From assembly GCA_036172245.1 (NCBI GenBank), contig JAYWIR010000055.1, positions 248,001-312,000 of the forward strand: a stretch of 64,000 nt of DNA. Reading direction: 5' to 3'. The position numbers were made by a program, and so were the translations under genes. Source of the stretch: Raillietiella orientalis (taxonomy: Eukaryota). Within the stretch, counting starts at the first letter, position 1; each line of letters begins with the position of its first letter. This document shows positions 1 through 64,000 of this stretch, piece by piece. Under the pieces are notes generated by a model that was not told the origin of the DNA, did no database searches, and saw nothing but the letters and a program-made list of their open reading frames with translations.

Positions 1-3000
1 TGACGAACCAGGTACATCAGGTGTGTCAACAACTTGCTACACCTAGTACTGAAGATCAACGAGCATTGCACATCATGAGAAATGTTATGGGTATTCTTCA
101 ACATCATGATGCCATTACAGGCACAAGCAAACAATATGTTGCAGCTGACTATGCTGTCAAGGCTATGAAAGGCATTGCTGCTTGTCAAGATGTAATAACT
201 CACACACTTAAGTGAGTACAACATTTTTTCACCCAGTTTGATGATACTGCACTTTAGCAAACACACCCCAGTTGATTTCAAAAGTGGTATTTGCCTTCAG
301 TTGAATATTAGTCAGTGTCAAATATCAGAATCCGAGGATAATTTTCTTTTGACAGTGTATAACCCTTTGGGCCACAGTTACAAATATTATGTTCGATTGC
401 CAGTGCCCAGCAATCATGCTTATGCTGTTTTTGATTTGCAAGGTAACCCATTACTGGAGTTATTTGAAGTTTACAAAAAAAAAACATAGGGAATTTACTA
501 CAGAGCGAATTATATCCCATACAAGAATGGATTTCCCAAATACCAGGAAGAACTAGCAAAGCTGCTTTTGAACTTGTGTTTCAAACTTTTCTACTTCCCT
601 TAGGGTACCAAAGGTTTTTAATTAAAAGAACGAAGCAAAGTAATGTCCAGTCTGTGCAAGCCATCACTATGGCATCTCTTGAAGATTTCAGCGTAAAGAA
701 TTCGGTAATTTTTCAAGCTTTTCATTGACAAACATAATTACCTGAGTTTGCATACACAATTTAGCAAGGCATGCAAAAGCATTTTCTCAATGCGATTGAT
801 GATTAACATCATTTCAGAGGAGAGATAAGCTGATTCAGTTTTCTAATTTCATTAGTTTAGATAATGTTTCTAGAGTTAAAATTCCTGCTTCTGCAACTGT
901 TCAGTGTTTAGTTTCCTCTTGAAGAGCTACTAATAAGCATAGGAAATGCAAAAAAGGATTGATGATCAACTCTGCCATGATTAGCAACAGATTGTTTGGG
1001 GATGCGCTGTTGATCTAATGAGGCAAATCATTCCAAACTTTTGGCAGCAGCGTTGGGTATTTTCAGTGTTGTTACATCTCGTTGCACATTGTATTGTCAA
1101 AAAGCTATTGGAGGTGCATTGCAGATAAAGCAAAATGCAATGTAACTATTCTCTGACGTAATGGTTTGAAGCCATAATTGTAATTTGAAAAGCTTTAAAT
1201 AATTTTTTGAAGAATTGGATGTGCTTACGCACTTTTTTTAATCCTCCCCCATGCCCTTTGTGACAGTTATATGGGACAGCGTAGTTTGTAGATCGGAGTC
1301 AAGATTTTAAATGCTGAAAGTGAGCTGATCGGAGCAAGAACTGCAAGATGAATTGGGTTCAGAAATACTGCAAGACCTTGGCATTTGTATTAGTGTAAGG
1401 AAGAACTACCAAAAAAATCAGATATTGGAATGCAAAGTCACAGAAAGGAAGATAGGCATGAAAAGCTTGACCTTGAAGAAATGTGTAGAGACAAGTTATG
1501 AGCAACAAACATCTCAAATTACGTCTAGGCCACACCATCTTTATTTGTTTGCTAGCTTCTGTATTTGTTTTGAGAAATGTTTGCAGTAAGCCTTTACCTG
1601 TGGAGAAATGGGAACTTGAGTTCTAAATATGAATGCCTGAATGATAAATGAGACTATAAACTAAAGGATTACGTGGGGAAAGCTGCAGACTCCCTGACTT
1701 GATTGTGCAAAGTGAAGATGGGAAACAAAAGACTTAATGGCATCACTTAAATTAGATCACTAGAAGTTGCAAGGCGCATCTTATTTGTTTGTAGCATATG
1801 AAGTTTTCTCATTGATGAATCTTGAGGATGCAGTTTACTTTCTTTGTCTTTCAGCACCTTCGAGTGTTCTTCGATGGCAAAACCCACCATATGCGATCTG
1901 TGGAAGTAGACAATGTTGACGTCCTTGTCAGACAGGGATACTTATGGTATCAAGCTATGAGCGGAAATAATAGTAAAGCCGAGTTCAGGGCATCTGGAGC
2001 ATACATTTTTCGCCCCAACGGTTCAGCCATACATCCAGAAGGAAAGGTTAATACCACTGTTACTAGAGGTACGTAGTTGTTGATTTTCTTGAAACATCTT
2101 GACTGTGTCTTATATGCACAGGTGAGCTAGTTGAAGAAGTCCATCAGGTTTTCAATAGCTGGCTAAAACAATCGATTCGTGTTTATAGGGACAGTCCTGC
2201 CATTGAACTGAATTGGTTGATAGGGCCAGTTCCTGTAGAGTATGTACTTACGTGAGATTGTTACATTCCTAGATACGTTTTTTTTTTCCATGAAAGAGAC
2301 CATCAAGGCAAGGAAATCATCAGTAGATTCACTTCGGATCTCGAAACACATGGTTTTTTTTATACAGATGCCAATGGAAGGCAGATCTTGAGACGCCGTC
2401 GAGACTTTAGACCAACTTGGCACCTTAATGTTACAGAGCCTATTTCAGGCAATTATTTCCCCGTTACTTCACATATGGCAATTTCTGACGAAAAACGCGA
2501 TCTGCGGCTCACTGTTTTGACGGATCGTGCTCAAGGGGGAACAAGCCTGCAGGATGGAGAAATAGAAATGATGTTACATCGTCAGCTTCTGCATGATGAT
2601 GCATTTGGTGTTGAGGAAGCCCTGAATGACACAGCTTACAGTACCGGCGTCGTTGTTCGGGGGAAGCATCTGATACTACTGACTTCTATACAGGATGCAG
2701 CAAAGTCGTACCGCCCGTTGGCATTGCAACAGCACTTACCGCCATTACTGATTTTTAGTTCAGCAACTGCAAAGAGCATTCTTTCAGAATCTCAAGAGGT
2801 TAGTGAGAGATACGTATGTATGGAAACTCGGTTTTCAACCGTAGCACTCTGGCATCAGCACCTTGCCTCCAAATGTGCACATTCTGACCTTGGAAAGGCT
2901 CTCCGACTCCAAAGTGCTGCTTCGATTGGAACACTATTTCGACAAAGACGAGGACAGGTTACTCTCTCAGCCAGTCTATGTCGACTTGAGATCCGTATTT

Positions 3001-3216
3001 CCGCGTTGGAAGGTGCAGGGTGTCGAGGAGCTGACTTTAGACGGCAACCTTCGCGTGCACGAAACGTGGCAGTTCGGTGGCAACCTGCAGCACCACGCAA
3101 GAGAGCGGAAACTCCCTGCCTATCGGATGAAGCCTCACTTCGTTGTGAAGTTGACCCCAATGCAAATCAGGACATTTTTGCTCTCCGTGGACGTGGCATC
3201 AGGAAGAAATGGATAG
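1..3216 (+). CDS. MAN2B1: Lysosomal alpha-mannosidase (GH38, MAN2B1-like), 3' part; the gene runs off the left edge
   Basis: Exons <1-211, 258-442, 490-704, 1855-2068, 2122-2239, 2297-2798 and 2845-3216 join in frame across GT-AG introns of 46, 47, 1150, 53, 57 and 46 nt. GH38 motifs: QHHDAITGT, VYNPLG, SGAYIFRP, FYTDANGRQ, EPISGNYFP, VLTDRAQGGTSL, LHDDAFGVEEALN, LTPMQIRTF. Confidence 0.95.
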
Positions 3217-6200
3217 CATGGAGCTTGTTTATGTGTGCATTACTCGATTGCCGTTCACGACTTAGTACTACGGGGTTTTTGAATCGTCTTCGGATGGGGC
3301 GAAGTCGAAACGGATGCTCGGTTGCTTCTCCGGGGCAGTAGTTCCAGCTTGTAGCCAATTATAGTCATTTCATCCCTCAGTTGTTTGTCTCGGATGCAAC
3401 AGTTCAGTTTCAGGACGTTTTGCACATGCTGCCACCGGAACTGAAGATGTGTGTGCAAAGGTGCAACCGCAGACCGGAGGATCGGTGATGGTTTCCGTCT
3501 TTGGCCTCGTGAAGTTCTCGTGGTCGAATTGAGGGGTCGTTTTTGAGGTTGCGAAAAGTGCTGTTGAAAACGCAGGAAGCACGGCGGTGCATTATTTGTT
3601 CATATTTTTTTAAAAAGCGTGGCAGAATGGACGCAAACGTTTGCGGAGAAAATCATCACATCCTCCGTCCGCGACCGAGAAACATGACACAAACGACCGG
3701 GATTTGGTGGTGCGTGCCGTGTGACCTTTCCACAGAATAATAATCCAAATAGTTGGCGTACCACCTGTGGATTTTGTAGGTGGGAATCAAAATACACCTA
3801 TTTATGAATCGGAATTCAACGACTCTGCAATTCTAAATGATTCCTCAGATAATGGGAAAGCCTTCAGGCTGTGCACGGCGAACTGATTGTCAGCAGCGAT
3901 TCATCGGCATCGTCGACTTTCCTCTTCTGCGTCGTCGTCTGCTTCCAGCTCCATGCGCCCCTTCTCCCCGTTCGGCCCCATTAGCCCGCACGGGCGCTTT
4001 TCACATTGCCCTTATGTACCATTAGGTGTAGCACCATCCGGTCTTTCAGACTCCATGCCCTCTGGGGCGTTTGCGGGTCCTCTCGAAACGGCGCCATCGG
4101 CAGTCCTAACTAACCGACGAAGCACAGCTTCGAGCCGTCAGCTCGGACTGCACGCGCGCATTCTCCAAAGCCACGCCCCGCACCAACCGCAATTTAATTA
4201 CTGTTCGTGGTCCTCGTCACTGCCCATTAGCTGCCGTCTTCCGGGGTACTTGCGTAGAGCTCACGACTGCGCATGCTATGGTGCAGAAGATGGGTGGCAG
4301 AGATTCACCGAGTCAAGCATGGTATGGTCAGGGGACGGAGGCGCAGGAAATTTAGAAATTGCGATTGCGGAACATAAACTGTTATTATCATTAGTATTAT
4401 TATCTGTGAAAGTGAAGTGGACATCAGCAAACAGGTTCGTATTACGTGTTTTTCGTTGTTGGTATCCTTATTCATGCAGAGTAGCCTGTTTTTTTTTTTT
4501 TTATCTATCGGAATCAAAACATTCGTAAAGTTGGAACTATGGCAAGCCTGCTTCCAGTTTGGATCCCACGTTGCGATTGGGATGTCACTCAAAGGAGCTT
4601 CCTTGTTTCCTCCTCATCAGACGTCAGGAGGAGCAGTCCAGCGTGCAACTGGATGGGCACGTAGGGAGCCTCGAGAAATCTCTGCTTGTAGACGGAACTT
4701 GGGTCTTCTATGATAAAACTGCTTCCGATTTGTGTTTCCAGCGTAAATCCATGATTTACTCTGGGAAGTGTGGGCACAGGTGGATGGGAGAGCGGGTCCT
4801 CACTTGCTGATGGTTTGGACTAGAGGCCAAAGCGAAGAACGCAGCGACGCGGCCCGAAGAAACGAAGTTGCCGCTGCGAGCACAGAGGGCCGCGGTAAAC
4901 ACGCGACGCAAGAAAAAGATTTCCTGGAATCGCCTGGCGAGGTGATTCCCTGGACTCGGTGGAACGCTTGGAACGCGCGTTTCTCGCGGATGTCCTCAGC
5001 AAAACTCGAAGAAATGGGGGGGGGGGGGTGCTCCCGAGACGACGTCAACCGAATGACGGTGAGGCACGGAAGAGCGCGTTGGTCGCTCACCCTCTGCGAA
5101 ATAGCGCCAAAAAGCGAAATGGAACTGTGGAAGGGCTGCTTCCGCGCAACGTACGGCTGAAGCGCGTATGCTGTCTGAAAAGAAAGAAAAAAACAATTCC
5201 AATCAGAATGGTGATAATGTCAAAGCAGCACGCAGGGCTCAAATGGATGGTGAGCGGAAACGTTCCAGAAGGTCCGGTGGCAGTTGGTCCTCGCAGCAGG
5301 AGACTCCGCGAGCGAATGAAGTTTTTTCAGGCATCTTCCAACGAGCTTCCTTGCCGAATTCGTTGCTCCTGGATACCTTGATCTGGATGGGCCGTCGTTT
5401 TCGCTTTGCGCCTCACCCGAGGACCATCGCCCCAGTTCCTCTTGAGGCCTCCCTGCCGATGCGCTCTCCACCAAAATAGGTCCCCCGTGAAAAAAGCCCC
5501 TAGCGCGTTTCAACAAAGGTTTGACACCGCTGCGTCCCCTCGCTTTCCGTCCTCTTCTGGTCACAACCGGAACGTGACGTGCGAAGTGACGCATCTTATT
5601 GCTGAACGCCTCCGACGTCATGGCTGCGTGACACCAGTTCCCCCGTGTTTCTCGAATCTGAGAGTTGCCTACAGCAACGACCAGGGCTCTCTCTTTGGTG
5701 TCCGTTGCTTTCAGCCCAACTGGGACACCCCAACCTTGCTTTCCACGTCACTTGTTCCCTAGCTGCAGAGCTTCCTCGCTCCTCTCGCCCCACGCCTTGT
5801 GGCGTTCCCATCGTTCCCGTGGCAAGAGCCTCGACGTTCCGAAGCGTAGGCGTTGCCGCACTTCCTGGTCGCCTCGGCGCCTCGCTTCGTTAAGATTCGA
5901 GCTGAGGTGGAGATGCGCGGAGTCAGAGGTGGAGGTCAGTGTTTGAAGGCCACCGCATCTCCTGCCGGGACAGAGGGACGACTCCGCAAGGAGGCGGCAC
6001 CCGGTACTGGCAGAGAGGGTTCCATCCACCGCCTCCGCTCGCCGCGGGCTCCTGAATCCGTGAGTGCAGGCCATGGAAGAAACCCCCAAGCTGCTGCACA
6101 ACAGAGGGGTGGCGCCGAGCGCGCTGGGAAGACCGACTACACAAAAGGGGGAGACGAGCGGAACCGGAAGTCGGGCGTGAATTGATTCCCGGTTGCTCCG

Positions 6201-6299
6201 GGGCGCCTCTTTGCACGCAAACAAACACGCTGCTCTTGCGGTCCAGCACGTGGCGAGAGAGAAGGTCACTGCGGCGAAGCAGGGCAGTCAGCGGCATGA

Positions 6300-7130
6300 A
6301 TTTTTGTTTTTTGGCTCTCAAGAAGTGCCGAACACCCGTCCGCCTCCCTACGGGGGGCTCGCGAAGCTCTCTTGGACACCGCCCACGACACTCGAGGGTG
6401 CGTGTTGACTCTCCCAGTTATGGGGAGTGACCCCAGAGTGGTGCCACCTTGTAGAATCCAGGAAGGACCCGGAGGGATCAGTTCCTCTTACGCTTGAAAG
6501 GGGGAGCCGGAGAAACCTCCCGGAAGGTGCCCGCTCCCCGTTTGCTCCTCCTCCGAAGGAAACCCGGGAGGAGCGCCCCCGATTCCTCTGCAGGGCGCTC
6601 TCCGAAGGGAGCAGCGCACTTTTGGCACTCTGAAGGGTCCCCTCTTGAGGATAGGGGAGACCCATTTTTGCAACCGGGGTGGGAACCCTGGAGGGCTGCT
6701 TGATGTCCTGGAAGGGCCCCGGAAGGTCGACTTCCAGTTCCTCCCGGTCAGCAGGAGCATCCAGCGTCCACCAGTGCCTCTGCACCCGAATCGGCCAACC
6801 AGCGCCATCCTTCAGAGGGATGGGGGGAGGGCACTTGAAGTCCTCACAATGCACCCCCCATTTCTGGGCGTCACCCCTTCCCACCCCGGGCAGGATTCGA
6901 ACCGGCCACATTTGGTGCCGCACGGCCGCCGATGCGGCCCACGCCTTCCGCTGGGGAAACTAGGTGCCCCCACTGTGAAAGATGCGGAGGAAGAGAAACG
7001 TTCCCGCACCTTCCCGCAAATCGACGGGACCTCCAACTAGGGTGGCGCCGAGTGGCGCACAGCCTATCTCTCCCGAATATGGAGATGATGCTGCTCCTCC
7101 ATCGCGTACCACGGAGCTTGTTGATGCCCC
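6300..7130 (+). mobile_element. Module B copy 1: degenerate ~39-nt repeat region followed by IGQPA and a CxxC-ETFPHL zinc-finger-like motif
   Basis: Visibly homologous to 47640-48640 and 61400-61870 (RHSRVRV/RHPRLRV/CHPRVHV; DPEG/LPEG/LSEG; IGQPA/TGQPA). Near 6965-7010 it reads CPHCERCGGRETFPHL. Frameshifted. Confidence 0.6.
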
Positions 7131-7134
7131 CCCG

Positions 7135-7360
7135 GGGAGTCGCCCCTCCAGGGTGCGAAGAAACGCGCTACTCCCTTCGGCAAGCGCCCTGCAGAGAAAT
7201 CGGGAGGCACCCCTCCCGGGTTCCCTTCGGAGGAGGAAATGGGGAGCGGGTTTCTCCGGAGACAACCAGGGCGGGGGTCCGTTTTAGGGTTCTCCTCCGG
7301 TTGTTGAGGGGATCGTTTCTCGGATGAGACCCAGTTAGGGATCTTTCACAGGAATCCGCA
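7135..7360 (-). repeat. Inverted partial copy of the module B repeat array
   Basis: The minus strand reads RFLCRALAEGSSAFL, against RFLCRALSEGSSALL on the plus strand at ~6578-6625. It also shares CCCTGGTTGTCT with 47860-47871. Confidence 0.8.
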
Positions 7361-8539
7361 CGGTTGCTGGCGAAAAAGGGGAGGGGACCTTCGCCGAACC
7401 TCGGAGGAGAGGAAAGGTACAGGCGGCGCTCAGGAGCGGGGCTGCCGCAGACCGAAGGCGAGCGGGAGCCATCGGCTCGCCTCGAGCGATTCAATCCGGC
7501 GGGAGGGATTTTCTCCCGACGCGATCTCGGCTTCCGGGATGCGCCCGGTGAGTCCCGGAAGGCGGACATCACGAAGCTAAGGGGGGGGGGAAGGGTGGGG
7601 ACCTTCGAGAGACCGCGGACTCGGCTACGTCGTGAGAAAGAGGCGTGGGCCGCTCCCGAGCCCGGCGGACTCCGCATGCAGCCTCCTGGCGGAATCTCCT
7701 CCGAGCTACACGCTCTCCTCGATCTCCACGGCCTCTCCTGCCTTCCCAGGATGTTCCGCGCGCCCAGATCCGAGAGGCGCAGCCTGGCAGGGGCCGCCGA
7801 ATCGGAAGGAGGGCCAGAGGCGGTCTTCGCGGATGTGGCCGACGCGCGCCGTTCCGACTGAGGCTGGAAGGCAGGCAGGCGGGAAGGAGGGTGCTACTCG
7901 GGCAAATCCCATTCTGCTCTCCTGGGAAAGAAGGAACCGCCCGGGAGGCAAAGGGACGCGCGGAAGAAGGGGGGCCACTGTCGCTCCCGAGTTGCCTCCG
8001 TGCCTCCCCTCCTTCTGCCGAGCCAGAGCATGCCGCGGAGGAGAGGAGGGGAGCGGGCATCCATCGCTCGGGATACGGTCTCAGCTAAAGGGCGAGGAAC
8101 CTTCCCCTGTGGAATCGAGTTCGGAGGGAAGGAAGGGCCGGTGCAGGCAGACGCGCCGCCCACGACACCTCCGAGGACAGTGGCCAGGCCTCGGAGCTGC
8201 ATCTTCGCGCCCTGCCGCCCGCCGCGCCCAGGGAGCGATCGGAACCGCGTCTGCCAGACTTCGTCGGCGAGGGTATGTTCGCGATGCGAGCGACGTCTTC
8301 GGCGACTCGGTCGGCTGTGCACGCGCCCGAAAGGGCGGACTCGACTCCTCCCGAGGGGGAGCGTAGAACCGTCGAAGTGGAGGAGAGGGGGCACCATCTC
8401 CGGTGGCGGCGGTGGCGGGAGGACCAGGTTTTCTCCTTCGGCGGGGCGGCCCTTTGACCCGCCAGCTCCGCCCCCACCCTTAAGAGGTCACACGCCCCGC
8501 CGATGAGCCACCATCGCCTCTCCCCCTTAGGGATGGCGG

Positions 8540-10200
8540 TGGTGCGGCCTGAGGGCAGGTGAATCCGCTTGGGGATCCTCCCGGTGCGGTACTTTAAGTA
8601 CCTCGGTGTGCCGTTGGGGGATTATGGCGTGGTCCAGGTGCCTTCAGAAGTCTGAGACGGCTATCGGTCCGTTCCAAGGTGGCAGGTTTTTCCTTCCGGA
8701 ACGGGCCACAGTGTGGAGCACGTTCATGGACCCCCTCCTTGGGCCCTTGCTTCTTGTTTGTCCCCCCACAGAGGAGATAAAAAAGCGGGAGAAGGACCTC
8801 TGAGGATCGGCCTTTGGGGTAGAGGGAGGCCCCAAGATCCTACTTGTGGACTTGTGCATTCCGCGTCGGGACGGTGGTCTCGACCCCCTGGCGCTGGGGC
8901 GGCTGGAGTGTCAGCTCCAGTTCCGGATAGTTGACTTCATGGCGAAGAACTGGAGCACCACCTGGTGCGTCCCTGCACATCTCGTCGTCGAGCAGGCCAC
9001 CGGCAACGTGGGACTATCATCCTATCTTGCACTCCGAAACCCCATCTGCCACTTCGAACTACAGTTTCGGAGGGCAGTCAAACTCGCGAGGACCAACTTG
9101 GGATAGATCTCCATCCGCCCCGCGAACGGTAGTGCCTAGCTTCAGGAAACCGTTCGCCTGTGGGCGAGGGTCCACGAGCACCGCGCGGAACAGGTGAGAA
9201 GATTCCTGTTCACGCGGCACAACCGCACGCTCCAAGAGATCCTGGAGGATCCCCCCAAAAGCGCGTGGGCAGGAAGAACTTCCCTTGCTGCGGCGTTTCC
9301 CTCCCTCAGGGAACATCTAAGCAGCGACATCGCGGCAAAATAAGAGGTTTTCATTAGAATCTCCGGGAAGGAGAAGTGGATCGGGGAAGGAAAAACAGGT
9401 CAGCTGACTAACGCTGCAACCCGAGTACACCCCACATCGACTCTTGCGCTGGGGCGAGCTGCTGGATGTTCGGGTGGAACATCTGAAGTGGCCCCGATGC
9501 TCATGGACACGCGCACCCTCCCCATGAAGTGGCAGCAGTCGGCGCTTTTGGTAAAGCACTGTGGTCTCCCATGCAATGCACGCCGTCACCACTGGACGCG
9601 GGGGGTGTTGACCCCAATCGTGTTAGGTGCGGGGAGCGAGAATCCCTCCTCCACCTATTAGTGGACTGTGTTGCCCTCCGGTCCCCATGGGAACGCTTTG
9701 CCGCAGCCCTGGGAACCCCCTGTAGCAACCCCAGAGACGCTATAACACCCCTCTTTGTTCGCGAAGTCCTTCGGCCAGCGGCCTCTCTTGCAGCCCTGTG
9801 CTGCCTACGTGGGATCGTCGCTGCATAGAGCAATGCAACGGAAGGTTCCAGCGATAGGGATGCCAGCGAATACGCCGTCCGCTTCCAGAGGATGACGACG
9901 CGATGGCTCCAAGTCTGGAAGTTAACACACAGGAAGAGCTTGTCAGCATCCTCCAGAGGATGCGACGGACCCTCCCAGCAGACTGTGGTCCTTTCCCGCG
10001 CTCTCCCAGTTCTTTTATTTATTTTTAATTTTTTTTCCTTTTTGTTTATGCTCTCTCCCCTCTGCTGCCGAGGTGGACGTCTGCGAACTGGTGACTCGGC
10101 AGGCTTTGCACAACTAGCGCGTGGCTGGACCATTCGTCCAGCCACAGATTCTGTAGATGGTTTATTCTGAAGAACAAATGCCCCGGCGCTCCAGGGTGAG
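8540..10200 (+). mobile_element. Module A copy 1: 5'-truncated, decayed L1/Tx1-like non-LTR retrotransposon (RT thumb to zf-RVT and 3' end)
   Basis: Motifs YFKYLGVPLG, CIPRRDGGL and NRVRCGERESLLHLLVDC, colinear with 50000-51680. Multiple stops and frameshifts. Confidence 0.85.
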
Positions 10201-10365
10201 AATCGAAGCCGCAGCTGGGATCGCGCGTCCGAAGCGAACGGCTGCGGCCAACGGGGACGCGTTCGCCCCTGTGGGGAAGACGGACGCGACCGGGAGCCAG
10301 GGGGTCCGAACAGAAGGCATCCCTGACGACCCAAGGCACACCGGAATGGACGCCAAAGGAGGCGT

Positions 10366-12722
10366 TTATGAGTGCGCACCGCCCGAGTCTAGGTGGCGGC
10401 GCGTGGCGCACCGCTGACAGCACGCCGCCATCCGCGAGACGAAACGATCCACCGGCTCCAGACTGCGCATCCACAGCGGCAGGAAGTCCCAGGAGCGGAG
10501 ACGCTTCGGGAGCCACCGGGGGCGTCTCCTCTGCAGGACGGCGAGGAGGGCGATGGTGGTGCCCGCGGCGAGGAGAGTGCCGCCGGTGGCGACCAGGGCT
10601 GCGGTACCCGCAAGGGATAGGGCGAAGGCGAGCGCCGGCAGGAGGACGAAGGCACCTAAGAGGTAGACCAAGGCGAGCCAGCGGCGGCGCGCCACAGCGG
10701 CGCCCACGGCCCGCGCCAGGGGCAGGGGCAGGCGGGTCGCAGGCACCACATAGAAGACGAGGACGCCGAAGATGTTGAAGAAGAGGTGGCAAAGGGCTAT
10801 CTGCAGGGCGGGCCGGAAGCGCTCCGGAGGCGCGGCCAGGGACGCCAGCAGGGCGGTGGTGGTGCTGCCGACGTTGGAGCCCAGCACGAGCGGGTAGACC
10901 CTCTCCAGAGAGACGACCCCGAGGCCGGCCAGGGGGGTCAGCGCGGACGTGAACACCGAGCTGGACTGAACGAGGACGGTCAGTGCGGCGCCCACCAGCA
11001 TTGCCAGGTACCCCGTGACCCACGGTGCGCGGGGGATGTCCGAGTCCAAAGTCCGCAACACCACGCTGGCCATCTTGCCTGAGGCATGCCGGAGGGGAAA
11101 GATCGCAGGGTTCCCGAATGAGGAAATGGGGAAGTGGAAGGGTGAGGGGTCACCAGCGCTTACCTTTGAGCACGCTGGTCAGGATCTTCACGATGCCCAG
11201 GAGGCACAGGCAGAGGACCAGCAGCGAGGCGCACAACAGGACGGCGCCGATGGCGGCATCGCTCCAGGGGACGGCGGCGAAGAGGAATCTGCCTGAGGTG
11301 CGTGGGCGTGGGGATCCCCTGCGCTTCCCCGCCCGCCCACTCACAAGGTGCCCCTCCGCAGTCTGCGCGCAGCAGGGACGTCCGGTTGTCGCTTGGGAAA
11401 GACTCCCGGACGGGATCCAGGGCTTTCAGGTCCAGCTGAGGAGAGAGAGCGCCACCGTCCCTCTGGATATCTTCCGCATCCCCCCATCCCCGCTCCGCCG
11501 ACCTGCACGACGCGGTCCAGCAGGGGGTCGGTCAGCGCGGACAGCAGCCGCACCTTGGAGACGGTGGTGGAGGAGGCATTTCCCGCGCCCGCTGCTCCCA
11601 CGATGGCGCCCGTCATCTTCTCCAGCAGCCCTGCGGGGCGTTTCGTGACCCCGAGCGTTCCTCGCCAGCAGGAGGAAGGGCGGGAGGAGGCGCAATTTCT
11701 GACCCCTGACCCTTCCCGCCCGCCTCACCCGTGCACACCTCCAGGACGAGGAATACGGCAGCGTTCATCCAGTTGAAGGCGTCGTGCAGCACCCCCGCTG
11801 CGAAGGCCTTGCGGAAGATCTCGCGATCCCCGGCCTGCGTCATGGCGACGAAGCTGCTCGTGACCGACGTGCCGACGTTCGAACCCATCACCATGGGGAT
11901 GGCCTCTCGCACAGTGAGCACTGGGGGGTAGGAGAGGAGCTCAAAGGCAGCCGGCACCGCCGCGCGCGAGCCGCCTCCCCCCGCGCGGGGGGATGCGATG
12001 GAGAGGCCGCTTGGCGTCCGCACCTCCCGCCGCCACCATGCTGACGAGGATCGACGTCACGGCCGAAGAGCTCTGCAGCAGCGCGGTGCTTACGACGCCC
12101 AGCACGACGCCCACCAGGGGGTGGCGCATCAGCTCGCTGCCGCCCCCGAAGAAGGTACCTGGGGGAGGGGCGTCGTCTCCTCTTTCCACCCTATTGGCAC
12201 GGGAGACTCACCGGTCGCCTGGCCGGCCAGCAGCCGGAAGGCGACGCCCAGTAGCTGAAGAGAGCAGGTGAAGGCGTAGAGGCAGGCGACGACCCCCAAA
12301 GCCTTAGCAGTTGCCAGAGAGATCCGGAGTGCCCTCCTCCGGAGGGGGGCTGCGGCCCCTGAGAGGAAGGGGAAGAGTGGAGAAAGAGGCGCTGAGGACC
12401 GGCTCGTCGCCGAGGCGACCGTTTCTTGCAACCCTCTTCCCCCTTCACCCCCGAAGGGCGGACGCAGGAAGGGGCGACTCACCGCCCCTCTTCCGGCGCG
12501 GAGGCAGAGGAGGCCCGCAGGAGGCTAGGGCGCCGTCCAGCGGGATGAGGTCCACGGTCGACGAAGAAAGCGACGGTGGAGCCGGGTCCGCAGAGGACCC
12601 GATAGGGGGGGTCCGCGCCATGCTGGACAGCTGCAAGAGGAGAGAGGTGACTTCAGCGGCTCGCCTCCCCCCACCTGGATCGCCGCGCGCCAGGCGCCTC
12701 TCACCTGGTTCTTGGGAGCCAT
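10366..12722 (-). CDS. SLC34A: Sodium-dependent phosphate cotransporter, SLC34/NaPi-II family, paralog A (~566 aa)
   Basis: Nine exons (12722-12705, 12630-12483, 12358-12212, 12158-12024, 11920-11729, 11630-11503, 11435-11345, 11292-11164, 11078-10366) total 1701 nt in frame, all GT-AG. Two QSSS repeats, [38 protein letters not shown]. Confidence 0.93.
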
Positions 12723-14654
12723 GGGTGCCACGGATCTCCCCAACGACGGCGGCGGCGCGTCACTCTGGTAGCGCGCAGGTCGACGGTGTGTGCTGCGGGT
12801 GACGGGACGCGCCTGCGCAAAGCGCTCCGCTGCACGGATGGGCGGGGCCTCTGCCCCGAGGGGCGTAGGTCGTCGCCAGCGTCTCACACGTCACTGCGCC
12901 TTTCCCTCCTTCCTGCTCCTGGCTGGCCTGGAACGGCCGCGTGTCGGGTCACGGGCTGGGGGAAGAGGAGGGGGAGGAGGAAGGAAGGGAGGGAAGAGGA
13001 GGAGGAGGGGGAGAGATCGGTGCCACTCCCCCGCTTCCCAGCAGGGGAAAGGAGGAGACGCGCTCGCTTGGCAGCCGACGAGAACGACCTCCGCGCTGGA
13101 GAAGGCGGGGCGCATCGCCGGACGCAGAGTCCGCGCGCGCAGTGACCCCTGGACGGGTTCTGCCGCCGGGCGAGAGGGGGAGTCCAAGAAGAGTCGGCAG
13201 GTGGAGGATCCCTGACCATGTTGGTAGGGAGTTGGGACCGCTGCGGGAGGCGATAGGACCCATCACCCGGGCATGCCCTCCGGACCTCTCTCGTCCCGCG
13301 CGCACCTCGTGGCCGTGGGTGGCGCAGTGCGCGCACCCACGGCCACGAGCCCGCCCGCCTCGGGGGTGAGGGTTTTTCGTTTCTTCGACGGGACACAGGA
13401 GAGAGGTGCGGCCCGGCTAGCGAAGGCGCACGTGTCGGCGGGCAGCGTGCTTCGGCTTGGCCGAGCGACCAGGGGAGGGCAGAAAGGTGGCGGAGGGCCG
13501 AGTGCACTTGCGCACTTTTCTCCTGGCGACCGGGTTGCCGTGACGCGATTGAAAGATCCACCGCGTTCCTCTCGACTGGGTCGAATCGGGAGTTTGGGTG
13601 GATTCCCCCTTCCCTCCCCTCCCACACAATCCTTTCGTTTGCTCTTTCATTTTCTTCCTGTTTCATTTTTTTTTTTTTCATGTTTTCTCGCCAGAGTGCC
13701 GCCGAACTCTCCGAGAGAAAGAATTGCGCGAAACGCTCTGCTGCGCCCTCTGTTTGGAGGGAAACGAGCGCAACAATGGAACCCGCCCGGTCGCGGAGCA
13801 CAACGTCATCTCCCGCTCGTTTGTCGAACGAAAATTTTTCGAGGACGCAACTTACTGTGAAAAGGTGCTCACACGGCGGGACCACGTGGAAAGGCACTGG
13901 AGACAGGGAAGCCGGTCGAGGCGGCGAGGAGCAATGGGCCCGTCCCCTTTTCGGAGAGGGCGTCAACGCACCGGCGAGCACACGTCATGTCCCGAAATCT
14001 GCGTCACCGGAGGGGGCCGCGGAGGAGGAAGCAGACGGGCCGGGGATCAACTGATTTTGTGAGCGGATATCCGCTTCCGTGTGGGCGGAGGGGGGAAGGA
14101 CAGGACAAAAGGAACAATCCTGGGACGCAGGGTCGCTCTGACTTGGCCACACAGAGGGCCCCCGCAGGACGAGTCTGATTGGCACCGGGCCGCCGCCGCC
14201 TCGGTTGGCGGCAGGCAACTGCGAGCCAGAGCGACCCAGTCGTCTCGGGTGCCGCGAGCCGCACGACACGGGAGAGGTCTAAAGGGCTGCAGGAAATCGT
14301 CGCCGGGATGGGCGGGGAGCGTCTTCTTCTCGGTCCACTTTCCTGGCGCTTCCCGCTCGAGGTCCGCTGCTGCCCGGCGAGTTGCGACGCGCTGGAGGAA
14401 GCGGATCGCTCGTTGCGCAACGCGGGCAGCGCGCGCGCGGGTTGAATCGACGTGACGGCGGTCACGTGCGCGCACGCGCGAACCGGAGGTGCCCCGTAGG
14501 CCGACGCGAGTTCGGCATGCGACACCAACACTCTTCCAGGCGCCTCCAAGAGTGGCACTCCGGGAGGAAAGGCGTCCTTCACTCTCTGTGAGAGTTCTCC
14601 CGGTCTGCACCACGAGAGGGAGAAACTCTGTCGCGGCGATCGACCGAAGGGCGG

Positions 14655-14745
14655 AAAGGAGGAAGAGGAGGAAGGGAGGAGAAGGAAGAGGAAGGGAGGA
14701 GAAGGAGGAGGAAGGGAGGAAGCGGATGTAGTTTCTCTCTCTCTC
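14655..14745. repeat. Purine-rich (GGA/GAA)n low-complexity tract plus a short (CT)n
   Basis: Seen directly in the sequence. Confidence 0.8.
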
Positions 14746-15371
14746 GTGCGTGCGCCTGCACGAGCGCCAGAGGGGCGTCCGGTCAAGTCACGCGCGCACG
14801 TTGATGTGGTAAGCAGCAGCAACACCCACGCCGCTCGGCAGCGGTTTTTCGAACTTCAGCACCAATCCTGGATTTCAGCTGAAGAGTCACGCGGGGATCC
14901 CCCCTTTAAGGGAGGGAGGCGCGCCATCGCTGCACCTCCGCAAACGGTGCGCCCCTCTTCCTCCTCCTCCGTGCTCCCAGCCAGATGCAGACGCGTATCG
15001 AGCGAGGAGGTGAGCACAACGAACTCCGTTGACGAGGAACCAGGAAGGGAAGGGTAGGGCGGCCCTTTCTTTGGGAAATGACCGATGGACACCTTTCCGC
15101 CCCCCAACTCCAGAGGGTGGTTGCGGCAGCACAAAGCCAGGAAGAGCCCGACGGGCGCCCGAGGCAGCGGCGCAACTAGAGAGCTGTGCGCCCCCCCTTT
15201 CCCCCTTCCCTTCCTTCCCGAGAGGCATGTGGGCCGGGTCGAGTTCGCCCCCTCCTCCCTTCCTTTAGGATGGCGGTGACCTCGACCGTCCCAACAAGGT
15301 GGTCATCACAGTCGTGTATTTCGCGGGCCGTCCCGCTCTCCTGCGGGGCCGCGGGCTGCGTTCTTCCCCCC

Positions 15372-18300
15372 TCAGACGCTCTGCTCCACCTGCGTCCTGG
15401 GCATCTCTCGCGCGACCGCCTTTCTCTCGCTTTCCGGGGAGCCGAAGAGGCTTGGGCGGTCTTTGGGGGCGTGGCCCCTGCAGCATCCGAGGGTGCGGAT
15501 GCAGACGTCGAGGGGCTGTAGGCTGCGCATCCAGAGGGGTAGGAAGTCCCAGGAGCGCAGGGTGTGGGGCAGGGCCTGGGGCCTGGTCTTCTGCAGCTTG
15601 CCGATGACAAGGGCGGCGGTGAGCACTGTCGCCAGGATGGCCCCGACGGTTCCCAGGACGACTGGACCCCCGAAGGACAGGGCGAACACGCACAGGGGCA
15701 GCAGGACGAACATGACGAGGACGTAGGCTACCGGGAACCACCGGTACCGGGACGTGGTCTCCCCCAGCACCCTAGCCATCCGGATGGGGAGGCGTGACTT
15801 CGGCACCACGTAGAAAAGGAGGACGCCGGTCAGATTGAAGACGAGGTGGCAGAGGGCAACCTGCAGGGCGGGCCGGAAGTTCTCGTCCGATGAGGCGAAC
15901 GAGGCCACGATGGCCGTAGTGGTGGTGCCGATGTTGGCTCCAAGGGTCAGCGGGTAGATCCTCTCCAGGGAGATGAGGCCGATCCCGGCGAAGGGAGTGA
16001 GGATGGAGGTGAAGACCGAGCTGGACTGCACCAGGATGGTCAGCACGCATCCGGTTAGGATGACCACGTAGCCGGTCAGCCAAGGGACGTACGGAAGTTC
16101 CCCGTTCAGGACGTGCTTGATGACCCCGGCGATGTATCCTGGAAAACGGGGTGCGCTGAAGGGACGCTCGAGCAGCGGCAAGTTGCCTGGAAACGGGGAG
16201 CGGGGTGAGTGGAGAGGTATACGGACCCTTCAGCATGGACAGCAGCAGCTTGACAATGGAGAGGAGGCACAGGCACAGGCAGACCAGGGAGGCGGCCAGC
16301 AGGATCCCTCCGACGACCCTGTCGGTCATCTCCGTCCTGGCGAACAGGAAGGAGCCTAAGGGGACAGAGAGGAGGGGGTCACGGGAGAGGAGTGGGGGAG
16401 GAGAGGGCGTACAGGTCGGCGGCGCCGCGCCCTCCTCCGGCAGCGGCTGGTCGGAGCAGTTCCTCCGGATCATGGAGGTGGCGTTGGCGTGGGCGGCGAG
16501 CTCGGGCAGCCGAGCCGAGGCAGCGCCCGCGGTCCACGCGCGGATGACGTCCCTGTCGAGCTGGGCGGGAACGCGCCATTCGAGTCCCGGCCGGATCCCC
16601 GGGGCTTCCCCTCCGTACCTGCACGATGAGGTTGAGGAGGGGGTCGGTAAGAGCCTTCAGGAACTTCACGCCTCCCGCCCGGTGGCTGCGGCGATCGTCC
16701 ACGTGCGCCACGATCCACCCGGTCACCGCGCTCAGGTACCCTGGGGGAGGAGGATGACCCCTGCGGTGAGATGCCGGGGCGGATCCTCCCCCGCGCGCAA
16801 AGAGACGGAGCGATCGCGGGAGGACAGAAGGGGATGCCCTTGCGCGAGCGCGAGCGCTGCTCGCTGTTGCCATGGAGAGGTCACGCTCGTCCCGGGTCAA
16901 GGGACGCCTCGTGTCCTCGCCAGCTTCCTTGGAGGGGTCCCGATAGTCCGTCCCGTCGCGACAGATCGGGGTGCCGCGGGGCACCCGTCCACGTCGACGA
17001 CATCGGACGAGAGGGGGCGCCTCGCCCCTTGGGGGGAGGAGGACGACCACTCTTGACCCCTCCGGAGCCGGGGGCAGGAAGGGAACACCCTTCCTGCCGA
17101 AGGAAGGCGAGCGGTCTACCCGCCCGCTCGCGTTTCCTCTGGGACACCAGGGAGGGTCGCCACCCACACAGCCCCCAACGCTGGTGCGCTGACCTTTCAC
17201 CCGACCCCCGACCCCCGGCTTCCGAGGTCAAGGGTCGCGCGGACGGAGGCGCCCGTTACCTGTGCACAACTCAACCGGCAGCAGGACGAGGACGTTGAGC
17301 CAGTTGAAGACGTCGTGGATGACGGCCGCCGCGAATGCCCTCCGGAAGATGACCACATCGGCCATCTGCGTCAGCGACACCACGGAGTTGGTCACAGAGG
17401 TGCCAATATTGGCTCCCATGATGATGGGCACGGCGTCCTCCACGGTGAGGACTGAAAAGCAAATCGCGTGTGGTGAGGGCGGAGGGGTAAGGAGGGCCTG
17501 ACCCGGGAGGGGGCGATGCGCTACGGGAATCCAGGGACCCGCCACTCTTCCTCCCCCCCTGCCGCTGCGTTGCGCCGGTGAGGGAGATGCCCGCTCGGAG
17601 ACTGCCGAGCGGATAGGAGGGGGAGACAGGTCCTGCGTCCAGATTGGTGAAGTCAGCGGAGGCGGCAGGCGAAAGGTCGACTTTCCCTCCCATTCGCCTC
17701 TCCCCATGCAGCCCCCATCGTCCACGCGTAGACGCTCCGCGAAAACGGTGCCTTGCTGCCCACGGACAGCCTAAAGGCGACGCACCAGAGTCGCGGATGT
17801 CGGGCGGTCGAGGTGATGGACTTCCCGGGGACAGCAGGGAAGGGGACCCTCCCCCCCTAAAGGATGGGTGGGAAGGAAGGCAAGAGACGCTCTGAGGGAA
17901 TGGTGCGAACGGATGGAAGCCGGCGACGGTGCGCCGAGTTGCCAGGGGAGAGAAAAGAGCCGTCTGGGCGAGCTGCGCTCCGTGCCGGAGAGGGGGTGAC
18001 GACTTGCCCCGAAAGGAGTGCCGCGGCCTCCTCCAGTCGGGGGGTGGGGCGCCTCCCTATCGCTGCCGCCAGTTTCCCTACGGAAGCAGGGACGAGCGTC
18101 TCCTCCCCCCTCGAAAGTGAAGGGGAGAGGATGACCTGGTGCCGCTCGGTCCGCGGCTGACAGACCGCTTCCCCTTTCGCGGCTGGGGTCGAGGGACGCA
18201 AGGGAAGAAAGGGAGGGGGAGGAGCCCTCCGCAGAGCCACACCCACGCGGAGGAGGAGCAGCAGCTCCCGTTTCCTCCTTCCCGGCCACGGGAGCGGACG

Positions 18301-20749
18301 AGGGTCCCTCCAGGCGACGGCGGCTCACCTTTCGCGGCGACCATGCTGACCACGATGGACGTGAAGGCGGAGGAGCTCTGCAGGAGGACCGTGGACAGCA
18401 CCCCGATCATGACGCCCACAACAGGGTTCCGGAGGAGCTGCACCTCCTGGAAGATGGAGCCTGCGAAGAGGGGGGCTGCTCCGGGATCACCTAGCCCATC
18501 TGCCTACCCGTGACCCTGCCGGCCATCAGACGAAAGGCCATGCTCATAAGACCCAGGCTGCAGACGAAGCAGTACAGGAAGAAGAGCAGGCCGAGACACT
18601 GGCAGACGACGAGGGCCGCCCTCCGGGCCTTCTCCCCGCGGTTCAGCTCTGTGGAGACAGACACACAGAGTTACCCGGGGGGCAGTGCGGAGGGGGACCA
18701 CGCGCTCCTTCCCTCCCACCCCCGGGTCGCGTGGGCGCGCACGCCACCCCAGCCCTTACCACGAGGCAGTCAGCTGCGCTGCGGACGGCCTGCAGAGTCA
18801 CCCCCTGTACTGGGAGCAGCAGCGGGCGACTCCAGCCCGCCCACCACCAAAACTCCGGGACCTCCTAAGGTCCTCGCAGGAGGAGTCTGTCCGGGAGCAG
18901 AGGGGCGCGCCACTACTCGCGCGCACGCACTTGCCCCTCGGGAGGTGGCGGCGTCAGCCACCGGGGATCGGGAAGAGGAAGGGGAGGGAAGATCACGGCG
19001 GGCGGGAAACCATGACAACCCCGAAAGGCACTCGGGAACGAAGGGAAGCCGCGGGTCGTCGTCCCAGCGGCCGGAGGACGCGACGGAGATTCCTCGCGCA
19101 GCAACAGATTGAAAGGGCGTCCTGTAGACACGAGGGACCGATTGCTGCTATGATGTCACCCGCGGAGGAGAGTGAAGCATCCCTTGCAAATAAGCCCGGG
19201 GACGAGGTGCGTAAAAAGCGAGTGGAGGGGTCAGAGATCCAAGATGGAAAGGAGAGCGAGACCCCATGCAGTCGATGCCGCTTGGCCACCAAGGAAATGT
19301 CCACGCCCCAAATCACCAAGCGAGGGGGGGCCGGACTGGCTCGCCCCTGGCTCGGCGTCTCGGCAGGGTCGGACCGGTCCGAGCGGCGAAGAGGATCCGG
19401 GTTGACGGGAGGCAACTACCAAGCGGCACGCGGATAGCGTCCCTCCCCCTTGCCTGCCGCGCGCGCTGTGATGCGCGGATCGCGGACGCGCGCGCTCCCG
19501 GGTGGGTTCCCACCTCCCATCGCCAGGGCCAACCCTCTCTGGCCCTCTCGGTGGTAGCGACCGCGGCATCCGTGGGCACACCCCAGGCATCCGACTCTCC
19601 GCGACGTCTTCCCAGTGGCCACAGAAAGTGGCATCGTCTCATTGGCCAGAGGACACGACGTCGTCTCAGTGGCCCCATCAGGGTTCCTGCGACCTCCGCA
19701 ACGCGGTCGTCGGGAGCCGCCGCGAAGAAGTGCCCGCTCGTTCCGACCGGTGAGCAGCTGCAGGAAGCCGCTGTCCGCCTTCCGGCGAGCGAGCGGGCGT
19801 CCCACCCGAAGTGGCACCTGGGACGAATGGATCCCCGCGCAGGGAACGTCTCCTCTCCCTGATGCGCCCGCCGCGGAAGAGGGAGCTCCCGGCGTCAGCA
19901 GCCGAACGCGAGTCGTGTCCACGTCCGCGGCGTCCGATCGATACCTTTCGAAAGAGTTCGGTCACGTGACCGCTCCGCCGCCGCCGCCACCTTCTGTCGG
20001 GCGGACGGACGTCACGCGCGGCAGCGCGCGCGCTCTCTGGCCGCGAACTCGCGTGCTCCCCGCCGGCCCTCTCGGCCCCTGTGCGGGATGGTGGCGACTT
20101 CCCTCCCCTCCTTTCCCTCCCGGTTTTGAATGCAGTGGTGGCGCAGGTGCTGCTCGGAAAGACCGCTCGGAAAACTAGCCGCCTCTTCTCCCGGACGGAA
20201 CCCGGAGGAGAGGGAAAGGGGTTGTCAGGAAGAGGCGCGAGGACTCCTCCGCCGGTCGGAGAGACCCGGAACCCACCGGGACGCGCGCCACACCGAAATC
20301 CGCGCCAATCACCTGCAGCCAACCGCCTCTCCCTGCTCTTTGGCAGCAGAGAGGCCGCCGAGGCAAACGCAAGCCAGCTGGCCGGACCGGGTCAACAGCG
20401 AGTCTGAGAAAAAGCGGACTTACCTGACCAGTGCCACTCCCTGTCACTCAGTGGTATTTCCGGGAGGCTCCACGGGTCGTTCCGCAGGAGTTCCACGGTC
20501 GATACATTCCGGACGACGTCCCCGCATTCTAGGGAGTCCGAACTGAAGTTTGGGGGCAGGCTGTAGCCCTAGGGTTTGTGCGGAAGAAGAAGGGGGAAAA
20601 AAAAAAGACTTCATTACTTGACGTCCAAATCGCCATGAGGAAAAGGGGAGGGGCGTGCAGCAACGACCAAGGGAGGAGGATGCGAAATTCAAATTTGCCC
20701 GCGAGAGTCTCCGTCGTCGCCACCAGTGGCTCCGACACGTGCATTTCAT
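15372..20749 (-). CDS. SLC34A: Sodium-dependent phosphate cotransporter, SLC34/NaPi-II family, paralog B (~635 aa; first exon and start uncertain)
   Basis: Exons 20749-20618 (tentative), 20568-20424, 18648-18508, 18460-18329, 17451-17260, 16740-16619, 16560-16413, 16355-16227 and 16138-15372. The family N-terminal DPWSLP...WSEL is spliced across a 1775-nt intron. Two QSSS repeats, [32 protein letters not shown]. Core intron positions and phases match paralog A. Confidence 0.92.
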
Positions 20750-23700
20750 TCGTTATTAATTAGCGGGCATTTATTATTACTTTTATCATTATTAGTATTG
20801 GTATTCGTTCAGATCGTGTGAACGTCCCGGTGAGGTATGGCTGTGACTACACGCCGGTCCACTTTCAGGGCGCGCATGCGCACGTCGAGCCGCGGAAGCG
20901 GACGGCGGCGACCGGCGTTTGCACGCTGAGCGTTTCAGAAAGGAGGAAAAGGGAGAGGAAAAAGCACTCGTGACGGACGCTTCCTTGCTTCCCCCTCACC
21001 CCTTCCTCCCCCATCCCACTTACCCCTTCTCTGCCTTTCTCGGTTGCCGTCGCACGTCTGACCGCGGCTGACGGAGGAGTCTGAAGAGGCAGTCAGAGGT
21101 GGGACATGCCCCATCACCCCTTCTCCACGCGTGCAGCGCCGCTCGCCCGCATCGCTCCCTCCTTCTCTTCCCCCTCTTCTTCTTCGTCCCGTCGCTCCGC
21201 TTCCGCACGACGCTTCGGAACGGTCACGCCGCCGCCCCGACCCCCGCAGTAAACACGGAGCGTGGGTGGTGGGCGCTCTTCGTAGGGACGCCCGCGCCTC
21301 CGGGCTCCTGGGTCGGGGCAACACGCGACTCGGGGGTTGTCACGCGCACGGACCTGCCTGCTCCTTCGCGCTCATCTCCTCGAGGGAGGGCGACCGCACG
21401 GAGATGACCCCGGGTCACATCTCCCTCCTTCCCTCCTGCCGTTCCTTCCTGACGACGACTGCGTCTCTATCTACCGTTTCGTGCCCGTGCGGGAGGAGGG
21501 TGACCCCAGGACACCACCTGCATCGTCACCCGGGGGAGCACGTCGACGTCGCCAGGCGTGCTCCCCTGCTGCCCCTGCGTGCCGCGGATGCAAACAAGAG
21601 GTTCTCCGGGCTGCTAGGGACGCTGCGCAGAAGGCGCACGCGATCCGGGAGCATCGCGGGCGACCCGCGCCTCCGGGAAGGGCGAGAGTCCTTGAGCCGC
21701 GCAAGGGGAGCCTCGTCCGCGCCAGATGACCGCCGCTCTACGCAAATGAGGGGCGCCGGAGAAGGGCGTAGTTGCCTGGGGAACTCGCAGGAGGGGCAGC
21801 ATCCCCGCCCACTTGAGCTCCGACGTTCCGCTCCGAACGCGGCGGAAGAGCCCGTTGGGGTCGCGAGTGGGCGGGGATGCCGACGAGCCAGCAAGAAGGC
21901 GCCCCTCATTCGCGTGCAGCCTCCCAGTGATGGACGCCAGCAGCTCCCAGCCCCTTCCGGAGCCCCGGCGGACCTACAAAACGGAAGGCGAGCGTTTGCG
22001 TAGAGGAGGCAGGGACGGAGCCCTCGCCCCCGACCCGCCCTGCTGCTACCGCTCCTCCGCCGCCCTGTCTATCCTCCAGAGCGGCGCCGGCACGCGCTCA
22101 AGGGGCGGGAGAGCCACGGGCTGCACCACTGCCGCCGGCCACGCGCCGGGGCAGCAAGCGACCGCGTACGAGCGGCTTCCTGGTTGGCGGAGGCGGCGGA
22201 CGGCATTCCTCGGAAGGCGTCGCCCCGCTCGGACAGACGCGGCCGTCGGGGAGATCCAGTGCGCACCCTCCGCAACTGAAAGCGACCGCCTCCCCCTGCG
22301 CATCAGCGGACCCGCGAGGTGGGCAGCCCGGAAGCGCAGGGGGACTCCCTGGTCCTCGAGGGAGAACCGGAGAGATGGGGGCCGGCAAGTCCCCTCTTGC
22401 CCGCAGGGAGCTGCCGGCCCGCCCCGATGAGCGCCCATCGGCAACCAAGGAGCTGGGGGACGGACGTGCACGAGGATGCCCCCAGCGCTAGGAGTAGCTG
22501 GGAGGAGACGTGCCCGCAGGGAAAACCGAAGCCGCCTCGACGGGTGCTTCTGGGACCAAGCAGCTCTGACGCGCGGGCTCTCCCCTCGGCAGTTCTCGTG
22601 GTTGCTCCGCAACGCAGCACGCGCGTCCTCCGTCCTGCCCAGTTCTCGCGTATGCACGTTGCGGAGCGGACTCGAGGAAGGGCACCTCTCCCTCTCGGGA
22701 TGCCCGCGCAGCCGCGGTGGCTGAAGAGGTGGTGCCAAGCGGTCGACAGAGAGGGCATTCACCTCTCCCCCCCTGACTAAGTCGCAATCTGCGTGCTGCA
22801 CTTACGCCAGTAGCAACAGGAGGAAGGGAGAAGGGAGGAAGAGGTAGGGAACGGAGGAAGGGAGGGAGGAAAGGTCACTCTGCGCGAAGCGCCGGGAGGG
22901 TGTCGAAAGCCACTAGGCCTTGGGATGACCTCTTCGGTGAAGCAGCCACCGCGCTTTCCGCTTTTTGTTTCTGGACTCTTTAGTGCTCGAAGCGCCTGGA
23001 GGAGGCGGGGACAAAAAGGAAGGAAAGGAGGAAGGAAAAAATCGATAGCCGACGCCGTCGGACGCGCTCGGGGCGCATGGTCGGCCTCCAGCGTCTGCAG
23101 AAGGGCGTTCCTCCTGCTCTTTCCCGGCACGCGCTTTCCTTCGTCCGATCCCAGCAAGGAGCGGCCTTTGAACGGGGGAACGGGAGGTCACAAGTCGCGC
23201 GTTCCCTCGCAGACTCGCCTGCGGTGGTGCGCGCTGACGGATCACGCGGGATCGCAAGGAAATGACTAGGCGACAAGGCGACCTCTGCAAGGACGGCCGC
23301 TACCTGCCATCTGGGCGCGAAAGAGAGAGAAGCTGGGAACGGAAAATGCTAGCCTGTGGTGGAGGTTTGCCTCTCACGGATGATCGCCCCTCGGTTGTCC
23401 TCGAAGGAAGCACCTGAGCCGTGGGGCGCTCGGAGTAACGGCAGCAAGGGGGTCGGATGCCTGCCACTGCCCGAACCCACAGGCTTCTAGAGAAGCGATG
23501 TACTTGCATCGCCGACAGCTTGCGCAAAGACACGGCCATTGCAGGAATCCGCCGTTGTCATGGCATTTCCTCCCACGACGGGAACGCTTTTCGCCTGCCC
23601 GGGGACGAAGGAATTCGAACCGTCGGCGTGCGGAGTGAGCGACCTCGAACGGCCCGCCGAGGGGGTGCCGTCCCGTCCCCCCACCCCTCCTCTCCCATCG

Positions 23701-24369
23701 GTCTGACATGAGTCCGACATGCGGAAGGGCACTCTGTGAGCCAAAGGGCCGTCGAGTTGCCCCTGGCAAGGGGCACGGGGAGCGCCTAAGAGCGCGAGAG
23801 GCCACCAGATCGAGTCCAGCACAGGTATCCCCGGTCCAGGATGCCGAGCAGGGTGCGCATCCGCCGCCGCGATGCAGGGTCCGGGAACCTGAAGACACCG
23901 AGTCCCGGATCGCACGCGGCGGAGCCGTGGCAAGCTTAGCGAGAGGAGCCGCGACCCTTCCGCGCGCTCGCGCGGGTGAGAGGCACGTTGCCGACGGCGA
24001 CAGAGCTGCCTCCTGTCCTCCACCACCGGCAGGCCTCGTGGAGTGGATCCGAAGCGACCAAGAAGCTCCTCCCTCGTCCCCAGGGAGCCTCAGAGACCGA
24101 CGGACACCCCGTGAGCGCGCACACGGCCCTGCGAACGAGGCGAGGTCGAGCGCGCGCAGCAGGCCTCCCGCACTGCAGCGGCTACCCCAGGCGAGAGAAA
24201 CCGGAGAAGACCTGAAATAGCGCTGCGGTACGTGCGTAGCAGAGGCGCCGAGGTCTTCCCTTCCAAAATAGCAACGGTTGAGGCGGGAAGCGCTTCCCGC
24301 GCGAGGGTTCTCCGGCGGAGCGAACGCAAGTTGGGAGCAGCCGGTAGACGCCGCGGAACGGATGCGAGG

Positions 24370-24540
24370 AGTCTTCCTTTTCCTCTTCCTCCTTTTTTCT
24401 CCTCCTCGTCTTCTTCCTCTTCCTCTCTTCCTTCCCCTTTTCTCCTTCTTTTGCTCCATTCCTATCCCTCCGTGTCCTTTCCACCCTTCTTCCTTTCCTC
24501 TTCCTCCTTTTCCTCCTCTTCTTCCCTTCCTTTCTTCGCC
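24370..24540. repeat. Long pyrimidine (CCT/CTT)n low-complexity tract
   Basis: About 170 nt made almost only of C and T. Confidence 0.85.
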
Positions 24541-27500
24541 GGTGACGACGAAGAGGAAGTTCCGCGTGAATCAGACCCACTGCAGGAATGCTCCCCCCCC
24601 CTTCTCCTCCCAACGCGCAACGTGCGAAAAGACGCGTGGAAAGTCGAGGGGCGCCCGCAAGGCTGGCAACAAGAGACCGTAGCCGAGACGACACAGAAGC
24701 CAAAGAGGTGCCCGGCGACCAAGCCTCGAGACAAAGTGTCTCCGCAAGATCGATGGCGCCGATCCCCGTTCGGTCGCGCGCTGCTTCGAGCGCCGCGGTG
24801 GCCGATCTCGCGCATCCTCCCACGTAAAACTCCGCCGGGCAAAGATTTGGTAGGCTGTGCTCCTCGGCGCCAGGATCCGTCCCGGCGTCTCTCCCTCCCG
24901 AAGATCCGCAAACACTCAAGTCGCACGGCGGGAATCACGGAAATCGATCGACGATAGGCCATGCCAACCTACGTAGATCCCATTGCTGTGCCTTTTCGTC
25001 TCCGCCCCCTCCTCCCTTGCTGTGCACCACCGTGGGAACACCTTCCGTCACCATTTCATCTTCCAGAAAGGGGAAGAAAAAAAAAAAAAAAACATCTCAT
25101 CTGTGAATCAGCAGAACGTCCCAGCAACCGCGTGCCCCGAACACCTGTCACCCCCGGCCGAGGCAACGCGGAGACCTGGCTGCGGAGAAGCGAGCTATGC
25201 CCAGCGGCCAGCTGTCAAAGCGCTTCCCGGCCGCCTTCGGCTCCTCGACCTTCTGGCTTCGCATCTTCGGGAGTGCCAGACCTCCCTGCTCGCCTGACTG
25301 GCTAAGGATCTTCTGGGGAAGCGTCGCTCGCTTCTGTGACGGATCTTTCTCGACAACCTCCGACGGAGCACAGGCAACGGGGGCAGAGCATCGCAGAAAG
25401 GGCGTTTCCGTGACTGTGAGTTTGCAGGGACCACTGTGGAGAGGAGCGTTCACGCGGGATGCCGAGATGCCAGATTCACGAGCACGTCGATCTCGCGAAG
25501 AGGACCGCACGAACCGACCGATCTATGCAAGAGTGACCTCTCAACACGCTTTGGACTTTGAAGCTGACGCTGGAAATTCACCAGCCTGCAATCCGGCGCT
25601 GTCAGCGGTGTGCCCAAGCTGAGCACTACAGCAGCTTCTCTCCCTCACCCCCCCCCCCCCCCCCACTCCTCTACCGATCTCTTCCTTAGGGAACGATGCC
25701 TGACCCTTTGGCCGGCCCTGCTTGACTGAGCGCCGCGAGTGAAGCGCACCATACTGTTCGGCTTTCAGCAACACCTTGACAGTAATCCCAAAGAGTTCCT
25801 CGCGGGAAAAATTCCTGATGCCCTCAGCTAATCGGAAAATTCGTTTTCAAGTTGAATCTTCTACGTGCAAAAAGATGCTGGAGCCAAAACTCTCTCTGGT
25901 TGCACCTTTCAAAACGAATCGGCCATTCCGACAATCCCCGCCCACCCAGCCTCCCATCCCATTTCAGGATTCAAGGCAACCTTCGCCATCATGCTTTTTC
26001 CCTGGAACGCCCACCGATCAAACCCCATCACTACCTCTGACCACTGGAGGCGATTCCATAAAATTGCTGGACCACCCCACGCACTGCTCTTCCATGGCAA
26101 CTTCTGATTGCTTCTGCTCAGCAGAAGTGTTGAAAACGGCAAGGGAAAAGTGAACAAGTCGAATGCCCGAGAAGAAGTTTGCAAGATCGCTCGCGCGTGC
26201 TGGAGAAAACACGGGAAACTATACGTAGCTAAGAACCCCCATCTAAGAACGCATTTAAATTGCTGGGATTGAGTGGTCCACTACCACAGCGGATCCACGA
26301 AGTGAGATGCAACGGGTAGGCACTTTCTCCAGAGGGGCATTGAAAATCCGGGAGACAACTATTGTAAACACTGTAGCAGCAGTGTTTCGATTGCAAATCA
26401 CAGCAAAGTTTGCAGATGCAGCTGAAAGGAAGGTAAACAGAGGAGAACCGCAAACGGCGCCCACGGTAAGCCTTCGTCGAGATGGCAGCCGTCGCCAAGC
26501 TCAACGCAAGCTGCATCGTACGGAAATGAAGATTTTCATCAACTGGTGTCTGACGAAGTGTACCGTTTAAAAACTTTCGAACGCACACCTCTCCAAAAGC
26601 GTCATCGAAAAACACGTAGCACTCTCTCTTTGGAATATAGAGGGCATCTGCAGAGCACGGAAAATGTGGCTACCCTACCGGGTACGGAAGAAGAAGAAGA
26701 CAGGTTTGATTGCATAATGTTCGATGCAAATGAACGTCTGAGCGCATAAACAAAAGCTCAGAGAATAACAAATCTGCACGTGCAAGCAGTCTGCTTACCT
26801 TTCTACTGTTCTTCCTCATGGATTGGTGATAGCGAATAATTGGTGACAATTCCGATGGAGCTGAATAGTAAGACGGCTATGTGCTAAGAAACAAAGTCCT
26901 CATTTTCGATGCGATGCCACAAACTTGGTAACACTGCAAGCTCCATACGCAGTAATGCCGGTCCTGCAATCGGGTTGAAAGCGTGAGCACCGTTTCAATC
27001 AGCAAATCATTCGCTTTGCAAACGACGAGGAATAAATCCCACCGACTTCCGGGATTACATCTGGAATGTTATAAATAAGCGACAAGTACCGCGTTGCTAT
27101 CGGGAAAGATGAAAGCGAAACGCAGCTCGAAAATATTCCCACCATCGTAATTATATTAGCGGAGGCACGAAGACTTCGGGACTTCGCAGCTCCTATAAAA
27201 ACGCACTTTTCGTGAATGCTATCGATTCGTGTCCTCATTGCAAATCAATGGAAGGACATATCCTTCAGACTCTGCATCGGTTTGCAGGGAAAAAAAAAAA
27301 AGGAAACATTTACTACAAATGTAGTAAACGTAAGCTGTTCTCATGGAATTCCATACTGCGATTAAGAGACTCACGAGGGAGCGCATTTCATTAGTCAGAT
27401 GAAAAATGCTTTCGGAAAATGCATTTTCTCATACGAACCGACGTCTCCATCATCATCGTCATTATCTTCTCTTATGAACGGGACAGAAACCTGGGCGTGC

Positions 27501-30500
27501 TACGAAGGGAGCAAGCATTCCGGCATAAATTTTCAAAGTCTGCATGTCTGGCGAGAGTTATAATGCATTGGACGGGAATCCTTCTGTAACGGTTCCAGAA
27601 GGAATGTCTCCGAGACTCCATGAAACTCATGAAATGTTTCACGAAGAGGTAAGGAGGAGAAGGAAGGAAGGAGCATCGTGGCGGCACACGTAACACCGAT
27701 ATTCCGAAGGTTTCCAGCGGTCACGAACGTTGGTGTGACGAGGGGGACCGGTCGAAGCTTCCCCCGGCAACCCATGAGCCAAATGGACTCATGAGCCGGT
27801 CGGACACCGGATCGCAGCGCCCAGCCTCTCCGCCGAGAGGCATCACCGGTGCGACACATACGTGTGGATTTTTTCCTCTCCTTCCCACGCCGAAGGACAG
27901 TTTGCTGCTCTGCCCCTTCGCAAAACCGATTCCGATCCACTCCGGGCAACCGTCACACCACACAACTATTCTTAGCATCGAAATTCGGAAGGGAATCGCG
28001 ATCCACGCAGCAAGAGGAAAGCTTCTTCCCACTGTTGTTTATGTTGGCTGTACTGAAATGAAAAGCTTAAAGCAAATCCTGGGCAGGCACTCCCGGGAGC
28101 TACGATAGCTCGCGCGTAACAGCCAGACGTAGGCGACCAAGAAGTACTCCCCGTAAAAAGGACACCAAAGTAGAAAGGTACTCACAGATGACTTGCGCGC
28201 GGAAAGACAGGAGTGGAAAAACCAACGTGGGGATACGGGAACGCCTGCCTGCGATTTGGCGCCACGGTAGCGGGTTCCGTACTGCGGCGCCAATAAGCTG
28301 ACATTCTAGCCAAGGCAGCGCTGATTGCGCGTGCGTGCTAGAAGAGCTCGAACCCCGCTGCACTCGAGAACGTGGGGGAAGGAAACGGGGGAGGAGGGGA
28401 GAAGAGCGCTTCCGCCCCAACACCGTCGGATCGTTGTCTTCCCCGGACAGCTCGCAGGAGTCAGATTCGCTCCCGGCTCGCGACGGACCGAGGTCAGGTT
28501 CGTCGTTGCGGATCGCCCCCCGTCGACGTCGTTCGCACTGCAACCGCACGCACTTCTTCGGTCCACTCGCTCGGCGACCTCGGTATCTGTCGATGCCGAT
28601 CCTGCATCCTGTGAAGCTTCGGACTTGAGGGCGTAGGAAGAAAAAGGGAAGGTGGCTTGACCTCGCGGTCAGGGAAGCAGAGGCATCCTCCACGCACTTG
28701 CTTGAAGCTCCGCAGTACCAGAGCGGGATCAGGGGACCCCGCTTCTCCCCGCAGAGGACGAGTCGCCCTTTTCCCCAAGCGCGACTCGGCTCCTCATTTT
28801 CGGAGGAGGCGGCGGCCCAGCCTCGAAGATCTCCAGGAGGGGAAGAAGGAGCCTGGAGCATGCGCGCCCGCAGATCGCTGCGCCTTTCCGAGAGGACGCC
28901 ATCGCGCGGGACGAGCGTGCGCCCGGACGGCTCTTTTCCTCCTGGAGAGAGTCAACTAGGGGAGAATGAGGCAGTCTCCCCCCCCCTCTCAGGCCCATGA
29001 AGACCATCCCAGTAGGTCAGCACACTCATCTCTCTCTGGCCCCTGCTGGGGAGGATTTATTCCGCGAAGTCGGGCGGCTGTGAAGCGGAGAAGAATGTCG
29101 GAGACGCAGCGCCACGATAGCACTTTTGCCCTGGGGTCCGCTTCGGCCCCTGGTCATCCACCTGCCTCGGGGTTCATCTCGTACAGCAGCTTTTCATTCT
29201 TCCTCCCCCCCCCCTCCTTTTCCTCAGTTTTTCTGGAGCGCCGGTGCGAGGTTCTCGGTCCCTGACGTGGGAGAATCGTCAACCCGTGGGAACACTGGCA
29301 CCTGCGAGGGCGTCCGCTCCGCTCTGGAACCGTCTCCAAAGAATAGGAGGAGACCGCACGGCTTCCTGGCGACACGAACGGCTGACCCGCAGCTCGCGAC
29401 GATGACCCGGTCCGCAGCCCGAGGCGCTCTTGCGTCCGAATTTCCGCGTCTCCATGGATGAAAGGCAGCTCCCCTTCGTAGCTTCGTGGTCCATGCCGCG
29501 CGCTTCATCACCTCTCCCTCATCGAGAGTGCCCGTCAGCCTGGAGCAACTCGCAGCAGCAGTTGTTCCTGTGGCTGCCAGCCTCAGCCTTGCTTATCCGC
29601 TGCTTCACGGAGGTGGTAGGAGGGCGTTTCATCCTCCCTTCCCCTTTTGTCTTTCCTCTCGAATGCTATCTGAGAGCTGCGATCTGGCCGGCAGCTCGAA
29701 GGCACCGAGTCGGCGGGGCGATGGGAGAATTCGGCGAGTCCCTCAGGAACGGCAGACGCACACTGGACAGCTTGGAGATCGGGCGCCTTCCGTAGGTCCT
29801 TGGCACCACCGCTGCGTTTATGCAGAGCTGCGTTCGCCGCAGAAGCGCCCTGGCCGCTTGCGAAAGGCGTCCCTTACCGCGCCTGCCAGATCTCTTGCTC
29901 CCGCTGAGGATGCTGCATTCTGATCAGATCGCAATCAGTTCTGCCTTTCCGCCGGATTCTCAGATCACAAGAAACTCGAGATGCAAAGGCCCTTCTCTCC
30001 AAGATCTCCTCGCATCCCACGAAGCCATTCCGTAAGCCGCGGTCTGCCCGGTGAACGCCAGAACTGCCTTTCCCACATTTGAGTCTTTCATTGCCCCCCT
30101 TCTTTCCTTTGCCTTTCCACTCTTGATCATTCCGTGCATCCTTCTCTTGAATGCTTAAACTTCCTTCGTCGGCAAGCCAGTCACCTGGCCTGATTGCATC
30201 CTGGAAGCATCCACCTTTTAATAGGCACTTTCCAGAAATTTCTTCCGGTGTTGACTTTCATTACCTGCATTTTAGGGTATTCCACTGGATCTTCTAGCGG
30301 ACCTCGGAACGAGCAGCATTCTCCACCACGCAACGAGAACCAATAACCCAGTTCGCTATGGAAACCGGATCAATCCATGGCAACAAGGCGCAGATCGAGG
30401 ATGGCTCTTCCAGCTCCACCGCGATGGCGTCGGAGGTGACTCGAAAAACTTTAGCGGGAAAAAAGACCGTGATGCAGCGATCGAGGAGAGGTGCATCTTT

Positions 30501-31449
30501 GAGCGGAAATCGAGCAGAGATCGCGATACTCTCCAATGCCCAGCGCAAGAAAGACCGCGTCTGTCCTCAAGGATACATCGTTTGAGAATGCTCGCTTGAC
30601 AGGTACGTCGCTAACCAACTGCATGGCAGGGGAAGAACAATATGTATATATACATATATGCTCTTAATTCGTATACACGCATTTCATAGGCTGCGTTCAC
30701 TGAAGTCAACTTCCTCTAAAGGCCCATGTAACCTACATCCCTACCAACAAGGGAAACATTCGTTCAACGGTACCTCGCTGCGTTTGGGATCAGTTTGAAA
30801 CGACGCACACAGACAGATCAGGGAACACGCAGTGCCCTTGCAGTGCCTTGCAGAGAACGACTAGGAGCCTTCTGACTAAAGTACCTCTGGCGATAAGTTT
30901 GATACTGAAGCACCTGTACTAGAGCACTCTGGAGTGTAGCCTCGAAACTTTCCCACCTTTCGGATGTGTTTCGTATGTAGTAGGTTAATACAAAACACAT
31001 CTGATCGGAGGGGCGAGCATAACACGAACCTGAGAGATTTTTACTGCTGTAGTGGCAGGCCACACTACGTCCTCGAAACCACTTTATGGAAGTAAGGCGT
31101 CAAGTGTTGATACATCCGAAAATCATCTTCTTGTTTTCATTACTCCACTCCTGCTCCATCGAAAAGCATGCATGAGATGAGTACTCGGGACAACAGACCT
31201 ACAACAAAATGCGGTTTCACACTGCAGGGAGGCTCACCTCCTCCCGAGAACAGGTCGCGTCACTTACAATCCCTTGTGGCATGGACTTCTGCAAGAAGTG
31301 GAGAATGGAGTACTGTTTCAAAAATGAACGACTCCCGTTTCCTGGACCTAGTGGACGCTTTGTGGAGTCGACCAGATTCTTCTTAATTAGAAATCACCGT
31401 GACACCAAGCGCAATTGAAAAGCACAAGATTACTTCTCTGACATCAAAA

Positions 31450-32100
31450 ACTGAACACGAAAATTTCCTGAAAACTCTCTGGTCACTCAGACGTGCTGGA
31501 CAAAGGCTTTATGCTTTAATTACAATAGTTCTCAATACATTCATTCACAAGGAACTGTCCCACAATGTAAAAATACTTGGGAAGGTTCCCTGTGATACCG
31601 TCATTGCACTTGTATATAAAGATCATTTCTTTCCATGGCAAATATTCCTTCATTCCAAGAATTTTTTCAGTGATCGAGGACATCTAATTCTCACCTTTTC
31701 TTGTTTGTGGAGAAACTGATGAAAAAAGGAGCATCCGAGTAAGATTTCGAGAGTAATTATCAAGTTTGCATGGAGTTTTGCAAATCCCTTGTCTATCTAA
31801 GGGTGCTAGGGATGGATGTATAATAAAAAAATGGAACTTACATAATGAGAGCATTTTAGGTAGGCAATTAATAAAACGAGTTCTCATCAAGTTTCAGGAG
31901 GATAATATAATAATAAAAAAACATTTGGTAAAAGAACAAATTCATCAATATGTAAACAGATTGTCGTAATTCAAAATCTTACAATGAAAACTGAAAGAAT
32001 TAAGGGAGCAAGAATCCTGAATAAGAAGAATGACAAATATATAAACAATGTATTTTATAAACACAAGCTCCCTGCTTCCAGCTTTCGTAAACAGGGATGC
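31450..32100 (+). mobile_element. Highly decayed L1-like ORF2 relic (end of the APE endonuclease and linker)
   Basis: Ordered remnants FSDRGHLILTF (SDH-like), KWNLHNESIL (WKLNxSLL-like) and IKGARI (KGARIRS-like), in different frames. Confidence 0.4.
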
Positions 32101-33948
32101 TTCTGGTGTTTGTGGTTCCCCAATCTTATTTGCCAAGCACTAACTTCAACTAGAGAGCAATCAGGATTTTCATTCAGCCTCATTTTAAGATAATTTTCAT
32201 TTTAATTCAACCTACTTCAATTAATAGCTCTTTTAGCTCATTTCTCTGAGAAATGCTTTGCGTGTGATTGGGATTGAGACTGCTGAATAAGATAGTATTT
32301 CCAGATAGTATATAAAATTCTTTTTTCCTTTTCGAGGTTTTATCTAGTACGACGCTGATTTCTGAACTTGTATTTCTTATTTTGTTTTTACATTTGAATT
32401 AGTTTATTAGAGATTGTTTGTAACTGTGATTTCATCTGAAGTATGACTCGTCTTCTTCAATCGGAGGATACTATCGAATACTATCGAATTTTAGTGTGGA
32501 TTTCACGAAAGAGGCTTCGTGTGTGTTTTATGTATTAATGCTAACGAAGTTTGATAAAAATCACATGTTATGGATTTTAAGACCGAAGTACAGTAAATGA
32601 GTACGATAATCCTAAGGGTTCTCTTTGTTTTAATGTTATCTGAATAAGTCGTTTGTTGATTAACTGTTATCTTCAAATGATATCTTCAAATTTCCCGGTA
32701 CTTCCCAGATATATAATAGTGGCAGTTCTTAGGTAGTTTAGGTCAGTAACAAAGTACCTTATTAATTCAAAATGAGTCAACGAACTTGGAGATAAAGAAA
32801 TTAGGAATGTATATAGAGAATATAGAGTACTTTTTAGATAATTTTAAGAATGAAGCCTTCAGTCATGAGGAGTTTTCACTTCAGCTATGAATATCGGGTC
32901 ATATATTCACATGCAAAATGAATAATTTTGTTGGCAACCATGTTTCTTTTTGTCTGTTTTTCTTGTTTAGAGGTGGGTAGGATGTCAAGTGCAAGTTATA
33001 ATGTTCCCCTCCTCCTCCCCCCCTCCTTCTGTAAGAAATTTGTGTTAAGTAACTTTCCCTCTACCTTCCCCAAAAACAGTCTTTGATGGAGTTTATGATT
33101 TCAAATGAATCATTACGTAAGAAATTTGTTGTGTTGCATTCTTCGAGCATTTTTATCTATTTCATGGAATTACTGGGAATTCATTAAATTAAGGGTTCTT
33201 GAAAATTACTAAATGGCTAAAAATCTGTTTGGTACTGTCATCCGATAAATAGACATTCTTAGATATTGTTTTATCCGTTCACAAATGCAGCTATAGTACA
33301 GGGAATTGGAAGAAAATATAAATATATCCCGTATGCATTTTTGTGTATTTTAAATTGAGTGTAATTTCATCATTTAGCCCCTTTTTATTTGGCGGAACTG
33401 GTTAACTTACACAATTACAATTAGTTGTGGTCATGAGTAAATCTTACTCCTTTTGTTCAGTCTTTCTAAAAGTTGAGCAGATAATATACATTGACTATAG
33501 AGCAAAGTTTGTTGTATCTTGAAGAAACAACATTCTTCAAGTTTAATTGAAGTATTACTTTTTACGTTTGGAGTTAAGAATACCTCTGAAATCGAAATCT
33601 GCACGGAGTAAGTATCGATATCGCAACTACTAACTTATTATGGTTTTTAAGCCTGGAGTATATCAACACAAATAAACAGAAACTTATATTTTACTCAGTA
33701 TGCTCTGTGAGTTCTGTTAGTACAGTGGTATTTTGATTCTGTGAAATATTCTTTTGCAAAACTATATTATGTATTTTTCTTTTCAGTATTTTCGATATGC
33801 AGTGAATATAAATTGAGAATTATAGTGTATCTTAAATTCCAATTAGAGCTTATTATACTTAAGTTATATTTTCATAATGTATTATAGTTTTTCATAAAAA
33901 TTTTATCTCTGCAAATGCGACTGAAAGCTCCATAATAAATCATGACAA

Positions 33949-39339
<5,391 letters not shown>

Positions 39340-39410
39340 CAGGTGTCTTTGAAGTACAAAGTGCATGACCAATGCAGACTGTCTTCTGTACACTGCCTTA
39401 TTATCCTGCC

Positions 39411-39416
39411 AATAAA
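39411..39416 (+). terminator. Candidate PTEN polyadenylation signal
   Basis: AATAAA about 70 nt after the stop codon. Confidence 0.5.
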
Positions 39417-41649
39417 AACTCAATTTTGGCAGTGTATGCACCATGAAGCTATCAGCGTATGTATTTGTCATAACCTGTAGTGCTGATCAAAGGAGAACTT
39501 TGTTGGTGGAATTTAGCAAAGCATAATGACGGTTGTTTGCCATAATAACTAAACGCCATCAGTGGACTGTTGAAGTGTTGCAAAAATTTATAAAGGAAGT
39601 ATACTACATGAAAGAATGTGTTGCGATAAATGCAAATGTGAGCTTCACAATTCAATGGAGAATGAATACATTTATCTGAATTCTTGCTGTGTTTTTCCCA
39701 TCAGATTATATTAGAAAATAAATAATATTAATATATCACATTTCAATTACTCGTGTTTGTTTCAAGGCTGTCCATGTCGAAGAAGTTCTCTGCTTAGCAG
39801 GGATTTCCATTCGAAATTCCCAGCGTGGCACCCTGGACAAGACAGTGGGATCACCTGTGTACGACACACGAAATTTTCATTTTGCGTCCGTGCAAATCAA
39901 GTTCTGGAATACATCAGTCTCTGACACTTTACGGCGTGAAATTTCGATCGCGGACTAGAAAAATGAATCTTATGGCAAGCTAGTTGAGTTGGCAAAAGCA
40001 TAACCCCAGGAACACAACACGAATGCAAGCAGCAAGAGACGTGTGATAGCACGTACGCATGTGTTCCCCATAAGATTACGCGGTGGTTCACCGAGCCGAC
40101 GGCTTTTCCCTTTATGGCTGCTTCTCGGGGGTTTCCAGAAAGCAATTTGCTTCCGGTATCTTTAGAAGGAGGGGAAGCTGTGTGCGGAAAGCCGGATGAG
40201 TTTGCATCTCTTTTAAGCTTTCTTAGTTCCCTACTTCCCTCATTGAACGTGACGTGACGTGAAGTCGAAATGGTTCCGATTGCACGAACCACCCCGATTC
40301 AGAAATTATGGTTTCAAAACTTCCCTTCAAATTTTTCTTTTTCTTTTTTGTCTTCTTTGCTGATCCTTTCTGAGAATTACTGATTCCTTCCGGAAAAATA
40401 AAATAAAATAAAGCGTTTCCGTGCATAACACAACACTCCCAGCTTCTCAGGGGTCACGACGAATCACAGAGTTCAGCACCGTTTTGCGATTCGAAAGTTG
40501 CAAAGAAGGTCTTCCACAGCAGGACGCAAGATCTATATCCTGCAGATTCGTGTAGCAAGGGGCAGTGCAGCCGGAGCTTTCCTATGGAGACCTCATGGTT
40601 TCCTGGAGTCGGACTGCATCAGAAGTCGTGGTCGGCCGCCCCCTTTCTTGAAGAATGCCTGTCCATTTTTCTTATCTTGGGTCAGTTTCCGACGTGGGTC
40701 GAGATTTTATGCTGCTGAAACGGTTTCGTTCATAATTTGGCATTTCGCTTTTCCTAACGACGCGAATGCCCGAAGGTTTTTTGGATGCCGAGAGAGGAAA
40801 CTCTGCACGGCTGCCGGGCTTTCCTCCGGACCTTCTTCCTTCTTGGTGAAGAATCTGCACGGCTTTTTGACTCCCACGACGTCCTCGCCACGAGAAGTCC
40901 CCCCTCGTACTGCTGTTCCGTCCGATTTCCACGATGGGATGAGCCTTTGGAGAGGGAACCGAACCCGCTCTGTAAAAAAACGTCGCCAGGCTTCACGGGT
41001 GACACACATCCTGGAAATCCATCCCGAAGGCGTAGGCCATCATCCGAAGCGAAGGACCGAAAAGAACGACAACTGCAAGTCAAGGGTCGGTTCAATGGAT
41101 GACCGTTTTGATTAGTGGACTCGTGCAGCTGGCATGAGACCTTTTCGTTTCTCGTGAGGCTTCTTGACCAAAATGAATTCATTTGATTAATGAGCCGTGG
41201 TCAAGTGTTGGCATCGCATCTGTGAATCGACTCGATGCAAATGTGGATCTTTGCTTCATTTCTGTTGTTCGTTATACTACTTTTGCTAAAGAGGAGAGAA
41301 AAAATAGAGCTCTTGTAACAGTACGTACTTTTCATTTACGAGGCGTTTCTATGGAAATTCCCTTCGGAGAGTACATCTGTCACTTTGGACTGTTGGTGTC
41401 TAACGCTGTGCACATTTGAGAGTTCAACGAAACATCAATGCTCTGCAGGGAATTATTTTATTCCTTCATCATTACAGCCAATGTTTTAATCCGAAGCCGA
41501 GACGAGATGGTCGTGTTATCGCTCCCGACGATGAGGCCTTATGTCCCCGAAGCGAGTAGCACTGCAGCCTCAGAGGTTTTGTTCAAACAGCACGTCAGCA
41601 AGTTCGGCCCACATCAGAATAACCAAAGCCTTCATTCTGTAATTCATGT

Positions 41650-43280
41650 CTCCCATCCTGGTCACCATCACCATTTTGTGTGGGAAAGAGAACGTTCCGG
41701 GTCGCAAGCGCGTGGGCGAGGATTTCAACGTGGACTTGTCAAAATGCATTGTGGCAAAAACTCAATGTTCAAAGATACGGAAACGGATTCAGAAAGATCA
41801 ACAGAAGTTCCACAACCTGGCAACCAGATTGCTGCTTCAACATTGTATTCTCGGAGGCATGCCGCTGAACGGAAAGTGGACGCACTTATCAGCCACAGCT
41901 AGTCCGCCTAGATGCAGAAGACATCCGGCCACTCACGAAGAAACCACAGCAGAACTATGAAATCATCGCTCTCGTCTCCAAGCACACAGCAGCCAACATG
42001 ATGCATCAAGTGACCGACTCGACAACTTGTGTCTCACCAACCCAGATTTCAGCCAGTTTCGCGAACCTTCCCTTTCCGGAAGATGCCTTCTGCTTAGCAT
42101 ACGCACTGTACACCCCTCAAGTGTACAACAGCCAGCCTCAGCACACAAGATCGACCACATCTTCGGTCCATCCTGTGATCTGGCTCCGCATATACTCTGA
42201 GAGGCCGAAGGAGAACGTTGTCGTTGTCTCTACGGACACATCTCAGCAGTCGTTTGCCTCCTTGTTAGGGACATTCGCGCTGGAAGGCAATATTTCTGAA
42301 GGCATGTTTAGCTGGGAGCCGAAGGCTAGAGAAAAAACACAACTAGGAGTGGGACTTTCCACCTGGTTGTCCGTGGAACACAGTGTTGCTGTTTGTGAGT
42401 GAATTTACTAAACAGGACCGCCTAGAAAACCATCGAGTGCAGCAGCATCAGTAGCTGGAGCTAACGAGCACGTTCTGCAGCCCTGCCGAGTGAAATGGCG
42501 CTCCCGAAACGGCGCCGTTGACCGCGACAAAAAGTGCGTGCCATGACACTGAGAGTCCTGAAGCAGTTTTCCGCTGGTAAGCTTGGCACACGAAACCCAG
42601 AGTAGAGCCAACTTCTCCTCGAGGGCAGATCCATATGTGTCGCAACAAGGAACGTGACCAACTGCACTATGTTTTCATGAGGGGCTGCCCGAAACCCGGT
42701 TTCTGACGAATGCAGACGTTGAACTGTGTTGTCCTTTGGCTTGCAGCAATGTAGAAACACATTGTACTGCTGTCGGGGAACACCCCTGATGGAGGAACTT
42801 TTTTTCCAGGCAGCAACAGTCAGTTTCTCCCTGTGATGACTTTGAGGACCGTCCTTCGAGTATTGTGACGGGAATGCTGAGATTCCGCCGTTGCCCGAGC
42901 ACGTGATCTCTTGCAAAAGGATTCCTCTTTCAGAAAAGGTGCCCATTTCTTTTTTTTTTTGTCTACCTTCTTCGGCGTTTCGTGTACGATTGCTACGGCT
43001 AAGTTCATCAAACGCTCTTCTGTATCCGCACTCTTCATCACGATATTCTCGATTTCCATGCAATGCTTTGGAGTGCACGGGTAGGCGGAGAAGCCTTCGG
43101 CAATCGCCATCGACCCGATGGTACGAAGCTCTTCATCACATGCACGGATGTCTCCTGGACACTACTGTAGACATAAAGGTGGTGCACATCGTGCTTAACC
43201 ACTACATGAAGTAGAACTGGCCACCGATGACAGGCATCCTTTTCCACACTTCAAGAAAATCGTGGGGAGGGCTCTACTCG
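41650..43280 (+). mobile_element. Possible very decayed non-LTR retrotransposon relic (APE endonuclease to RT thumb)
   Basis: GEDFNVDL (~41715), KIDHIFG (~42147) and ILFHTSRKSWGGL (~43236) occur in the expected order, but there is no intact RT core. Confidence 0.35.
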
Positions 43281-44581
43281 CAGGGAAGGAACGAGCTGAA
43301 GGGTGTTAGGAATGAATGGTTGCCCAGACCGAAAAGACCTGACGACACCACTTTTCCTCCCGCCTCCCCCATAGAGTTTCCGAATTGCCACGTTGCTGAC
43401 ATCCAGGAGCCAAAGATTTGCAACAACGTGCGCGCTTCCTCTCTTCTTTTCTCGTGTTCCACGATCGGAAATTCCCTATGAGATACTGAATGAGATCGTT
43501 TCCTTGCGGTGACTCGAGTTTTTTTGTTTCTCCTTTTCCGCGCAGTTCCCGTGCTCAACAAAACTCGGCGTTCCGAGTCACAAATCAAAGAATCGCGTCT
43601 TTCTAATGCCATCCCATGGATCTACATACTTAACAACCCCCGGGCGACTTCTGTAGCGTCCAGTCTTCCTGCCTTTCCCCGAATCCTTGAAACAACGGAA
43701 ACGGTATTTTCCTCGATACGAGGAAGGGATTTCGCCTGCCAATTGCCACATGGTTGCCCCTTCCTGGAGGGTGCACGTAAATTTTCAGTTTTCGAATACT
43801 CCCCATGAGATAATTAACGGTATTTCGATACCCTCTAATAATACACAACTTTTGATGAATTTCTCATAATGCGTTCCTGCTAATGCAGACCGACAACATG
43901 CCGCTTTTTCATTTCTCGTTCTCCTCTCATTTCTCCCCGAGGCATTTCTTCAATTAGCACAAGAAAGATTTTCCTCCTCTTTCGCTTCCTCCGTTGTTTC
44001 TGAGGAGTTTTTGTCGACTTGTACTCTGCGTGATGGTCGAGGAACACAATTGGATAGTTAAGGCGTGTTACTGCCACCTGTCAAAAATTTGTAACTTTTT
44101 TAATTGTAAAATTTCACTTCCTATTTATGACTTTGGATTCCACAAAGCAAAGGAAAGGTTCACATGAACGATTCTATCATTTGATGCAGTATGATCCAAG
44201 AGGTACAGAACACAGCAACAGGACCATGGATGGCTTATCATTTGTTCCAGGAAATGGACACAAGAATGTTTCAGCCGACTGGCAACGTGTGGCTTTGAAA
44301 CAAAGAGGCCCAAATAATGGGTATTTAAACACGAAATGCGAAGAATGCGAAATCTGCATCTATGCTTTATTTAATTTTCGTTCAATGCAGCCAGATGAAG
44401 AGATGAAGAATCCTTTAAAATTTCGGATACGAATTTGATAAGATTTTCTAGTTGGCAAATGATTTTTTCAACTGGCATGTTTATTTCATTAATTGTGTAT
44501 AACTCCCATCTGGAACCTGAACATCCCATCGGTGATGCAATTCTAAAAAGAATTGTTAACTGCATCATTACAATAACATGC

Positions 44582-46322
44582 TTACTGTAAGGCATGTTGA
44601 TTTTTGTGTGTCAATTCATATTCCTTACTTTGTTTGTAGGAACAATATGAAAAACAATCATTTTTTACGATTATCAAAGGCATGTCCTGAAGAGCACTGT
44701 CACAAGTAATTTGATTCACACAATCCCACTACACATGCTCAAATTTAGGATTTTAGTAATCACGTACAGACCTTGAACTGTGCAGCCTCTAGAGAAGGTG
44801 CTTTATAATGGAGCAAATTTCCAACTTCTTTGTTCACATAAACCATTGCTAACAGTTCTGGAAATGCATTTCCGCAAAGAAATGAAAAGCTTACTGGGGC
44901 CAAATGAGATATCAAGCACACAGATTCACATGCTCTTTGCAAAACTTCTACAATCTTTTCCTGATCTGACTCATGTATTTCCTCCATCTTCCCAATGAGT
45001 GAATGCAAATACTTTGAGAGAAGATTCAAGTTATAATTAATTTTGGAATGAGACTGTATGACATGATGACTCAAGAGTTTATCTGAAACTAAATCTTTCC
45101 AAACTCTTTTAAAATGCTGGTGTTCTATGTGGTATTTGGCCAAAGAACTCTGCAGCCAATTATAGCTGTCCTGCCAGAGAGAACCTAACTGTGGTTTACT
45201 GCCATCTGTAAAATGTGCTGTCAAGCAGCACAGATGAAGCAGTGCTGTAACTGGCTTGCAGAGTGCAGACAGTTTCTGTGAGATCAGAAGTACCAAACAT
45301 GACCCTGAGGCAAACTTATATATAAAGAGTAGCCAAGGAGTGCAGAGTCCACTTGAGGAGATCAAATGCCAGTTCAGTGCTATAGGATTGTTTGTTTTTT
45401 CACTACCATTTTTTTCAAAACTACAATCAAATTCATAAAAAACAACCGTACTAACAATGAATCATTACCATTTGTAAGCTTTCATAAGCAACATCAGCGG
45501 AGCATACATGTGACCATGAAAAACAGGTGCTGATGGGCTAAAAATGTTACAATTATTTTGCCAACTTTTCAACTTGGACAACCTGCCTAGAATAACAGCT
45601 AACTAATTGTTCAGCTTGAAACATAAATGCATGACATCCAGTTGTTTTCAGATCTGCTGACAAAGAAGTATACACAGCTTTCAACATATAAACAACTTTT
45701 TTTGTAATATCAGAATTCAGGATTAACTTAGGCACTGCCATAAATTCCATCAGGGCATTACAGGATACTCCTTCTGTCCATGTATGCAAGAGTTTACGCA
45801 TTAGTTGCTGCTTATCTTGACTTTTCAGTCTACAGAGGTTTATTGTTCTTTGATCTTTAACTGGGCAATTACCTTTGTAAGGAGGGTCCGCAGACAGACA
45901 ATGCCAAAATCAACAGAAACTTCCCGGCTTTACAATACGAGATATACCTTACATTTCCGGCCAACACAAGCACATATTCTGTGTACTATGTTATCAAAGA
46001 TTAGTAATAATACAAGACCACGGTAGTTCATTATGCAAATTCAATGTGTAATATAAAAAAACCGTTTCTTTTCGTTAACTTTCCAATTTACCTGCTGAAA
46101 AGCCAGGCTCACTCCATTTGTGCATTCTATCTCTCGATATGAATTGCCCAACTGGTTCATGATTTCGAAAGACGTTAGAAGAGGGGAAAACATGTGTACT
46201 AAAGCTACACCTGAACTAACCTTAAAAACAGCAATGATGCACACACTTTTGTATTTTTCATCATGTGAAATGCAAATAATCACCTCATTTTTTCCGAACC
46301 TTTTAGCAAGAAATGTCTTCAT
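44582..46322 (-). CDS. Uncharacterised multi-exon protein (~460 aa, Leu/Cys-rich, probably helical); both ends uncertain
   Basis: Exons 46322-46284, 46220-46092, 45985-45873, 45829-45587, 45537-45469, 45420-44772 and 44728-44582 join without stops across 43-106-nt introns, one of which is probably GC-AG. CpG-poor like the neighbouring genes. I recognise no family. Confidence 0.6.
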
Positions 46323-47229
46323 TTCTTCATCTTGAAGAACAAAAATGAGTTCATTGGAATGGGAGAAAATATAAACCCCCTGCATAAATGGCACTTTCAA
46401 ATGCAAAACACTCTCATCTCAAACTGAATTCCCTCAGAGGGCAACCGAGTGCTTGCAGCAGCAACGTGTGGCTCCGCTGGGGCCTTGGAGAGGCATTTCT
46501 TTTTTATCTGCTCCCCCGCCGACTCCCTTCTAAGCCGAATCCACCGTGGCGAGCAGCGGCAAATCCACTTCCTACTTCCACAACTTTTTTTCCCTGTCCA
46601 CTTACTTTCTGACCACCCCCAAACGACTAAAAGGCAAAAACGGTCGCCGCGGTGACCCCTGAGATGGCAACTTATGTGTGCACTGCCCTCTTTTCTTCCT
46701 GGCCCAGAAAGGGCAGCAAGAACGGGGGGGGGGGGGAAGGGTGAACAACGTGCTTTAAAAAAAAAAAAACAATCTGGAAACCTCTGGTACAGACAGAGAA
46801 CCAGAATACAAGTTGTAAGCACTTGTCTTCGGCAAGCACCAGCACTACTTATTATCCAGCCTCAAGAGCCAGCGTCCACTTAGCATTCAAGTCGCCGTGA
46901 AACAAAACTCAAGAGTGCCAGAAAATTCTGCAATATAGCTAGTTTACTCATTCACTCTAGAAAAGGACATGAATTAATTCAGCAGTTATTCGAAAAAAAG
47001 ATTCAACTCAGCTTGGAAACTAATGGGATCATATACATTCATTCAGATGCATTAGCAATTGCGGTACTCCTCGTCTAAAACAAATGAAAAATTCAAATCT
47101 GGGCCTGCATGTATTTTCCAAATTATCAATTTATCTTATTGAGAAATAGCCCACGGCTTCGTTCTATAGTAATTACTTCGTCTCGTTTCAGTTGCGCATC
47201 GCATCAATCTTCGAACCTTGCAAGTGGTA

Positions 47230-47440
47230 ACTCTTGCCAATACTCACCTGGGGCGAGCTGCTGGGGATTCCTTGCGCATTCCTGATGTGGCCGCCAGTGT
47301 TGCAGGACAACCGCACCCTCCCTCTCAAGTGGCAGGAATCGGCGTATGCTGCTTCTGCTGCTGCATTGGGGTATCCCATGAGAAGCGCGCCTCTACCACT
47401 GGCCCCGTGGGAGGGTGGGTGAGGAGTGCGACAGGGGCGG
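47230..47440 (+). mobile_element. Module A fragment (region just before the zinc finger)
   Basis: WGELLGIPCAFLMWPP...TLPLKWQESA matches KWPP...TLPLKWQETA at ~50920 and WGELL at ~9450. Confidence 0.75.
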
Positions 47441-47639
47441 GAAGAAAAGAAGAAGCGGTCCACTGAGAAAACCAGAACCCTCGGGAAAAAGAATGGCTCC
47501 AAAGAGGCATCCAGCTGCAAACCGCCCGGTTCGGAACTCTACCTGGGCAACGGAAAGTCAGCAGGAAGTCAGGAAGCTCTTCTCGAGGAAATCTTTTTGG
47601 GTTCGCTATCTTCTCCAGTCTTCGCTATCTTCCTTCCAA

Positions 47640-48640
47640 CTTTTCTTTGGTTCTCCAAGCACCTCAAGAACCGTCGCGCCCCTGGCGGCGGCGCACGCAG
47701 TTCTTTGACATCGTTCCACGCCACCCGAGGTTGCGTGTAATTCTTCAATACAGGCGGTACCCCGAAAGGGGACCGCCCTATGAATCCAGGAAGGGTTCCG
47801 GAGAAGCGAGTCCGTTCCTTCCACACCTGGGAGGAATCCCCGAAGGGAGATCACCTCCACCCTGGTTGTCTTCAAAGGGGATCTTCTTCCTTATTCTCTC
47901 CGGAGAGACCTCGGAAGGGTCCGCCCCATTTTTCTTCTCCGAAGAGATCCCGAAAACGCCCGCTATAGTGGGAATTTCTTTTCTGGAGGGAACCTGCAAG
48001 GGAACCGCTCCTGTTTACTCCTCTGAAGAGAACCCCGAAGAAATGTCTCCGAATTTTCTCAGAAGGGCGCTCCCCAAAGGGAACGGCATGCTTCTCTGCA
48101 CTCTGAAGAGGTATCATCACCAGCTTCAATGTACGAGACAGAGAGGCCCCTCAAGAAGGGGAGTCCGTTCCTTTGCACAAGCGAAGGGGAGTTACCCGCC
48201 GGTTCTGCAAAAGCCTTGATTCTGCTTCCTGGAAGGACCTCGGAAGGTCGACTCCCAATCCCAGCCACTTATCGGGGCGTCCGGTTTGAACCGCTACTAT
48301 TGCCATTCCCGAATTCTACAGGCCAGCCAGCATTACAGGAGGAACTCGACCCACGACGCACCCTCATCTCTCGGAGTCCATTCTTTCCGAGTATTCGAAC
48401 CTGTGACGCTTGGTGGTGCAACGCGCGGAGACCGCGACCACATAGCCTCCTACGCGTGCGAAGATCAAGTCCGTCCAACGTCGGAACCGTAGAGAGATTT
48501 CAAGATCCACTGCGCCAACCACATTCGACCCCAAAAATCTGTGTCTGAAGAAGTCTCTCTGCACAACCTCAGCTGATCATCGGGCCGTCGGCGCTTCCTT
48601 GCAGATCGAGGGGACGTCACGGGTTGATGGGGGCTGGAAT
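47640..48640 (+). mobile_element. Module B copy 2 with the longest ~39-nt tandem array (about 11-12 units, 47760-48250)
   Basis: CCGAAGG-like cores at about 47762, 47798, 47840, 47912, 47950, 47995, 48035, 48074, 48153 and 48241. Translation ETSEGSAPFFFSEEIPK...TCKGTAPVYSSEENPEE...LPKG. Confidence 0.65.
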
Positions 48641-48749
48641 AGCAGCTCGCGGGGGCGTTTTTGCGCTGCCGCTAATCCCTCCCCCTTTGCCCTTCCTGAA
48701 GACGCTCCTCCCACCTTCTCCCTTCCACAACCTGGACAGGAGGCTGAAT

Positions 48750-51680
48750 CCGCAGCAGAAAGGTAGGCTCGGAGAGGCGTTCTCCACAGAAGTGGGAAAC
48801 GCGTCTGCAGGACCATGCGAGGACGCGGGCAGCCGGTCCTCGCAGCATGCCCATCCTCCACCATTAGCACCACCTGTGCGCCCACTTACGTCTATTCCGG
48901 GAACTCGTGCAAAGGATACTGGAAGGCAAGAGGCTTTCGTCGTCATTCCATGGAAACGGGATGAGACTGCTGCCAAAGGAAAACGACCTGACTGGCGTCA
49001 TCCAGTGGCGACTGATCTCTATCCCAAACTCAGATGCCAACGGCTTGAGCACGACCGTGTCCTTGATGATTTCTCCAACGCAGGCTTCCAAGTTGGCCGG
49101 ATTCCGCATGCCTGCGGGCGATGTGACATGTGTCCAGGACACCTTCGGTTGTAGACGCTACGTTGTCGAAGAACCTGGCGCTAGATTTCTCAAGAATTCC
49201 AAGGAGAATTCCATACCTTGGACCAAGGAATGGTGTCACAGATATTGAAGAAACTGGGATTCCCAAGATAATTCAGCCAGTACGTGAGGGTAATTATCGA
49301 AGAGCAGTTTTTCAAGATGCATGGATCGACAGACATGACACAGACGCGATCCGGATAGAGAGGACTCCATCCAGCAGACGACTTCATTCCGATGCTGCTT
49401 GATGTTTACCTGGAGGCGATGTCAACACCTCCCGAGGGAGACACTTTTAAGAAATTACAGCAGATGACGACAGACTGACTCCTGAGTATGAGCCGAAAGG
49501 TTGAGGAAACCCTGGATTCTCCGTTGACCAGGGAGCAGACGGGCAAGGAGTCCTTGAGGTCGCGGTCGATTTGAGTAAAGCATTCGACTGAGTCGGAGCT
49601 TCTTCTGGGCTTCTCGGCAGATCAAGGGGCCTACTCGCTCTCCAGCTGGAGCGGCGCGCTGATCCACGTTTCTTTAAGCAGTCAAAACGTGCACGGCCTG
49701 CCGGTGCGGCGCGGCATACAGCAGAGCCGACAGCCTGAATCACCTGCTCTTCAGCATCTACTTTGAGTTGGCGCTGAGAACATACAGGGAGACTCTGGCA
49801 ACCTTACCGAGTTCGTGTCCGGTCACGCCTGTCGTGTCGGTCTATGCCGACGATCTTCTGCTGCTGCTTCCAGGGTCCACCCTGGCGTCCGCTCTCGAAG
49901 ATTTCTCTGAGCTGCTGCGCCGCGGGACGGATCCTAAGGTGAACAGGGAGAAGTCGTTCATCGTGGCAGTCGGTGCGGCGTTGGCCATACAGTCAGACTG
50001 GATCCTCTTGGGGATCCCCACGGGCAGGTACATCAAGAACCTTGGCGTTCCGCTGGGGGACTTCTGTCCGACAGAAGTCTGGTGGGTCCGTCTTCAGAAG
50101 ATGGAGTTAGCGATCGGCCCGTTCCAGAACGGCAAGTTTTACTTGCAGGAACGGGCCGTGGTGTAGAACGCGTTCGCGGCCCACCTCGTTCTCCCCCTAC
50201 TTTTTGTTTGCCCCTCCCCACCCACATGAAAAAAAGGACCGAGGACCTCCTGAGGAAAGTCCTCTGGGGCACAAGGAGGTCTTGGGTCCGTTTAAAAGAC
50301 TTGGGCGCTCCACGCAGGGACGGTGGACGCTGGAGCGCATGGAGCTCCAATTTCGAAAAATCGCCCTCGCGGCGAATTTGTGGACAACGCCATGGTGCGA
50401 ACGCGCACGCCCCCTCTCCAGTAGAGCGACCGGCTGCGAAGGATTGCCTTCGACTGTCGTGGCCTACGACCGCAGCCTGAGGCACTGTGGCCATCAGCTG
50501 CGCGGCATGGTTACCCAGTGCAGGAGAGCACGTGGATCTCCTGCGTCCCCGCGAACTGTACCGCCTGGCTTCAGGAGCGTCAGTTTCCGCATGGGAAAAG
50601 ATCAACGGCTCGAGCGAGCCGGACTACGCATGCCTCCGTAGAGGCAATTACTCTGAACAGCCCCTGCAGGAGATTGTAAACAACCCACGCAAGTTGGGCT
50701 GTGGGCTTCTTTTACCCTCTTGCCCCCGTGCTGTTCTCCCTCAGGAACGCTAGGGACAGCAACGAACGAGCATCGTGGGAAGTGCCCTGCCTCATCGGAG
50801 GCAGGAAAAGACTGTTCAAGTCATGGACAACTCGGCAGCTAGTGGATGCTGAGACCCCGAGCGTCCTGCCTAAAGGACTTCTGCACTGGGCGAGCTGCTC
50901 GGAATACCTCCGGAGAATTTGAAGTGGCCCCCAGCGCGTTCGGACAAGGGCACCCTCCCTCTGAAGTGGCAGGAGACGGCGTTGCTATTCTTGCACTGGG
51001 GGATCCTATGCAGAGCACGCCTGTCTCACTGGACACTGAGGAATGTGGATGCCCGCTGCATCGAGTGCGGCGAAAGGAAAACCTTCCCGCATCTCTTAAT
51101 AGACTGCGTCGCCCTCCGTGAACTGTGGAATCGACTCTCGTCGATTCTGAATCTTCCAGCAGGAGACCCGAAAGACATTTTCCAGCATCTCTTCCTGCGT
51201 GACTCCCTGCCCCCCACCGCGTCTCTAGCAGTTATCTGCTGTGTTCGTGGAATCGGGGAGAGGTGGAACGCCAAAAGAGTAAGGCAGAACAGCAGGGACG
51301 CAGTGCACTGGACCACGATCTTCTTGGAGACTGCGTCAAGATGGCTCCACCGGAATAATTTAAAAGCAGCACTTGTCAGCATCCTAAACAGGATGCCGAG
51401 GACCAATGCAGTGATCCCTTCCCTGCCCTCCCCTCCTCGAATAAACATTGTCCTCCTTTTTTCAATTCTTTTTGTTTTGTTTATCCCTTCCCTTTCTCCG
51501 CCGGAGTGGAACTCAGCGGTCTACGTACTGGCTCATGAGAAGTCTCCCGAGCGTGGTAGAACCAAGTGTTCTACCACGAAACAAGCATTAGTAACGACTT
51601 TATTATGGAATTTTTTGTATAAAAATTTTAATAATAAATGCCCCGTCAAATCCCGGAGAAAAACGCCGGTGTCTTCTGCT
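48750..51680 (+). mobile_element. Module A copy 2: decayed L1/Tx1-like reverse transcriptase ORF with C-terminal zf-RVT
   Basis: Motifs in order: LLPKENDLTGVIQWRLISIPNSD, VAVDLSKAFD*V, RRGIQQ, LLFSIYFE, YADDLLL, KVNREKS, IKNLGVPLG, APRRDGG, CIECGERKTFPHLLIDC. Stops and frameshifts make it a pseudogene. Confidence 0.92.
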
Positions 51681-54455
51681 GCTGTTCTCCATGTCCGGCT
51701 CGGCGTCAGCACTCGAGGGCTTCTTGGAGCTATTCGTTCGGGTCAGGGGCTTGGATTTTCACCCGGGTTTGCCAGGGAGTTTATTGTAGTAAAAATGAAC
51801 AGCACAAAGATGGTGGGGGACCCACTGGCCCTATCACGTATTCAGACTGTTACAAACTTGCCGAGAAGACGGTGCGCAGACCGGGGTGTTCTCGACAACG
51901 GACAGGAAGGGAGGAAACCAAAGAAAAGTAAAAGTATAGATGTTGAAGTAGAATAACTTTGGGAGGCACGGAGAAGGGATCATAGCCTTCCAGGAGCCGC
52001 CCCCTGCGTCCTCTCCAGGAGGGTGTTCAGTTCCTTTTGCATTTGCTTCAAGTGGGGTCATCTCGTTGGCCTTCGCAAAAAAGGTAGGGCGAAGCGCATG
52101 GAGCCCCTAGAGTGGCCTCCCCTTCTGGCGTCTCTGCTAGCCGCCACAATCCGGCTCAGGCAGGCTGCTAGCGAGGCTGCCGGCCGTACACCAAAGACCC
52201 AAACTGACCGTCCGGAACTGCAAACAGCTCGCCACCAGCGGCAACTGCCTCAAATTGCGACTCTTCCGATACACTGAAAGTCAAAGGAAGATTTTATTTA
52301 CCCCCTGGACATGCGAAAAATGGGAAAATCATAACGAAATGAGATTCAGAATAATGAAGAAAGAATGTGCGGGAACTCTTTCCCTCCAACAATTCCCAGA
52401 AGCAATGAAGTCCTTGCCGCGGCTGCCAGTCGTTTCGGGATCAGAAACGTCGATCCTGCAAGCGGGACTGGAATCCGGGGGACCTGCTACCAGACACTCA
52501 GGACGACCTCCTCTCATTTTGCCATGGTGGAATCCGGAGTGGATCTGAAGACGACTTCGTCGTGGGGTGTGGGGCCGAGGAAACTCGGTTGCAGGTTCTC
52601 ACCTGCCCAACGCTGCGCCAAGACTGGGCAGAACTGAGGGAGGCGGGGTCTGCAGGGCAGCACGAGAATGCAAATGGATCCTGACGGGATGTGTTCCCGA
52701 CACGACCTCCTGCTGCGAACAAAGATGGCCCTCTCCATCACACGCGTTGTGATAAGAGCAAAAAGGAGAAGAGAGAGGCAAGCAACGCCATCCGTGACCA
52801 CACTGAAAGGACCCATTCAGAGGGAGATCGGCAGGAGGCACTGCGGCAGAATCCCAGCCTGGTCGCTTCATCTGGAAAAAGATTGCGGATGCTGCCCAAG
52901 TGAGAGGAACGCCCGGCTGTCCCGGTGATCACATCCCAAGGACAAAAATCCCGAATGTGACCCACGAAAGTAGCACTTGGTGCTGCGAACGATGTTTGGA
53001 AACAGCGGCGAATGGGTCGTCTATCGTTTTGTGCAGCCGTTGCTTTGTATGAGTCGTTTTTGAACGAATTCACCCCACGGCTTGTCGGATTGGGAAAATT
53101 CCTGACCTGACCTCACTTTCCAGGCACCTCGACCACCGAAAAAAAGAGAACGAGCCCAGACAATAATCTCATGAGGCGTATGAAAGGAAAATGATAAAAC
53201 TTGACCTGTGCGCCCAAAGAATTTTAAAATAATTAGTAATATTCATTCTACATTTACCTAACCCGATTTTAAAAATGATTAGAAATCGTCAATAATTAAC
53301 ATCAGCATTTATCTGGTTAGTCATGAATTTGCAATTTACCTTTAAATAATGTCATAAATGGAGCTTTCCGCTGAGTTGTGACTTTGTGGCACCACCAATA
53401 CATTCTCGAAGGATAATGTGAAACGAACCTTCCCCTCATGAATACGACGGGTTTCATGATGATCTTACTATATCAAAGATCCTGATGAGGCACGAATACG
53501 ATGAGCGGGCCTCGGTGGTGAAGTTCTCTATACTGTAGAGGGATTGAAATGCACATCAGTTGCTTTGGAAGTGGTTTGCGAAACACTCAGCTGTGAAATC
53601 CATTCCTATTACTTTTTGGATAGACTTTTGACACATTCGTATTTTCTAGAAACGGGAAAATTCGAGGCAGGTAATAAATGCACATTACGGATATACATAT
53701 ATATATGTATGTATGTAGAGTTTCTTATGAAATAGAATCTCCCAGCTTATTGTACTCCTGCTCGTGATTAAAACTTCCTATCACCATTTGCAACTGCATT
53801 GGATTTTTCTGCATCCAAGCGATGATCTTACAAATGCCTTCCCACTTCTCACTGTTTGCGATTTGTTCACTCTGTTACTGAATTCACCTTTCATGTTTTC
53901 GTTCCTTGGTCAAAGTTTCAGTGTACAAAGTCATACATCGAGGTCAAGTCGAGGATCCGTTCAACCTTTGATCACAGGACACAAATGGGGAGCCATAAGT
54001 TCACTAAGAAAACAAGATAATAAGGGCGACTTGATTCCAATGGCACAGAGGAGAAACATGCTAATGAAGTCCGTGTAAACATAAAGTAAAAACAGGTAAA
54101 ATCCATCTCTCTGATACTTTCTCAAAGCGATGTCTTCATGTCTGGTAATTCCAGTAACAAAAGATTCCAAAACCAGAATCAGTTTTGTTGTGATGCCAAA
54201 GTAGTGAAACGTGTCATCAAAACCAATATTGTAAACTTTTTACTGCGAAGTTCCAGTTGAAAACCAAAGTAACATAGCTACAAATAAAACATTTCGTTTC
54301 TTCAGCACTTTACTCATTTTAGCATAATCCCTTTGATTAAACATGTCTAAACAAGTAAGCCATAGTAAAACACTGTCCCAAAGGTCATTATTTCGATTCT
54401 CTGGAAATAACAACATTTTCATGTCTAAGTCTTTACTTAAACTTATTAAGAACGA

Positions 54456-57400
54456 TTAAACAGCAAATCCTGCAGGGGAATTCCATTTATAAAAGGATCT
54501 TGCTTTGTCAGGAAATACAGCCATCACCTTGAATACACTGCCCATTTGTGAAGAACTGGTAAGCATGTTGTAACCAGATACTAACTCTTCAGCTTCCTCT
54601 AATTTACAATTCTGGAGTAATCGCTAAACACATTCAATCAGATTGAAAGCTCTACTAATACTCACTTACCTGTAGCCTTTCCTCAGCACCCATCTGTGCT
54701 AAAAAATGACCTTGTTCCACAGGTCCAAACTGTAAATGAGGTTCACCAACAGTTTTCATTAAAAAACCAAAATCAATATCTGTAGTTAAATCAGCAGTTC
54801 CTGGATTTTCCAATGGATTTACTTGCTGATGACTTTTAAAAGCCTGCAGACATTAAAATGTTGCACAGTCAGCTACCTTGAAACTATTTCCACAACTCTC
54901 AGTATCTCCATAATCCACAATCAGAGCAAAACCTCCATCATTATTGATTCTTCTGCATAATTCATTTAATAATAAAGATGCATCAAAGCTAAACTCAATC
55001 TGATGCCGTGATTCTTCTACCTACAGTAAGTATTGAAAAGTACACACAAAACTTAATACAGTGTGCAAGAAATTAAGCAATAATTGTTTCACTTCTGCAC
55101 CGCTCAATATGATGTTGAAACAAAAAGCACACTAAACGATAAACTCATGCACTGTGAAATATTAAACAAATATATGAATTCGATTTTACCTGAATTAAGA
55201 GTAAAAAGTCTATCAAAAAAGTGAACAAACCAAAGGTAATGCTTTAGAGTATGGGGTTGCCTCTTTGGAAAGAAGATACATCAGATTATCAGATTTTACA
55301 GGATCCAGTCCAATTAAAACTTCTCTCCATATTCCCTCTTTCCTCTGAGAACATTTACAACATTAATTTTAATTGCAGAAATTTCAACTTGATTGCTAGA
55401 TTTTTTTAAAAAAAAAGAAACACACTTTCTGACACACTTTCTCACTGTAAATCAATAAAAATCCCCTTTTCTATTAATGGGGGCACTCCTGTCCACATTA
55501 CTAGATAGAGGATAGACAAACGCTGCTGTTCATTCAAACCCTAAAGCCTTCTTAAAACTGCTTGACTCTTTTTTTTTTTTTTTTTTTTCCCACTTGAAAG
55601 CTTGGAATGCTTTTGTGTTGAATTTACCTGTGCTAATTTGGATGCCCTTTTAATAACATAAGACTCTTCACTTCTAAAGCATTCCAAGCTTTCAAGCTTT
55701 ATTGAATGTGTTTACACCTTAATCCAGGTTTTTTATTGTGCATGACTTTCATTTTCTGACTCTATTTCTAAGAGTTCTCATTTTTAGAAATTAACTGGAT
55801 TTATTTTTGTTAAATCTGCGTTTGCCTTGTGCATAATATTTACATAAATGCTCTCTTGAGTTTGTACTTGAGAACTGTACGGTTTGTAAACACATTCTAC
55901 ACCCTGGTTACACCTGCAATTTGCATGAATGATTAATTACATCACATTGCAAAGGTGATTATTACCTAAATATTCATTACATAAAAATATTGTTTACCTG
56001 AAATATGTGAACAGGTAATGCATCAAGGAATTCGTTTGCCAAATATACATTACATCCCCTGGGCACATCCTCAATGCTTTTGTACCAACTGATGGGACTA
56101 GTTAACTTGGAAGTGGGTTTTTGACCTACACTGGGAAAAATCATAAAACTTTTCAAGACAAAAAGCAAATTAAAAAAATGACCTTTCCAAGATAAAAAGC
56201 ACACACTACATGAAAACCCAAAGCTTGTATCAACTCAAGTGTTCCTGTGCATTTCAAAATTGATAAATCTGACAGTGACCAGAAAACAGATTTACCTTGT
56301 CATCAGAAATATAAGGTGCACAGAACAAAGTAACATGAAGCCACCTTGAAAAAAGTTAAAAGATTGGTACTTATCGATTCTCGATTCTAATCTGTTTTTA
56401 CTACTGGGATGGATATTGAATACGAAAATTTTATTAGTCTCAATGTACATCTGCTTGTTGTTGACTGACGGATTTTGCACCACATTATAGCACCACATTA
56501 TAACATTGACGATCACTGTTAATTTTTAGAGCTGTGGAAAAATTTCTCAAAGTGATCCTTCCCAACATTTCACCTGTGCATCCAAAAATTTTTCATCTTC
56601 AATATTAGTTGTGTTTACTGTTTTTGTTTTTTGACTTCAATTTGGAAAATAACTTCATTATCCTGTATAATTGATAAAACACTGATCTTTGCTAATATTC
56701 CCTAATAGTTCTTAAGAATACTTTTTTACAATTTGCTATGGCAAAACTCCTAAACTCTCCCATTAAACTTTCCCTTTGGGAGTAGATATTATCCTGAAGA
56801 GAAATCAATCCCCCCAAAAACAATATTTTGGTTACAATCCACTGTTGTTATTCCTTTCAATTTTGACTCGATTATGAGCTCTTTTCAGTTTTGCACCCAC
56901 AATACATTCACTCCTATGTTTTCTCAGACCTACTTCTGAGAGTTTGTTAGGACAATTTTTACATCAGAATACTACCAGGTAATAAACACTGTAATGTTAT
57001 ACTAAGATTATGCACATTGGATTATCATACAATACAGCCTAGAAAAAGCACATCATTTCTGCTTTATTGTACGATATTTCTGCTGATGCAAGCAAAACTT
57101 AATAACAAACTAAAAAGAAGCAAACAAGAAATGACTCAATGAAACAGTTTCAATTTAATACTACAAATTAGTACACCTCCTATATCCAAGTTTTCCCGTC
57201 CTATATCTGATATTTCCATAATCAACCAAAATATGAATGATTATGGCACTGTTTGATAGGGCAAACTTGACAATTTAATAACAATACAACGCTTCTGACC
57301 CTTAGCTTGCACTCACCAACAAATCCTTCCCTAGGACATTCATACTTGGTAATGAACTTCTGGTTCATTGAAAATATTACAAAAGTAGTTAATGAATTTT

Positions 57401-59686
57401 CATAATCTGGAATTCCATTTACTTACATAATGTGAAAATCTCATTTTTCATTTCTTTTTTCATGTATACTCAATATGTACTCTAAAACAAAGCCTTTTCC
57501 TTCAATACTTTCTTATAATCAATTACATTCCATCACACATACCAAGTGATGCACAATTACATAAGAATTTCAAACATGAAGTTTATTTCAAATTCTGCAA
57601 TGAAACTGCTTCATCATTACAGACTGTAACGTTATTGTTCATAAAAGTCTTTGGTTCATTACGCTAAAAAGGGAATTAGTCAAGTTTACATTTTCTTAGG
57701 CAGGTTCATATTTTCCTGGATTGCATTAAAAGTCTAAATGGTCTGACAAAATGCAATGTGAAACAATTTCATTCATTTATTTTTATTAGCCATCTGGATT
57801 ATTTTTTGACAACAGTTTCTGACAAGCTGTTCTAATGTAGATTTAAAACAACGCTGTTTGGGTTGTCCATTTCAAAAAGTCCTTTCTATCAGTTCTGATT
57901 TTAATTGACAACTGGACATCTTACATGTTAAACAGTGATTACTTTTTTGTTATTTTCAAATATTCAAGCATCAAAGAGCGGATGTCAGTTTTGTTTATCC
58001 TCGAATGACAGAAAACATTTTCTGGTTTTTTGAAACCTGGGTTCTTCATGGCATTGAACAGTCCAGACAACAGTTGTGAAATTCAGTTTTGAATAAGACC
58101 ATCATGTATTAATGTATGTTACTTTGTGTGTATATACTTAATGTATGTTACTTTCCATACCACATTTTTTTTTTAATAGTGATGATTTCACATTCCTATT
58201 CTTTACACGTTTGTTTGAAAGTTCAAGCTTCTTTCTTCTGATTTCCATGTGTGTAAGCAAATGATGCTTATAATACTCCATAAATATACGACAGAAGGCT
58301 TTTCTGACATTCAGTTTTTTGTACTTTCGCCATTTATTTATTGAAATGAAAAAATCACTAGCTGAATGCATCATGACTTAGCATGTGATTCAGATTAAAA
58401 AATTTTGTGACTGAATTTATCGAAAACTACGAAAACACTACAACAACTGTACTCAAACTAAGAATTCCCACCATATGTGGAAACTGCAATTTAATTTTTC
58501 CAATAATCAACAAAAATGAAATAAAAGTTTTTTTTTTTATTTTTTTAAATGTGACTTTGATTAAGCATGCATTAAAAAATGAAAAGGACAAATGCAGTAT
58601 TACAGATGCAATGAAAAATTTTGAAGACAAACACACATCAAAACCAAAATATTTCACTTTTTTTTTTAATATTTACTGTAAATAATAAATGAATGTGTGC
58701 TCATGAAATGAATGATCGAGTTACCAAGGCTTGCTTCCGTTATGAAATACAATTATGAACTACATGTATTAAAAAAATTGGCCTTGTTAGTCAGTCATAG
58801 GTCATAGTTGATCTGGATATTCTGAGCAGAAAAAAAGCTTGTTCAGGCACCTGTTTGACATGACTTACATCTAATAAGAAGCATCTACAAACAATTACAA
58901 CAAAATACTAACAAAAGCATGTGACAGAAACAATGAGATAATTTCTGAACACTAAATTGAAACACAATTTATCCACTGATAATCTGCATGCACGTTTGCA
59001 GTTTAAATTTTCTGAAGCCTGACCTTTGACAACACAAACCTATCAAATTAAAGAAGGGAATGCAAGCAAGTATCCCCTTTCAAATGCCTAATTATTAATG
59101 CACTCTTTTCTTTTTATACTGTAAAAACTACCTGAAAGCAACAACTGTTGTTTCCTTTGAAGAACAGGACTTTGTTCTACTATATGCAGATCTACAGTAT
59201 AATTAAGTTTGTGAAAAACCTACACAAAAGGAAGAAAAATTATGTGCATTACAAAAGATATGAACAAATACATACTCTTAATAGATCATGGGCTAATGTT
59301 CCTCTTCCAGCACCTAATTCTACAATGTTGAATGGGAATGGCAAGTTTAATCTTAATCCTTCGTGCAAAATCCATATAGCTATGAGCTATACTTAATAAA
59401 GGAAATCAGTCCTATCATATGGGCATACCTCTCCAAATAACTGACTAATTTCTGGAGACGTTGTGAAATGGCCACCTGCTCCCAAAACATCTTGTGTCAT
59501 GTAAAATCCACATGTTGGATGCAACAAACAAATTCTCATATAATCTGCAACAGAAATTGGTCCAGAAAAACTGATCTTCTTAATCAAGTAGTCTAGAATG
59601 TGCCGAGAATCATGATGAACGCTGCTTCGAGTAATGCTGCAGATGGGTAAAACATGAAATGTCTTCAGAATTTGTCTGAAATGCAT
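54456..59686 (-). CDS. NDUFAF7: Mitochondrial protein arginine methyltransferase NDUFAF7/MidA (complex I assembly factor, ~394 aa)
   Basis: Exons 59686-59429, 59386-59276, 59219-59132, 56125-55998, 55344-55231, 55020-54877, 54843-54670 and 54623-54456 total 1185 nt in frame. Motifs GPISVADYM, FTTSPEISQLFGE, VELGAGRGTL, ANEFLDALP, VDYG, PGTADLT, QMGSVFKV, and a basic presequence-like N-terminus. Confidence 0.96.
55593..55696. repeat. Perfect 21-bp inverted repeat with a 62-nt spacer in an NDUFAF7 intron (MITE-like or hairpin)
   Basis: CTTGAAAGCTTGGAATGCTTT at 55593-55613 and its exact reverse complement at 55676-55696. Confidence 0.9.
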
Positions 59687-60789
59687 TGGGGAGAAACACA
59701 GCACTCAATTCTGAAATCCTGCTTTCCTTTTCTTCACTGGGCCTTGGAAATAAATTTGAATGCATAACACATACATTGTGACTTTTAATCTGTGTGCTTC
59801 TGCTCAACCCAAACACTCGCATGTGAAGGAACATCTCCACATTGGGGGGGGGAGGACAAAACCTGCATCATGCTGAACCAAATGCATTATTCGTTCACAT
59901 TTGCAGTTTCAAGTATTTGCAGTTAACGATACTAAAGTTTAGATTTCGAGCTTGCTTAGACCTACTGCTCATGGAAACCAAGAAAGGAGAAATGTCTTGA
60001 AATTTTTCACAAGGCAAATTCCTTTCTTACATTTTAAGCAATATTGGGAAACTCACCTGGACGTACAGTCAAATGTTTCAAACGATAATGAAAATGTGTT
60101 CAAAATGCACTTGTGCACAAACACATTTTCCATATCGTTACGAAACACAACCTTCACAACGTATGTTCACATCAGCAAATTAAACTTCGATTAAAACATG
60201 AGGAAACGTAAAAGATACAGATTTTAGGAATAAAATCAGAGCGAGGATCTTTCAGTTGAGGACAAGGGTTTCGAATTTCCCACAATGCCAGTCCGCACAT
60301 AATAAAGAGCATTCATTCAATAAGCATCAACACTTTTGTTTGGCTCCGCCCTTCTTTTTTTTCTTCTTTTTTATTGCATGATCTGTTCGGTCGTTACTGC
60401 TTGCATTCACAGAACTCATCTCTGCTTTGGCGCCAACCACACAGCAGCCAGAGGATGCCTGGCTGGAGGCCGTCACAGAGAGCTGTACGGTACGGTTCCT
60501 ACTCCCAAGTTCCCTAAAGCTGGACCATTATCCAAAGTACACTCTTCTCATAAGGTTTTGCTGGTCGTTACGACGAAAAAGAAGAACTGCAGCTCAGACG
60601 AAATGATGAATTTTTCTCAGATTCGAAACATCATCAGAAACAAAAATTGGAAATAATTATTTCCTAAAAAGTACTTTATACATAACTGCCAATTTTCCAG
60701 CATACAAATGATTGTTTGTTTGTTTGTTCTAAAAAAAAGAAAAGGAAAGAAAGAAAGACCTCACGAGAAGATAGGTACTGCCGGCCTAG

Positions 60790-61380
60790 GTTGATGGAAA
60801 CCCTTCTTAGGTCCACTAAGATGCCCAAGAACGGCCCTCTCTTCGAAGCGGCCCCCGACGACGCCTCACCACCCACGGATCCCGGTTGGCAGCCCCCCCC
60901 CCCCCCCCCCAAGGACGTTCTACGGCTCTTCTTCGTGAGGGACGCCCTGCAGCCAGCCGTAGCCCTGGCAGCACTGCTGCATCCGAGGGATTGTGGAGAG
61001 GAAGAAACAGACGACGAGAGGGATCCCATCGAGTATGCAGTTCGCTTTCTGCGGATAGCAACCCGATGGCCCCACCTGGGAAACATGCAGATGGACCTCG
61101 ACTGCATCTTGCAAAGGAATGGACCCTCCCCCCAGCGGACAGTGATCCCTTCCCGGCCCTCCAGAGTATCTTTTTTTATTTCATTTTTGTTTTATTTTTC
61201 TTTTTTGTTCTTCCCCCCCCATACCCCTCCCCTGCCGAGGAGAGTCGAGGAGCCGGTCTGTGCACCGGCTCCCCGACAGGTCGCATGATGTATTGGCCGT
61301 AGTGGGACCTTACACCACAAATGTATAGAAGAGTTCATTACTAAACGCCCCGGCGTGACCGGGTGGCAACGGCGACGCCT
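60790..61380 (+). mobile_element. Module A copy 3: 3' end of the L1/Tx1-like element
   Basis: PKDVLRLFFVRDALQPAVALAAL...EYAVRFLRIATRW aligns with the sequences at 9730-9910 and 51167-51350. It has the same T-rich tract and the same AAA(T/C)GCCCCG motif. Confidence 0.85.
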
Positions 61381-61399
61381 CCACTATAGATGGAATCAC

Positions 61400-61870
61400 G
61401 GTGGTCTGTCGGTGCCACCCTAGGGTGCACGTGACCCTGGTAGTCCCCGAAGGAATCACCCTAATCAATGCAATCCGTTCCTCCCTCATGGGGACTTCTT
61501 ATTCTTTCCGAAAGGACCCCTCGACGGGGTCTGCTCCTCATTTCTTCCCAAAAAGCAAGGATAAGTTCTTCCCGAAGGGAGAAGCGCCATTCCAGCACTC
61601 TGGGAAGGAAACCTCCGAGGGAGGCAAACCAGCTCCGTGCAACGCGTGGAAGCTCTCCTCCGAGGAAGGGATTAGGCTCTATTTGCACGACTGCAGGGGG
61701 AACCACGAAGGGAACTGGCTCCTTGAGTCCTGCAAAGGACTCGGAGGGTTAACCTCTAATCCCGGCCAGTCAACGGGCAGACGATTTCCAACGTCCACGC
61801 ACCTCTCACCAGTGCCGCACACGAAGCCCATAGGCCAACCAGCGACTTGCAAGGGAGACTCCAAACCCGC
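61400..61870 (+). mobile_element. Module B copy 3, open as a single frame (ORF 61401-61970)
   Basis: CHPRVHV...DPSTGSAPHFF...FPKG...ETSEG...NHEG...IGQPA. Confidence 0.6.
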
Positions 61871-62075
61871 GACGCATTTCTTCTCGACCCTTTGCGGGTA
61901 TTCAAATGAATTCTCAAATTATTGTAAAAATAAGAAATCTTACATTTATTTTCTAGAATTAATGGCGTAATGAAATAAAGAGGGAAATAGTAACTGGGGC
62001 AAACGAACTTTAGGATGCATTGCACAGTTTTTTTGAGTGATCAAAAAGTTGAATAATTAAATTTTTAAGCTCATA

Positions 62076-62610
62076 TGGATCAAGCTTCATACAAAATATT
62101 GATAAAGGATTTTGGAGCATTTCAGGATTAGACAGTTCGGGCTTCAAGAGTTCATGGCACTAAAGAAAATCTAGAAGAACGTATGGTCCGTAGAACTAGT
62201 ATGTGCACTTTCAATAAGACATTAAGAGGAATAATTATTTGGAAATTATTAATAGGAAACTAACCAGGCTGTATTACAAATCATCCAGTTGGTTATTGCT
62301 TGCAACATACGTAGTCAATCCGCTACGTATTTTGGCTATGTATCAGCTAGATGTCCGAAAGCAGAGAATCAAAAACATGTTGATCATTCAGTGTTGCTAA
62401 GTAGACATTCAGCATAATTTAGAGGATGCAGTCATTATTTGGGTTCTTCATATAATGCTTCAAAGTGTCTTAATCTTTGTTATGAGGACTTGAACTAATT
62501 TAACTAAAGTTTTTACGAGCTCCATAAAGATACTTCATAAATTCGTGGAGATTGTGTCTTAAGAACGGATTTTCATTGCCTTTGTCATTTCAAGGAGATA
62601 AGTAACAAAA
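62076..62610 (+). pseudogene. Possible relic of a P2X7-C-terminal-like (KolX/Nanor-type) gene of a Kolobok-type transposon
   Basis: CITNHP follows a plausible GT-AG intron, then LRAP*RYFINSW and SLPL..KEI, loosely matching CITxH...AYRxFxxW...LPxC..IR. Several stops. Confidence 0.25.
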
Positions 62611-62737
62611 TGGATGGAAATAATTCGTATGGTTCCAAAAGAATAAAGGAATGCAAATGCAGAATCAGAGTTCCATCGTTGAAGCAAAGACAAAGTGATC
62701 CAGAGCATCTGCTATTTGTACGAGACGATTCTGTTAA

Positions 62738-64000
62738 CCTTCTATAAGCTGCTGTGACTTTGAAGTCACATACTAATATAGCGACATCTTATTGATTTAT
62801 TTAATTTTTTACCGCAAGGTGGCATATGCATCTTGCTGTATAACGTCTCCTTGATAAACAACAGCAGTCTTGGTAACAGATATCACACTCTAGCCCTAGA
62901 TATCGAGGTAAATGCTCATGCGAGTTGTCTATAGATGAAAGTTGTATGAACCATCCTATGCAGTTATTATTTTTCGTTCTGTCGGCGTTTTGATAAACAA
63001 GAAAAAGTCTACTTAATAGCTCTTGGTCTGTATATCAGTAATCTCTTATTTGTTTTCATTTGTTGTTAATCACTTTGTTGTTATTTTCACATAATACAGC
63101 TTTATGACTTTCAAGTCACAATGAGCTATAATGGTAGGATTCGGTGTATTTTGCGATAACTCTTGTGTTTTCTTTTTTCTTTTTAGTTTTATATACTAGA
63201 GGCCTAAAATATGAATACCAAAGCATACAAAAATAAAAGAGTAGTAAGAATGAGCATTAGCGGTAACATATCCGTGGATTCTTTATTAGAATCTGACTCG
63301 GACGAAATCAGCCAATAGTATTTACCCGACAACGTATAAATATTATTGAAAGCGACGATGAATGTAGTGGTGAATCATCATCAGATGAAAATTTAGAATC
63401 ACACAAATTTCTTATTTCAAATTGGCAATCAGCATCCCATCCAAAAAATAGCCTTCCTCTTCCTTGGAAAGGAAATCGTCCTGAAGATCCTGAAGCACCC
63501 TACTCCTAAAATTATTTAGTGACGACATTATAAGTACTATAAGTTGACTATACCAATGCATATGCGCTGCAACATGATCCAGCAAAACCCGTAGGTGTTT
63601 CATCTAATGAAATGGAACAATTCATTGCATCCTGTTTATGGTAAGGACTAAAAGGGATTAGTAGGAAAAGAGGACATCCTATTTCAGCAACCCGTAGATA
63701 AACAACTAGAAAAGAAGGGGAGCAAGTGTAACACTCCCATTCAAAACCGTGCGAAAAGAAATAGCACATAGGTCAATCTTTTCGGATAAGAGGGAACGCT
63801 GCAAAAAGTCGGGATGCAAAAAGTTCCAAAAATAAAATGTTCGAAATGCAACGTCCATCTATGTTGAACACCAGGCACAAACCGTTTTGTGGAATTCCGT
63901 GCTTGAGCTTTTTCTTTCATTGTTAATATGTAATTAAAGGTTGATATTTGTTAATTTCACGTTACATAAATTGTTTTTATAGCCGTAAAAAAAATTCGGA
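62738..64000 (+). mobile_element. Internally deleted piggyBac-family DNA transposon (transposase pseudogene ~63250-63900)
   Basis: TTAA at 62734-62737 is followed by CC and a palindromic motif. The relic has an acidic N-terminus (ESDSDE, SSSDE), LFSDDII../DYTNAYALQ...SNEMEQFI, and a Cys-rich tail RERCKKSGC...IKCSKCNVHLC. The DDD core is missing. Confidence 0.75.

Follow-up and report, generated by a model that had tools for sequence, protein, structure and literature searches.

The 64,000-nucleotide window analysed here (contig JAYWIR010000055.1 of Raillietiella orientalis, positions 248,001–312,000) contains three loci at which, as first noticed, pieces of an L1/Tx1-like reverse transcriptase (RT) module, A, lie near pieces of a repeat module, B. 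The longest of these, at 47230–51680, raises the question of whether A and B form a single endonuclease-less retroelement or are unrelated neighbours. The supposed composite is not real, and consists of separate, broken, ordinary retrotransposons adjoining a short tRNA-like repeat. The region is very probably a nest built up by four or more separate retropositions, in which A is an ordinary LINE and B an unrelated repeat.

Organization of the 47230–51680 region

The region and its right flank comprise seven pieces.

47240–47447, plus strand: piece of an older LINE of the A lineage (ORF2 codons ~1027–1093; 43–58% to intact ORF2 by tblastn)
47586–48457, minus strand: module B, a near-complete ~870-bp dispersed repeat (head ~48390–48457, tail ~47586; profile positions 7–891 of 892)
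48756–49427, plus strand: decayed, 5′-truncated RT piece (motifs 0–4) of a second L1-type lineage (60–63% nucleotide and 45%/35% amino-acid identity to copies L285–L287)
49498–51665, plus strand: module A, a 5′-truncated, frameshifted L1/Tx1-group LINE (ORF2 codons ~545–1203, 3′ untranslated region, terminal motif 51633–51665)
51673–51762, plus strand: short RT piece of another A-lineage copy (ORF2 codons ~674–703; 53% by tblastn, E = 0.008)
51753–52190, minus strand: 3′ end of another A-lineage LINE (located by tblastn; terminal motif from 51782 on the minus strand)
52190–53104, plus strand: further piece of the second lineage, comprising its C-terminal part and 3′ end (matches to L285–L287 at 52190–52262, 52478–52883 and 53059–53104)

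What had been read as one RT belongs to two elements, the second lineage occupying 48756–49427 and A starting at 49498, with RT motifs 3–4 present twice. The second-lineage piece has 26–28% amino-acid identity to A's lineage; among its relatives, L285 and L286 contain Exo_endo_phos and RVT_1 domains, an APE endonuclease being present in both ORFs scanned. Module A probably inserted within a decayed copy of this lineage, of which 52190–53104 is probably the interrupted remainder; a single host copy would then lack about 800 bp. Contrary to the first reading, module B stops short of the RT: it ends at 48457, and RT similarity begins at about 48733–48756. The leftmost fragment, taken for a first A module with an extra zinc finger, is 72% identical in nucleotides to 50888–51051 and thus derives from a different copy than module A. 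The short RT piece at 51673–51762 has nucleotide matches at several loci.

Module A is a truncated LINE with a fixed 3′ end

Module A has 75% nucleotide identity to the intact copy L062, whose 1207-residue ORF2 comprises an APE endonuclease with GDFN and SDH motifs, RT and a zinc finger. In Pfam searches, L062 matched Exo_endo_phos (E = 1e-12), RVT_1 and, below the cut-off, zf-RVT (E = 4e-5); the matches of module A to RVT_1 (E = 0.009) and zf-RVT (E = 0.001) both lie below the Pfam cut-off. Full-length copies of the lineage, L065 and L192, carry ORF1 as well as APE, which argues against a composite, and ORF1 of L065 contains a zinc knuckle (E = 0.007, below cut-off). The window itself is indeed free of APE: a profile built from 17 natural A-lineage APE domains gave a best window match of E = 5.7, compared with E = 2e-132 for the control. 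Module A most likely lost its ORF1, its APE and the beginning of its RT through 5′ truncation during target-primed reverse transcription. The search for a target duplication at the window's module A found none. A 5′ inversion by twin priming, considered for copies with ORF1 and ORF2 head to head, was rejected, the inverted parts being other subfamilies that continue past the breakpoint.

Among solved structures, the RT is closest to LINE-1 ORF2 (E = 6e-49; next group, 6e-15). A quick RT tree of 52 of the 63 rows, with near-identical copies of the young subfamily Y dropped and without a curated Tx1 reference, placed the local sequences in a clade with 100% support, at an open fork with plant L1 and fish proteins; one cluster member of the latter is named 'transposon TX1'. 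The lineage has the APE, the RT with zinc finger, the ORF1 and the 5′ truncation with target duplication of the L1 superfamily, and lacks its poly(A) tail.

A 3′ poly(A) tail is usual in mammalian and most plant L1 elements. None follows module A, as originally noted, and this is normal for A because its family terminates in AATAAA with a short GC motif (1,795 matches; reversed control, 0). No A-run follows any of 100 Y ends. A 3′ 'hairpin' formed by the terminal motif was no more stable than shuffled sequences (z-scores of −0.6 to +1.1). A and B are separate families, the LINEs having APE in intact relatives, variable 5′ truncation, target duplications of 9–20 bp and a fixed, non-poly(A) 3′ end.

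Module B is probably a tRNA-headed SINE

Module B is present in over 1,200 genome copies (1,266 matches to a word from its head; control, 0) and has unique flanks. Pfam searches with three B-derived frames gave no match. The copy at 47586–48457 has a likeness to box B and to a tRNA on the minus strand, its head lying at the right-hand end; the apparent same-strand arrangement of A and B was an artefact of reading. The B tail has no match in either L1-type lineage.

tRNA-derived SINEs are non-coding, dispersed, high-copy repeats with a tRNA-like head containing internal promoter boxes; B is likewise non-coding, dispersed and high-copy, and may have such a head. Judged from sequence, it is probably such a SINE, older than A, abundant and on the opposite strand, and would have spread as a putative polymerase III transcript mobilised by some LINE. 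B departs from typical tRNA-derived SINEs in its long body, decayed cloverleaf and short CATCAT-type end. The SINE assignment is a soft one: a tRNA model gave seven weak matches, ARAGORN predicted no tRNA gene in 30 B loci, and Rfam returned four chance-level matches, none of them a tRNA. The ~870-bp length, the decayed cloverleaf and the rarity of target duplications (1 of 10 complete copies) would also suit another kind of non-autonomous repeat, such as a solo LTR, a LINE untranslated region or a DNA-transposon derivative. We consider this unlikely, given the sharp end of the head next to a box B-like word that is conserved in 27 of 32 aligned pieces (a box A-like word occurs in 18 of 32), a mean score of 45 for B heads against the genome's own tRNA-Glu (29.6 ± 4.5 for shuffled heads), the lack of a coding flank in common and almost no inverted self-match.

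Sister subfamilies insert at single nucleotides of other repeats

Two subfamilies related to module A repeatedly use single target nucleotides, one (S) within B and the other (Y, the young subfamily of A) within ORF2 of sister LINEs. The S–B junction, at one B nucleotide about 110 bp downstream of box B, gave 256 pattern matches (control, 0). At the S loci examined, B was present on both sides of the insert in 14 of 16 and a target duplication in 12 of 16, with inserts of 522–918 bp. Among the S ends listed, 51 of 100, counted by eye, lie within three mismatches of the B site. S is only 59–70% identical to the window's A copies (alignments over 200 nucleotides), and all three B copies of the window are unbroken at the S site, which is mutated in the copy at 47586–48457. 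The original suggestion that one family targets the other therefore holds for S and B and fails for the window's own A and B copies.

Of 100 Y ends, 49 lie at one antisense nucleotide in the linker between APE and RT of sister LINEs; for 60 of the 100, about 430 bp around the 3′ junction was examined. Four Y insertions at the site show a target duplication with the host ORF resuming beyond it. At 13 of the 40 long Y loci there are duplications of at least 9 nucleotides, chance probably accounting for some of those that are only 9 nucleotides long, and 16–18 of the 22 long loci at the site have no clean duplication. An apparent second hot spot was rejected, since it is Y's own 5′ end, directly abutted by 10 of the 100 Y ends in head-to-tail copies.

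The S-in-B and Y-in-ORF2 junctions could in principle descend from a small number of old insertions, multiplied by segmental duplication or 3′ transduction, rather than reflect a choice of target. Consistent with amplification, 22 of the 49 Y hosts fall into one cluster at 90% identity and 10 into one at 97%, and in several cases other elements overlie the 5′ end. Yet the hosts form 17 clusters at 90% identity, 5′ breakpoints differ and each has its own duplication, and S copies are mostly 74–80% alike; we regard amplification as improbable. In the preferred reading, the APE of each subfamily would nick its preferred short sequence and the RT would recognise its own conserved 3′ end.

Modules A and B do not form a unit

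The other two loci in the window contain the following pieces.

6299–6950, minus strand: locus 1, diverged B copy (profile 64–859; S target site empty)
7093–7251, plus strand: locus 1, inverted B fragment (profile 442–589)
8563–10205, plus strand: locus 1, 5′-truncated A-lineage LINE of another subfamily (ORF2 codons 729–1182; end motif 10176)
60868–61369, plus strand: locus 3, the 3′-terminal ~500 bp of yet another A-lineage subfamily (flanked by an imperfect 12-bp duplication, at 60856 and 61370)
61432–61906, minus strand: locus 3, diverged B copy (profile 283–385 and 507–836; S target site empty)

The B copy of locus 1 has a weak match to the tRNA model on the minus strand (6882–6935, E = 0.35), and the LINE of this locus is 60% identical in nucleotides to 49999–51518. 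The B-to-A unit proposed here dissolves on inspection, the gap from B (6299–6924) to A (from 8563) being 1.6 kb and holding the inverted B piece. This inverted piece and the minus-strand LINE 3′ end at ~51753–52190 also supply the stand-alone copies that had been reported missing. Across the window, the A pieces belong to different subfamilies with 60–72% nucleotide identity among each other and the B pieces align at 61–82%, so no unit was copied whole. None of the three loci yielded an array in Tandem Repeats Finder; B is therefore not a tandem module.

Elsewhere in the genome, no A-type ORF2 lies within 1.5 kb of B at 24 of 29 further B loci, and 25 of 29 A loci have no B; where B is accompanied by A, three of five cases show the opposite relative orientation. 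B is near A-lineage copies at 16 of 89 loci, compared with 4 of 30 tRNA-gene loci (P = 0.78). L1-type ORF pieces are commoner at B loci (7 of 29) than at tRNA-gene loci (0 of 30; P = 0.005), so the association of B with LINEs is not purely random.

A partnership, with A targeting B or B being a SINE moved by A, would fit the targeting of B by a sister family and the finding that, among the 100 Y ends, those of L176 and L221 adjoin B. Locus 3 may likewise be an insertion into B: the B copy there may continue on either side of the inserted LINE piece, with a left remainder at E = 8e-4 that does not rise above shuffled sequences. The L176 and L221 junctions, however, lie at differing B positions (about 610 and 737), the locus 3 junction occurs once genome-wide, in the window only, and does not mark a second hot spot, and the B tail resembles elements of neither the A lineage nor the second lineage (best E = 0.8), all of which makes a partnership very doubtful. 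A single novel endonuclease-less element, made of B, an extra zinc finger and RT and spreading as tandem units, would account for the proximity of A and B at three loci in a window without APE, and we consider it refuted for practical purposes by mostly solo B, by full-length relatives with ORF1 and APE, by an RT of two lineages and by the B-to-A stretch at 48460–49500, which has no full-length match elsewhere, its 14 other matches being partial and 13 of them covering the RT part. The three juxtapositions in the window would reflect shared occupancy of repeat-rich regions by these independent insertions, to which locus 3 would add a single insertion into B or beside it. There is nothing unusual about the locus as such, which shows that truncated retroelements nested in one another can pass for a novel architecture.

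Comparison with known target-specific LINEs

Taken together, S and Y quite likely belong to a guild of L1/Tx1-group subfamilies that are related, lack poly(A) and differ in the nucleotide of another retroelement at which each inserts: B for S, the sister APE–RT linker for Y and, apparently, further ORF2 sites for others. If so, APE domains that are closely related would have shifted repeatedly towards new targets, a SINE among them. Such endonucleases, close in descent but each directed to a single site of its own, would lend themselves to studies of how target specificity changes in retrotransposons.

The 3′ end may be compared with that of stringent-type LINEs, including one monocot L1 lineage, as described in the consulted part of PMC3747384. 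Common to both is a conserved 3′-terminal sequence with a possible short stem; the A-lineage differs in having no poly(A) or tandem-repeat tail and a stem of only 4–5 bp whose energy is not significant, and no SINE with the A-lineage terminal tail was found.

That Tx1-group LINEs target other transposons is already known, and the present case extends this behaviour. Hosts given in the consulted part of PMC4494074 are Tx1D for Tx1, Mariner-N4_AMi for the crocodilian Tx1-Mar, LTR elements for Tx1-8_Crp and Tx1-4_AMi, and Harbinger for Tx1-9_AMi; the targets listed there for the clade are DNA transposons, LTR elements, microsatellites, satellites and small RNA genes. The same source takes over 20% of flanks of one type as target specificity, a level exceeded by Y (49/100) and S (51/100 listed), as measured on these two subfamilies. 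Shared with the Tx1-clade LINEs of PMC4494074 are an ORF2 with APE, RT and zinc finger, 5′ truncation, target duplications and a fixed site in another mobile element, whereas the targets here are a SINE-like repeat and sister-LINE ORF2. In a search by title and start of abstract, outside which lay most subscription papers and the Repbase reports, no description of LINEs targeting a SINE or sister-LINE ORF2s in animals was found. Targeting of a probable SINE by a LINE is documented here by 256 junction matches with independent duplications, and LINE-into-LINE targeting is quantified at 49 of 100 ends.

Zepp of Coccomyxa and ZeppL of Chlamydomonas (PMC3446292 and PMC8226300, in the parts consulted) are likewise L1-type elements that insert into existing copies and form nests of 5′-truncated pieces. 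Zepp is self-targeting, with one cluster per chromosome, whereas the insertions here are mostly antisense into sister subfamilies and S is scattered over many contigs. The self-abutting ends of Y (10/100) may recall the self-targeting of Zepp and ZeppL (PMC3446292, PMC8226300), but most of the Y site matches lie in sister subfamilies.

Nested elements at the window loci

The proposed composite retroelement, in which a LINE-like reverse transcriptase (RT) module, A, and a repeat module, B, were joined as one unit, is an artefact of nesting, and the window locus is ordinary. Self-comparison of the window again shows A-like and B-like pieces at three loci. No endonuclease (APE) domain is found anywhere in the window, and A is not followed by poly(A). 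None of the three loci contains a tandem array. The A pieces are only 60–72% identical to one another, so they are not copies of one unit, and at locus 1 A and B are separated by 1.6 kb with an inverted B piece in between. The window, from a genome of 210 Mb, also contains pieces of eukaryotic genes (alpha-mannosidase, Na/Pi cotransporter, phosphatase domain). Its features are as follows.

6180–6210, minus strand: degenerate match to the LINE terminal motif, on the immediate left of B at locus 1; it may mark a further LINE end, either old or very short
6300–10200: locus 1
6947–7249: weak protein-level similarity to ORF2 (33%, E 9e-6), in a stretch that overlaps the inverted B piece of locus 1
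10366–18503, minus strand: at least two tandem Na/Pi cotransporter-like genes, within a block of 63–69% GC
32–38 kb: GC about 31%
47230–51680: main locus
47240–47447: fragment of an older A-lineage copy, previously read as an 'extra zinc finger'
48756–49427: match to a second L1-type lineage
49498–51665: A
52190–53104: C-terminal part and 3′ end of the second lineage
60790–61870: locus 3

LINE lineages at the main locus

A has at least 51 genomic matches, most of which share a 3′ point while their 5′ starts vary. An architecture without endonuclease is contradicted by its relatives: in L062, 75% identical in DNA, an uninterrupted reading frame of 1207 aa encodes Exo_endo_phos, RVT_1 and zf-RVT domains and both GDFN and SDH motifs, and the full-length copies L065 and L192 have ORF1. 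The window copy has simply lost its 5′ half. The lineage belongs to the L1 superfamily, its ORF2 having LINE-1 ORF2 as closest solved structure; the assignment stops short of the Tx1 clade because a quick RT tree places the local families in a single clade that meets fish Tx1-named proteins and plant L1 proteins at an open fork. At the 3′ end of the A family, AATAAA is followed by a short GC-rich motif and then some four bases, without poly(A); this pattern has 1,795 matches in the genome against 0 for a reversed control. A candidate stem in this end has no significant folding energy.

An inverted copy 135 kb off on the same contig (L032/L073; G000:C55:432108–433601, minus strand) covers most of the decayed A and is 99.3% identical to window 50007–51659, with the final ~30 bases of the two ends differing; gene conversion, recent copying and assembly artefact are the candidate explanations. 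Elsewhere (L039/L075, G000:C36), a pair of A-lineage 3′ ends face each other tail to tail across ~30 bp.

The RT start near 48750, formerly assigned to A, belongs to the second L1-type lineage, whose protein identity to A's lineage is 26–28% and whose intact members carry APE (L285, 1224 aa; L286, 1177 aa). With the C-terminal part and 3′ end of this lineage present at 52190–53104, A is probably nested in a decayed copy of it, a step that we infer, since the host lacks ~800 bp and a search for target duplication at the ends of A found none. Second-lineage 3′ ends (flanks of L285–L287; window 53059–53104) terminate in their own AATAAA-like word and GC-rich motif without poly(A), and the lineage has many long open frames across the genome.

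Module B and its association with A

B is a ~870-bp repeat with unique flanks, copies 70–81% identical and 1,266 genomic matches to its head word. On the minus strand it begins with a tRNA-like head, carrying a box B-like word in 27 and a box A-like word in 18 of 32 aligned pieces; the heads average 45 when scored against tRNA-Glu from the same genome, versus 29.6 ± 4.5 for shuffled heads. Counting against a SINE, ARAGORN and Rfam call no tRNA in B, a tRNA model gives seven weak matches, target duplication surrounds one of ten complete copies, and no LINE partner tail was found for B in the two L1-type lineages. B is quite probably a SINE, and its transcription, if any, runs opposite to A. At five of 29 loci (L008, L018, L022, L025, L026), B copies form close same-orientation pairs.

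B mostly occurs apart from A. An A-type ORF2 is absent within 1.5 kb at 24 of 29 other B loci and lies in opposite relative orientation at three of the remaining five, and 25 of 29 A loci lack B. B occurs near A-lineage copies at 16/89 loci, versus 4/30 tRNA-gene loci (p 0.78). The reverse test finds enrichment of L1-type pieces at B loci (7/29 versus 0/30 tRNA-gene loci, the latter shorter and genic; p 0.005), and some co-location of such pieces with B is real.

Insertion of S into B

One sampled LINE end lies within B, with B sequence on both flanks (L083), and the pattern linking this end to its B position has 256 matches in the genome (control, 0). The inserts belong to S, a sister family of A that is 59–70% identical to the window A copies in alignments >200 nt. 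Among 16 loci read, taken from the best-matching places listed, 14 have B on both sides and 12 have a 10–20-bp duplication around the insert (with at most one mismatch for every six bases); inserts measure 522–918 bp, and two loci stop before the 5′ end. By-eye counting places 51 of the 100 S-type ends listed, of 123, at the B site (≤3 mismatches over 15 bases), but the true share is somewhat lower, since some ends away from the site are lost through the final letter of the pattern. The site lies ~110 bp from box B, and none of the three B copies in the window is interrupted there. The junction at locus 3 is found nowhere else in the genome and carries an imperfect duplication of 12 bp, which suggests that the LINE piece there is a one-off insertion within or adjoining B.

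Insertion of Y into sister LINEs

Y, a young subfamily of A's lineage, has 105 end matches, of which 100 were listed and read (two shortened by contig ends); none is followed by an A-run. Forty-nine of the 100 fall on one and the same nucleotide in the ORF2 of other subfamilies, around codon 358 and in antisense orientation; the hosts form 17 clusters at 90% identity (largest, 22). Ten abut Y's own 5′ end. Other end variants recur in small numbers, antisense, at ORF2 codons ~62, 70, 302, 492 and 575. Of 40 long Y loci, four (L170, L177, L184, L195) are at the site with a duplication and the host frame continuing beyond. Most other on-site copies have a 5′ end overlain by further insertions, and may reflect duplication or transduction instead of insertion.

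Seven of the 40 long copies (L169, L179, L183, L185, L189, L196, L203) are cut at Y position 3894–3901, making Y itself a target at ~codon 297; each adjoins an element on the opposite strand, at that element's 5′ end, and the inserters include at least two subfamilies.

Mechanism and relation to known elements

The 5′ truncations and duplications are explained by target-primed reverse transcription from an APE nick, a mechanism established for L1-type LINEs (PMC4494074), and each subfamily's own nicking preference would be the simplest cause of the single-nucleotide insertion peaks. L1 lineages with conserved 3′ ends are known (PMC3747384), as are Tx1-group LINEs preferring other transposons (PMC4494074, whose supplementary figures give further Tx1 targets that could bear on novelty here) and the self-nesting Zepp elements (PMC3446292, PMC8226300). 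On this evidence genome-wide targeting by these LINEs is real, and it is a variant of the known behaviour of Tx1 and Zepp.
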